The translations under genes and the position numbers were made by a program. A stretch of DNA of 62,692 nt, the filler included. It is 9 parts of 9 records of this genome, joined end to end, with 100 filler letters (N's around TTAATTAATTAA, not from the genome) between each part and the next. Parts side by side here need not be neighbours in the genome. Positions count along the whole stretch, not along the records: positions 47,307 to 57,098 come from SRR31147125_179326; 8 more parts are not named here. One strand, 5' to 3'. Below, in pieces: positions 1 through 62,692 of this stretch; position 1 is the first letter of the stretch, and the number at the start of each line of letters is the position of its first letter. The notes beneath the pieces were generated by a model that was given only the letters and a program-made list of their open reading frames with translations, was not told the DNA's origin and did not search any database.

Positions 1-1023
1 CTGGTAGACCGTTTCAGCGAACTGGAAATGGTGAACGCGTCGCTGGACGAAAAGGACAATGTTCTCGGTATCATTCCAGGGAAAACAGGCGACCGGGATA
101 TCCTGGTAGCGGCCCATCTGGACTCTCTGTTCGACGAAACCGTGGACCACACGGTTACTCTGGAGCCGTCCATGGCTATCGGTCCCGGGGTGAGCGACAA
201 CAGCCTCGGAGTGGCGGTTCTGGGAACCCTGCCGCTGATCCTCGAAAGTATCGGACTGGAGCTGGATGCCAATCTGGTACTCCTCGGAAGTTCCCGCAGC
301 CTGGGACAGGGAGATCTCGAAGGACTCCGCTTCGTCCTGGAGAACTACAAGAGACCGTTCGCGGCCGCCGTATGCCTGGAGGGGATCAAACTCGGCAGGC
401 TGAGTTTTTCATCCATCGGCATGCTCAGGGGTGAACTCAGCTACCGGATTCCGGACCAGTATGACTGGACGAAGTTCAATTCCGTCGGCGCCATCGTGGA
501 CATGAACGACATGATCAACAGAATCCTGGAAATCCCCCTGCCCCACAAACCGAAAACGTCGATTGTCCTCGGACAGATTGAAGCGGGAACCTCCTACAAT
601 ACTCTGCCGACCAAAGCGAAACTGCGCTTCGAGATCCGGAGTGAATCGGAAGAAATCGTCTCCGACCTGGCAAAAACGATCAGCAACCTGGCGGAAGAGA
701 TGACATCGAAAACCGGAGCTCTGGTGAAGTTCAGGGAAATCGCCCGCCGAAAGCCCGGCGGCACCGATTTTTCACATCCGTTGAATACAATCGGCAGGGA
801 AATACTCAAGCACCTGGATGTCAAACCCAGGATCACGCCGAGTACGTCGGAAGTAGCGGCTCTGATCGACGTCGGCATTCCGGCGGTCACAATCGGGCTG
901 ACTCATGGAGAAAACGCCGGCGAACTCGAGGAAGCTGTGGAAATATCACCAATCAGCCGGGGCCTGGCTCAGCTGGCCGCGCTGTTGAAAGCTATCGATG
1001 TGGGATGCGCCAATGAAACTTAA
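1..1023 (+). CDS. M20/M25/M40-family metallohydrolase-like protein, 5'-partial, degenerate active site
   Basis: Frame is open from nt 1. Motifs AAHLD, GPGVSDNSLG, dimerisation-domain GxSYNxLP..A.L.FEIRS and C-terminal GIPAVTIG are present. The usual GEEGLGDL reads RSLGQGDL. Confidence 0.8.
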   Translation: MVDRFSELEMVNASLDEKDNVLGIIPGKTGDRDILVAAHLDSLFDETVDHTVTLEPSMAIGPGVSDNSLGVAVLGTLPLILESIGLELDANLVLLGSSRSLGQGDLEGLRFVLENYKRPFAAAVCLEGIKLGRLSFSSIGMLRGELSYRIPDQYDWTKFNSVGAIVDMNDMINRILEIPLPHKPKTSIVLGQIEAGTSYNTLPTKAKLRFEIRSESEEIVSDLAKTISNLAEEMTSKTGALVKFREIARRKPGGTDFSHPLNTIGREILKHLDVKPRITPSTSEVAALIDVGIPAVTIGLTHGENAGELEEAVEISPISRGLAQLAALLKAIDVGCANET

Positions 1024-2008
1024 CGACTGGATCAAAAAGAATACCTACCACCATTCGGCCTTCGCCGACCTGAAGTCCCTGGTGGAACAGAAAGAGGAAT
1101 CGGGGCTGACCATTTCGCTCTGTATACCGACATTGAACGAAGAGCGGACCATCGGCAAGGAAGTGGTGATCTTCAAATCGGAGCTGATGAACAGGTATCG
1201 CCTCCTGGATGAAATCGCGATTATCGACTCCGGATCGAAGGACCGAACTCTGGAAGTGGCGTCGAGTTTCGGTGCCGACACCTACCTTTCTGCGGATATT
1301 CTCCCGGAGGAAGGATTCAAGAGGGGCAAGGGCGAAAACCTGTGGAAGGCCATTCACCAGCTCAACGGCGACATCATCGTCTATATCGATGCAGACATAA
1401 AAAACATCCACCCGCGCTTCGTCTACGGTCTGCTCGGACCGATCATCCAGCGTCCGGAAGTGAGTTACGTCAAGGCATTTTATGATCGTCCGCTGGCATT
1501 CTCGAACAGCGTCCGTCCCTCCGGCGGAGGACGGGTAACCGAGATACTCACCCGGCCCCTGTTCAGTCTGTTCTTTCCGGAACTGACGGCCATTATCCAG
1601 CCGTTGTCCGGAGAATATGCAGTTCGACGGAACGTGCTTGAATCCATTCCCTTCCCTGTCGGCTACGGCGTCGAGACCAGCCACCTGCTGGATGTGTACC
1701 GGACCCACGGTATGAAGGCCTTTGCACAGACCGATCTCGACCAGCGCGTCCACCGTAATCAGGAAACCCGGGCCCTCGGGAAGATGTCCTTCGGCATTCT
1801 GCAGACCTTCCTCAAGCGGCTGCAGAACTATGGAGTGATTCAGACCGAAGGAGAATCTCAGACTGTCCTCAGGCAGTTCCAGGCGAGGGAAGACACCTAT
1901 GAAACCATCGAGCATGACATCCCCGAGTACGAGCGGCCGCCGATGGTCACCATTCCGGCCTACAGGGAGAAACGCGGCCTGCCGCCGCTGAAGACGGTAA
2001 AGAAATAA
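1013..2008 (+). CDS. gpgS: glucosyl-3-phosphoglycerate synthase
   Basis: Motifs ISLCIPTLNEE, IDSGS.D.T, GKGENLWK, IVYIDAD, GGGRVTE, QPLSGEYA, GYGVE, R.HRNQ and L.KMS. ATG at 1013 overlaps the end of the upstream gene. Confidence 0.9.
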   Translation: MKLNDWIKKNTYHHSAFADLKSLVEQKEESGLTISLCIPTLNEERTIGKEVVIFKSELMNRYRLLDEIAIIDSGSKDRTLEVASSFGADTYLSADILPEEGFKRGKGENLWKAIHQLNGDIIVYIDADIKNIHPRFVYGLLGPIIQRPEVSYVKAFYDRPLAFSNSVRPSGGGRVTEILTRPLFSLFFPELTAIIQPLSGEYAVRRNVLESIPFPVGYGVETSHLLDVYRTHGMKAFAQTDLDQRVHRNQETRALGKMSFGILQTFLKRLQNYGVIQTEGESQTVLRQFQAREDTYETIEHDIPEYERPPMVTIPAYREKRGLPPLKTVKK

Positions 2009-2038
2009 CTGCTGAGAAAAAGGACCGGACGCCGGGGC

Positions 2039-2602
2039 TTATTCCGCCAGTCCCGGAGGAAGAAGACCGGCTCCCTGCCGAAGGATCCTGTAGGGCTGCT
2101 CCGACAGATTCACCAGGGTGGAGGGCTGCCGTCCAGTAAACAGGCCGGCATCTTCAATGACCGGTACCTCGGTACCGAATTCCGCCTCGATGTCGGCAGG
2201 ATTGTCCATCGGCGGAAATCCGGCCCTGTTCACACTCGAGGAATAGAGCGGTTTTCCGACGCTCCGGATGAGTCGCCGGAGACTGTCGTCTTCAGGTACC
2301 CGGAACGCCACCGTGCCGCCATCCGTCCCTTTCAGGATGAAGGTGAATGGTCCTGGCCAGAGTACCAGGAAATCCCGGGGAGGACTCTCGAATCCGAGAG
2401 ACGCCAGCATGTCCGGCGTATGGATGAGCTGAAGAAAGGGCTTGGTTTCTTCTCTGCCTTTGATTTCGCGGATTTTCGCTTCGCTTTCCGGCACGGCACC
2501 GACGAATCCGTAAATGGTGTCGCAGGCCATGACGGCCGCATCACCGGCCTTCAGGTGTTTTTCCAGCAGACGAAAGCTCTCACTTCCCCTTGGTATCAGC
2601 AT
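2039..2602 (-). CDS. tsaC: L-threonylcarbamoyladenylate synthase (Sua5/YrdC/TsaC)
   Basis: Motifs DTIYG, KGR...KP, WPGPFT.IL, VAFRVP, SSVN.AG, PSTLV and ILRQG. Start taken at ATG 2602. Confidence 0.88.
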   Translation of the reverse strand: MLIPRGSESFRLLEKHLKAGDAAVMACDTIYGFVGAVPESEAKIREIKGREETKPFLQLIHTPDMLASLGFESPPRDFLVLWPGPFTFILKGTDGGTVAFRVPEDDSLRRLIRSVGKPLYSSSVNRAGFPPMDNPADIEAEFGTEVPVIEDAGLFTGRQPSTLVNLSEQPYRILRQGAGLLPPGLAE

Positions 2603-3023
2603 CGTGCAGCCTCCAGGAAACCAGTGAAACAAGAACAACAAGGATACCAGCGGCCAGGGCAGTGATCCGGAGAAAGGTTTCTTCGCTTCTTCTGAGAGGA
2701 TCCAGCCGCAGCACAGAACCGGCGTTGTAGCGGATTTCAGTATGGGCGGATCCGTTCAGGTAGGCGACGTGGTCCTGCCGACGGAAAAGTCCCAGGGACC
2801 GGGCTTCCACCATCACCGCCTCCGGATCACTCCTGAGTTCGGTCAGAATCGTATTGAGATCCTCCTGCCTGGCATCCAGTTTCTCCAGGTTCGCTCCGAT
2901 GGCTCTCTTGCGGTCATTGAGCTTCTCCATCGAGGAGATGCCTGTGCTCCCGAAGAAGAGCGACAGGAGCGAAAAGGTCAGGAAACTGATATAAACGGCC
3001 AGGATAACGGATCGTAAGTTCAT
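2580..3023 (-). CDS. septum formation initiator family protein (FtsB/DivIC-like)
   Basis: N-terminal TM ending FFG.TG, a coiled coil, D...I..EAR.LG-type motif, and a second C-terminal TM. Confidence 0.7.
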   Translation of the reverse strand: MNLRSVILAVYISFLTFSLLSLFFGSTGISSMEKLNDRKRAIGANLEKLDARQEDLNTILTELRSDPEAVMVEARSLGLFRRQDHVAYLNGSAHTEIRYNAGSVLRLDPLRRSEETFLRITALAAGILVVLVSLVSWRLHDADTKGK

Positions 3024-3208
3024 ATATTCGATTGACGGCTCATTCAAGGTCGTCCTTTACAGGGAATTCACCGCTCCATTAAGATAGAGATGTAGTTGAG
3101 TAGCCGGTTGGGAGTGAAAAGGCAAAAGCGCCCGTTCATGACTCAACCCGAAAGCTGTACCTGACGATAATCGAAGGGTAAACAACTGCCTCTCGGGAGC
3201 AATAATCT

Positions 3209-5211
3209 ATGGCCGCGGACAAAAAACATGGGGATGAGCAAGAACTGGAGCGTTACGGCGTCTGGGTGAAAGCCGGTCCCGACCAGATTGAAGATCACGA
3301 TTCCCAGAGCCTTGAGCTCATGGATATAGAAGACAGCGGCAACGACGAAGTCCTGATCACCGAGGAAGAAGAGATGCTGCTTGGCGAACTGGAAGAATCC
3401 GCTTTACCTGACTTCAGTGATTTTGAGGACTCCTTCGGCGATTCTGAAGATACCGGCGGTCTCGACGAGGAATTCACGATGCCTTCGGATTCCGGCACGG
3501 GCACCGGTTTCTCCGATGACCCCGAATCCCGAGAACTGCTCCACAAGATTGAAGATGATCTCAGCGCGCTCCGGGATGAAATCCGGCAGCTCAAGGAAGA
3601 AATCGCCGGCCTCAGAGTGCCGGGCGTGGCACCTGTTGAAACGGAAAGCAGTGATGCCGGCGGATTCTTCGATGAAGAAGAAGACGAAACCATCGCCCTT
3701 ACCGGCGACGAACTGGACAACATTCTCGACACTGCGGAGATGAGAGAGGAAGTAGCCGAGGAATCTGCCGAGGAGGAAACCGCCGCGGCAGATGACGACC
3801 TGGGCATCGATGATATCAGCTTCGATGACGAGGATACGATCGATCTCTCCGGCGATTTTTCCGACATGGGAGTTGAGGGCCTGGACGATTTCCAGGTTGA
3901 AGAGACTCCGGAAGTCGATGATCCGGCCCTTTCCATCCTCGGCAGCCCGGATGAACCGGAAGAAGCAGGCGACCCCGAAACTCTGGAGATCGATATTCCC
4001 GGACTTGATGAAGAGGTCAGTCTTGAAGATACGGAAGTCGTCAGCATTGACGAGTTGGGTGACGAACCTGAAGCGGCTGACAATATCGAGGAAATCACGG
4101 ACCTGGATGATTTCGACATTGAAGAAATCAGTCTGGATGAAATTGAGGACGCTCACGCGGCTGCTGCCGTGGATGACATCCTTCCGACCGAAGATGAGCC
4201 CGTTGAGGAGATTCTCCTCGATTCCGGCGATGACGTTGTACTAACCGAAGCCTTCGACGGAGAAGATTTCGATGAAGGCGAAGAAGTCGAAATCGACCTC
4301 ACCGAAGAAGAAGACGCTCTGGAAGCGGCTGATGACGCCGACATGCTCGGCGTGGAACTGGAGGATATTTCCCTCGACGACTTCGGGGTTGAGAGTACCG
4401 ATGAGGCCGGCGATGCGCCCGTCAGCGATGTCCTGGCTGAAAGCGACGGCATGGAAGAGGTTGATCTCGAGGAGTTCAGCATCGAAGAGGATGAAGGCGA
4501 GTTCGAAGAGATGGAACTGGACTCCGTCCTGGCCGAAGGCATAGAAGAAGGACTGGGGACGCAGGAAGAACCAGTGGAACTCGCTTCCAGCGATGACCTG
4601 GAAGTGGAAGACCTTGAGATTGAGGAGATCGATCTCGACGTTTCCGAGCCGGAACAGATGGAAGAGATCAGCCTGGATGACGTTGAAGAGATCCCGGAAA
4701 TCGAAGAGATCTCCCTGGAAGAAACCCCGGACATTGAAGAAAGCCCCCTTGAGGATGAACCGGTGCTGGAAGAGATTTCACTGGAAGAGGATATCGAAGA
4801 GCTTTCTCTGGAAGAGGAACCGGAAGAGATATCGCTGGAAGAAGATGTTGCGGATATCACCCTCGAAGAAGTGGAACCCATCTCGGACGACCTCGCCGAG
4901 GAAATCTCCCTGGATAAGGATATCCCGGAGATTTCCATCGATGACGCGATAGAAGAAATCGAAACCGTCGAAGAATTCAGCCTGGAGGAAGAGGAAGACC
5001 TGATTGAAGACCTTGAGATTGAAGTTGAGGACGACATCCAGGTGACCCTCCCCGATGAAGACTTCGATGAGCTGCCGGGAACCGAGGAGCTGGACCTGTC
5101 ATCCCTGGATGCACTGGCCTCCGCCCCGGACATGACCGAAGCGGCCGAAGAAGAAATCACCGAACTCCCTGAAATCGACCTCGGCGATGAAGACGTCCTG
5201 GAACTTGCCGG
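3209..5211 (+). CDS. highly acidic low-complexity protein of spirochaete type, 3'-partial
   Basis: GGGAG RBS upstream. Conserved-looking islands ELERYGVWVK.GP and GFFDEEEDETIALTGDELDNIL sit in an Asp/Glu-rich sequence with many EEISLEE-like repeats. Confidence 0.75.
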
Positions 5212-5311
5212 NNNNNNNNNNNNNNNNNNNNNNNNNNNNNNNNNNNNNNNNNNNNTTAATTAATTAANNNNNNNNNNNNNNNNNNNNNNNNNNNNNNNNN
5301 NNNNNNNNNNN
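5212..5311. other. artificial contig linker (N44-TTAATTAATTAA-N44)
   Basis: Identical 100-nt spacer with stops in all six frames. Genes are truncated on both sides. Confidence 0.98.
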
Positions 5312-5362
5312 TTCCTTCTCTTTCTCCTTCTCCTTCTCTTTCTCCTTCTCTTTCTCCTTCTC
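5312..5362 (+). repeat. pyrimidine-rich tandem repeat within the 3' part of an intron
   Basis: Repeated CCTTCTCT/TTCT units, followed by a CTAAC branch-point-like motif and a CTAG acceptor ending at 5379. Confidence 0.7.
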
Positions 5363-5379
5363 TAACAACATCCTCCTAG

Positions 5380-5478
5380 GAAAAGGATCGGGACGGATGT
5401 CCCAAGATTATCAACATAGGAAGCTCAAGGACGGATCTCTTCTACGAACGAAAGAAGTACGGATTCAAGAAAAGATAG
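5380..5478 (+). CDS. PHF5A: last exon of spliceosomal SF3b subunit PHF5A/Rds3
   Basis: Translates [32 protein letters not shown], nearly identical to the conserved PHF5A C-terminus. Preceded by an AG acceptor. Absent from the ORF track. Confidence 0.93.
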
Positions 5479-5705
5479 TAGCCGATCTGTTCCATCATCC
5501 GTTCGTATCATCACCATCCACCCAATTAGAATACAATTCCCTCTTCCCTACACTGTGAGAAGATCATAACTGGTGTCCGCGTGGCACCTCGCGCCCTTGT
5601 CCACCTGCACACAGGTTGTCCTCCTCGTACCCTGTCTGCCCCTCTCTCCCACGTACCCCCACAAGGCCGTATCCCCTTCCACTAGGTCGTTCTCAGCTAT
5701 CCGCA

Positions 5706-8700
5706 ATGGGAGAGCACGAACGACCTTCTGCTGGCCACACTTTTGCACCTGACCCAGGCCTTCGTCACCTCTTGTTCCGACTTCCACTGGGCGTCCTCCT
5801 CCGTCAGAGACCTCAGGGACAAGAGAACGAGTGGAACGAGAGAGAGGTACGTTTTCGTTTGGGCATGGGACGACCGTGTGTGGCTTCTCACGGTGGCTTC
5901 ATCGCAAAGTCGAGAATCCGAACAGCCCTACACGCATTCGATGGACCTTCCCATCTCGCTTTGTTTCCTGAGAGTGGACGGCTTGTTGCAGAGGTATTGG
6001 AACGGCCAACAAAGAGAGACTCACAGTCGGGACGTTGTCAGATTCGCTCGCTGCGTGCCTCCGTGCTGAGCAAAACAAGCGTACAATTGGCCAACAAGGC
6101 GCCTGTTACCGTACAGGCATCTCCCTATGCTGAACGTGAACAGGAGATCCGACACCTCCAACACACAACACACCGCTTGAGGTCTGCGCTTGGATTCTAC
6201 ATGATGGATTGTGTTCTCACATGCTCTACAGTACGGATCTCGAACGAGTAGGCCGAGAGCGGGATGCACACGGGGAGGCCGCAAGAGCATACCAAATTCT
6301 TGTGGAAGTGCGTCGTACATGGGACACAACAACCTACGCTGGTCCCTGACAGATCTCTTTTCAGCCATTGTGTACGGCGTACGAGCGTTGGTGTGAGGCA
6401 TGCCAAACAAAGAACGAAGCACAAGGACTGTATGCAACTGCACAGAACCTTATCGCCGCTCTCGCCTCGATCTCCGGGACCACGTGCACCGGTGAAGAAG
6501 CAGCACGAATCTTTGCATCGTACGGGAAGCAGGCCCAGGACCGTCAATCGTCAAAGTTGACAGAAGTTGAATTGACACAGCAGAAGCTTGCGGAACTTCG
6601 AACAAAGGTTTGACGGGGCCTAGAGAGAGTACAGCACTCCTTAACGACGTGCTGGGCTCAGGTGGATGCTGAGGCACAATCCCTACACCTGCTGCTCCAG
6701 AAGCGTCGAGACGTGTCCCAGCCTCCTGTGCACGAGGGTACCGTGGAAACGGTGGAAACAGTGGAAACGGTACCTTCTTCTCCTTGTACCTGGTGCAACG
6801 CAACGCTGACGGATCGTATCCTTCAGCCGGGATCGCTACTGAAGGGCCTAACCGCAGTTGAAGAGTTGGTGTATCCGACACAAGAAGAAGTCCGTACTGG
6901 GCTCGTTTTTTGTTACGCGTAATACTAACAACTCGTGCCAGGTGACGCGAACAGATCTTTCACACATAGGACAGGAGACGGTACGTTCCGTTTTCCAATG
7001 CAATGTACCCAGAATGAAGAGGGGATACAACAGAAGGAGACACCACGCATTACGCCAGCGGCTCTTGCAGCAATGTCGGAGAATTTGCAGAATCTTCAAG
7101 TTGAACTTGCAAATCAACGTGCGAAAGCATCCCTTGAGGTATGAAGGGTCCCTTTGTCCTCTTGTGTGACTGGCTTGGTTGTCAGGTGGAACATGTGTCC
7201 GCTCGACTCAAGGCGGCTGAGATCCGACGCAAGCAACAAGCTAAGGCGGCAGCAGAGGAACAAGCAACCAGAAGAAGAATGGAAAATGAGATCAAAGTAC
7301 TTCGAGAGGAGCTACGATGTTCGGAGGCTGCCCTTGAGGAGGAACGAAGACGTGCATCTGAGCGGACAGAATCTCTCATGCGCCAAATTGATACGTGAGT
7401 CTTCTCCCTCTGTTCTGTTCGTCCCCCATCCATTTGACTGACGTGTCTCCAGATATATGAAAGGCGAACGAAAACAGTTACTCGAGGACCGAGATGCAGC
7501 AAACAAGGCTGCTGACGCAAAGAAGCTGGAATGGGAAGAGCTCATGCATCAACATCAGACGACAGCACAAGAATTGGATTTGGCACATGCGGTCAAAACA
7601 AAGCAAGAGAAAGAGTTCACCGAGTGGAAGCGCAAGGCGATAGAAGAGGTAGGAGAACCGTCACGGAAAGGCGATTTGTGCCTTACGAAACTCGGCTTTC
7701 GGGGGGGTTCCTCCAGCGCAACAATCTATTGCAACAACTCGATGGTCATGTTCGCAGAGAACGTGAGGCATTATCTCAAGGAAAAACGGAGGCAGTTCTT
7801 GTTTCGGAGGAGGACGAGGAACGACTTGAGACGAAGAGACGAAAACTCGCCTTAGAAATCAATTCTTTGGAGGAACAACTCAATTTGCTCCGTCGTGAAC
7901 GCGCATTCTTAGAAGGCGAAAATGAAGAGTTGGTTGCAGCACTGGTACGTTCTCCGCGTCACACATTCATGTGTGCATTCATCCATCCATTCATTCAGGA
8001 GGATGCACAAGAGATGACGACTCGGATCCACACGTTGGAAACCGAGAGCGCCGAGTTGCGTGAAGCAGCAAAGAGTGCAAGGATCGAGCAAGGGGTGCTT
8101 GAGACTACAAACCACGATCTACAGTGCCATGTGGCTACACTGGAACAAGAATTGGTCGAATCTGCCACGAACCGTCAAATGGCCGAGCGTAATCTGGCAG
8201 AAGAGCGAGAGTGTCATATCCAACAAGGTAAGGATCTAGATGCGAAACTGCATGCAGCACAAGCGGATCATCAGGCGCTGGTGCAAGAACTTGGTGTGCT
8301 GCGAGAATCTTTGACGAAGGAAGGCGAAATCGCTCATCTAAACCTCCAAGAACGACACATTGAGTATGAGGCAGTTCAAAGTCGCCTTGTGGAAGTACGG
8401 GAGCAGTTACGAACATCGGAAGACGATAAAGCAAAACTCGTTTTGGAGAATCGTGCAAGCAAGCGTGAACGCGAGCGTCTCCAGGCCGAATACGAGGGAG
8501 AGCGTGCGGCTACCGAGAAGAAGGAAGAATTCTTGATGCAACAGATTCAAGGGTCCGTGCCTACATAGCCGCCCAGGGCTACTTACTAAACGTGTACGCT
8601 TCTTCTTTCCAGATATCTCCAACAAGAGCAGGACGAACTTGAGCGACAGAAGGAGAAGGCGAAAAATCAGGCACAAAGTGAGGTGGAGAAGCTAATCCAG

Positions 8701-11700
8701 CACGTTCAGCGTCTCCAAAGCGAAAATGTACGTCACCATTCTTGCAAGTCGACAGTGCGGTAAACCATGGTGTGTGTGTGCGCAGGCTGCTGGTAGACGT
8801 GATCTCGAGTCCGAGCAGTGTGCTCGACGTGAAGCGGTTACACATCTGACAGCGCGCACGAGAGAACTGGAGGATGAGCTATTATCGGCACAACAGAATA
8901 TGGAATCTCTTCAGCACAAAGTGGAAGAAGCACTGAAAGACGAAGAAAACGCAAGAAGTGAAGCGGCAACGGCTAGTTGTGAGCTCAAGGCCAAGTCTCG
9001 CGAACTGCAGCAACTCCGAGAACGAATGGACTCCACCGAAGCCGTGTTGGAAGAGGAACGGCGACAGATTGAACAGACTAAACAAAGCCTGGAAACTCAG
9101 AGGACCGAGTTACAAATGGCTCGGGAGGCCGGGGCCCAGGCACGCACGCGTATGGAGACGGCAATAGCGGAGAAGGAAGCAGCTGAGTTATGGTGCCGAT
9201 CGCTGGGTGATACTGCCGACGAAACACGTGTCCTGGTTGAGAAGCTTCAAGCAGATTTGAAACAAGAACGCGAGGAACATCAGGAGGCCGCCTCTCAGGC
9301 ATTGCAGCGCTTCGCGGCACTCGAGGCGGACTTGTCTGATGCAAAAACGGCTCAGGGTTTGGCGGAACACCAACTGAAAGGAATACGTGAGGAACGAGAC
9401 GTCCGTGACGGAGATTTGATGGATGCCAGGATGCAAATACAGAAGATGGGAGCTGAATTGATGGAATTGAGGGAGGAAGTGCAGATCATGCGAGAACGAG
9501 GGGAGGAATTGTCGCTTAAGGAAGAAATCGGGTTGTTCTACGATCAAATTGTCCAAGGGCAGGAAGAAGGGCCGGGAGGTACTGCCACGAAGATACGAGA
9601 GGCTATGGCCAAGGAACTCTCGTTTCTCTCCGATAAGTTGACCGCACTTGAGGAGGTCAGAGGGGACAAGTCACGAATTGCTACGGAGGAGCACTATCGC
9701 CTTTCCGAGGAACTTGAAACCACACGTAGCAGTCTTCATCAGAGTCAAGCCGAAGCAGAACGCGCCCTCCATGAGGCCAATGCATTGAAAGAGAAAAACG
9801 CAAGTGCGGAGAGTCAAGTTGAGAAGCTCAGGCGAGAATTGGAGGTATGGGTCTCGTGGTCCACATGTATATTCTGATTCTCGTTTTTTCCTCTTGTATA
9901 GGAAACCTCCAGGGCCCATCAGTTGGTTGAGGAGGAGTTGCAACACCAACGTACAGAGTTGCATACAGTATGTGTCAATCTTCTCGCCTCTCAGGAGGAA
10001 GCTACGACCCTTCGCGCCCAATTGGATGAACTTCGGCTCCGAAAGGACGTTATGGCCCTTCAAGGAAGAGCGGCCGACTTGGGTTCCATGGGGGCGCGTC
10101 GTATGGCAGGCGAAATCAAGATCTTGTCATCACGGCTAGTTACCATGGAGGAAAAGAGAAGGCGAGAAGGAAAAGTGCGAGAGGAACACGTATTGGCACT
10201 GCAAAAGGAGATCGAACAACTCCGCAAAGCTCCTGCGCAACAACGGGCAGACCTGCCTGAAGAGGACACCGCATCATCACTCCAAGTGCAGCTTAAGAAG
10301 AGGGAAGATGAAAATGAATCGCTCCGAGCCGAGTGTCGGGCCCTTAAACAACAACGGGACGCCGAATGGAAACAAAGTCTTCGTTTGGCACGACAAGTAC
10401 CCTCGCGCGACTTCCTACGATCTCTGGACGTGTTCCTGACAAAAGAACGCGAACCTTCCCCAGACTACGAAAGACAGCGGCAGGAAAGCGTCCATGTGCT
10501 CGTCGAACAATTTGCTGCATTGAAACGGGGAGATTCCGATATTCCATCCATTCTCGAAGATGCTCGCGACCTGCGTGGACAAGTGGACAGTCTCAATGCC
10601 CGTCTCACTGAGACGTTGCACCAGCTCACTCAGGCCGAAGAGGAAGTCAAGAACAAGACGACAGAATGTGAGGATCTCACCAACCGTGTCCTCCAGGCGG
10701 AGGCACGGGCCAGTACCCTTGAGACCGAGTGGGAAGGGGTTCAAACGGAACTGGAAGTTCTACGAACGCACCAACGTCAGGACAGTGCGCTTCAGGAGAC
10801 AACAAGGGCCAAAGCACAGAGCCAACTTCGCTTGGAGCAAGAAGTGAACACATTGCACCAGGACTGTTCCGAGCTGAAGGAGCGCCTCATGATCGCCGAA
10901 GAAGAACGAGACAAGTTGCAGAAAGAGGTCGAGGTGGTGACACTGCGAGCAACTGAACTAGACGGAGAGCGGAAAGTGTTGATGAAAGAGCGCAATCGAA
11001 TGAAGAAGCAACGGGAAGCCGAACTCAAGAACAGTATGCGGCTTGCAAAGGGGATCTCGTCCAAGGATCTTCTGGGGCAAATTGAGTCCTACATCAATCA
11101 GGAGCGTGAGCAGCTGATGCAGGGAACTGTAGCGAAAGAACACGTTGAATCCATGCTTGAAGAAGAGAGAAGTCGCTACAGGGAAGTTATGAGCCGTAAC
11201 GAGGAACTTGTGTCTGAGAATGGCCGCCTTCGAAAGACCCTTGCAGATCTGAAAGCGGATCTGGAGTCGGAACGTACCGCTCGCGCATCCGATGTAGCCG
11301 CCCTGGCAGATCTACGAACCGGACACGGACACGGAGGAGAGGGTGGTTTGAACGATACGCCTACGGAAGAACGGGCCGCGATGCAATCAGAGTTGAACAA
11401 ATTGCGTAGTGCCATGATTTCCCTGGAGAAGGAAGCCGAGAGAGCTCGGAAACAAAGAGACAAGGAGTGGAACCGTTGCAAGCAACTTTCACGAATTGTC
11501 CCGTGCGTTCTTCTCCCCCAGCGGAATGAATAGCTCACTCATCTTCTTATCCCTCAACAAGATCCTATAAGGTTCTTCAACAAGTCCAGGAGATGCTGGA
11601 TGAAGCCCAACAGATCCAAGACACAGAAGAGCGAAGGGCACTCTCTGTAGAGGTATGAATCCCAGAGAAAACATGTTTCTGTGCCTGAGAATAGTTGGTA

Positions 11701-14700
11701 TTCGACAGATCACGAGGTTGATGCAAGAGAGTAACGAAGAAATGACTACTCGTCTTGAAGAATTCAATGTGGCTCTAGCGGAGAACGTCTCGCTGCGTCA
11801 AGAACTTGTTGCTCTTGAAACACGACTGCGTGAAGCGCAGACCGAAGCGGTTGGAGACCCCGAGGAGGTTCAGAGGATACAGGGCCAGTTGGCGACCGAG
11901 CGAGCCGCCACCGCCGACAAATTGGCTTCCCTGCTAGAACGGGTGGAAGTATTTGAAACGCAGCTCGCTAATGTGCATGCTGAGCTTGATGAGACCAAGA
12001 AAGAACGGGATCGGCTCCGCAAACAGCGCGACGCACAGTGGAAGAGCAATGTTCGCCTAACAAAACGGGTGCCCTCTGCCGAAGGAGAGGTGCGGATTGC
12101 TCATGTGCGCATTCTTCGCTCGCACTTACATTCCAATTGACAAAGGCTGGGAGTGAATCTCCTCTGGCTGTGGAGCTGGATCTGGCTAAGGAGGAGGTGG
12201 CAGCCTTGAAGGCAAATGCCACTCTTCTCGAGGCATCCTTGCACGAGGCGAAAGTAGCTGCCGATACGTGCCAGGAGCAACAATCCCGCATTGCTTCCCT
12301 TGAACAGCAATCTTGTGATCTCAGGGCCGAGTTGCATGCGACTCAGGAAGCAAAGTCTGTTGTGGAAGATCAACGAAACGCACTTCAGCGTGAGCGTGAC
12401 GCCATGAAACGACAGCGTGATGCCGAGTGGAAGAATAGCATGCGTCTATCCAAGCAACTCCCACCCAAGGGACTCCTGGAGCAGATTGACGGATACATTC
12501 GGATGGAACGCGTTCAACTTGTTCAAGAGAAGGAGAGAGAGGTGGAACTCGTACGTCAACAATCGTTGATGAAGATGGAGGAGCAGGAAGAGGGGCACAC
12601 CAAAGCCCTCAAAGAGATGGCAAAGAGTGTTGAACGTTTGATGGCAGAAGAGAAAAGCGAGCTAACGCGGCGAATGGAGGAGTTACACGATGCGCACCTT
12701 GTGTTGGAGAGGCAGAAGGAGGAGCTTCGTGTATCAAATGAGGAGAACGCGCGACTACACGAGAAGTTGAGCACGTTGGAAGCCTCGTATCCTCCACCCA
12801 CCTCTGGAAGTGATGAGGAATGTGAAGTTCTACGTGCCCAGATCGTCTCCTTGCAACAAGAGCTGAGTGAGCGGCCCAAGAAACAACGACATCCCGAGGA
12901 GTGGAAGGCAGAGAGTAGTCTTCGACTATCCAAGTTGTCGTCTCGTGACATTCTTCGACAAATGGAGTCATTCATGAATGAAGAACGAGGACGCATGCAA
13001 GAGGAGAAGGAGAGTGCTGTGCGACTGGCTCGGCGTGAGTCTCTTGCCCGGCTTGAGGAATCAGAGGCGCACCGTGTTCGAGACGTGAACGCCCTGAGCC
13101 GTGAGGTTGAGAATCTACTTCAGAAAGGGGTGAGTTGACGATGGCGATGTTGATGTTGATGCTGTTGTTGTTGTTGTTAGTGGTGGTGCTCACACTCACA
13201 CGTACCAGAACACGGAACTCACAGAGGCCAAGTCTCGTATCCAAGAACTTGAAGTGCAACTTGAAATAGCACGTACCACGCGTGAACAAGGCAATGATGA
13301 GGATTTCGAAGTATTGATGGAGGAGAATGTAATTCTGAAGGAGCAAGTAGCCTTGCTGGAGGAAGAACTCTCAGGACTCCAGGAACGGGAACACAGGACG
13401 AGAGAGGAGGGCCTGAAAGGAGAAAACGGTGTGCACAAATAGTTTGTTGGTTCTTGAGATGATTGCGCTGATACCTGTTTGGGGTGCACAGATCTTCTTC
13501 GCGAAAAGATCGCGGTACTGGAAAAGCAGCTTGAGACAACGGACACGAGCATTCAAGCCGAAGTGGAGCTTCTTCGTGCCGAGCGCGAGGCCATGGTTTG
13601 TCTTGTCCTTCAGCGTTTGCAAATACTCACCGTTGGGGGGTACAGCTACACGCTGATGGGGAAGGCGCAGAATCCCCGACCGATGAGATGAAAAAGAACC
13701 AACAACACGAGGAGGTCACTGTGATCATGTCGGAACTAGAGGTAACCAAGATGTTGGACTCATCGCTCAAGGAGCTCTTGGGACGCATTGAGAACGATAG
13801 CCAAGCCGTCCGCATGGCGTCGAATACTGCGGGTCTTTCGGAAAACGAGCTCACGCAACTCCAGACACTGATTACCGCGCTGGAGGCGGATAAGGAACGC
13901 CTTATTGAAAAGAACAATGCATTGCAAGCTACCATTTCCTCGAGGGGGGACCATACGGGTCAGCGCGAAGAAGAGCTTGAACTTCTCTATGCGGAGCGTG
14001 AACGACTGTTGGGGATGTTCGGTTCTGCACTTGACTCCCCCGAGGAGGCTGCGCGCATGTTACAAGAATCTGCACAGCGTGAAGCCGAAGTTGAAGAGCT
14101 CCGTCTGGAATTGGAGGAGGCTTCCCTGCGTGTAACACGGGCAGAGGAAGGGCTTGCCGCGCTTGAGCGAGAGAAAGCTGAGGCGTCAAATCAGGCGATC
14201 ATTTCCGAGATGAACCTTCGTGTAGAAACTCTGGAAAAGGAGTTGGCAGAGAACTTGGAACGGCTTCTTGGGCTTGAAGAGGAGAAACTGGAGTGGGAGG
14301 AGGAACGCGAAGCCCTTTTTGTGGAACGAGAGAAGTTGTTGCAGGAGAAGATCGATAGCAGTGCGGTCGCGTGTGTTGTATCCCAGAAGGAATTCGCCGA
14401 ACAACGGGAACAGCTGAACGAGGTTCACAAAACGTGTCAGCGAATTGAGCAGGAGAAGGAAGAGTTGTGGAAGGAACGAGACCAGCTCGAAGACGGAATG
14501 AAAGCCAAGGAAGAAGAGCTTGTTGCCACGAAACAGGAAGTGGAATCGATGAAGGAAGAGTTGGACCGGATACGGAGGGAAATGACTGCGCTTATGAAGC
14601 GTGTAGTGTCTGAGGACGTGCGAGAGGCTCGAGATCACGCGGATGATGTATTGAAGACTCGTGGAATTGCACTTGCACCCCAAGAAGGAGATTTTGCTCT

Positions 14701-14951
14701 TCGGCAGCGTGCTTTGCGGGTATGTGGGCGCCACTGCACCGCATTTCCTTTTTCTTAACACGTTCACTTTGTAGTTGGAACGTGATAATGACCTCCTGAT
14801 CAAGGCCAGAGCGGAGATGCGTGCGGCCTTGGATGAAGAAGTGAAGAATGTCATTCTGCTTGGGCAGCGATCCGCTGAGCTTGAGGAGGACCTACGACGG
14901 GGCTCCACAGATTTAGAGGAGGCTCGCAATGAGATTGAAGTTCTTCGCCAT
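5706..14951 (+). CDS. very large eukaryotic coiled-coil protein, about 20 short GT-AG introns, 3'-partial
   Basis: Successive E/L/R/K/Q-rich heptad ORFs join in frame after removing introns such as 6182-6231, 6308-6364, 6608-6661, 7139-7185, 8728-8785 and 9846-9901. The start at ATG 5706 is tentative. Confidence 0.8.
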
Positions 14952-15051
14952 NNNNNNNNNNNNNNNNNNNNNNNNNNNNNNNNNNNNNNNNNNNNTTAAT
15001 TAATTAANNNNNNNNNNNNNNNNNNNNNNNNNNNNNNNNNNNNNNNNNNNN
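14952..15051. other. artificial contig linker
   Basis: N44-TTAATTAATTAA-N44. Confidence 0.98.
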
Positions 15052-15052
15052 T

Positions 15053-15226
15053 GACATGAAACTGGTCATGAGCCTGTCGGAAAAAATCTATGTGGTGGAT
15101 TACGGAAAAAAAATCGGAGAAGGTACCCCCGAAGAGATCCGAAACAATCCGGTAGTGATCAAAGCCTATCTTGGTGAAGAAATCGATGATCTCAACGCCA
15201 ATGGAAACGGACAGGCGGCCCAATAG
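15053..15226 (+). CDS. livG: branched-chain amino acid ABC transporter ATPase LivG, C-terminal fragment
   Basis: Translates [41 protein letters not shown]..., directly upstream of livF. Confidence 0.85.
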
Positions 15227-15254
15227 GATTTTGAAAAGAGGAGTTTCAAACAAC

Positions 15255-15962
15255 ATGCTAAAACTTAGAAACATTCAAGCCTATTACGGTAACATCCAGG
15301 CGTTGAAGAACATCGATATGGACGTGGAGGAAGGGGAGATCATCTCTCTCATCGGCGCCAACGGTGCCGGTAAATCCACGACCCTCATGACCATCTGCGG
15401 GGTGGTTCCGGCCCGGCAAGGCGAAATCCTCTTTGAGGGTCAAAATATCACCAATATGACGCCGGATAAAATCGTGCATCTGGGGATCAACCAAGTCCCT
15501 GAGGGGCGTCACATTTTCCCTTACCTCACGGTCACCGAAAACCTCGATATGGGGGCATTCCTCCGAAACGATACCGAGGAAATCAAGCGGGACATGGAAT
15601 ATATCTTCGAACTCTTTCCCAGGCTTGCGGAGCGACGCCACCAGGCCGGCGGAACCTTGAGTGGCGGCGAGCAGCAGATGCTGGCCATCTCCCGCGCCAT
15701 CATGACCCGTCCCCGGTTGCTGCTCTTGGATGAGCCGTCCCTGGGGCTGGCTCCCATTGTAACGCGTCAAATTTTCCAGATCATCCGGAAAATCAATCAG
15801 GAGAACAAAACCACCATCTTCCTGGTGGAGCAAAATGCCAATCTGGCCCTTCACATTGCCCATCGCGGCTATGTCATGGAGAATGGCGCCATCACCATGA
15901 CCGACACCGGCCAAAATCTGTTGATCAACGAAGATGTGAAAAAAGCCTATCTCGGCATCTAA
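15255..15962 (+). CDS. livF: branched-chain amino acid ABC transporter ATPase LivF
   Basis: Motifs GANGAGKST, VPEGR, LSGGEQQM, LLLLDEPSLGLAP, VEQN and AYLG. Confidence 0.93.
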   Translation: MLKLRNIQAYYGNIQALKNIDMDVEEGEIISLIGANGAGKSTTLMTICGVVPARQGEILFEGQNITNMTPDKIVHLGINQVPEGRHIFPYLTVTENLDMGAFLRNDTEEIKRDMEYIFELFPRLAERRHQAGGTLSGGEQQMLAISRAIMTRPRLLLLDEPSLGLAPIVTRQIFQIIRKINQENKTTIFLVEQNANLALHIAHRGYVMENGAITMTDTGQNLLINEDVKKAYLGI

Positions 15963-16048
15963 CGGGACCCCACAACCCAAACGCCGCTCCCCATTTTCTT
16001 GTCTTTTTGCCAAGAATTGAGGATGAAGGCACGAATGATTCGAATTTC

Positions 16049-17038
16049 ATGGACAAACGACTTCAGACAGGTATTCAAGAGGGGGAGACGGGGATGGTCA
16101 GGCTATCTCTGGCTCATGAAGATCCTCACCCCCATCTCCCTGGGGACAGCCCTTTTCATCCATTCCGGTTGGTTATACACCATCGATTTTCTCATCGAAC
16201 CGGCCATGGGCCTGTTTTCCCTACCGGCTTCGGCAGCAATTCCTCTCATTGCAGGAATCTTTACCGGGATATACGGGGCTGTCGGAGCGATGTCGGCCCT
16301 GTCTCTTTCTCCGGATCAGATGACACTCATTGCCGTATTTCTTCTCATCTCCCACAATGTGATCCAGGAAAGTATCGTCCAGGGTCAATCCGGACTCAAC
16401 GCCTTTACGGCTGCGGGGTTTCGACTGATCATGTCCATCATCGTCACCTACATCGCGTCCCTGTTTCTTCAGCCCGAATCCGTAACGGCTACGGCTGCAG
16501 TATCAGCGCCTACCGTCTCCAAAGCAGCGACAGTTGCGGTTGCGTCGGCAAGTACATTCGGCGCAATGCTGATTCAGTGGGGAAAGGATTTTTCTATCTT
16601 GCCCTGCAGATATTTTGCATCATCATGCCGCTGATGGTGGTTCTGGAGACCATGAAAGCGTTTGATTTGATTCACCACATGGTCAAAGCCACCGCTCCCG
16701 TCCTTTCCATCATGGGATTGAGCCGGGCCACCGGCGTTCTCTGGCTGACGGCGGCGGTATTCGGCTTGACTTACGGTGCCGCCGTGATTGTGGAGGAGAC
16801 ACGCCATCACACCTTTTCCAAAGATGAGCTGATGCGTCTTCATCTCTCCATAGGGATCAACCATGCCATGATTGAAGATCCTGCTTTGTTCCTCCCCCTT
16901 GGGATTCCCCCGTTCTGGCTCTGGATTCCCCGTCTCACTGCGGCGATTGCCGCCATCTACCTCATTCTCTTTATCAACGTTATCAGGAGATTCCATGCTG
17001 GGCGAACTGGCCATAAAAAATTTTGCAATCATCGATGA
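16049..17038 (+). CDS. nucleoside-recognition (Gate) domain membrane protein, frameshifted in the assembly
   Basis: Two hydrophobic halves in ORFs 15999-16634 and 16007-17038 (ISHNVIQE; FGLTYGAAVI..E; INHAMIED). Frame breaks lie near a G run (~16080) and a T run (~16590). Confidence 0.65.
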   Translation: MDKRLQTGIQEGETGMVRLSLAHEDPHPHLPGDSPFHPFRLVIHHRFSHRTGHGPVFPTGFGSNSSHCRNLYRDIRGCRSDVGPVSFSGSDDTHCRISSHLPQCDPGKYRPGSIRTQRLYGCGVSTDHVHHRHLHRVPVSSARIRNGYGCSISAYRLQSSDSCGCVGKYIRRNADSVGKGFFYLALQIFCIIMPLMVVLETMKAFDLIHHMVKATAPVLSIMGLSRATGVLWLTAAVFGLTYGAAVIVEETRHHTFSKDELMRLHLSIGINHAMIEDPALFLPLGIPPFWLWIPRLTAAIAAIYLILFINVIRRFHAGRTGHKKFCNHR

Positions 17039-18739
17039 TATCCGAATCACCTTTTCCGGCGGCCTTTCCGTGCTCACCGGTGAGACCGGTGCCGGTAAAT
17101 CCATCATCATCGAAGCGGTCAACCTGCTTTTGGGGGGACGTGCCTCCTCCGACCTGGTGCGAACCGGTGAAAAGCAAGCGGAACTCGAAGCATTCTTTCC
17201 CATTGAGTCAGACTCGGGTGCCGCACGGATCATGGAAGAAAACGACATGGACCCCTCGGAAGGGCTGATGATTCGACGGATCATTTCCCTGAACGGCCGC
17301 CATCGTATCTACATCAACTCCAGGCAATCCACCATTCAGTTTCTCAAGGAAGTGACCCGGAATCTGGCTTCCATCTCCAGTCAGCATGCCCATCAGGGAC
17401 TGTTGAACCAAGAGAATCACCTGGACATTTTGGACAGCTTTGCCGGGGTGTGGCCTCTACGGGGCAAAGTAAGCGCCCTTTATGGAGAGCTCTCGCCCCT
17501 CATCAAAAAACTGACGCAACTGAAATCCGGAATCGAGAAAACCCGGGAAGAAAATACCTTCTTACGGTTTCAGATGGAGGAAATCGAACAGGCACAGATC
17601 CAGCCCAATGAAGATGAACTTCTGGAGGCGGAAAAGACCCGGTTGAAAAGCGGGGCTGAAATTTACGAAACCCTTCATGCCGCCATTGACGACATCTACA
17701 CCCGTGAGGGATCGGTACTGGAGCGATTGGGAACCATTCGATCCGGCCTGGAGAAGCATGCCGATGCCGACGCGGGACTGGGGCCCATGGCCGACACCTT
17801 GTCTCGTTCCATGCTGGAGCTGGAAGATCTGACCCATGAGCTCAGACGCCATGGGGATGCCATCGATCTCACCCCCGACCTTCTTGAGGCAGCCGAGGCC
17901 CGCCTGGACCTTATCCAGAAATTAAAGCGAAAATACGGCGGTACCGGAGCCACCCTGGCGGGGTTGTTTCAGCGCTATGAAGAGCTGAAGGCCGCCATTT
18001 CCGGCACGGAAAACATAACGCAGCAGATTCAAGAGATGGAAAAAGGGCTGAAGCGCTATCCGGGAAACTGCGAAAAGAGGCGTTTCGACTTTCAGAATTC
18101 AGAAAAAGAGCCGCCAAAAAACTGGGAAAACTGGCGGAGAATGAGCTCAAAGCACTGGAGATGGATAACACTCGCTTTGAAATTGCCCTCACCCAGACCC
18201 CGACTGACGCACAAGAGGAAAAGAGCGCAAAGCGTCCCTCTCCCCCTTCCGGTACGTCTTTACTGTCGGTGGAGGGTAAAAAAATTTATGCCGACGGCAT
18301 TGATCGCGTCTCATTTCTTATGGCACCGAATCCCGGTGAAGCACCTCGCCCGCTGAATCGGATCGCCTCCGGAGGGGAGCTCTCCAGGGTGGTGTTGGCG
18401 CTGAAAGCCATTTTATCCGAGACGGAACCGGTGGGAACCCTGGTGTTCGACGAAGTGGACTCCGGCATTGGTGGGCGTACCGCCGACAAGGTGGGAATTA
18501 AATTGAAAAGTCTTGCCGATGAGTATCAGCTGCTCTGTATTACCCACCTGGCCCAGATCGCCAGGTTTGGGACTCATCACTACAAAATCGAGAAAAAAGT
18601 GGTGAAAAATAGAACCTCCACCATCATCACCCCTTTGACGAAAAAGGAAGAGCGCATTGAGGAAATCGCTCGAATGATGGGCGGAAGTCATCTTTCTCAG
18701 GCAACGTTGGATCACGCTGCAGAGATGTTGGACATCTGA
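16995..18739 (+). CDS. recN: DNA repair protein RecN (one frameshift near 18045)
   Basis: Motifs MLGELAIKNFAII, TGETGAGKSII, NPGE..RPL..IASGGELSR, FDEVDSGIGG and ITHLAQIA. The break falls in an AAAAAGGG run. Confidence 0.93.
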
Positions 18740-18863
18740 CGCAGAACCCATTCAGCGTGAAAGAGTGACATTGCGTCGTATAGAAGAGGCCAGTCCGCAC
18801 TTTGACCGGCCCTAGGGCCATGAGTACCACATCCGCTTAAAACGCCCATCCTCCTTTTTTATT

Positions 18864-20152
18864 CTACCATCGATGGTTTTTGATCTCGTAGCGCTGGGTG
18901 GCTGAATTGAGGGTCTCTCTGAAAACAAACCCCTCACAATCTTCATTCAATACTTTCTGGTTGTATCGAAATTGAATGATCGTTCCTGCGGGTAGAAGGG
19001 TACTTCTGACGTTCAATTCCGGCACTTCCGGTTCCGATTCATAGAAATGACGGATCTCATCTTCGACTTGGTCCCGCTTTTCAATCACCTGGTTGCGCTT
19101 TTTCTGGAGCGCCTTTATCTGATTGGCATTCTGCATGAAAACAGCACCATACTCATCGATATTGGCACTGTATTGCTTCTCCTTCTGCCGTTTCAGCAAT
19201 CGAAGTTCCGCAATCTTATCCAAATCACTCTTGGTTCTTTGCCGCTTGATCCGTGATTTGATTTCCTCATCAATGGCGGCAATATCCTTTTTTTCAATTT
19301 TATCGAAAAGGGCTCTTGAGTTCTGTTGCAGAATCCTGATTTTCCCATCCAACTCGGAAATTTCGCTATTCAACGCTTCAATACCGGTTTTCTTTGCAAT
19401 GGCCTCCAATGAGTCTCCAACGACAAACTTACTCTTTTGGCCCACCACCACCTTCTTAAGAATTAGTCGATTTCGGGCACGAATCACGGAGGATACGATT
19501 TTTGCATCACTTATTTTCAATACATCATCGCTGGTGATAACGGAATCATATATTCTATTGAAGTCCGCCTGACGCCCTTTTGAAGGTAACTGAATGGTGA
19601 TACCCCGCTCCCCCGTCACCATGCAGTTCACAACCGATGAGAGGCCGATAGCGCCTTTGGCATGGATGTCGGCATCGATTGCCTCTTGAGAAATCTCAAC
19701 GGTTTCCGAGCAGGAGACCTTGCCGAAACACTTTTGGGCGGAAAGGGATCGGCAGCGAAGGCTCACGTCGGCGTGGACGCTTCCTTTTACATGGAAATCA
19801 CACGCATAAGCAATGGTTTCATCCGCTGAATGCCTATCGGGAGACAGTGAATCGACGTTACGATCAACCGATTCCCGCCCCTGTGGATCGAAGAGTTTCT
19901 TTTGCAAATCGCCTTGAATCACGACGTTGGATTGGACGGAAATCACATGTGTTGAAGATAATAAGGCCACCCCGTCACACGCGGCTTCAAATCGATCATC
20001 GTCGGTTTTCTCCACGTTTTCTCCCTTGATGATCGGTTGGTGAGCCACCAAGGGATGAGCCACCAGGCAGTTGTTTACATTGAGGCCGGATCTCCCTTTT
20101 TTCCTGTGCAGCGTGATGAGCACCGCTCCCTTTCGAACCAATGACGCCCCCC
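18864..20152 (-). CDS. FapA/DUF342-like protein, 5'-partial
   Basis: Beta-helix-like G/V-rich segments (VKGSV, ADIHAKGAI) followed by a coiled coil and a GT.I.F C-terminus. Confidence 0.6.
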
Positions 20153-20252
20153 NNNNNNNNNNNNNNNNNNNNNNNNNNNNNNNNNNNNNNNNNNNNTTAA
20201 TTAATTAANNNNNNNNNNNNNNNNNNNNNNNNNNNNNNNNNNNNNNNNNNNN
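20153..20252. other. artificial contig linker
   Basis: N44-TTAATTAATTAA-N44. Confidence 0.98.
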
Positions 20253-21031
20253 AGGCGGGCCTCCTGCGCGATGGTTTTGGCCAACAGTGCGGTCGCCATC
20301 GCATGATCCCACATGCGCTCTATGGAAACTCCCTTCAATTTCAGTTTATTGAACTTCTCGAAGGTACCGGAAGCCAGCACGATGGTCTGCACCAGGTCCA
20401 ATCCCAGCAGACTGACCGCCTTGGCGGGATTGGAAACCCTTTGAAGCAACCCGAAAAACGACGAATTGACCATCTTCAGGATCTTGGCCGTCAGGCCCGG
20501 ATCTTTGGAGATGATATCGCCGATCTCCTGAATCGAGCTATCCTCGGACTCGAGGGCCTTGACCAATTCCGCATAGAGGGTCGGCAGGCTGGGGAGCGAA
20601 CCGATACGGGCCGCCAGCTGTTTAAGTGGTTCATGCGCCAGGAGATCCCTCATTAAAAACGCTTTGGAGATCGTGCGCTTGAGATCATCGTCCTCGCATG
20701 GTTTGGCGAGGAATTGGTGGGCCAGATCCACTGTTTGCAGGGTGATGTCTCGATCGACATAGCCGGAGAGAATAATCCTGACCGTGTCCGGGTGTTGGTC
20801 CCGCACGGCGAATAGAAAGCCCGGACCGCTTTGACCACCTGTGAAGACCATCTCGGTGATCAACACATCCACCCCGCCCGGCGCCATGCTATCCAACGCC
20901 TCCTCGGGGCTGCCGGCAAAGCGCATATCCCACTGGTCACGCATGTTTCTGAAGCTGCGCTTCAGCGCTTTGCGAACATACTGCTCTTCGTCGACAAACA
21001 GTATCGATTTGGATTGATCGGCTTGTGACAT
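20253..21031 (-). CDS. response regulator receiver + HDOD domain protein, 3'-partial
   Basis: ILFVD..., RIILSG and AKP receiver features, then LPSLP, DPGLTAKILKMVNSSFFG and AVSLLG of HDOD. Confidence 0.88.
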
Positions 21032-21235
21032 AGTTGCGTGTTGACCGCTGAAATTATTTTAAATCTTGCATTTCAAGACGAAATCTTTAAAAATGCGCTG
21101 CCATATCCAATACATCGGCGGTTGGGGACATTCGCTTTAGTCATTATGCGTACATTGTCTCAATGATCGCATCCATGCCGATGCTCGGAAGAGGGCAGGT
21201 ATCGATGGGTTGACCCACCGTCCAAGGGGGAAACA

Positions 21236-21844
21236 TTGCTGGTCGCCGGCCTGACAGGCAACATCGCTTCGGGAAAATCGACAGTCGCTGATTCTTTGCG
21301 CCGGTCCGGCGCCTTGATCATCGATGCCGACCAGATTGCACACGAGGTGGTGGCAACGGGCCGACCGGCCTGCCGGGAGATCGCCAATCTTTTCGGAGAG
21401 GACATTCTGCTCCCGGACGGCAACATCGACAGGGAGAGACTGGGCACCCTGGTGTTCAATGACAGCGAGATGCGCCGGAGGCTCGAAGCCATTGTCCACC
21501 CACGGGTGAGCGCCGAAATAGACCGGCAGATGGCGGAGATCGCTAAAAACAGTCCCAAGGCCGTCGTGATCATGGATATTCCCCTGCTCTTTGAGACTGG
21601 CCGGACCGAGGGCCTTGCGGAGATCATCGTGGTCTATACCCCCGAAGCGCTCCAGCTCGAGCGACTGATGAGACGCAACGGCCTCGAACCGGATGAAGCC
21701 AAAGCAAGAATGGCATCTCAAATGCCCATGGATGAGAAAGTTGCCAGAGCCACCATTGTCATCGACAATAGCGGCACTCTGGACGACACGGAGCGGCAGA
21801 CCGTTGCCGTTTATCGTCAGCTGGCGCTCAGAGCCGGTAAATGA
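21236..21844 (+). CDS. coaE: dephospho-CoA kinase
   Basis: Motifs GLTGNIASGKSTV, IDAD, IDR..LG..VF, HP.V, DIPLLFE and SQM. TTG start after a G-rich RBS. Confidence 0.93.
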   Translation: MLVAGLTGNIASGKSTVADSLRRSGALIIDADQIAHEVVATGRPACREIANLFGEDILLPDGNIDRERLGTLVFNDSEMRRRLEAIVHPRVSAEIDRQMAEIAKNSPKAVVIMDIPLLFETGRTEGLAEIIVVYTPEALQLERLMRRNGLEPDEAKARMASQMPMDEKVARATIVIDNSGTLDDTERQTVAVYRQLALRAGK

Positions 21845-22024
21845 TTGTAGGATTTCAGACTGTAGTAGTATAACTTCAGTGAAGCAAACAATGCAATTTA
21901 ACTTTCAATTTGACAGCGCAACGATTATTGGCTAATGAAAAACAATGCATTTTCAGCGTTAATGTTGCGTTCAATTTCATAAAGACGATCAGCACTCACT
22001 CGATCTCACTCTCGGGATATTGAT

Positions 22025-22693
22025 TTGGGTATTGCAGCAGAGAAGCAAATCATCGCTGACGGGTACGAAGCGAACAGTAACCGCATGCTCTTCATGATGG
22101 CCGCGGCACTGGGCCGAAGAGACTCCTACACCCATGCCCATGCTCAGAGGGTATCCTCCTACAGCAGCCGCCTGGCAATCAGGGCCCAATTGAGTGGAGA
22201 AATTTTGCACCATATAGCACTTGGCGGCATGCTGCACGATGTTGGCAAGCTGGCGTTGAGTGACAACATCTTCAGCAACAAACAGGTGGGCCTGTCCGAA
22301 AAGATGTTGGGCGAGGTCCGCAGCCATCCCTTGATAGGCGCAGCCCTGCTGAGCCATATCCGCTGCAACAGCAACATATCCAATGCGGTACTGCTGCACC
22401 ATGAACGGATCGACGGCAGTGGATACCCCTTCGGCCTGCAAGGCACGGAGATTCCCCTGGCGGCAAAAATCGTCAGCGTGGCCGACTGCTTCGACGCCAT
22501 CACAACCGATCGGCCCTACCAGCGAAGAAAAACGTGCGACCACGCCTTCTCTATCCTTGAAGAGATGGCCGGCACCTGCCTGGACGACGAACTTGTGGTG
22601 CTGATGATCGAGGAGATCCAAGCCAACGGCAAGGAACCGATCGTGCCCAATCCAAGCAATTTGATCGTCACCTCATCACCGGGCAACACTTAG
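22025..22693 (+). CDS. stand-alone HD-GYP domain phosphodiesterase
   Basis: Motifs D.YT..H..RV, LHDVGK, HHER.DGSGYP, IP..A.I..VAD.FDA.T.DRPY. Start codon uncertain. Confidence 0.9.
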   Translation: MGIAAEKQIIADGYEANSNRMLFMMAAALGRRDSYTHAHAQRVSSYSSRLAIRAQLSGEILHHIALGGMLHDVGKLALSDNIFSNKQVGLSEKMLGEVRSHPLIGAALLSHIRCNSNISNAVLLHHERIDGSGYPFGLQGTEIPLAAKIVSVADCFDAITTDRPYQRRKTCDHAFSILEEMAGTCLDDELVVLMIEEIQANGKEPIVPNPSNLIVTSSPGNT

Positions 22694-22801
22694 CACCGCC
22701 CTTTACTTCCTAATCCTGAATCCTTCGAACGCCGATTTGGAATCCCTAAGTTCGGTTGACCGGAATGGTCAAAACGGTGGGTTATACGGGGTAGCAGTTC
22801 G

Positions 22802-23650
22802 TCAAACTGCCACCCGGATATTATCGATCAAGCGCGTGCGGCCCACTTTGACGGCCACAGCGATCAACACCTTTTCCTGCAAGACTTCCAGATCGGCCAG
22901 GGAGCGGGAATCCACTATCGACACATAATCGATGACAGCACCATCAATCTGCCGGATTGAGCGCTTTAAATAGTCGAGCAGCACAGATATATTGCGTTCG
23001 CCCTTTTCGATCAATTCTCTGGCACCAAACAACGCCTTGGAAATCAGGGGTGCCTGTGCCCTTTCCGCCTCGCTCAGGTAGGTGTTGCGTGAACTCATCG
23101 CCAGGCCGTCCGGCTCGCGGACCGTGGGGCAGGCCACGATCTCGATATCGAAATCGAGGTCCCTGGTCATCTGTTCGATAACAGCGACCTGCTGGGCGTC
23201 TTTCTGGCCAAAATATGCCCGGTCAGGTTCTACGATATTGAAAAGCTTGCTTACGATAGTAGCCACGCCGCGAAAATGGTTGGGGCGCGAACGCCCGCAG
23301 AGGGTTGCGGTCATCGGGCCCTCCAGGGAGACATAGGTGGTGAAGCCGTCGGGATAGAGCGCTTCGGCCGAAGGGAAGAAGGCCAGGTCGGTACCGGCAC
23401 CACGAAGCAGATTGAGGTCACGCTCGGTGTCCCTCGGGTAGGCGTCCAGATCCTCATTGGGGCCGAACTGGGTGGGATTGACAAAAACACTTACCACAAC
23501 GACATCGTTCGATTGGCGGGCGTTTTGAACGAGGGAGAGGTGACCCTCGTGGAGATACCCCATGGTGGGGACAAGACCCACGGTTTTACCTTCACTGCGG
23601 GCGGACTTCAATTGAGCGCGCAACTGATCGATTGCCTCTATGACCTGCAT
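22802..23650 (-). CDS. panC: pantoate--beta-alanine ligase
   Basis: Motifs VPTMGYLHEGH, FVNPTQF, RP.HF.GV, YFGQKD.QQ, RE.DGLAMSSRN and RLIDN. Confidence 0.96.
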   Translation of the reverse strand: MQVIEAIDQLRAQLKSARSEGKTVGLVPTMGYLHEGHLSLVQNARQSNDVVVVSVFVNPTQFGPNEDLDAYPRDTERDLNLLRGAGTDLAFFPSAEALYPDGFTTYVSLEGPMTATLCGRSRPNHFRGVATIVSKLFNIVEPDRAYFGQKDAQQVAVIEQMTRDLDFDIEIVACPTVREPDGLAMSSRNTYLSEAERAQAPLISKALFGARELIEKGERNISVLLDYLKRSIRQIDGAVIDYVSIVDSRSLADLEVLQEKVLIAVAVKVGRTRLIDNIRVAV

Positions 23651-23708
23651 GGCAATTTACCTATCCATATTTGAGGGTGTTTACGCTACACACGGTCGAC
23701 AAGGCCGG

Positions 23709-24542
23709 CTACAACTTCTCCAGCAGGCTGGGATCCATGTGAAAACTGTGCTCCTTCTGCGGGAACCGCCTCTCCTGGACCTCCTCGATATAACTCTTTA
23801 CAGCTGCGACGGCAGCATCACCCAATTCACTGTAGGTCTTTACAAATTTGGGGCGCATTCTGCGAAAGAGTCCCAGCATGTCCTGTATGACGAGCACCTG
23901 GCCGTCGCATTGCGAACCGGCGCCGATCCCGATGGTGGGAATCTCCAACCGTTCACTGATGGCGCCAGCCAGGGCGTCGGGGACGCACTCGAGGACGATG
24001 CCGAACACACCGGCATCCTGCAGCATCAGGGCGTCATCAAGGAGCTGACGGGCGGCTTCGATGTCCTTACCCTGGACCTTGAATCCACCAAAAACATTCA
24101 ATGACTGCGGCGTCAGCCCCAGATGGCCGAGTACCGGGATCTGCGCCTTGATGATGGCACGCACCTTATCCAGGACGTCTTTGCCACCTTCCAGTTTGAC
24201 GGCCTCCATGCCGCCCTCCTGAATGAAGCGTCCTGCATTTCGAACCGCCTCCTCCACACTGACATGGTAGGAGAGAAAGGGCATGTCGCCAATGAGCAGT
24301 GCCTTCTGGGCTCCCCTGGCAACGGCTTTGGCGTGGTGAATCATCTCGTCCATGGTGACGCGCAGGGTATTTTCGTAGCCCAGCATCACCATCCCCAACG
24401 AGTCGCCCACCAGGATGCTGTCTACTCCCGCTTCATCCAGCAGCGTCGCCGTGGTGTAGTCGTAAGCGGTCAGCATGCTGAGAGGTCGCTTTTCAGTTTT
24501 TGCGGTTTTGAACGATTGAACCGTGATTTTTTCTGCCGGCAT
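23709..24542 (-). CDS. panB: 3-methyl-2-oxobutanoate hydroxymethyltransferase
   Basis: Motifs MLTAYD, LVGDSLGM, DMPF.SY, VKLEGG, GHLGLTPQ, IGIGAG..CDGQVLV. Confidence 0.96.
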   Translation of the reverse strand: MPAEKITVQSFKTAKTEKRPLSMLTAYDYTTATLLDEAGVDSILVGDSLGMVMLGYENTLRVTMDEMIHHAKAVARGAQKALLIGDMPFLSYHVSVEEAVRNAGRFIQEGGMEAVKLEGGKDVLDKVRAIIKAQIPVLGHLGLTPQSLNVFGGFKVQGKDIEAARQLLDDALMLQDAGVFGIVLECVPDALAGAISERLEIPTIGIGAGSQCDGQVLVIQDMLGLFRRMRPKFVKTYSELGDAAVAAVKSYIEEVQERRFPQKEHSFHMDPSLLEKL

Positions 24543-24545
24543 GGT

Positions 24546-25442
24546 TCACTCCTTTTCGGTTTGGGACCGCAACTCTTTTATTTCCAACACATCCTTCAAC
24601 GCATCGGCTTTATCCGGGTCATGTAGCACGTGTTCCTGTGCCAAATCCAGCGTTTTCAATCCCATGTAGGCGTAGAACTTCTTCAATCCCTCCAAGTGCC
24701 GGGGAGACAACGCCTCTAAATGCTGCTCGACGGTCGTGACGTCGCCCCGCCCGATGGGTCCGGTGAGCGCTTTGGCAGGCCCGATGCGTGCGATGTTGTC
24801 GATGGTGCCCTGTATCAGCGGCAACATCGCGGCGAAGCCCTTCTCGGCCGGAATACCACTGGCGGCCAGTGCTTCCATTCCGCCGGCCATCACGGTCACC
24901 AGGTAGTTGGAGAAGATGCACGCGGAGAGGTGGTAGAGCTGTTTATTCTCAGGTAAAATGCGGAAATAGGGATTGCCGGCTTTGCTCATCATCTCTTCGA
25001 TGGCCGAGAGTCGCTGATCCGTCCCCTCGATACTGAAGTAGGTGTTGGGCAGATCAGCGAGCGACTTCTCCTCTTCGGCAAAGGCCTGCAGCGGATGCAG
25101 GCTGAATATGGCGGCCCCTTGCCGCGCAGCGTCCTCCAGGATCAATGACGCATGGGCGCCGCTCATGTGGCCGACCAGGTGATCTTCGCGGATAGCGCCC
25201 TGCCCGACCAGGTCCTTACAAACGCCGGTGATCTGGTCATCACGAGTGGTGATCAACACGATATCGGAAATCTCGGCCACCTCGACGGCACTTTGACACG
25301 ATCTGCCGCCTGTCTTTTCACCTGCGTGGACGCGCTTCTCCTCATGCCGATCATAGTAGCCGGCGATCTCCACGCCCTGGGCATATAAATAGCGTCCAAA
25401 GGCGGTCGCCACTTTACCTGCACCGATAAATCCAGTCCGCAT
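24546..25442 (-). CDS. Rossmann-like + DUF2520 protein (PanG-type putative ketopantoate reductase)
   Basis: Motifs GFIGAGKV, H.SGA, SLHPLQ.F, YH....SN, ALTGP..RGD..T...H. GGAGGT RBS before ATG 25442. First gene of the pan operon. Confidence 0.85.
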   Translation of the reverse strand: MRTGFIGAGKVATAFGRYLYAQGVEIAGYYDRHEEKRVHAGEKTGGRSCQSAVEVAEISDIVLITTRDDQITGVCKDLVGQGAIREDHLVGHMSGAHASLILEDAARQGAAIFSLHPLQAFAEEEKSLADLPNTYFSIEGTDQRLSAIEEMMSKAGNPYFRILPENKQLYHLSACIFSNYLVTVMAGGMEALAASGIPAEKGFAAMLPLIQGTIDNIARIGPAKALTGPIGRGDVTTVEQHLEALSPRHLEGLKKFYAYMGLKTLDLAQEHVLHDPDKADALKDVLEIKELRSQTEKE

Positions 25443-25734
25443 CTGCACCTCCATCGTCTGCATGCTTCTATAGCCTAAATGAGTCACCCGGCCCTGTTCA
25501 AGATAAAATTACCGGTGCCATTATCTCCCGACCGGACATGGCGCTTCATTTGCCGATTGACATTGATCGCATCGCCTTTAAAATGAGCTTTAGCGACAAA
25601 ATAGGTTCAAGTGCGAACGATTCACGTTTCAAAGTGAGGCATGACGGCCGGCAAGTCAACCTGTTCACCTCGTATCTCAGCGCTTCTGCCCTCAAGATAG
25701 AGAGACGAGCCGGTCCAGAGAAACGACAACCGCC

Positions 25735-27282
25735 ATGACGAACGAGCCCCACCCGGCTGTACCGACCTTTGACCCTGCGAATTACGATCCCACTCGTGGG
25801 CTCTACAAATTCGGAAAGGGAGAATTGGGCGGAAAGGCACACGGCCTCGCACTACTCAACCAACAGCTGCAGCACCCTTCCTTCAATTCGTTCAAGGACA
25901 GCAAGGGGAAAAAGATCCGCATTGTAGTACCGCCCGCGCTGATCATCACCACCGAATTTTTCGATATGTTCCTGAAACAGAATCAACTGGACCGGCAAAA
26001 CCTGGAGGAGATCTCCGACGATCATATAGCGGAACGCTTTGGGCGTGCCTGCCTTCCGGAAGCGCTGGACGAAGTGCTGCGGCACTACCTGCGCCGCAAC
26101 CGAGGCTGTCTGGCCGTGCGCTCCTCCGGGCTTATGGAAGACACTCGCCGTTTCGGCTATGCCGGTCTTTACTGCTCGGTAATGTTTCCTAACGACCAGC
26201 CCGACATCGACCAACGACTGGACCGACTGAGGCAAGCGGTCAAACGGGTGTATGCATCCACCTTCTTTAAGGCACCACGCGCTTATGCGCTGCGGCTGGG
26301 CCACTCAAGCGTAAAAGAGAAGATGGCGGTGATCCTCCAGCCGGTCATTGGATCGTGGCACAACGATCTTTTTCTTCCCGCAATTTCAGGGATCGCCCAA
26401 TCCGTCAATTTCTATCCACTCCCTCCCATGCGGCACGCGGATGGCTTGGTGACGATGGCTGTAGGAATGGGACAAACTGTGATTTCCGGGGAGAAGTCGC
26501 TATGCTTTAGCCCCGAATATCCACAAAATCTGCCCCAACGCAGCAGTGTAGACGAGGTATTGGCCAACAGTCAGACGCACTTTTATGCCTTGCACAGAGA
26601 TCGGGGAGACGCCAATGAGGGTGACAACAAAAAAGGCCTTCTCGTTCGAACCGCCCTTCCTGCGGTTGCCGATGCCACCTTCATGCGTTATGTTGCCAGC
26701 ACGTGGGACCCGGCGGAAGAGCGAATCCGGGACACCATTCAACATGACGGAGCAAGGGTTGTGACCTTTGCACCCATCCTCAAACACAGGCTCTTTCCAC
26801 TATCTGAAATCATCACAAGCCTTTTGAAAAGGGGGCAAGGTATCATGGACTGCCCGGTCGAAATGGAGTTTGCAGTCGACTTCGGTCAGCCACCGGACTC
26901 GCCTGCTACCTTCGGTGTACTGCAGTTGCGGCCCATGTCCACCCGGCAAACCGCCGGAGAGGTTATTATTGAGGAGAACGAAATCGACAACGCATTCTGC
27001 TACTCCAAAGCGGCAATGGGAAACAGCGACGATGAAGCCATGGCCGACATTGTGTACATAAAGCCCGAGCAGTTCGATCCGGCCCGGACCCGTGAGATGG
27101 TGGGGCAGATCGCACGTATCAATGCCGCCTTAACCTCCCAGGACCGTCGCTATGTGCTGATTGGGCCTGGTCGCTGGGGCTCTCAGGATCCCTGGCTGGG
27201 CATACCGGTCAGGTGGCAGCACATCTCCGGTGTGGGGGCCATTGTCGAGACGGGGGCTCCAAATCTCAGGGTCGAATTCTCC
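25735..27282 (+). CDS. PEP/pyruvate-binding (PPDK N-terminal) domain protein, 3'-partial
   Basis: Motifs G.LGGKA.GL, LAVRSS...ED, AGLY, EKMAVILQ, PVEMEFA, LQLRP and GPGRWGS.DPWLGIPV.W. Confidence 0.85.
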
Positions 27283-27382
27283 NNNNNNNNNNNNNNNNNN
27301 NNNNNNNNNNNNNNNNNNNNNNNNNNTTAATTAATTAANNNNNNNNNNNNNNNNNNNNNNNNNNNNNNNNNNNNNNNNNNNN
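27283..27382. other. artificial contig linker
   Basis: N44-TTAATTAATTAA-N44. Confidence 0.98.
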
Positions 27383-28042
27383 GACCAACGTGGCTGTGGA
27401 CATGATGGATCGCGGCATGGAATTGTTTGCTGTCGCGATGATGCGCAATGCCACCCGGCCATAGCCGTCCCGGAAATTTCAGTTTCCGGGATGCGAAAAC
27501 AAAACCGTTTTGACATGCAGGACGTCCTCGATCGGGTCGATTGTCTGAATTTGCTGGATTATCCGGTTATCGTGTCGAATTACCTGCGCTATTTTCGGCT
27601 GTCCGATTATTTGGGGCGGTACACCAACGGCAAGACGGCCTTTGTGGTTGGCATCCCCAACCTGGAAACCCTGTTTGACGATGCCTACTACGAAGGACTC
27701 AAGGGCGGGATTCTCGGTGCGTTTGGCTCCCTGCTGGATCGTGGGACGCTTCTATTCGTTTATCCAATGAATGGCGGTGGCGATTCCCAAAAGATGATCA
27801 GCGCCGAGAATTTTCCGGTCGCCGATCATCTGAAGTACCTTTATGCCCATTTGAGGACCAATCGTAAAATCCTGTCCATCGAAAACTACAACACCGCGAA
27901 CATGCATATCTGGCCGGCGGCGGTCCTCGAACAGATCCGGAAGGGGACGGGGGAATGGCGGGCGTCCGTTCCCGATATCGTCGCACAGGAAATTAAAACC
28001 CGTCACTTTTTCGGTTGGCGCGGGACTCATTCTCCATCTTGA
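27383..28042 (+). CDS. nucleotidyltransferase-like conserved protein, C-terminal part, frameshift near 27430
   Basis: Motifs D.LDR.D.L, V.VSNY..YFRL..YL, FD..YY..L.GGIL.AFG, FVYP and W...VP..VA..IK...FFG. The upstream frame TNVAVDMM is shifted relative to this one. Confidence 0.6.
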   Translation, partial: DQRGCGHDGSRHGIVCCRDDAQCHPAIAVPEISVSGMRKQNRFDMQDVLDRVDCLNLLDYPVIVSNYLRYFRLSDYLGRYTNGKTAFVVGIPNLETLFDDAYYEGLKGGILGAFGSLLDRGTLLFVYPMNGGGDSQKMISAENFPVADHLKYLYAHLRTNRKILSIENYNTANMHIWPAAVLEQIRKGTGEWRASVPDIVAQEIKTRHFFGWRGTHSPS

Positions 28043-28143
28043 TGACTTCGGTCAAGACGATCGCAACCCGGTTCAGCCGGGCACCGCTGGGGTAATGGAA
28101 CAACCAGGGGGGGACATATCCGCAAAAAAGGATATCTCACGCC

Positions 28144-29574
28144 ATGATTAAGAAAAGCCTGATGGTGGCGCTTTGCTTGGTGAGTGGGGGCGTTTGCACG
28201 CTAATCCTGGTACTCGTCGTTCACCTGCAAAACAGGCCGGCTCTCAAGTCGTGGCACGAAGCGCATCTGGATGCCGAGTTTACTGTCGACTCGCCGGTAT
28301 CGAATTTTGCAGGCTATCTGGCACTGGAAGAGAAGGTGTTCGCGCAATTAAAACAGCAGGTGCTGGATCGGTTGCCGGAATCGGATCGGGGGCCGATCAA
28401 CCGTTACATGAGTGGCAGTCTGACCGATCCCGGCCGCTGGGATCGGAACTGGAACCGGACATTTGAGCTGGCGACGCCAGCGCCCACCGCTGGGGTGTTG
28501 CTGCTTCACGGTATGTCCGACGCGCCCTATAGCCTGCGCCAATTGGGAACGGATCTGAACGAAAAGGGGGCCTGGGTCGTGGGGCTGCGGCTGCCAGGGC
28601 ATGGAACTATCCCCTCCGGACTGATTCGCCTGACGTGGGAAGACATGGCGGCGGTCCGTCTGGCCATGCGGCATTTGCGCGATGGACTGGGGGACAAACC
28701 GCTCTATATCATCGGATATTCCACCGGTGGTGCGCTTGCCGTGGAATATGCGTTGGATCAACTTGCCGACCATGATCTCCCGGCAGTGGAGAAAATCGTG
28801 CTCATCTCACCGGCCATCGGCGTGACCCGCCTGGCGGCACTTTCCATCTGGCAGGCTCGCCTGGGACGCTGGCTGGGGCTCGAGAAAGTGGCCTGGAACA
28901 GTATTCAACCGGAATATAACAGTTACAAATACAGCTCATTTGCCATCAATGGCGGTGTCCAGGTCTACCGGCTGGCCGCGACCCTTCAAGAACGTCTTGC
29001 CGCAGCACGGCAAGCCAACCGGTTGAAGGGGTTCCCGCCGGTGCTGACCTTCCAATCCGTGGTCGATGCCACCGTTTCGACACGGGCGATTCTTACTGTT
29101 TTTTATAACCGTCTGATCAATGCCGGCAATGAGCTGGTTGTCTTTGATATCAATCGTCACGCGGGCATTGACAACCTGCTGACCAGCGATCCGTTGGATC
29201 ATATTTTGGCGTTGCATGCGACCGGTGAAATGGATTACGCTTTCAGCCTGGTGACCAATGAGAATCCGTCGAGTAGGCGTGTCGTTGAGATTTCTTATGA
29301 TGCGGGACCGTCTGCCACACTCACGGAACAGTTGGACCTTGTGTGGCCTGAAAGCATCCATTCGCTGTCGCATATTGCCCTGCCGTTCCCCGAAGATGAC
29401 CCCCTTTATGGGATTGCCGGCACATCATCAAATCCTGGAATCATGCTCGGCAAAATCATTTTGCGTGGTGAGCGGGGCGTGATCCAGGTTCCGGCCGCTG
29501 AGATGTTGCGGCTTCGCTGGAATCCGTTCTATCCTTATGTGAGTCGGCGGGTAATACGATTTTTTGGGCGTTAA
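28144..29574 (+). CDS. alpha/beta hydrolase with N-terminal membrane anchor
   Basis: Motifs LLLHG.SD.PY, LRLPGHG, nucleophile GYSTGG, QSVVD and SLSH. Confidence 0.85.
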   Translation: MIKKSLMVALCLVSGGVCTLILVLVVHLQNRPALKSWHEAHLDAEFTVDSPVSNFAGYLALEEKVFAQLKQQVLDRLPESDRGPINRYMSGSLTDPGRWDRNWNRTFELATPAPTAGVLLLHGMSDAPYSLRQLGTDLNEKGAWVVGLRLPGHGTIPSGLIRLTWEDMAAVRLAMRHLRDGLGDKPLYIIGYSTGGALAVEYALDQLADHDLPAVEKIVLISPAIGVTRLAALSIWQARLGRWLGLEKVAWNSIQPEYNSYKYSSFAINGGVQVYRLAATLQERLAAARQANRLKGFPPVLTFQSVVDATVSTRAILTVFYNRLINAGNELVVFDINRHAGIDNLLTSDPLDHILALHATGEMDYAFSLVTNENPSSRRVVEISYDAGPSATLTEQLDLVWPESIHSLSHIALPFPEDDPLYGIAGTSSNPGIMLGKIILRGERGVIQVPAAEMLRLRWNPFYPYVSRRVIRFFGR

Positions 29575-30016
29575 AGGCGATGATGATATGGATCCTGCGC
29601 TGATCGTGGCTGCCTTGCCAACTGTCTGAATTCCCGGCGTAAAAATAAATGAAATTCCAACCCGCAATTTCTTTAAGCGTTTTTGCGCCGAACACGGTGC
29701 ATTCAATGTCGTTTTAATTCTCTATAAAAACAGTTTGTTCCCCATGTGGAACGGTTTTGTCTGCCATCCAGGAAAAAAATATTTTGACAACCGCCTATTG
29801 AATAACATATTACTGAAAAAACGGTCCGTATTCAGCCGATAATCGCTGGCTGACAACGCAAATGAAAACCCGGATAAATTCGCTCGTGCTTCGTTTGAGA
29901 GGGTTTCGCCTTTGCGCAAGCCATGTCTCTTCAAGCACAATGAAAAGATGGTCTGGCACTTGACGTCCGCTACGTCTGCTTTGGAAACAAACCATAAAGG
30001 AAAGGAGAGTTTTGCT

Positions 30017-30236
30017 ATGCATAAATCAACGGCGAAAGTTGACCTGCCGGATACGACGATTATTTCGTCAAAGGAATTCGAGAAGAACCCCGATGGCTCG
30101 TGGACATGCATCAAGAATACAGACATTAAAAATGCGTATGGGATATATCAGGTCAGCAGGCATGACCTTTAAGAAGAAGACGACTCACTGGGGCATGGAT
30201 GTTGCCGAGTTGCTCGAACAGGCGGAATCAAAATAA
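30017..30236 (+). pseudogene. small (~73 aa) hypothetical protein interrupted by a frameshift near 30155
   Basis: Strong AAGGAG RBS. MHKSTAKV...FEKNPDGSWTCIKN continues in another frame as GMTFKKKTTHWGMDVAELLEQAESK*. Confidence 0.55.
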
Positions 30237-30291
30237 AAAGGCCTGGTAAACGGACATTCCTCCCATTAAAAAATAACGCATTGACATTGAA

Positions 30292-31830
30292 TTGAAAGTG
30301 TGGCGCCCTATCAGGGCCGGCCAGATGTTGCCCGCCTGCGAGTACCAACCATTTTATCGATTGATCCGGTGGCCGGGAGGCATCACCGGCAGCGGTGGGG
30401 CGCCCTTTATCGATTACGACTGCGCCGGCAGCTTTTCCGATCCTCACGGTATATGGGGGGTCGAGATGCAAGCAAAACGGTATCTCAACGGCACGGGATC
30501 GTTGAATGGCCAGATAGATGCGGCGGCCCCCGGGCTCAAACTGATGGTGTCCGAGGAACCCAAACCCGAGATCTTCGAACATGCCGATTACATCGGCGAT
30601 GGCCAGATCGATATCTGGCTGCCAGTGCTGCACAATTACGATCCGGTCGTCTCTCACATGCGCGAAAGCGAACACGGCGAGGAAACCTGGGTCTACTTCC
30701 TTTCCAGTACGCGCCCACCGTACCTCAATCCCATCACCCTGGATCATCCCGGGATCGAGGGCCGCCTGACCGGCTGGCTGCTATGGAAATACCGGCTGCG
30801 CGGCCTGGCCTACTACACGTTCAACGACTGGTCCACGAATCCCTGGAGCCAGCCCATGTCCGGGACCCAGAATGGCGAGATGTTCCTGTTTTATCCGCCT
30901 TCCGAGAGCAACCAGGCGATAGGCTTCGGGGAGAATAATCATGGCTTTGTCCCTTCCATCCGTCTGGAATTGATACGCGACAGCCTGGAAGACTATGAGT
31001 ACCTGTCTGTCCTCAACCTGGATCGCCTGCCCGTGGTGGGTAGCGCCAATCCTGCCGATTTCCTGGCAGACCGGCTTGTGGATGGATTGACCAGCTATAA
31101 TCGGGACAGTGGCCTGATGTACAACCTGCGCCGGGTAATCGGGCTTAAAAATGGCGGAGAGCTCGATGAGATCCCTGATATCACCCCCTCCAGCTGTTTG
31201 GGCCACCCCCGTGCCCAAGGGGTGCCGGGCAACGATTACCTGAATTTCCAGGATCCGGCGGGTGGTCCTTGGGATTCTCCGTTGATGGTGGATGGCCGGC
31301 AGTACATGAAAATCGGCTGGGATCCTTACGACAGCCTTGTCGGGTATGGCTGGTATGGCGATGCCGACCATGTGATGTCCCAGTGTCTGACTACCGGTCC
31401 CAACGCACTGCAAAAAAGCATCCTCTACGACGATTGGGGACGGCTGCACACCTTTGAATTCAATTTACCGCGGGGAACCTATGATGTGACGCTATCGGTG
31501 GGGTGGCGCGGGGGAACCTACAGCCACCAGCGGGTTGTCATCGAGGGGATTCCCTTCGTGGATGACGAGGCCACGACCCCCGATATCCCCTACCTTGTGC
31601 GGACCCGACGGGTGACTGTCGATGACTGTGCGCCTCGCCTGGAGATGGGTATTTTCGATGAAGACACCATGCTCAACTATATGACCGTCGAAGCCGTATC
31701 GTCTGCCATTGCCGACCGGGATGGGGATGTGGACGGGGGGGATCTGGCCGGCTACACTGCCGACCTGGCCGATGGCATCGACGTGCTTCCGGTGCACATG
31801 GTGACCGGCATCTCCGGTTTGAGCCGGTGA
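30292..31830 (+). pseudogene. N-terminally truncated DUF4091/GH123-like protein with C-terminal beta-sandwich and dockerin-like motif
   Basis: Motifs R...WL.WKY...G..Y, NG...L.YP, PSIRLELIRDSLEDYEYL and D.DGDVDG.DL. No RBS or start recognised; the ORF opens mid-domain. Confidence 0.6.
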
Positions 31831-31859
31831 ATCTGCCGGGTCAATACGTCGCCGGTCAT

Positions 31860-33495
31860 TTTGGGACTGGCGTAACCGTTCCTCGATTTCCACCTGTTTG
31901 GTGATATCCCGCCGCACCGATGCATACCCGCTCAGGTTGCCAATCTGGTCGTATATTGGTGTCGTGGTTACGTCCTGCAGGATTTCGCGGCCATCTTTGG
32001 TCCGGTTCCAGATTCCTCCCTGCCAGATCTTGCCCGATTCGATCTTCCACCGGATTTCAGCATAGAAAGCCGCTTCATGACGGTTGCTCTTGAGAATCCG
32101 CAGCGTCTGGCCGATGGCTTCGGCGCGGGGGTATCCCGTGACCGCTTCGAACCGTGGGTTGACGTATTGAATAACGCCATCGGGATCGAGGATGACAACG
32201 TCTTCGGCGGCCTGTTCGACCACCGACGCCAGCTGGGCGACGCGCGTTTCAATCTGCCGGGTCCGGGAGATGTCACGGGCCAGCCCTTGGGTTCCCCGGT
32301 AGGTTTCCGGCGATACAATGTCATCTGCATAAAGACCGTCGCTGGAAACGAGAAAAATCGACCAACCAGAATTCATCAAGCCGGATGCGGGTTGTTCGTC
32401 TACCGGATCGCTGATCATGAACCGGATTTCGAGCTCCTGGGTGCTTCCATCACCGGTGCGCCTTTCCTGCAGACCATGTCCTGCCAAGGCATTGTTGTCG
32501 GGATGGAAGAAATCCGTAAACGGCTTGCCGATAAGATCATCCGGCTGATAGCCAAAATTCCTGACTGCGTCACTGATAAAGGTCACATTGCCCTTGGGGT
32601 CCAGTCGGTAGACGGTGTTCGGTGTCTTGCCCAGGATGGACTGAAGTTCGTCCTGGGCCTGTCTGAGCTCGAACAGCCGGCGTTCCAGTTCGTGGCGGGC
32701 TTGTTGTAGCGAGCGTTCCGCATGGCGGCGTCGGGTCCGGTGGACGAGTAGAATGAAAATCAACAGGCCCTCGATCAACACCAGGCCGGTTACACCGATG
32801 ACCTGCCACTTATGAAGATCCCACACCGAGAGTTCTTTTTCGCGTACAATGCTACCGGCAGGCAGATCGGCCACCCGGATGTGCCAGCGCTCGAGTTGAT
32901 GCCAATCGAAAAGATACGCATTGGATCCCGAGTCAACGGGGATGGTTTTCGGCGTTGCTCCGTTCAGGATGCGCAGGGCTATTTTGGCAATCCCGATGCC
33001 ATCAGAATCCGTGCTGGACAGGCTCCCGCCAACGATCCCGCTGCCCAGCAACGCATCCCGAAGACCGTACAAGGGGGCGTTGGCCGTTCGGGAAAGCTCG
33101 GGCAGAATCATTTTGGGGATGAATGCTTCCCCGGTACCATCCATCAGCGTCAGCACGTATAGGGCAATCGTCTTATCCGGCAGCCTGGATGCCTGGTCCA
33201 GAAGCGCGTCCATCGATGGATCGGCCAAATCGATAACCTCAACCCGATCCCGGTATTCCTTCAATATATTCCAGGCGATGGCCCCATAAAGGCGACCGGT
33301 CTCAGAACTGCCTGAAATAATGGCAACGTTCCGGGTGCCCGGATGCAGCTTGGGGGCAACATCCACTGTGCCTTTCACATCTATTGCCGCGATGATGCCG
33401 GTCATGTTGGGCCTCAAGGGCATGTTTCGGATGCGTTCATTTCCAGAAAGAAACGCCAGCGGCACACCCGGGAAGAGGGTTTGCCATGTGCAATC
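31860..33495 (-). pseudogene. remnant of a sensor kinase (ABC substrate-binding-like domain, TM, two PAS/PAC), truncated at both ends
   Basis: LG.GIVGG, FDW..L.RW.I, TM helix and PAS domains. It breaks at EERLRQSQ exactly where a KMEA..GG.AHDFNN H-box would begin, then runs antisense into the neighbouring gene. Confidence 0.7.
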
Positions 33496-33977
33496 ATCAA
33501 ATTCGTCGCGGCGATGTCAACGGAAATGACCAGGTCTATTTTGCTGCCATAGACGAAGACTGGGATGTGGCCCTGGGCTTTATTCGGCAGTTTTTGTCCC
33601 TCCCCGGAAGAATAGACACCGGCAAATTGAGCCTCGGTCTGCTCGAACCCGAAATCCTCGACATCCAGGGACACACAACCCTGGCCCGTGAGGGTCTGGA
33701 AGCATACCGCCAGCGTGTCGCCGATCCCTGGTACCGGACATTGAGTGCATGCTTATTGGATCCCCAAAGCCAGGCTGAAATAACGGCAAAAGCCGGTGAA
33801 GGCCCGGAGAACCTGTTGACCGGCCACACCGCTTTGGGATTATGGGCCGAAGGCAGTGGTGATGTGGCCGGCGCCATCAAAAACTATAAGGAAGCGCTTA
33901 CTTCATATGTGGACTACCGGATGGAGTACGATTTTGCGTTGGGCCGCTTGAGGCATCTGCGCCAGAAGCGCGAATAG
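33495..33977 (+). pseudogene. C-terminal fragment of a TPR-like helical protein
   Basis: PENLLTGHTALGLWAEG...AIKNYKEAL...EYDFA. No RBS; abuts the truncated sensor gene back to back. Confidence 0.45.
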
Positions 33978-34014
33978 AAATCGACAAGCAAGTGGTAACC
34001 GTCACGAATGGACG

Positions 34015-34958
34015 TCAAACGTCAGAAATACTAAGGACCCCGCCGCCCTGATATCGTTTGCCCTGCCAGGTTTCTCTCCGATCGAAACAGCGATCGATCG
34101 TCTCCATGGTTCCTTTCTTGTCAAGGGACCAGCGTGGGGCGATCAGCTCGTCGGGGTGGGGGTCGCCGGTCAGCCGCTGGATGATCATCGATTCCGGAAG
34201 GCGTTCGATGAATTGGCAGACCAGATCGGCATATTCCTGCTGTTCCAGGCAGCGGTAGCGTCCCTGGTGGTACCAGGTCTCCAATGGGGTTTCCCTGACC
34301 ACATAAAGAAGGTGCAGCTTGACGCCGTCGATGCCCATTGCGGCGACGGCATCGGCGGTTTTCAGCATCTCTTTTTTCGATTCACCGGGAAGCCCCAGGA
34401 TCACGTGGGCGCAGATGTTGATGCCGCGATTACGGGTGGCGGCCACTGCCTGTTCGAAGCAGGTAAAATCGTGCCCCCGGTTGATCCGGGCCAGGGTGTG
34501 ATCATGGGCGCTTTGCAATCCGTATTCGATCCAGATCAGACGGCTACGGGCATAGTCTTCCAGAAGGTCGAGAACGGCCGGTTCCACGCAGTCCGGCCGG
34601 GTGCCGATGGCAAGGCCCACCACGTTCTCCACGGCCAGGGCCTCGTCGTAAAGGGCTTTGAGACGTTCGACCGGGGCATAGGTGTTGGTGAACGATTGAA
34701 AATAGGCCATCAATTTATTGGTTTTGAAACGACGGGCGATTCTGGCTTTGCTGCGCTCGATCTGCTCGGTGATGGAAATTCCTTGCCGATGCGCGCCGGT
34801 GCCGGATCCTTTGGCATTACAGTAGATGCATCCGCCGGTGGACAGGGTGCCGTCCCGGTTGGGGCAGGTGAGTCCGGCATCCACGGTGACCTTGTGCACC
34901 CGGCTGCCGAACAGGTTGCGAAAGTAGGTATTTAAATCCCGGTAGGGTTTTTTTGCAT
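34015..34958 (-). CDS. TIGR01212 family radical SAM protein (YhcC-like)
   Basis: Motifs TCPNRDG....GGCIYC, YFQ.FTNTY, IGTRPDC, EYGLQS, H.ILGLPGE and QRLTGD. ATG 34958 with GAGG RBS is out of frame by one base in an A7 run. Confidence 0.92.
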
Positions 34959-35107
34959 GACGATCCTCTGCTTGACCGATGATGCCGGTGCAATTATATA
35001 GTCTGCGGGAAGAAAGCAAAAGAGCCAACATGGGTTGCAATGTCAAAGATTAAATGACAAATGTCAAATGAATGGTTGCGGTAGATCATAGAATCAGAAA
35101 ACGATAA

Positions 35108-35277
35108 ATGGGAATTTACCAGAAAAAATACGACATCATCGTCGTCGGCGGCGGTCATGCCGGCTGCGAGGGCGCCCTGGCCGCGGCCCGCATGGGCTGC
35201 CGGGTGCTGCTGCTGGCCATCGACGTGGACAAGCTCGCCGCCATGCCGTGCAGCCCCTCCATCGGCGGCATGGCCAA
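35108..35277 (+). CDS. mnmG: tRNA uridine-5-carboxymethylaminomethyl(34) synthesis enzyme, 3'-partial
   Basis: [22 protein letters not shown] and MPC.PSIGG.A. Confidence 0.9.
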
Positions 35278-35377
35278 NNNNNNNNNNNNNNNNNNNNNNN
35301 NNNNNNNNNNNNNNNNNNNNNTTAATTAATTAANNNNNNNNNNNNNNNNNNNNNNNNNNNNNNNNNNNNNNNNNNNN
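35278..35377. other. artificial contig linker
   Basis: N44-TTAATTAATTAA-N44. Confidence 0.98.
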
Positions 35378-37432
35378 AAAATTAGTTAAGGCCCTTTCAG
35401 TCAGCCCTGCACAGGGCACAGGATCCACGGTTTCGTCGTGGAAAACCAGGGCGATCATGGAGACAAAGCCCCGGGTTTCCCAGGTGCGGCCGTAGGACCT
35501 GAACCGATCCTGCCACAGAACCATGAGATTATCGTCCCTGTCCAATTCTTCCAGCATGGGACCTGTGAACCCGTAGACCGATGATGCCAGAGCCGCCTTG
35601 AGAAATCCCCGGTGGTCAGGCCGGTCAACGGCACAAAGGATATCAAAGAGTTCCCGGGCCTGGTCCGAGTCAAACACAGATCCTGTCTTGGAAAGAAAGG
35701 AGGGGATATTCAATTGGGACAGGGCCTGGTGCACGGCCTCGGCCTGGGCATTGGTCCGGACCAGTACGGCCATGTCTCCCGGCCCCATGGGCGCCTGGCC
35801 CCCGGTTTCCATAAGGCCCGATGCCTCCCGGGTCAGAAGGGAAAGGATGTCCCGGGCCAGAATATGGGGAATGGATGCCAGGGCCGCCCCTTTTTTAATG
35901 CATTTTTTCCGGTCCAGGGGGAAGTTCTCCCGGTTCAAAAAGGAGAAACTTAAGGGGGAAGGGGTTTTCCCTCCCTGACCAGTCGGTCCTGGGCCCCGTC
36001 CGGCGTGCCCACCCGGGTAAAGGGAATGTCCTTGAATCCGAATGGGTCCGGGACCAGGGTAAAGATCTGGTTCACCCCTTCCACCAGAAGGGGCGCGGAC
36101 CTGTAATTGGTGGCCAGGGTAAAAGACTGGGCCGCCGCGGTTGACGCGGCCAGATAGGCGAAGATATCCCCGCCCCTGAAGGCGTAGATGGCCTGTTTGG
36201 GGTCCCCGATCATGAAAAAGGCATGGCCGGTTCCGCCGGGGTGGAAAAAAGGGTGGAAAAATCCGGTACTGGGCCGGGTCCGTATCCTGGAATTCGTCTA
36301 TGAGGCAGGCCCGGTACCGGTCCAGAATGGCCTTTTTTACCCCGTCTGCCCGCGCCCCTGTCAGGGCCCGGTCCAGGTCATTGATCAGATCATCGAAAAA
36401 ACAGGTGGACCGGGTCCGTTTCATCTCTTCCAGAGTGGTGAAAAAATATTCCAGAAACGCCAGCTGGAGTGCAAACATGCTCTCAACCATCTCATTGTAT
36501 AGGCGGAGCAGGTCTTCACAGGCGTCAAAAAAGGGATGGGCCGGAGGGGCCTGCCCGGATTTGGTCTTTGCTTCAATCCGGGTGGATGTAAACTTGTAGA
36601 GGGGATGGCCTTTTTCCGCCATGACAAATACTTCATTTGTATTCCAGGCCGAAAGATCGTTAAGGCAGAGGTCCAGCCAATTGGGCAGGTTCTTTTTGGA
36701 ATAACTGCGCTTATCCACCCCTTTATGGGACTGGATCAGGTCCTGGACAGCCTCCCGTTGAGCGGCCAGAATATCACCGGCCCGGGCTGCCGCCTCTCTG
36801 TAAGGGGTCCAGTCCTCACTGAACACCGCTTTTTCAGGGACGGTCCGGATCCCGGGCCTGGAAACCACCTGCCTGAACCGGTTCTGGATATTCTCAGGGG
36901 TCACCCCTGACTGGTAAAGAAAATTTAAAAATAAGGGATCCAGATCATTGACCCTGGATAAGAAAAAATCCATGACCGTCTGGCTGACAAAGGTCTGGCT
37001 GTCCGTGACCAGCTGGATATCAAAATCCCCTCCGGTCTCAAAGGCATTTTCCCTCAGGGCGGCATAACAAAAAGAATGGATGGTCATAACAGCGGCCTGG
37101 TCAAAGCAGGTCAGGGCCAGGCGGAGCCGCTTGGGGATGAGGCCGCAGTCTTCCCGGCCATTGAAAAACAGGGCCAGGTCATCCTGGGTTTCAGGGGCTT
37201 CCATCTCTTTGAGGCAGGCGGCCAGGCGGGCCCTGATACGCAATTTGAGTTCAGCGGCTGCCGCCTCGGTAAAGGTGACCACCAAAATGGATTCCACAGG
37301 ATATCCCATGGCCACCAGCCTGGCAAAAAGGGTGGTGATGGTATAGGTCTTTCCGGTGCCGGCACTGGCCTCGATCAGGGTGGTCTGTTCCAGATCTATG
37401 CGGAAGGGGTCCAGTTTTTCAGGTCCTTTCAT
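35378..37432 (-). CDS. recB: exodeoxyribonuclease V beta subunit, 3'-partial, two frameshifts
   Basis: Motifs LIEASAGTGKT, VVTFT.AA..EL, TIH.FC, IDEFQDTD; MIGDPKQAIY.FRG.D and L.TNYRS lie in a shifted frame (35950-36213); AVLVR follows. Confidence 0.93.
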
Positions 37433-40400
37433 GGGCCAGGTTCTCCAATAGGGGGGTATAAACGGCAAGGGCGGTTTCCAAAAATCCGGAGGATTTAAGG
37501 GCCTGGGGGTCGGCAAAGGGGTCCTGATCCCTGAACACCAGGGCCGTATACCGGTTCTGGCACTCCCCTGAAACATGGTGACCGCCGTTCCACAAGGGTC
37601 TTACCTTTTCCAGGGCCGTTTCCAATACCTTATCCGGAATGGCCTCCCCAATTTTTTCCTCAACCCTGCCCGGGATCCAGTCGGCATCCAGGGCAGGGAT
37701 ATCCAGGCCCTGGTCCAGAATCACAGCGGCCAGACCATGGGACGGCAGGGGCAAAAAGGGCAGCACACGGTCCTGTCCGGCAATAAAAAGCCGGGCCAGG
37801 GCATGGATATGATCCAGGGCCGCCCCGGCTTCCAGGGGGGCGAATTCACAGGCGGCAGCCGGTTTTCTGTCATCCGGGCCCCGGCCCAGAATCAGGGTGG
37901 TTCCCGGGGGTTTCCCCTGGCTGGGGCCTGCGGCGGAATAAAAGAGATGAAAAATCCACTGGGTCAGCATCCTGGCAGGGCTTAGCTTACTGAATCCCTG
38001 GGCCACCCTGCCCCGGGTATAGATTTCCCCCACCCGCCCGGCTATCCTGAAAGGGCCGGCCTGGATGTCCGCCATGACCGATTCCGGTCTTTCCTCTCCA
38101 ATGGCCGCTTCTGCCAGCGCCTGAACGGGCCGGGCCAGGCCGGCGATCCGGTCCATTTCCATTTTTCCTTTCCGGCCCAGGGGCAGCCGCCCCATGGCCC
38201 GGACCAGGGGATAATTGTCCCCGGGCCGGTCCATGCACAGGGACCCTAAACGGTAAAGATCAAGTCCTGTGACCTGAAAGGCTTCCCTGTCAGGGACCTC
38301 TTCCCCGGGATCCGGAAAGACCAGTCCCAGGGTCCTGGTCATAAATGCCTGGACCGGATGGCGGAAAAATTCAATGAGCCTGGAGACCTCCACCTGAACG
38401 GGAAGTTCCCCTTCTTCAGGTGGAACCGGCGCCTGACCCGGAACAATAAATTGTTTATCCGGGCCATGGAAAATTTTATTTTCCTGCTGGGATACGGCAA
38501 TTCTGCACTGGGCCGCGGAATAGGAAAAAAGGCCGGCCCTGTCCGGATCAAAATAATCCGGACTAAAGGCGTGGAGGGGGTGAAAGACCTGCCATTCCAA
38601 TCCCCCGGGCAAAATGAAGCTTTCCTGTACCGTGTCCATGAGTTCGGCCACAGGGGCGGCGCAGGGGATGGGGGAATTGTCTGAAATGCTCATCCCAGTA
38701 TAGGTGATAATGAGCCGCTGCCGGGCCGAAAGCAGGGACTCAAGGAAAAGATAACAGTCCTCATCCCGCTCCTGCTTGTCCCCGGGCCTGGGGAACCTGT
38801 GAATCAAATCAAAACCCGCAGGCGTGACGGATCGTGGAAACCCCTGCTCACCCATGCCCATGAGGCAGACCAGCTCAAACGGAATGCTTCTCATGGGCAT
38901 GAGGTTGCAAAAGGTAATGCTGCCGGCCAGAAAACTGCCCTGGGAAACGGTCTGGTCCAATTTGGCCTCCACAGCCTCCCTGGCGGCGTCAAAACCGATC
39001 TCATGTTCAAACCCGCCGTTCCTGGCTTCCTGGGCCATCTCGTCCAAGGCCGTGGTCAAAAAGACCAGGTCGCCTTCATTCACCGGGTCCGGGGCCATCA
39101 TGGCACGGGCCATGGACTTAAAACAGACGGCCCATCCGGCCAGGGTCCGGGGCGAATCCAATAGATTGAGAAAATAAAAAAGGGTCTGGGTAAAATGGGT
39201 GAAATTGCCCAGAGTCACGGCATCTGTTCCTTCAAACCCGTCACAGGGAAGGACCGCCCCTGCCAGGTGGGACTCGCCTTCGGGCAGGGCATAGCCGGCC
39301 ATGAGCCGGTCCGTTCCAAAGGCCCAGGTATTTTCCCCAAAACCCTTGCCCACCAGGACCTTACGGTGCGCCTTATCTTCCCCCCAAAGCACCCCTGCCC
39401 GGTCCAGGGCCTGGGCCACCTCTTCCTGGTCGGCCATGGACAGGCCGAACCGGGCCCCGATGGCCGGGGTATGGAGAAGATCCAGAACCCGGGATTTTTC
39501 CAGGCGGGAGGTTTTCAGGTCCAAGATTTTTAAAAAGGCCTCCAGGGTCAGGGATTCGGACCGCTTTCTCCTGTCCGACACCGTATAGGGGAGCCTGGGT
39601 TCCCTGGAGAACACCGCTTCCAAGAACGGGGCATAGGCCTCGATATCCGGCATCATAACAATGACATCATGGGGGTGAAGACCAGGATCCCTGTCAAAGG
39701 CGTCCAGAAGCAGGTCCTTGAGCACCTGGGCCTCCCGCATGGGGGAGTGGCAGGCATGGACTGAAAAAGAGTTATCCCCCGGTGCCACGGCAATGGGCGC
39801 CTCATATCCGCCGGGCCGTCTGTGGATGAGATTGAGGATATCCGACTGGATCACCGAAAGCATGGAGGGATGAGCCCCGTCTTCCCCAAGGCCGGTTGGA
39901 CCGGATACATCCAGTGGATCGGTAAACAACTCCCCGAAATCCTGGTAGTGAAAATCCTCCAGAAGGCCCTGAAACTGCCTGCCGGTGTTGCCCAGGGATG
40001 CCAGGAGGGGGTTGCCCAGGTCAGACAGGTCCCAGGGGTTGTCCTGATCCTGGCCGGGCCCGGCCCCTGATGCCAAAGCCTCTTTATCTGTCTGGCGTTT
40101 GGATCTCAGATCAAAGAAAAACTGGGCACAGGGGGTGAGCAGAAAGAGGATAATCTCCATGGAACCGGCCATGGCGGAAAAGGCATCCAGAAACCTGGGC
40201 GGCAGTGAAGAAACCCCGAAAAGGCTGATCCGGCCTGGCAGGCCCTCTATTTTGCCCCTTGCGGCCCTGGTGGTAAAGGTGTCCAGCCGGGACGAAAACG
40301 GGGTCCCCCGTTTGATCAATTCCCGCCAGAGCCCGGCCTGCCAATGGGCATGGGGCAGATGGCCGCCCCCTCCCCTGGCCGGGCCTGCCCTGCCCATTGG

Positions 40401-40858
40401 GCCAGGATATCCGGACGGTAGACCTGGTAATCGTCAAACACCGAGGCGATCCTGCGGCTCAGCCCCAGGGCCTTGCGCCCGGAAGGATCATCCTGGATAT
40501 AGGCCCGGGGACCGTCCTGATCCATATTCCGGCCCGGGCTTTCATCCTTTGCCAGGAGGATATCCATGAGAGACCAGGCCATGGTTTCCCGACTCAATAG
40601 GGGAAGCAGGGCTGTTTCCCGGGACAAATCCGGGAGCCGGGACATCATCTCTTCCAGGATCTGCCTGGGAAAAAGAAAATTTACATTGGCACAGATGCCC
40701 AGACGCCTGGCCAAGGACGTGGTCAGCCATTGCTTCATCCCCCTGGACTGGATGCCGATGATCTCGGGTTCCATGGGGTTGTCCGGCCCTTGGGCCACCA
40801 GGGTGCACAAAGCTTCCACCAGGTGTTCCATATAATTGCTTTTGATCAGATTGAGCAT
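37419..40858 (-). CDS. recC: exodeoxyribonuclease V gamma subunit, frameshift near 40380
   Basis: Motifs SN..E.L, FD.Y.VYRP, NPLLASLG, HACHSP.RE, VM.PDI..Y.P and PMRSIPF. Overlaps the recB start. Confidence 0.93.
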
Positions 40859-40950
40859 TCTCCCGCTCCAGTTTTAACCCCGGGCTTTGTTACCCTTCAA
40901 TAGTGATACTCTCGTAAAACGTCCAACCGATGGTTAAGTAAAAATTTTCA

Positions 40951-41050
40951 NNNNNNNNNNNNNNNNNNNNNNNNNNNNNNNNNNNNNNNNNNNNTTAATT
41001 AATTAANNNNNNNNNNNNNNNNNNNNNNNNNNNNNNNNNNNNNNNNNNNN
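40951..41050. other. artificial contig linker
   Basis: N44-TTAATTAATTAA-N44. Confidence 0.98.
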
Positions 41051-41274
41051 CCCATGAGTGAGCGCCCTATTCCCCGATACTGAGTGGGTTGGGGTTATAG
41101 ATTGGGATATGCACAGACCCTCTCTCTATGGCCTGACAGCCGCACCCGCGGAATCGACGGAGACCATCCGCTTTCCGCTTTTGTACTTTCATACTGGCAT
41201 TCTCAACGCCCCCTGTCGATCTTCCCATTGCCTTTGGGCTTGAAAAAGTGAGGCCGAAGGGCCATACCCAATTG

Positions 41275-42309
41275 ATGACACCGGATATCAAATCGTTGAC
41301 CAGGGAGGCGCTGCTCGATTGGCTGGCAAGGCATGACCTGCAGGCCTATCGGGCCGACCAGATTCTCAAATGGATCTATTTGCGCCGGGTCGACGGTTTC
41401 GACCAGATGACCGATCTGAGCAAATCCCTCCGGGCGATGCTGTCGGAGCACTTTGCTTACGGCCGTCTGGAGATCGACCGGGTGCTCACATCCGGAGACG
41501 GTACGCGCAAGTTTCTGTTTCGCCTTCAAGATGGTCAGACGGTTGAAAGCGTGTTGATTCCGGAGCGCAGCCACTATACACTGTGCGTTTCCAGCCAGGT
41601 GGGCTGCGCCCAGGGATGTCGCTTCTGCCTGACCGGCCAGGGGGGGCTGGTGCGCAATCTGGGGTTCAACGAGATCGTAGGGCAGGTGTGGGAGGTGCGT
41701 CGACAGATGGACGACCCCACCGCGTTGACCAACCTGGTTTTCATGGGCATGGGTGAACCATTGGCCAACTATGGGCAGCTGTTGTCGGCCCTGCAGATAT
41801 TGACCAACAGCGACTGGGGAATGAAGTTCGCCTCGCGTCGCGTAACGGTCTCCACCGCAGGGTTGGTGCCGCGCATGCCCGAGCTGGGCCGCGATACACG
41901 CGTGAATCTGGCCATATCGCTCAACGAGGTCGAAGACGATGCGCGCAGCCGACTGATGCCTATCAACCGGACCTATTCCATCGGGCAGCTGCTCGATGCC
42001 TGCCGCGGCTATCCGCTGCCCAAAGGTCGCAAAATCACCTTCGAATACATCCTCTTCAAGGGGGTGAACGATTCCCTGCGGCATGCTCGCGATCTCTCCA
42101 GGCTGCTGGGGCCGCTCAAGGCCAAAATCAACCTGATCCCTTTCAACCCCTTTCCGCAGAGCCCTTTCCAACGCCCTGATGAAAAGCGCATCCAAACCTT
42201 TCAGAGCGTTCTGATCGACAAGCACTTCACAAGCGTGGTGCGCTACAGCAAGGGGTTGGACATTATGGCCGCCTGCGGTCAGTTGCGGGCCGACCGTCAA
42301 CCGGGATGA
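41275..42309 (+). CDS. rlmN: 23S rRNA (A2503-C2) methyltransferase
   Basis: Motifs CVSSQVGC..GC.FC.TG, VFMGMGEP, NLIPFN and DI.AACGQL. Confidence 0.96.
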   Translation: MTPDIKSLTREALLDWLARHDLQAYRADQILKWIYLRRVDGFDQMTDLSKSLRAMLSEHFAYGRLEIDRVLTSGDGTRKFLFRLQDGQTVESVLIPERSHYTLCVSSQVGCAQGCRFCLTGQGGLVRNLGFNEIVGQVWEVRRQMDDPTALTNLVFMGMGEPLANYGQLLSALQILTNSDWGMKFASRRVTVSTAGLVPRMPELGRDTRVNLAISLNEVEDDARSRLMPINRTYSIGQLLDACRGYPLPKGRKITFEYILFKGVNDSLRHARDLSRLLGPLKAKINLIPFNPFPQSPFQRPDEKRIQTFQSVLIDKHFTSVVRYSKGLDIMAACGQLRADRQPG

Positions 42310-42336
42310 TTGTAAAAGCGCGCTTCAGCTAAAATG

Positions 42337-42366
42337 TTGACTTGTCGGAAACAATTCGGATAGAAT
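42337..42366 (+). promoter_or_regulatory. possible sigma70 promoter
   Basis: TTGACT-N18-TAGAAT in the intergenic region after rlmN. Confidence 0.3.
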
Positions 42367-42754
42367 TCTATATCAACCGTTGCAAAGGATTCAACGACCC
42401 CCCTCGATCTGAGCAACATAACCGGGATCGGTTCCCTCTTCCAGTCAACTTATTCGTGACCCATAACACCACACTGCGTATACGCCTCTTTCGATATCGG
42501 CTGATTGCATAAGAAATGCAACACACGTCTTTTCCCATGGTTTTGCTGATTCAGTGAACAGTGATACCGACACCTGTCACGAGGCCTTTTTTAAAGGCGC
42601 TACCATTATTTTATACATAGACCACGGCAGTTGCTTTTTGCTTGATTCACCTTCGTGTCCGACACCTGATTTTCACACCTCTATCCTTTGCTTCCAACAA
42701 ATACGCCGCCGGGGTGCTATCGCGGCGGCAGGCAGAGAAGAAAGGAGGTCTGTT

Positions 42755-43048
42755 ATGAAAGCGTGCATTCTATTTACAGGTACAGGTCCCATTCTTATTC
42801 TGACCAGCTATGAAGCATTGACCGATCCATACCTGGTGGAGAAGCTCATGACCAAAGGCATCAAAAAGTACATTGCGTTCGAAATCCCCATTCAAAAAGT
42901 AAAAGACCGCTACGGTCTTCACTACACTGTCGTCTTGAACGATCTGAGCCAGACCAGCGATTTGCGAGTGCTCGATTACGATGGTCACCACGTTTTCTAC
43001 AACTTTTCATTCGAGGAGATGGGCGATCCCATATTCCACGAAGGATAG
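42755..43048 (+). CDS. small conserved hypothetical protein (97 aa)
   Basis: AAGGAGG RBS before ATG 42755. FTG.GPILILTSY...DLRVLDYDGH.VF reads like a conserved globular protein. Confidence 0.75.
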   Translation: MKACILFTGTGPILILTSYEALTDPYLVEKLMTKGIKKYIAFEIPIQKVKDRYGLHYTVVLNDLSQTSDLRVLDYDGHHVFYNFSFEEMGDPIFHEG

Positions 43049-43083
43049 GAATTGGGGAAGTTTCACCACCGAAAGGAGGCGCC

Positions 43084-43587
43084 ATGGTAGCCCTGTCCCT
43101 TCTATCCAAAATCGAGGCGTTCCAGGGGCTGACCCAACGCCAGCTCACCAAGATTGAGCCATACTGTGAAGCATTGGAGTACCGGCTGGGCGAACAATTA
43201 TTTTCCGAGGGCGAACCGGCCCTGCATCTGTGGGTGGTGCTGGAGGGGCAGGTGGACCTGCGTTTTGAAATGCCGGACAGGCGCCCCGCCACGGCAGATC
43301 ATACGGTCACCTCATCGGAGGTGGGGCGTCGGGACGACGTGGGACAGACGTTCGGCTGGTCCTGCTTTGTGCCTCCCTACCGGATGAGGCTCTCCGCCTA
43401 CTGTGTGACCGACGAGTGCCGGGTGATTCGTGTTGCCAAAGAGGATTTGTTGCGGCTGTTCGATTACGATCCGCACATGGGGTATGTGTTTCTCACCTAT
43501 ATTATAAAGGTGGTGGGGTACCGTTTTCACCAGTTCCAGGATGTTGTGGCCAAACACATGGGCGAGTACCTCATGTATGGATGGTAA
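43084..43587 (+). CDS. single cyclic-nucleotide-binding domain protein
   Basis: AAGGAGG RBS; F.GL...QL, LF.EGE.A..L..V..G.V and G..FGWS. Confidence 0.85.
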   Translation: MVALSLLSKIEAFQGLTQRQLTKIEPYCEALEYRLGEQLFSEGEPALHLWVVLEGQVDLRFEMPDRRPATADHTVTSSEVGRRDDVGQTFGWSCFVPPYRMRLSAYCVTDECRVIRVAKEDLLRLFDYDPHMGYVFLTYIIKVVGYRFHQFQDVVAKHMGEYLMYGW

Positions 43588-43606
43588 CGGGGGGCGATCC
43601 AGATTG

Positions 43607-44377
43607 CTACAGGTAGCCGTTGGCCACCCATCCGCCGTCGACATTGACGACGCTGCCGGTTAGGTACGCCGCCTCGTCGCTGGCCATGTAGACGGCCAGG
43701 CCGGTCATGTCTTTCACTTCGCCGATGCGGCCCAGCGGGGTGCGCTTTTCGATGGCGTCGATGGCGATCATCCCCTTGTCGATGACTCCCTGCACCAGTT
43801 CGGTGCGTGTATAGCCCGGGGCGATGGCGTTGACGCGTATCTGTTTGTCGCCCCACTCGACCGCCAGCACCTTGGTCAGCATGTTGGCGGCGGCTTTGGT
43901 GGCACAATAGGCTACCCGGCCCGGTGCCGCCACCATCCCGTATATGGAAGAGATGTTGATGATGCATCCGCCTCCCTGGGGGATCATGACTTTTGCGGCC
44001 GCCTGGCATCCATAGAATATACCGGAGAGGTTGGTATCCAGAGCGCGCTGCCACTCCGTGCTCGGAAGGTCTTCCGACGGATGGGCCATGGAGATGCCGG
44101 CATTGTTGACCAGGATGTCGAGCCGTCCGCAGGCGTCGACGGTACTGCTGACCATGGCGTCGATACTTTCGGCGCTGGTGACATCCACCGGCAGGACCAT
44201 GGCTTTGCCCCCCTGGTCTTTGATTCCTTTTTCGATGGCCTCCAGCAGGTCGGTCGACCGGCTGGCCAGCACCACGGTGGCTCCTTCGCGGGCGTACGCC
44301 TCGGCAACGGCTTTGCCGATGCCTTTACTGGCACCGGTGACGATGGCGACTTTCTCTTTCAGCTTCATGGCAGACAT
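43607..44377 (-). CDS. SDR family oxidoreductase
   Basis: Motifs TGASKGIG, NNAG, Y...K (YCATK), VNAIAPG and VDGG. Confidence 0.93.
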   Translation of the reverse strand: MSAMKLKEKVAIVTGASKGIGKAVAEAYAREGATVVLASRSTDLLEAIEKGIKDQGGKAMVLPVDVTSAESIDAMVSSTVDACGRLDILVNNAGISMAHPSEDLPSTEWQRALDTNLSGIFYGCQAAAKVMIPQGGGCIINISSIYGMVAAPGRVAYCATKAAANMLTKVLAVEWGDKQIRVNAIAPGYTRTELVQGVIDKGMIAIDAIEKRTPLGRIGEVKDMTGLAVYMASDEAAYLTGSVVNVDGGWVANGYL

Positions 44378-44461
44378 CCCCCTCCCTTTCAATTTTAAAG
44401 TCTATTGTTTACTCAGTGTATCCGGATTTTCATTTTTCACGGGCCTCTGACCCGCGGCCAC

Positions 44462-44489
44462 GTAGGGGCACGCTGCATCGTGCGCCTAC
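44462..44489. repeat. GTAG-type REP-like extragenic palindrome
   Basis: GTAGGGGCACGCTGCATCGTGCGCCTAC is an imperfect hairpin bounded by GTAG/CTAC and is intergenic. Confidence 0.65.
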
Positions 44490-44541
44490 ACCGCTCAGGT
44501 GCGATGTTTCAAAAAAATCGGATCGCGTCTCTTCGATGCCA

Positions 44542-45543
44542 TTATGCGATCAGGAACCGCTTCGCCTCCTTGGGGGTGACCGGCAGAGCCGAGACGATTT
44601 CCGATTTGCCGCCGGTTTCAACCAGGACAGCGGCCGGGTCGGAGACGGGGGCTTTGCTGTAGCCGGCGCAGATGCAGGCAGCCAGAAAGATCATGGGCTG
44701 CGGGCCGCCGCCGGGCATGATGACGACGGGACCGGCGAATTTTTTCACTTTAAGAAGGGTGTCTTTCTCAGGATTGCGCCACTTCAGGATCTGTTCGTTG
44801 TCCTGTTTGGTGCGGCCGACGATGATTTTTGTTTCCGGCCCCAAACGCATGTGCCGCCCGTGGCGGAGCAGGAAAAGGGCGTTGCGGGTCAATTGGGCGC
44901 CATGGTCCATCAGATCCTTCAACCGGCGGGAGTAACCCGGATCGGTCAGCAGGCAGCCACCGGCGGGTGAAGGGTAGTCGTCGATGCCGAACTCTCTGGC
45001 CAGGGCCATTTGCGGTTTACGCGAACGCCCGCTCAAACCGAGCAGTTGATCACGGTCCACGAGGCCTTCCTGCTCCATCGGGGTTTCGGGCATGCACTTG
45101 GCGCTGAGCGGTCTGAGAATATGGCCATCGAACTGGGAGTGCTTCTCCACGTAGCGCAGCGAAGAGATGTTCTGGGACATGGGGCGCTGACCGCGAACTT
45201 CGCCGCTGAACAGGAAGTCGAATCCGTTTGCCTGCATGAATTGGCCGGCCTTGTTGAACATCATGGTGTGGCAATCCATGCAGGGATTCATGTTTTTACC
45301 AAAGCCTGCTGGCGGGGCTTTGAGCATTTCCAGATAGTCCGGGGTGATATCTTCGATGTGGAGAGGGATGCCGGTCTGTTTTGCTGCCCGTTTTGCCTTC
45401 TCTGCGGTGAAAAAGGGCGTTTCGAAAGTGATCCACTCCACATGGATACCCTGGTTGCGAAGCACGAGGGCTGAAAGGATGCTGTCCAGTCCACCGGAGC
45501 ATAGACCCAGGGCTTGGACTTTTTTTTGTGTTTCGTTTGGCAT
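44542..45543 (-). CDS. ThiI/MnmA-like PP-loop tRNA sulfurtransferase family protein
   Basis: Motifs SGGLDS, GKNMNPC.DC, GEV.GQRPMSQ, LRPLSA, GRSRK.Q, PAGGCLLT and GRH.R. Confidence 0.85.
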   Translation of the reverse strand: MPNETQKKVQALGLCSGGLDSILSALVLRNQGIHVEWITFETPFFTAEKAKRAAKQTGIPLHIEDITPDYLEMLKAPPAGFGKNMNPCMDCHTMMFNKAGQFMQANGFDFLFSGEVRGQRPMSQNISSLRYVEKHSQFDGHILRPLSAKCMPETPMEQEGLVDRDQLLGLSGRSRKPQMALAREFGIDDYPSPAGGCLLTDPGYSRRLKDLMDHGAQLTRNALFLLRHGRHMRLGPETKIIVGRTKQDNEQILKWRNPEKDTLLKVKKFAGPVVIMPGGGPQPMIFLAACICAGYSKAPVSDPAAVLVETGGKSEIVSALPVTPKEAKRFLIA

Positions 45544-45927
45544 TGGTATGGTTTACCTTGATTCGAGCTTAGGTTGAAAGTCAAAAAAGCTTTTACAACA
45601 TAAATCATTGATGGTCCGGCAAGACCGCCTATTGGTATCGCTTTCGTTTGTCAACAGAACGGAACTTGAGCGTCGAGATACTAAAAAGTGACGGAGGGTG
45701 TGTCAAGCACGAGATTGCCGAAGAGCTTGAAGGTCTTTTGTGTGGCCGGTTGGGCGTGTTTTGGCCATATTTACATCCGTGGTGTTTCATGTTATCGCTG
45801 AGCCCCGTCCTGAGTATGACAACGGACACTTTGCAAAAAGAATCCTTCCGGGTTCCCGGCAACAGCGGAAATCCTTGGCATCGATATCCGGAGCGGATAA
45901 TCCAAACAATCACAGGGGAAACGATTT

Positions 45928-47206
45928 ATGACGACCGAACGTGAATCCATTGAGTTTGATGTTCTTATCGTCGGCGGCGGACCGGCGGGTTTGGCTTGCG
46001 CTATTCGTCTGATGCAGCTGGCCCAGGAGAAGGGGCAGGAGCTGGAGGTGGCGTTGATCGACAAGGGTGCCGAGATCGGCTCCCATGCAGTGAGCGGCGC
46101 CATTTTGAAGCCTGACGTTCTCAATGAACTGATGCCCGACCATATGGACAAAGGCTGCCCGGTGGAGGCGGTGGTGCGCGGCGATGCATTTTACTACCTC
46201 ACTGCCGCCAAGGCGATGGCCATGCCGATGGTGCCCCGCTATATGCACAATGCGGGGTGTTATATCATCAGTTTGTCGCGTGTCGCTCAGTGGATGGGCG
46301 GAGTGGCCGAGGAGATGGGGGTGAACATCTTTCCGGGGTTCGCCGGCAAGGAGGTCCTCTATGGTGAGGATGGCCATACGGTCATCGGCGTGCGCACCGG
46401 CGACAAGGGACTGGGCAAGGAGGGGGAGGAGAAATCCAACTTCGAGCCCGGCATCGATCTGCTGGCCAAGGTGACGGTGTTTGCCGAAGGGGCCCGTGGC
46501 AGCCTGGTCAAAACGATGGGCGCGGCACTGGATCTCTACCGCGACAAGCTGCCTGCCGTTTATGAGACCGGCATCAAGGAGGTGATTCAACTGCCCGAGG
46601 GCGACACCTTCTTCACCGATAAGGATGCCAACGACATACATCTGATGGGGTATCCGCTGGGGCTTGCTACACCGGGCGGCGGGTTCATCTACGAGATGGC
46701 GCAGAATCGGCTCGGCATCGGCTATCTGACGGCGCTCTGCTATGAGGATGCGTCCCTCGATCCTTATGAGATGTTCATCCGTTTCAAACGCCATCCGTTT
46801 GTGGCGGATATCATCAAGGGTGGCAAGGTGATCGAGCAGGGTGCCCGTACGGTGGCCACCGGCGGCTACTACAGCATGCCGAAACTGTGCGTGGACGGCG
46901 GGCTGCTCGTGGGGGGCTGTGCCGAAATTCACAACACCCCGGCGCTCAAGGGCGTTCATGTGGGAATGAAGTCGGGGATGCTGGCCGCCGAGGCGGCGGT
47001 GGCGGCACTTGCCAAGGAGGATGTCAGCGCATCGGGGCTGGACGGCTACCGCCAGGCATTCGAGCAGAGCTGGATCAAAAGCGAGATGTGGGAGGGGCGC
47101 AATTTCGCCCAGGCTCTGGCCAAAAAGGGGATCGCCAAGTTTATTCACCTCGGCGCCCAGTATGTGACCGGCGGCCGCGGCATTGTCGATCCCATGGACA
47201 TGGAAG
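45928..47206 (+). CDS. electron transfer flavoprotein-quinone oxidoreductase, 3'-partial
   Basis: Motifs DVLIVGGGPAGL, KG.EIG.H..SGA, IFPGF, GV.T.D.G, AEG.RG, GGY.S.PK and KG.H..MKSG. Confidence 0.92.
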
Positions 47207-47306
47207 NNNNNNNNNNNNNNNNNNNNNNNNNNNNNNNNNNNNNNNNNNNNTTAATTAATTAANNNNNNNNNNNNNNNNNNNNNNNNNNNNNNNNNNNNNN
47301 NNNNNN
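47207..47306. other. artificial contig linker
   Basis: N44-TTAATTAATTAA-N44. Confidence 0.98.
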
Positions 47307-47316
47307 CCCCCTGCAG

Positions 47317-50300
47317 GATGGCAACTCATGGCCAAGTTTGGACAGGCTGGTTCCATTGCCGCTCTTCCACAAGAAGATTATGCGGATTACTTCGAGCAGG
47401 CACTTTGGATTTATGGCCATGCTCAGGGCACTCCTCTCACACCTGGTGCAAACACTGCCCCTGCATCCTTTGTGATTGAGAGCCATGACTGGAAGGATTT
47501 CTTGGATGAGGGAACAGCCTACAGCCTGCGCCAGAATTTCTGGAAAAAGGAAGCCGAGCATACGGTGGATCTTGCCTTTGACTTTGTATACAACGGCTAT
47601 GTGTGTCAGGTGAGACAGAACACGCCCTCCCCGTCACGTCCATTCACGCCCATTCACTGTTGTCAGGATGTCCCCCCTGAAACGGTGCGGCCGTCCCCTT
47701 CTCCTCAACCGACTCTCCCGTTTTACGAGTCCGAGCGTGCATGGCGTCTTTGGAACCGTCGAATCCTCAAGTCTGGAGATATTTCATGGGACGACTCGGT
47801 GCATCCCACGTATTTCTGGCTGCCCTTCACAAACAAAGTATCAGGGAACGTTTTTACAGGGTGCAATGGATTTGAATTCAGCACAAGCGGGTGTGACATG
47901 GACAATGAGAGCAAACGTCGCCATGGAAACGCTGGCATTATTGCTCGAGAGGATCACTCTCATGTTGCTGCATCGTGGGCTCCGTGTCTTGACCCTATGG
48001 AATCCGCCGGGGATCTTGTGCAAGTCCCCCAGAATATGTCCCTCTACGGCACATCAGGCGATGAGATGACTCTTCTCTATTGGATTCGAGAAGGTGTTTC
48101 GGCTCCTCGTGCGTCAGAGGTGTCGTTTGTGTGTTTGTTTGATCGGTTCACTCATGATGAAATATCGAACATAGTTCCTTGTGTTCCGGTGCCAGATGTC
48201 AACGGAACATGTCAGAATCCACTCGTACGATTCGTTCCAAACGGTACACACGATGTTGCGATTGGTTCTCAGTACACAGGAGAAGGCGAGTTGTCGAATA
48301 TTCTAGATTCTATTTCCTTCACGGCAGAATGGCAATCCCGCACGTTCACGGTCATAAAGGGAACCTTTAGCGTGCCCGAGTGGGACCTGACCATCGAAGT
48401 AACATCAGTAGACGATTTGCTGGCAAACTGGCTGGAACATTGGCATGCCATTAATCTTCATTGGATGAACGTGGTTTTCTCCAGGAATCTCTACAATGGG
48501 GCCGCGTATCTTCTAGATATCCCGGATGGGAATCCACCCGGAAGGACACTGACGGAATTTTCACGGCATGGATGGGGACATTGGATGTCAGAGGGCATAG
48601 AACTTCAGTTTCTGAGTGTAGAGGCCGTGGCAGGTGCAAACCCAGGGGCCTACGTTGATTCAACCGATACAGTTGCCTTCGCCTTCAATGGACCCGTCTT
48701 TGAAGAAGGTCGCCTGCAACGCTTCTACAGTGAACCAAACGACGCTACCTTTGAGGCCGTCATCCGTTGGGGGCTCGTACCCAATGACGGGGGAGGAGCA
48801 ATCCAGGCCTCCGAGGTCCCCGTACTCCTCGAAGCGGTATCCCCACAAGGCGCCTGTTTGTGCGATTCTCTTGTCACTGTACGCCTGGGGGATGGATTTT
48901 CCTCCAATATGAGCGGAATTCCACGAACCAAACTGCAACTCTCCATTTCCAGCATACTTACCGACAACGAGACAGAATTCCATCTCGTGAATCGTCTTGC
49001 ATTCCTCTTTCAAGTCAAGAGCAGTGCGGGAACATCACGATTAGCTCTCCAATGTGGGCAACCTGTTTCTGTTGTGTCTCGAGCACCAACCGGACAATGG
49101 GGAAGGGGTCCGATAGAGTTAGTAGGTGTAAGCGTCCTTCCCGATCCGACAAGCAGTCCTCCCCTGTTCAACCATGGGGATGCACTTCAACTCAACTTTA
49201 GTGGACCTCTCTATGTAACGGAACTGGGACAAAATCTCTCCTCACTGAGTGCGAGTGAGCGAGAACAGCACATCCTGCCTCTTTCGACTGTTACAGAGAG
49301 TATTGTGATCAAGAATGCTTCTATGGATGGAAATGATGTCTTTGCATCTCAAGATGTCCTAGAAATTGCATTTCCCTCCTCCGATATTTGGAATTCTGTT
49401 GTGCAGATCACTTTCCGAATGACTGAAGCCAGTCAGTTCAATAACGGCGACATGACCCTCTACCACGTGATGAATCTCTTCCAGTTCTTTGTATTCCTGC
49501 CAGGCAGCGGACGTGCCGTGGTGGAAGGATACAACTCATCCGAGAATCCTTCCCAGAACTTCGTGCTCGATGTAGGGAATCTCCTTTCATCGAGTCAAAA
49601 GACATGGGGGGCAGATATGCTGATTCTGATGAACAGTGTGGTTCTAATTCAGGGTACGGGGACGGCTGACCTTGAAGCCGATCACGATGGAACCATGTCC
49701 CTGCACTTCAATGCACCTGTCTACGATTTCACGGCAGTCCCGAAGGAGCCCATCACATTCTCTGGGGATCCATTCGCCAACAACCAACTCCTCCACTCGT
49801 TCTTCGATATTGTCAAGTATCAAGATGAAATGGATGTCTTGTTTGATGAGAACACACCAGGAATTGTACTCTCGGGAGAATGGTTGAACACCTACCCCCC
49901 AGCACACACCTCACAATCACGTTCGCTACAGTAGATCGCGAGTCCATCCCCTCGCCCGTATACGAGGAATACCTGAACACAGGTGCGTGGGAAGCATGGA
50001 GATTGTCGTGCGTACCTGACAGACAGATTTTTTGATCTTCCAGGATATTTTGCGTTCAAGTTCCCCGGTACGCGAGCCCTTGGAGCGGGCCTATCTACAC
50101 TTGAAGGGACTTATAATTTGCTTGGGCATTGGGGGAATGGTGGATCCCTGTGCATCCGTGCCGTGGAGGCCCGTGGACAAACAACCCAAGATGAAGAATT
50201 CTCCGAGGGGGATTCTGTGCGGATCACGTTTGATGCAATTGTCTATAACTATCAGATCCGAGGCGATCCCGGTAGAAGACGTCTTCCGATATTCACGGAA

Positions 50301-53300
50301 TCACCTACAATCACTTCCGGCGAGGCACGCAAGTTCCTTACCTTCAAAGACAGTACCGAGAATAGCATAGGAACGACCCTTCCCTTCTCGGCTCACTGGG
50401 GGGAGTCCCAACTGGAATTGGAGATGGAAGCATTCTCAATCGGGACCGGGGCAGAAGTGTCCTTGGAGGAGTATGATGCACTGAACCGGGGGGATTTCTA
50501 CCTCAGAATCGGCAATCCGAATTATGGGCTCGATGCCGGCATTATTCCGTGCTCTGGAACACAAGCAACACAAATAACTCAGGTAAACACTCTCGAAGCA
50601 CTCTCGGCCAACGTACAAGCACCGTCGGATGGAGGAGAGCCTTGGGGATCGGTTGTGAATCCCATACCGACATTCATTGCAATCCCTCGACCTTCAGACA
50701 CCAACCCCGATACCCAATTCAATGAGGGGGATACAATTGACGTGATCTTCACAGGAGTGATCTATCTTAAGGTAATGGGGTCGCTGTTGGAGCGAGGTGC
50801 ATTACTGGACTCCAACACCACCAAGACGCTTGTCCATTTCAAAAAGAATGATGGAGGTTGTGAAGAATTCACGACGATTGCCAGCTACAGTGATCTACAG
50901 CTCACAATGTCTCTTTCAACGGACAATCTGCGTCGCATTCATCTGGAAGTGGTTAACGGATCCCATGCCTCTCTGCCATTATTCTACGCATTCGACCGAT
51001 TGCGATTCTCCTCTCGCGTCGTCTCTACACCCAACATCGAAGTTCTGTCCGGATGGCAAGCTGGACCGCACGGATCCGCCTTAGGATTGCATATGAACTC
51101 CTTTGAACCCATGGATCCCTCCAGCAAGTGGGGGACCCTCTGGAGCTTGATAACATGACAGTAACATTCCAAGGCGGCTCGGGGTGCAGGCAGGTGGCGG
51201 ACGGAGATACAATCACACTCACCTTTGGCGGGCCGGTGTACGAGTGGATTGGAGGGGAGGATGACCCCATCCCCCTCACGGGCAGCATGGAGTATGCAGA
51301 CCTGAGTCGATTCTTGTCCGTGATGGGGACGGGCCCCTTCAATGGCCAGACTCTCAGTCCGAGTGTCACATTCACAGGAAATTGGATTGATTTAACAACT
51401 TTGCAGTTAGTCTTCGATCCGAATTCAATTTCTGATGCACCGAATTCCTCGTTCGAAATGCTAAATCAAGAACAGTTTCGCATTCAACTCCTAGAAAGAC
51501 CGGAAGCTCCAAGCGCAGTAAGTCCCTATCTGGGAACCGGATTTGCAGGAGAAGGAGGCACCACTTGGCTCAATTATGGTTCGCCCCTGGCGCCAAGCCC
51601 CACCGGTTCTTGGGGAACAGAGAATCTGACGGTGTTATACTTCCAAACCTATCCCTACGAGGGAACGGATTCTGACTTTGGCCCTGGAGATACCATGATC
51701 CTTGTCTTCTCCTGTTCCGTGTACGATTCAGAGTTCGGTGTGCCCAGCGCCTCATTCGACGATTCCTTCGAGTTTCAAACCATGGAAGGGGATTCCTTTA
51801 CGCTTTCTTCTGCCAGTGTAGTGGCCTCGATTCAGTGGACCGATCGTCACAGTACTCTCACTGTCACTGTTGAGGAAGTGGATCCCGCCCATTCCCATTT
51901 TGATATCCTCAACACCTTCAACTTCTCACTCTCCCCCGTTCTCTGAGAAGTGGTCACTCAGGAGAAGATCCCCTCACAGGTGCGCGTTTCGTTTCGTTTC
52001 GTTTCGTTTCGTTTGGCAAACACACAGTGCATAACAGAAACCATCTATCCCAACACGACCAGCCGATGGGGCAAACCGCTGGTTTTGCAAACGGTTCTCC
52101 CATCAAGTGCGAATCATAATGATGCGAAATTCAGTATCGGTGATACATTCTGTCTGCAATTCAATGGCAAGATCTACTTTCGTGGGGCGTGGGGCGCCTT
52201 CCTTCCCCTACCCAACCGTACAACAGAGGCCCTTCGACTCCTCGCCCAACCCTACTCGAATACAACCATCAAGTCTGTCGAGTTTGAGGAGGTGAGGTAT
52301 GAAAAACACGGATCCGTTCTGTGGCTGCGTGTCACCCGTGCACCTGACTATGGCGAGGAGTTTCATGCCATGAATTCCTTGATGTTTTGGGTACAAGTTG
52401 TGGGTACCGGCTCGATCCAGTTGACATCAGGACGCAACGAACCCGCTAACGACGACATTGTTCCCTGTGGCATAATTCCCACATATGGATGGGGGTACCG
52501 TCTTCTTGTAGAGAGTATCCTTGCGGACGACGTGGACAACAGAGATGGTTTCTTGTCTCCCCTGGATCTGGTCACCATCCAATTCAACGCACCAGTCTAC
52601 TATGATACGGGTCAGTCTATTCCCGCGTACACAATCCCTGTTGCGTTGCCCGATAAGGCTGAAATCGATTCTTTCCTATCGTTTGTGGTGGAGGACGTGC
52701 CCCTGCTATTGGACCCGGCTGATGGATGGAACTACACGGGGGAATGGTCCTTCAACTTTGAGTCTCTCATTATTACGTTTCATTCCGTGGCGTTTCGTAC
52801 AAATCCCACCTACCAGACACTAAATTCCGCTCTGTACAACTCTCATCTCAACATGTCGGTTGGGAGTCCCACCAAGAAACTCACGGTGGGCTATGCCGTT
52901 GGTAACGTTCCCATTGCACTCGAAGGAGAACGAATTCCCGTTGAAGGCCACTGGGGAACCATACAACTTGCATTCTCGCGGCCTGATTCCATAACTGCCT
53001 ACGTCGCAGAGTCGCTGGCTGTGAGGATTGAGGACAAGGATGTAGGGGAAGTCGACTCCCTTCTGCTTCAAGTGGACAATTGCAGAGATGGAGTGGGTGT
53101 TGTGGATTCCCTGATCGTTGTCATGGAGCGAATCCACCCAAACGCATCATCCTTTGAGGGTTTCTTTGGGACTGTAGAATCGGGGAACACCGAGAAGAAC
53201 ACGTCTGACAATATCCTCGATGTGGTCCATGGCGACTCCCTCCGCATTTCGTACAAGGATCTCGTGGCTGAAAAGCTTATTCAGAACAGTGATGCCACGA

Positions 53301-56300
53301 TTGTGGAACACCTCGGTTCTCGTCAGGCAGATGGGCCCATCAAGCTGCGTGTGACAAGTTCTCCTCTGAATTTGGAAGTCGGTGTACCTGAAACGATTCT
53401 GGTGAAGTTCTGGGTCTCGACGGGGGACGTGGAGATCGTTGAATTGGTGGAGATGACCTCCGGCATCTTTGAGGGACAGATTGCAACACACTATTCCGAT
53501 CCGCTCCCTTCCGTTCTCACGTACGACGGCCTGGTACAGATCGGAAACGGAAACACCATTACAGCAAGTGTCAACAATGCCCCTGTGGGTGGATCCATCA
53601 CGTGGATTGCAACAGCAACAGATGGAAGTTTCTGGTTTGTGGGGGCCCGCCGTGTAGGGAGCACTCTCACACTGCAGATCGTGGATGAGGATTTGAATGT
53701 CCATTCGAGCGCCGTAGACACCTTCCTCATCAATGTAACCAGCTACTGGGGAGACTCCAACGTGAAAGACAGCATACAAGTTGTGTTAACAGAAACAGAG
53801 GTGAATACGGGCGTGTTTGTGGCGTCCATGGTGACCGCTCTGTTCCCTATTCCGCCGATCCGCCGCCCTGTCGAGAATGTCCTCTACGTCAATCATACCG
53901 ACGTGATCACGACAGAATACCATGACACATTGACACGGAATGGGGAGGATCAAATCCTTGTGCGCAATATCACAGTCCTGGCAACGACAGCGCGCATGAG
54001 CATCAACACAAACGATGTATGGTACCTTGGTGCTTCCATTACAATCCGTATCGATGATTGGGACGCAAGTCTTGCGCTCTTCTGTGCGGATACAATCTTC
54101 GTGGATCTCTTTCGGAATGGGAGCAAGAACACAGAGTACATTACCGTGCAGCTTGAGGAGACGGGTTCTGACACGGGTATCTTCGAGGTCACTCTCCACA
54201 CGGTGTACGGTCCGCACCCGTTCACGCACGATACACTCTTTCTCGACACCGATGACCATGAAAGCCTGATCCTTGGCTACAACGAAACGATGACAGACGT
54301 TGGACAACCCACATCGGATACAACCTTTTATCCGACTCATCCCTCGTCCCCTCCAGTCGGGAGTTTGCTGACGTGTCGGGGCGGTCACAGCATTTTTACG
54401 GAATGGAACATCACGCTGACCATGATGAACCTCTGCGCCACAGAGGTGAGAGTGCTTGCGACGAACATTGATAATGGGGACTGGGAGATTCTCCGTCTCA
54501 CGAACACAAGCGCCCATGTGTACGAGGCACATCTCACAACAACCTACGGAAACATAGCTGTCTCGGAAAATGGTGCACTCACGGCACACGATGGGGATAC
54601 CGTGGAAATTACAATGTGGCGAACAAGAAGAATCGCCAATGATACTGATTTGGACATCTCGATTACACTCACCGCAAGGGATGCCAACTTCACCTTGGGT
54701 TATCTTCCTTTCGTTGGGGTGCCCGTGTTTCTTTACCTCGAAGACGTGGATGAAGACACGATTCCTGAAGTGGCAGACACGATTTCAGTGATGGTTACAA
54801 ACATCCCCTCCGGAGAGCGTGCCACAGTAACAATGGAGGAGAGTCCTATTGATTCAGGTATCTTTCGTGGAACTCTGAGCACGGTTTTTCGCACAGATCA
54901 CTCCGAAGTGCCGGCGAGTGATGATCTTCTCATGTTCGTCAAGGAGGGAGATCTGCTTCAGTTCACCTACGAGGATGTTGTTACAAAGAATGGATCGCGT
55001 TTTGTTACCAGAACACACACAATTCACTACACGAATTCACCATCTCTCGTCCATATCCACGGATTGCGAGCTGTTACCAACCCTCTGACAATTCGTGTCG
55101 AAGATCTCACGTTGTCGGGTGCTGGATACATTCGAGTCTGTGTGACGGATAGGACCAACTGTGAAACGGAGCATTTGTTTTTGTGGGAACAAGACGCCCC
55201 GTACTTGGGCACATTCTTAGCCACCCTTCCCACTATTCTGGATGTACATGGCACAGGAACAGGAAACGATAACGGAGTTCTAGGAGTGACGAATGCAACT
55301 GTGATTCTTGTTCAGCTCAACACGATTGCAAATGATACAATCGAAATGAGTGCAACCACAGGAATCTTACACGGTGTAGGAAGTCAAGTGGGGGAATCTA
55401 TTGCGATAACTGTTGAAGATATTGACGAAAATAATGATCCCAATGCTCCTGACCAGATAGAGGTTACGGTTCAGTGCCTGACATCGGGAGAAAGTGAGAT
55501 GATCGTTTTGAAAGAGACAGGTAGGTGGTTGGTTCTTTTGCTCTCTTCTGATTCATGTTTGCACACAAATAGAATCCCACACGGGTGTTTTCACGGGGAA
55601 CTGCCCAACCATCTACCGTGAGAGTTACATTCTTCCCGATCCTATCAACAACGATGGAATCTTGCACGTGCGGGATCAAGACACGGTCAAAATCACCTAT
55701 AGGGACTCCGTGGATGCTAATGCTGCAACAGCACTACGAGAATGGAGCACAACCTTTGCCAACACAGAAGGAACGCTGCTGTTTGATGGCACTCCCTGGG
55801 TGGGAACAGAATTACAGATTCGGTTTGTGCCAGATGCCCGACCATCACACCTCGTACACCTTCAAACCCTTGTGACCAATCAAGAGAATGGCGACTTTGA
55901 ATTTCTTGATCTCACGTGGACGGATTGGGAGAACGAGTTCCGTGGTTCTCTTCTTACGGTGTATGCTCCGTGGAACCACTCCCTAGATGATTCGGTCAAT
56001 GTACAGGAGTGGGACCAGGTTTGCGTCCAGGTGGACAGCTTCACAAGCCTCACCTACACAGCTCGGAAGATTCCAGACACATTTCGAGAACCTGTATCAG
56101 TAGAATTTGAGCACGAGCACGCTTCCGTCGGACATTCGATTGTGCTTACGGCACAAATCACACATAATTTGGTTGTATCGGAACAAGAACGGGTGGAAGT
56201 TCTTGTTACAAACGATGTAACACGGGAATTTGAGTACGTTCGGCTGGTGAAACAAGATGCAGAAGTCGGATTGTATGTTGGAAGTCTTCCTACTGCATTT

Positions 56301-57098
56301 AGCGAGTCCAGAGGGCCTGATTTGGACGGTATAATGATGGCACTGGGAGGCCATACCCTTTTCGCACAACTTTCAAGGGTTGTATCCCAGGAAGACCTCG
56401 TAGAGATGACTGCTGTGGATGCTGAGATTGACGTACCAAACAACCTGCGACTGGGAATGTTTCTTGCCCTTACCATTCGCGACGTGGACCTGGATCTCCA
56501 TATGGGTCTAACCGATACGGCCAATGTGACTGTGACCGATACCGCAACCTACGAAGTGGAAGAAATCTCTCTGACGGAAATAGAACCAGGGGTCTTTTAC
56601 GGTGGCATCTTTGCTGTTGCGTATCATTCTCATTCTCATTCTCCTCGTGACGGTTTTCTCGCTGTCGACGTGAACGATGACGTTTGTGTGTCCTTCCTCG
56701 ATGAAATGACAAGCATAGGACCCAATACAACCCCTAGTCAGGCGTGTTTCACGGTGCAGTCGTTGGAGGGAACCGGAACAGCACCTGCACGTTGGTCCAT
56801 TGGGTCATCGATTCCCTTGTCCTTCCAGGTTGATTCGGCCTGTGCAATGGACCCGTTGAAGGTGGATACGATGGCCGTACTCGTGGGTGGGCCAGAGTAT
56901 CGATGGTCGGCTTATGGCATTCTGACCGAAACAAGTGCAAATTCGAGTCATTTTCAGGGAGAGGTGCACACAGCTCTGGGGAGCGGTCCACCTCTTTCGT
57001 CCCTGAACGTTGTCTTTCTGAATCGTACCGATCAGCTCACTGTTGTCTGGGGATCTGAGATGGAGGGTACCACCAGCACGGTGCTAATGGAATCGGGG
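47317..57098 (+). CDS. giant eukaryotic repeat-containing surface/secreted-type protein, partial at both ends, spliced
   Basis: Five long same-strand ORFs join into one frame via GT-AG introns (47610-47666, ~49983-50043, 51980-52037, 55521-55572) and single-base homopolymer slips (~49895, ~51132, ~51935). Contains about 9 WG..GD...F...VY repeats, then about 12 L.ET...G.F.G repeats. Confidence 0.8.
51986..52014 (+). repeat. (GTTTC)n microsatellite inside intron 51980-52037
   Basis: About 6 tandem GTTTC units directly after the GTGCGC donor. Confidence 0.85.
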
Positions 57099-57198
57099 NN
57101 NNNNNNNNNNNNNNNNNNNNNNNNNNNNNNNNNNNNNNNNNNTTAATTAATTAANNNNNNNNNNNNNNNNNNNNNNNNNNNNNNNNNNNNNNNNNNNN
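57099..57198. other. artificial contig linker
   Basis: N44-TTAATTAATTAA-N44. Confidence 0.98.
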
Positions 57199-60100
57199 GG
57201 GGGGAGAGGCATGGTAAGGTGGTACAGGCAGACAGCCAGTGCACTCTTCCCAACCCGTTTTGTGTGGGTCGCAAGGGCGTTGAGATTTCCCTCCATTGTT
57301 ACCAGGCGATGCTGTTTCTCCAACAACTAACCCCACCTCTAGCTCAGAACAAACAAAGAGAACCGCCCCGTACACACCTCCTCTTCTAGGCCTTCCATTT
57401 GCTTTTGTTTGTTTTCCATTCTCAAATCAGGTCCGTTCACCGACCAATGATCCGAGCGACTCAAATCACGACGTAATGAATATCTATGGGTGTCGTTGGT
57501 ACTGGGGTGGAACCAACCACTCGGCAACGTGCTGTCTCACAAAAGGCCTTCCTGTCTCTTGATAGACTGACGCAACTCCTTCACTTTCAGCCGCATTTCT
57601 TCTGCATCCTCTCCCAGTTCATCCATCGTCAAATGGGTCTACAACAGAATGAGTGTAAGCAAACACCAGACCAACGAAAGCCGAGGCCCTACGAACAGAA
57701 AAAAATACATCATCCATAATATCGTCCATTTCCCGTCGAGGCAAGGGCGTTAGAAACTCACCCACTACCGTGGCAAATACATGGGCCTCATTCCTGTCAA
57801 AGACGTGAAGATGAGACAAAGTTACTTCATCGAATCGTCGCACGAGAAGGTATGGGCTTGGACTTCCTCAAGCCGGAAGAAGAGGTGATAAACGTCTTCC
57901 ACAGATTTCCAGCTCGCTTCGACACTCTCATCCTCCTGTACAACTTCGGACACGCACATCCCCACCATTCCGCAGGGTTCTATGATGCTTCGCAGCATAC
58001 CCGTGGCAAGACAGTCCTACGTCGTTGCTGTTGTTGGACTATTTTGTTTGTTTGTTCCTGGAATATCCTACCTTCACTTTGATTGGCACGCCAAACGCAA
58101 GATCCATATCACGCGAAGCCGGCATGACCTAACTAGGGAGTCAATCATACTGGATTGCCAAGAACCAGGCTTCTGCATACTTCAAACTTTTCCAGAGCAA
58201 AGATATACTCGAAACGTCCGTACACCAGTCGGTCTGTGTGCCCGTAGCTAAGGTCCACACATTTCGCGGTGTGAACAACAACAACAAGAACAAGAAAAAG
58301 ATGAGAACGGACCCATCCATATGGATCCGCGACGCCCGCATAATCAGGGCAACTTGGTCATCGTGGGCACGCAGTTCAATCTGCATACTCGATTTAACAC
58401 TGAAAGAAGTGTAACCAAGTACACGCACGCGAGGATTCGTGAACTCAACGAGAAGAGTGCGCGACAATGTTTCATCGTGGTATCCAAATAGAGTCGATGC
58501 AACACTAAACATACCCTCATCACACCAATCCTTGTTTCCCACAACCAAACCCACTGCGTAGCATCTTCATGTGCAGCTCCATCTGTTCTTGGTGTGGGAA
58601 TAGATGTGTGCTCGATCTCTTGTTCGTGTTCTTCATCGGTTACTTCCTTTGCCGAAACCGAATCCGGCCGTTCTTGGCTAAGAAGGGACATTAAAGACTC
58701 TGTCGTTCGCCCGAATATGGAAGAGGACGCCTTGGTTCCTGGGGGTGGGAGTGGAGGGGTAGAGAGAGGCAAACGTCGTAGCACGATACTAGAAACGGAC
58801 GGACCTTCTTCATGTCCCAGAAGGGATGCAGAAGACTTCGTTTTGAAGATGGTGCGCCCGGCACGTTGTAGAGTACGTTCTCCGTCACTTGTTACGGGGA
58901 TCTGGTCACAATACTGGCTGCCTCCCCGTACAGCATGCGTGAAATTACGGATCAGCTGTGTGAGTATGTGAGTGCGTGAGTGTGTGAGTGTGGGGAAGTA
59001 CCTCATATATGACATTACGCGTCTCAAGGGTGATCAACCAGCGAGAGTCCTGGCATGTGTACCGTTGAAGAACATGTGGGGCCTCCCCTTCCCCCGCCGC
59101 ATGGTCTGTATTCACTTCCTCCGGACTGCTGTTATTCGGAAATGGAAAGGCCGAGTCACTTCCAAGGGATCGAGGCGAAAGGGGCACTTCTTCTGGTTGA
59201 TAAGCCAAGAGTTGAGCCGAAACTTTGGACACAATGCCTCCTTCCGGATCGAACATGTCAGACGGCGTAATACTCTTTCGCTTTGTAAGGCGTGCAAGCA
59301 AATTGTTCTCCCCATCTGGGCCGCCTTCCTCCGTCCCAGACGTCTCCACACGAGGAATGGAGGGAGGGGGAAAATCCATACGCGACCTGAACGTAGAAAG
59401 AAGGTAAGGAAGGAAATGACGAACCGACTCCGAGGAGAATTTACCCTTGTGCGGCAGCAACAGAAGGTGTACCACCAGGTCGTGGGGGCAGAGACGATGT
59501 AGAACAAGTTGATTGTTGTCTCATTGTAATAAGTGAGCAGAAGAACATCTGTTCTCCCTCGTAGTCCTCCTGTTCATCAAGACAAGGTATGACGGCGACG
59601 ATGACGAAAAAGACGAACGCACCCCTGTCCTTCCCTCTTCCTGACACCTGTCTGCGTAGCGTTCTTCCCCGCCCTTTGTCATTGCTTTCGCTTCAACCTG
59701 AGGAGGATCACAACCAGGACACATCAACCAAAGCCCCATGCCCCAAACACCTTCACCAGATCCAGGGATGTGTTATTGTAATTCCATTCGGGAACACTCG
59801 GAGCTCCATATCCTTTTCTCGTACTGCGAACACCCCGATTACAATCCAAACACACCCGAGTAACCACGTGAAACGCACATCAGGGTAATGTCACGCGACA
59901 TGAGACATGAGTATGAGAGACTCCGACACGTGACACGGACGCCCTTGTGCACCAAGGAAATCAGACAACATTTCAACAGGAAGGTGCGTACTTGTGGTTC
60001 TTCGATTGTTCCAACAGCTTGAGGCTGATGCATGTTCATACCAAGTTGAATCTCACTCACCATTGACGATATACTGCCCGATGGTACTAACAAGAACATT

Positions 60101-62692
60101 ATACCCGAGTCCACACACACACATACACACACACGAACCCTCTTGTTGCACACCAAACTTGCGTGGTTTTCGACACACAGAAGGCGGTGGTTCCATATAC
60201 AAATTATAGAATCCCAGCAACCAACCAACGGATTCACACGGCACGAAGAAGATCAATTTCTGTCATGACTCTCCCGTTCAATCTCCACATGGCCCGGGAT
60301 TTAAAAGAAGCGTCACGAACATTGGCTGGATCCCAAGCATCTTGGAACAAATCACAGTGCACACTCAAGCGGAGACTAGAGGAGCGAAATCCGGCCCATG
60401 TGTCCCTGTTCATGGGCTTTCCATAAGGACACACATCGTTACGTGCCTCTCCCACGTACTTGAGCAATACGTTGTGTTCTTTGCTGTACCTGTAGGGAAG
60501 GGGAAAAGTGACCTACACACCAGTACAATGGACACAAAACACGCACAGGTAGTGGTCCGTGGGATTTCTGCTGGTGCAATTCCAGTAGAACTGTATTTGC
60601 CCCTTCCATACAGGGGCATGGAGTGCCACGGGATCATTGGCATCACGAGTACCGCCCAGACAGCCTTGTTTCAAGGAGAATCTGTCTACACGCAAACTAG
60701 AAGGATCGTACATGTCAAACAGAGGGTATCTGATCTCACGTTGGCATCATCCACCTGGTGCGCCCCTGAATCACTTTGATGTTCATCTTGTCTGCACGAA
60801 CTTTCATGAAATCGCTCCGGTCGAAACTGAGTGAAACCCCCGAAGGTGAGACTTCGCGCTCAGGAGCTAGTGGTACGTACGGATTGATGTTGGCCAGCAA
60901 CTGAATGTGAGGACGAACAATCATGATACGAGCACGTCCGTGGAGAAGGAATCGAGCCTTGTCCCACCTGCGCGTCGTCACGATACAATTAGGACGAGTT
61001 TGCATTCAAATGTGAAAATGGCAGCACCAAGCAAGCGGGGGACTTGGATCTCGAGTTGCAGGGGTTAATCTTGATACTGCTGTGGACAAGTCCGCCAAGG
61101 CAAGCTCGTAGCTGTACGGCACACACACACATGAATCATACACGAGGAACGAACAATCACAGCACGCACCCGAGACCATATGAGAGACGTGGAAGGGCAA
61201 TGTTCATCTGCATATCGTGAAACACCTTGCGAGAAGTGGCTGTTCGGACGATGTGTACTGTTCGTCCCGCCACCACAACCGGAACGCGAGTAATAAAGGA
61301 AGGCGGAGGTAATTCCTCTGCCAGGATGATTGCACCATTTGCGCGCATCTCTTGGCAGCTCATCAGGGGCAAGGGGAATCTACGAGCGAAGGGGCGGTTG
61401 GTTCGTGTGCGTGCACGCCCACACCGACCAGGTAACCCACCCCCGCAAGACAATCTCCATATTCTTGATGGAGAGTTTGGCATTCCCTGCGTAAACACTT
61501 TCCCAAATTGGCTTTGTAGCCACATTCCTCGGTTCATCCAATTTGTTGAGATGTCCAATCCAGTCTTCCTGACCTGTATCCACAAAAAGATTCCTACACA
61601 ATACACAGTGCGAAATGCGAAAACTCAAACCAGAAATACTCCACACGTACATGAATCCCATGCGGACGATAAGCAGGGAGGCAATATCGCGTGTGGAATT
61701 CTTCACATGATCGATGCGCTTTCGATAGATTGTTGCATTCTTCTTAACCAACAGTTCGCGCATCTTATTGGCCTGGGGATAGTGTTGGGATCGGTCTATG
61801 GATACTCCCACACCCAGTCCGTGTCCTACCTTTCCTCTCGTCAGCTCGCCTGGTAACGACGCAATTTTTCGTTCTAGAAGCTCTTCGCGTCGTGCTTGCT
61901 CGGGTCGTTCATCCGCCCACAAAAGAGACACTTGCGAGAGGTGCGTTTCCATTGGATCATCCGCAATCTCGAATTGAAGCTCGGTGATATTAACACGAAA
62001 TCGTCTCCCAAGCCCCGCTGCAAGCTGTGTACCACTCAACTCCTCTGAAAAAAAAAAGAAAGGGATACACATTGGTGTCAGGAGATGGCCACGATTGGCG
62101 AGGGACCAACGTACCCGAGTCAATTCCTTTTCGTCTCACTCGGAGTGCTTTCACGTGGATCAACATATCTTCAGTGGCTGCTCCAAAGTCCAGTGTGTGG
62201 GGCAGGATAAATCGAGGACGCATAGCCTCGATTACCAAGGTGGGAGGTTGGTGCGTGGGTACGGGTACAGAGGAAACGTTTGACACATCACGTCGATGAC
62301 GAGATCCCATGTTCCCTTCGTCAAGAGGTGCATCGGGAATCTGGAAGTTTTCGTCATAAGTCGAAGAGGGAACACCTTGTGTATAAAGGAAAGGAGGCCA
62401 TACGTTTGTGGGAAGGACGTAGAGGAGGGAGGACAGTCCCTTGGGAGAGGGGGTGCCGATTGACACTTGCGTTTGGGTAGGGACACAATCGTATCGCAAT
62501 CAGGTCTTGAGGGGGCGTCACACACGGTCCACATTCCTACAAAAACCTACCGTGTGCGCTGCTCGGGTTGCAAGAGGCTCATGAAGTCTTCCGTTGATTG
62601 GGATCGTGCCCGCACCATCCCGCCGCCATCTTTCATGATTCTGAGATCAAGCAACTGGTGGAATCTCTCAGGTGCCATTCCGATCGCCCTCC
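57199..62692 (-). CDS. BLTP2: bridge-like lipid transfer protein BLTP2/Fmp27/Hobbit/SABRE homologue, multi-exon internal fragment
   Basis: Exons encode FEIADDPMET...E..RREELL..KI, FPLPL...G.IILAE...KVFHD and, after removing intron 60968-61027, DPSPPLAWWDKARFLLHG (GFWDK-type signature). Confident core is ~60850-62050; exons outside it are inferred. Confidence 0.8.

Follow-up and report, generated by a model that had tools for sequence, protein, structure and literature searches.

A giant repeat-protein gene fragment, probably from a protist, with a surface module of prokaryotic type

A protist seems to use a surface module of prokaryotic type. The window (the whole stretch of DNA analysed, 62,692 nucleotides) probably holds a fragment of a nuclear gene from a microbial eukaryote, which would encode a giant acidic coat or fibre protein and whose type B module would be of ancient prokaryotic descent. 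The predicted protein, at least 3196 residues in length, is composed almost wholly of putatively beta-rich repeats, with nine type A units followed by twelve of type B (Table 1). It may enter the secretory pathway and be N-glycosylated, and outside the cell its long string of rigid domains could act as a coat or adhesive fibre, as in its prokaryotic relatives. The type B module most likely passed from a prokaryote to the eukaryotic lineage long ago; after entry it would have acquired spliceosomal introns, adopted the codon usage of its host and diverged one repeat at a time.

Nine contigs with no relation to one another, linked by N spacers, make up the window, and the gene is confined to a single 9792-bp contig rather than lying on one 62-kb scaffold. 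Because the same separator stands on both sides of this contig, what adjoins the gene in the window does not border it in the genome, and adjoining genes are uninformative on it. In our working model, from which four short intervening stretches were removed and in which three 1-nt breaks are represented as X, the contig encodes 3196 codons with no stop, a little less than the more than 3200 residues of the original prediction. The spliced product is strongly acidic in this model (net charge -250) and carries 40 N-x-S/T sequons, where shuffled sequences have 26.6 +/- 4.5. No transmembrane-like segment was found in the working-model protein, both termini of which lie beyond the contig; neither a signal peptide nor an anchor can therefore be seen, and secretion and anchoring are features that we can only infer. 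Rfam and tRNA scans of the whole window gave no matches.

Table 1. Features of the giant-gene contig and its flanking separator (window positions; a slash marks a splice boundary)
Feature	Position	Strand	Sequence or basis
Artificial contig separator	57099..57198	.	N44-TTAATTAATTAA-N44; identical separator at 47207-47306
Contig, a single gene fragment with both ends open	47307..57098	+	ORF and separator analysis
Candidate in-frame 57-nt intron	47610..47666	+	CAG/GTGAGA ... TGTCAG/G; splice-site resemblance only
Nine N-terminal type A units, 109-175 aa	48573..52951	+	WG start, GDt.tl.F.gpvY motif
C6 run, suspected missing base	49895..49900	+	frame 0 to 2 ahead of in-frame stops 49932 and 49974; inference
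Candidate 40-nt phase-1 intron	49983..50022	+	ACAG/GTGCGTGG ... CCTGACAG/AC
G5 run, frame 0 to 2 within 51107-51155	51130..51134	+	1-nt indel reading
C-run shortly 5' of in-frame TGA 51944-51946	51932..51937	+	one extra C in public run X1 DNA contig (depth 2.7)
Candidate 58-nt phase-1 intron, contains (CGTTT)x6	51980..52037	+	ACAG/GTGCGCGT ... CATAACAG/AA
Twelve type B repeats, ~90 aa each, spacing 105-124 aa	52997..57068	+	profile HMM; predicted beta-sandwich
52-nt phase-1 GT-AG intron inside repeat 8	55521..55572	+	ACAG/GTAGGTGG ... CAAATAG/AA; profile scoring of deletions

The type B repeats share the motif D.D.N...DT..V.V...GE.E.v.L.ET...TG.F.G..T. At i-E 1.2e-8 to 2.7e-4, an HMM built from six seed repeats found six more in the spliced protein; in the three ORF pieces of the N-terminal part it found none (best i-E 0.92). 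A second HMM, profile A1, built from 11 repeats, recovered 12 domains. These score 61.5-95.2 bits, and in the spliced ORF their first residues are 351, 461, 568, 692, 811, 921, 1041, 1146, 1266, 1375, 1483 and 1599. The expectation of about 12 tandem repeats is thus borne out, and all five motifs originally quoted are present in the translations of 51947-55621 and 55512-57146. The AF2 model of a type B repeat has six strands (pLDDT 82.8) arranged as a beta-sandwich; Foldseek placed 8c8k_A at the top (TM 0.61, probability 1.0), though at E 8.5e-3, and returned no matches at E<=1e-3. In the domain tree, 38 of the 69 inner branches are drawn open, and an AU test in which the 12 window repeats were forced into one clade did not reject that arrangement (p 0.64). 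All but one of the 12 are closer to outside repeats than to each other, a comparison biased by its 1246 outside as against 11 inside comparators.

This array is interrupted by the 52-nt sequence within repeat 8, which begins with GTAGG and ends with ATAG. Profile A1 was built without this repeat, and excision of the 52 nt raised the score to 71.9 bits, first among 2728 open-frame deletions; the only ties were two shifts of 1-2 nt that yield the identical protein. Without splicing, the two pieces scored 33.0 and 30.1 bits; the runner-up among GT-AG candidates reached 55.3. Across 91 aa the restored repeat shares 46% identity with a domain in the metagenomic protein P0064. By these scores the 52-nt sequence is an intervening sequence with GT-AG borders, and taking it out re-establishes the coding sequence, in agreement with the original prediction. 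That prediction also held that the splice joins two long ORFs: the splice does restore the repeat, but the account was understated, since the gene has three more frame interruptions. None of the sequencing runs matched was an RNA run containing the contig sequence, and the sole matching run was DNA.

Kinship of the type B repeat with prokaryotic surface proteins, part of the original proposal, emerged from several comparisons. Profile A1 matched 2970 proteins at E<=1e-3, 206 of them at E<=1e-30, and the top matches were proteins 1000-7800 aa long that contain as many as 46 repeats. Among 30 matches looked up, an organism was named in six clusters, all bacterial (Psychroserpens, a Bacteroidota MAG, Hyphococcus, Patiriisocius, Nitratireductor and a Gammaproteobacteria MAG), and a scan of prokaryote genomes with a bacterial-repeat alignment confirmed 438 of 600 pattern matches in many phyla. 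Aligned by hhalign to A3, a profile of bacterial repeats, A1 gave 99.6% probability (E 1.3e-23, 89 columns), and the ORF aligned by blastp to Hyphococcus P0008 with 26.6% identity over 892 aa (E 2e-36). A profile search of the PDB produced 8c8k, the Nitrosopumilus maritimus S-layer, as the sole relative (E 1.5e-6). Judged by these alignments, the repeat is a genuine prokaryotic domain, matched over the whole ~90-aa unit, its predicted fold is a beta-sandwich as in the solved 8c8k domain, and it recurs in tandem arrays in very large, presumably extracellular proteins, with twelve copies here. Neither Pfam (no family at E<=1 for all five ORF pieces; best E 0.02 for nine consensus-like bacterial repeats) nor NCBIfam (no family at E<=0.01 for three window pieces) recognised it. 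A word-index protein search with the repeat region found nothing, blanks of this search being weak evidence; two metagenome scans yielded no confirmed close relative, and a scan of viral contigs gave 8 pattern matches, none confirmed. Identity between window and bacterial repeats is 25-46%, and given this distance and the lack of any close relative found, any transfer would be old. In the databases searched, where most matches carry no taxonomy, the domain was seen only in prokaryotes apart from the giant-gene contig. The presumed transfer of the module from a prokaryote to a eukaryote is unproven, and these matches point to no particular donor.

Eukaryotic origin of the contig, as originally proposed, is supported by the intron and by a match in composition and codon usage to two intron-bearing contigs of the window, a linkage that is purely compositional as the giant-gene contig itself bears no eukaryotic marker. 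On contig 9, three exons in collinear order match the eukaryotic Hobbit/BLTP2 family – a word-index search with a Hobbit exon and longer targets returned nothing, which is weak evidence – and contig 2 has a multi-exon coiled-coil gene with GT-AG introns of 55-60 nt and a similar TTCTGATTC element. Tetranucleotide correlations (r) of the giant-gene contig were 0.82 to contig 9 and 0.64 to contig 2, against 0.21-0.48 to the other six, and it therefore groups with the eukaryotic contigs rather than with bacterial ones. RSCU correlations likewise reached 0.61-0.75 with contigs 9 and 2 against 0.24-0.35, and GC3 was 0.53 against 0.65-0.74.

The type A units are unrelated to type B by hhalign (probability 3.8%), and their AF2 model (pLDDT 56) was too poor for a structure search. 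The one lead from the PDB, the RTX-adhesin extender repeats of 4p99, is weak; an identification of type A with these extender (BIg) repeats was rejected, because the E-value of 1.5e-5 sums four identical repeats, each of which alone has an i-E of about 5. The region 47667-48572 had no match in the PDB, and a word-index protein search with the type A alignment and longer targets came up blank, again weak evidence. Atlas neighbours of the N-terminal part were clusters without names, some of them haptophyte, with the type A query at low recognition.

The three other frame breaks are ambiguous, readable as short introns or as homopolymer indels, and at least one looks like an indel rather than an intron; needing either, they imply that the assembly is error-prone or the gene damaged. 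Downstream of the C6 run, the peptide in the shifted frame resembles the type A consensus, although HMM discrimination is negligible (0.9 vs -0.5 bits). The 40-nt candidate intron restores the frame only jointly with the suspected indel in that run, and seven single GT-AG solutions without an indel are alternatives to it. The G5 run is best read as a 1-nt indel, a reading preferred because it leaves intact the WG start and the initial strand of a type A unit; there are eight GT-AG alternatives, and a 62-nt one would remove the WG strand. At the third break, the 58-nt candidate intron combined with the extra C restores the frame, the indel-free alternative being 51938-52027 (90 nt). At the two junctions with in-frame stops, the splice and indel models had HMM scores within 2.8 bits of each other, too small a margin to decide between them. 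The 57-nt candidate intron, with no stop inside, is beyond a reading-frame test. The plus strand has four donor-like sites of the form CAGGTRVG, three of which sit exactly at frame breaks. The one DNA run that matches the contig does so for 14% of words, its contigs being at least 99% identical and patchy (13 of 30 bins). A practical point is that homopolymer indels in this contig mimic stops.

Were the stops at 49932, 49974 and 51944 and the frameshift near 51130 real lesions, the gene would be a decaying pseudogene. Four interruptions within 9.8 kb would suit such a history, and the HMM tests do not distinguish intron-plus-indel models from read-through, but about 3200 codons are open elsewhere, the extra C in an independent DNA contig abolishes the 51944 stop, the donor-like sites coincide with the breaks, and the breaks fall on C or G runs or a short way past them, the pattern expected of homopolymer miscalls; we consider decay unlikely. 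The same errors might be invoked to claim that the apparent introns are assembly artefacts in a giant adhesin gene of a bacterium or archaeon, a proposal to which the overwhelmingly prokaryotic domain family and the bacterial contigs in the window lend some colour. It is nevertheless very unlikely, as the 52-nt insert is bounded exactly by GT and AG and a held-out domain is precisely restored when the insert is taken out, tetranucleotides and codon usage resemble those of the intron-bearing contigs and not the bacterial ones, and the prokaryotic genomes and metagenomes searched contained no close relative.

A more serious alternative, to which we give a minor but real share of belief, accepts a eukaryotic gene and denies its acquisition from a prokaryote: the domain may be ancient or common among eukaryotes, having been passed down vertically or exchanged between protists. 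The low identity to bacterial repeats would fit, as would codon usage wholly that of the host contigs and the greater proximity of 11 repeats to outside ones, which would signal great age subject to the comparator bias noted above; haptophyte clusters among the N-terminal Atlas neighbours point weakly the same way, at low recognition. Because taxonomy is absent for most of the 2970 matches, eukaryotic relatives may hide among them. Every organism name recovered was, however, bacterial, and the word-index, the two metagenome and the viral scans gave no close relative. The least probable reading we considered is that the gene belongs to a giant virus infecting a protist. Such viruses can carry giant repeat proteins and genes of bacterial type, and some have spliceosomal-type introns, yet no pattern match in the viral contigs was confirmed and the composition fits contigs with cellular eukaryotic genes.

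Confirmation of host and surface location would make the giant gene a clean case of an envelope building block crossing domains, with introns, host codon usage and sequons as signs of domestication, and would offer a way into the question of how an uncultured protist makes contact with its environment. The more specific scenario, in which a eukaryote builds a coat of S-layer-like glycoprotein, or surface fibres of great length, out of a captured and expanded archaeal or bacterial S-layer domain, is distinctly unlikely; were it true, a module of the prokaryotic cell envelope would make up the covering of a eukaryotic cell. The domain is in any case widespread in bacteria and part of an archaeal S-layer, with no model in the Pfam and NCBIfam copies searched.

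Protists with prokaryote-type surface repeat proteins are already known. The BspA-like proteins of Trichomonas vaginalis consist of leucine-rich repeats, whereas the domain here is a predicted beta-sandwich and comes from one giant gene fragment, known from DNA alone. Work on the BspA-like families describes prokaryote-like surface repeat proteins of a protist and lateral transfer (PMC2843621, PMC4053834), the same kind of event as a microbial eukaryote with a prokaryotic-type repeat protein that, in our case, is putatively at the surface.

The structural report on the S-layer protein of N. maritimus, NmSLP (Nmar_1547, PDB 8c8k), describes ten domains in 1734 aa and a hexagonal lattice (PMC11153153). 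The sequence match falls at residues 1518-1594, within the ninth, membrane-proximal Ig-like domain (PMC11153153), and the tETxxxTGiFeG motif recurs in NmSLP. Both proteins have tandem Ig-like domains and are acidic; NmSLP is N-glycosylated according to the same source (PMC11153153), as the window protein may be. NmSLP is, in contrast, the product of an intron-less archaeal gene, while the window gene is split by introns and its protein has at least 12 type B repeats and nine unrelated N-terminal units in at least 3196 aa; the lattice is that of NmSLP, the window protein being known from its sequence.

Further parallels in architecture are the bacterial giants P0005 (Psychroserpens, T9SS type B sorting-domain), P0008 (Hyphococcus, Ig-like) and P0020 (Patiriisocius, beta-strand repeat), which have the same domain in long tandem arrays and are also acidic and low in Lys and Arg. 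They differ in being encoded by single uninterrupted ORFs, at least P0005 with a bacterial sorting domain, and in their near-consensus, very acidic repeats (D+E 13-21%, K+R 0.6-1.9%); the window repeats are far more diverged mutually (about 24-34%). Membership of the window protein in the Kustd1514 family (NCBIfam NF052345), the anammox S-layer glycoprotein (PMC5088730), was considered and rejected, as its three pieces had no NCBIfam match at E<=0.01, and even the bacterial matches are far under the family cut-off (149 vs 1400 bits). The bacterial relatives P0020 and P0028 match NF052345 over their repeats (E 8.7e-44 and 1.5e-16), which places the type B domain in a bacterial S-layer family as well.

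The plus strand of contig 8, which carries the giant-protein gene fragment, is nearly all open in five pieces. A hidden Markov model of six seed repeats recovered six further type B (C-terminal) repeats (i-E 1.2e-8 to 2.7e-4) and none in the N-terminal pieces (1547 aa). A profile of eleven type B repeats (A1) gave 12 domains scoring 61.5–95.2 bits, spaced 105–124 aa apart; the original prediction of about 12 units of 100–120 aa is therefore right, and all motifs it quoted are present in the translations. With four stretches removed and X at three breaks, the gene model comprises 3196 stop-free codons, and both protein ends lie outside the contig.

A1 was built without the repeat interrupted by the proposed 52-nt intron. 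Among 2728 frame-keeping deletions of 20–109 nt around this intron, scored against that blind profile, its excision gave the top score of 71.9 bits, tied only by two shifts of 1–2 nt that yield an identical protein. The runner-up GT-AG candidate reached 55.3 bits, and the two halves of the repeat, left unspliced, reached 33.0 and 30.1 bits. Once restored, the repeat shares 46% identity over 91 aa with a domain of a metagenomic protein, P0064. At the level of sequence the intron may be regarded as established; a search of sequencing runs located the stretch in no RNA run. The earlier observation of motifs, 12 repeats and intron is confirmed overall.

Three more frame breaks occur on contig 8, and three of the four CAGGTRVG donor-like sites on its plus strand coincide with frame breaks. 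At break (c), a contig from an independent public DNA run (X1; ≥99% identical) has an extra C behind 51932 (depth 2.7), with which removal of a 58-nt candidate intron restores the frame. Break (a) can be modelled as a single base lost, for instance from the C6 run at 49895–49900, plus a 40-nt candidate intron. For break (b) a 1-nt miscall within the G5 run (51130–51134) fits best, because it leaves intact the opening WG and the first strand of a type A (N-terminal) unit. The intron and indel models at these breaks are not proven; 7–19 alternative single GT-AG solutions per junction keep the frame open, and profile scores of competing models differ by at most 2.8 bits. That the gene is a damaged pseudogene, with these breaks as its lesions, is a minor alternative. 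The breaks fall at or just after C/G runs (49895–49900, 51130–51134, 51932–51937), which, together with the extra C in the independent run, suggests homopolymer under-calls in the assembly.

Table. Coordinates of features in the window
Feature	Position	Strand	Details
Separators	5212–5311, 14952–15051, 20153–20252, 27283–27382, 35278–35377, 40951–41050, 47207–47306, 57099–57198		Artificial
Contig 2	5312–14951	plus	Very large coiled-coil protein gene, interrupted by GT-AG introns
Contig 6	35378–40950	minus	Bacterial RecC and UvrD/RecB-like helicase
Contig 7	41051–47206		ThiI/NFACT-R_2 protein; ETF-QO truncated by contig end
Contig 8	47307–57098		9792 bp; studied gene
Open pieces, contig 8	47307–49931, 49977–51155, 51107–51943, 51947–55618, 55512–57098	plus
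Donor-like sites	47607, 49980, 51977, 55518	plus	CAGGTRVG
Candidate intron, in-frame	47610–47666	plus	57 nt; CAG/GTGAGA...GTCAG
Type A repeats	48573–52951	plus	Nine units; WG start and GDt.tl.F.gpvY motif (alignment A2)
Break (a)	49932 and 49974	plus	In-frame stops
Candidate intron	49983–50022	plus	40 nt; ACAG/GTGCGTGG...GACAG
Break (b)	within 51107–51155	plus	Frame 0 to frame 2
Break (c)	51944	plus	In-frame TGA
Candidate intron	51980–52037	plus	58 nt; ACAG/GTGCGCGT...AACAG
Microsatellite	51985–52014		(CGTTT)x6, within 58-nt candidate intron
Type B repeat array	52997–57068	plus	12 A1 domains
Intron	55521–55572	plus	52 nt; ACAG/GTAGGTGG...CAAATAG/AA
Contig 9	57199–62692	minus	Multi-exon Hobbit/BLTP2 gene
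Collinear exons, contig 9	62135–61383, 61624–61160, 61005–60739	minus	Eukaryotic Hobbit/BLTP2 family match (bridge-like lipid-transfer)

The window is a concatenation of contigs of mixed bacterial and eukaryotic origin, not one genome piece: eight spacers, each N44-TTAATTAATTAA-N44, split its 62,692 bases into nine contigs, and gene neighbourhood across them is therefore meaningless. Bacterial-type ORFs on contigs 3–7 include RecC, a UvrD/RecB-like helicase, PAS, a PPDK-like protein and ETF-QO, and GC3 of contigs 6 and 7 is 0.66–0.74, unlike that of contig 8. The three contig 9 exons match Hobbit/BLTP2 profile positions 954–1057, 1143–1215 and 1245–1308 (E 9.6e-7, 1.5e-7 and 1.1e-4); a Hobbit exon used as protein-search query gave no matches. 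The GT-AG stretches of contig 2 measure ~55–60 nt and have pyrimidine tracts, and its coiled-coil protein, in which a unit centred on K(R/Q)QRDAEWKNSMRL recurs, matched no Pfam family above cut-off. Nor did a Pfam family match, at E≤1e-5, the long ORFs at 3206–5209 (contig 1, 668 aa), 9902–11530 (contig 2, 543 aa) and 18867–20150 (contig 3, minus strand, 428 aa).

In line with the eukaryotic origin originally predicted, the k-mer comparison places contig 8 closest to contigs 9 and 2 (tetranucleotide r 0.82 and 0.64, versus 0.21–0.48 for the remaining six). Codon usage (RSCU) correlates at 0.61 with the Hobbit exons and 0.75 with the coiled-coil gene, against 0.24–0.35 for bacterial contigs 4–7, and GC3 is 0.53–0.54 in contigs 8, 9 and 2 alike and 0.65–0.74 in contigs 4–7. 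The 52-nt intron and one contig 2 intron have the element TTCTGATTC in common. Composition, codon usage, this element and the intron therefore favour a nuclear gene of a eukaryote over other readings, with high probability, the link to the eukaryotic contigs being compositional, not physical.

Neither Pfam nor NCBIfam matched the contig 8 ORF pieces, and consensus-like bacterial repeats likewise found no match in Pfam-A. Searched against 1.84 billion representative proteins, A1 returned 2970 matches at E≤1e-3, of which 1057 reached E≤1e-10 and 206 reached E≤1e-30; the top ones are proteins of 1000–7800 aa with up to 46 repeats each. Six clusters among 30 matches looked up carry an organism name, all bacterial: Psychroserpens (a T9SS type B sorting-domain protein), a Bacteroidota MAG, Hyphococcus, Patiriisocius, Nitratireductor and a Gammaproteobacteria MAG. 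The 1191-aa ORF is 26.6% identical to the Hyphococcus protein over 892 aa (pairwise blastp, E 2e-36), and A1 aligns end-to-end with A3, an alignment of nine bacterial repeats (hhalign 99.6%, E 1.3e-23). A scan of one genome per prokaryotic species with the A3 core pattern gave at least 600 matches, with 438 confirmed among the matches listed; the 80 loci kept represent Flavobacteriaceae, Gamma-, Alpha- and Deltaproteobacteria, Verrucomicrobiota, Nitrospirota, Acidobacteriota, Chloroflexota and others. In two bacterial A1 relatives the repeat stretches match NF052345, a model of an anammox S-layer protein. The sole sequence relative in the PDB is the N. maritimus S-layer protein 8c8k (residues 1518–1594; E 1.5e-6 with A1, 2.9e-9 with A3), a segment that part of the account in PMC11153153 places in the membrane-proximal ninth Ig-like domain. 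For one type B repeat, the AlphaFold model (pLDDT 82.8, six strands) had 8c8k_A as top Foldseek match (TM 0.61, probability 1.0, 25% identity) at an E of only 8.5e-3, with zero matches at E≤1e-3. Profile, hhalign, PDB and fold results thus bear out the kinship to large prokaryotic surface proteins that was originally stated.

The breadth of the family in prokaryotes, and the lack of a eukaryotic name among the A1 matches (30 looked up, six with an organism name), favour prokaryote-to-eukaryote transfer of the type B domain, which we consider somewhat the more probable course; the domain may instead be vertically inherited or widespread in eukaryotes. Transfer, if real, is ancient, because identities are low, codon usage is host-like and the repeats resemble those outside (11 of 12 are closer to outside repeats than to their sisters, a comparison biased by 1246 outside versus 11 inside comparators). 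In a 72-row domain tree, 38 of 69 inner branches were drawn open. A single clade of contig 8 repeats was not rejected (AU p 0.64), and the tree so constrained beat the free search by 11.65 log-likelihood units; such a result is compatible with a single acquisition and later duplication within the gene, but long branches share the model's pull. The original interpretation is accordingly supported in part: prokaryotic kinship and intron stood, and the acquisition is favoured to the modest degree stated. Protist surface repeat proteins of prokaryotic type are an already known kind; new here would be one built from an S-layer/adhesin domain otherwise met, in the searches made, only in prokaryotes.

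The type A repeats had no relatives in the protein searches made, and they are unrelated to type B (hhalign 3.8%). The only PDB lead, a weak one, is to the extender repeats of the RTX ice-binding adhesin 4p99, with an E of 1.5e-5 that sums over four identical copies with i-E ~5 each; AF2 modelled type A poorly (pLDDT 56). Ahead of the repeats lie the fragment's first ~420 residues (47307–48572), which could be a non-repeat head region; Pfam gave no match to them, nor did the PDB to the 302 aa after the in-frame candidate intron (47667–48572).

The model protein contains no membrane-spanning stretch, is acidic (net charge −250; D+E 13.0%, K+R 5.1%) and is enriched in N-x-S/T sequons (40 versus 26.6 ± 4.5 in shuffles). 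Because the protein is related to S-layer subunits and to giant secreted adhesins, its most likely role, held with reasonable confidence, is that of a coat or adhesive fibre, a glycosylated chain of rigid domains outside the cell.
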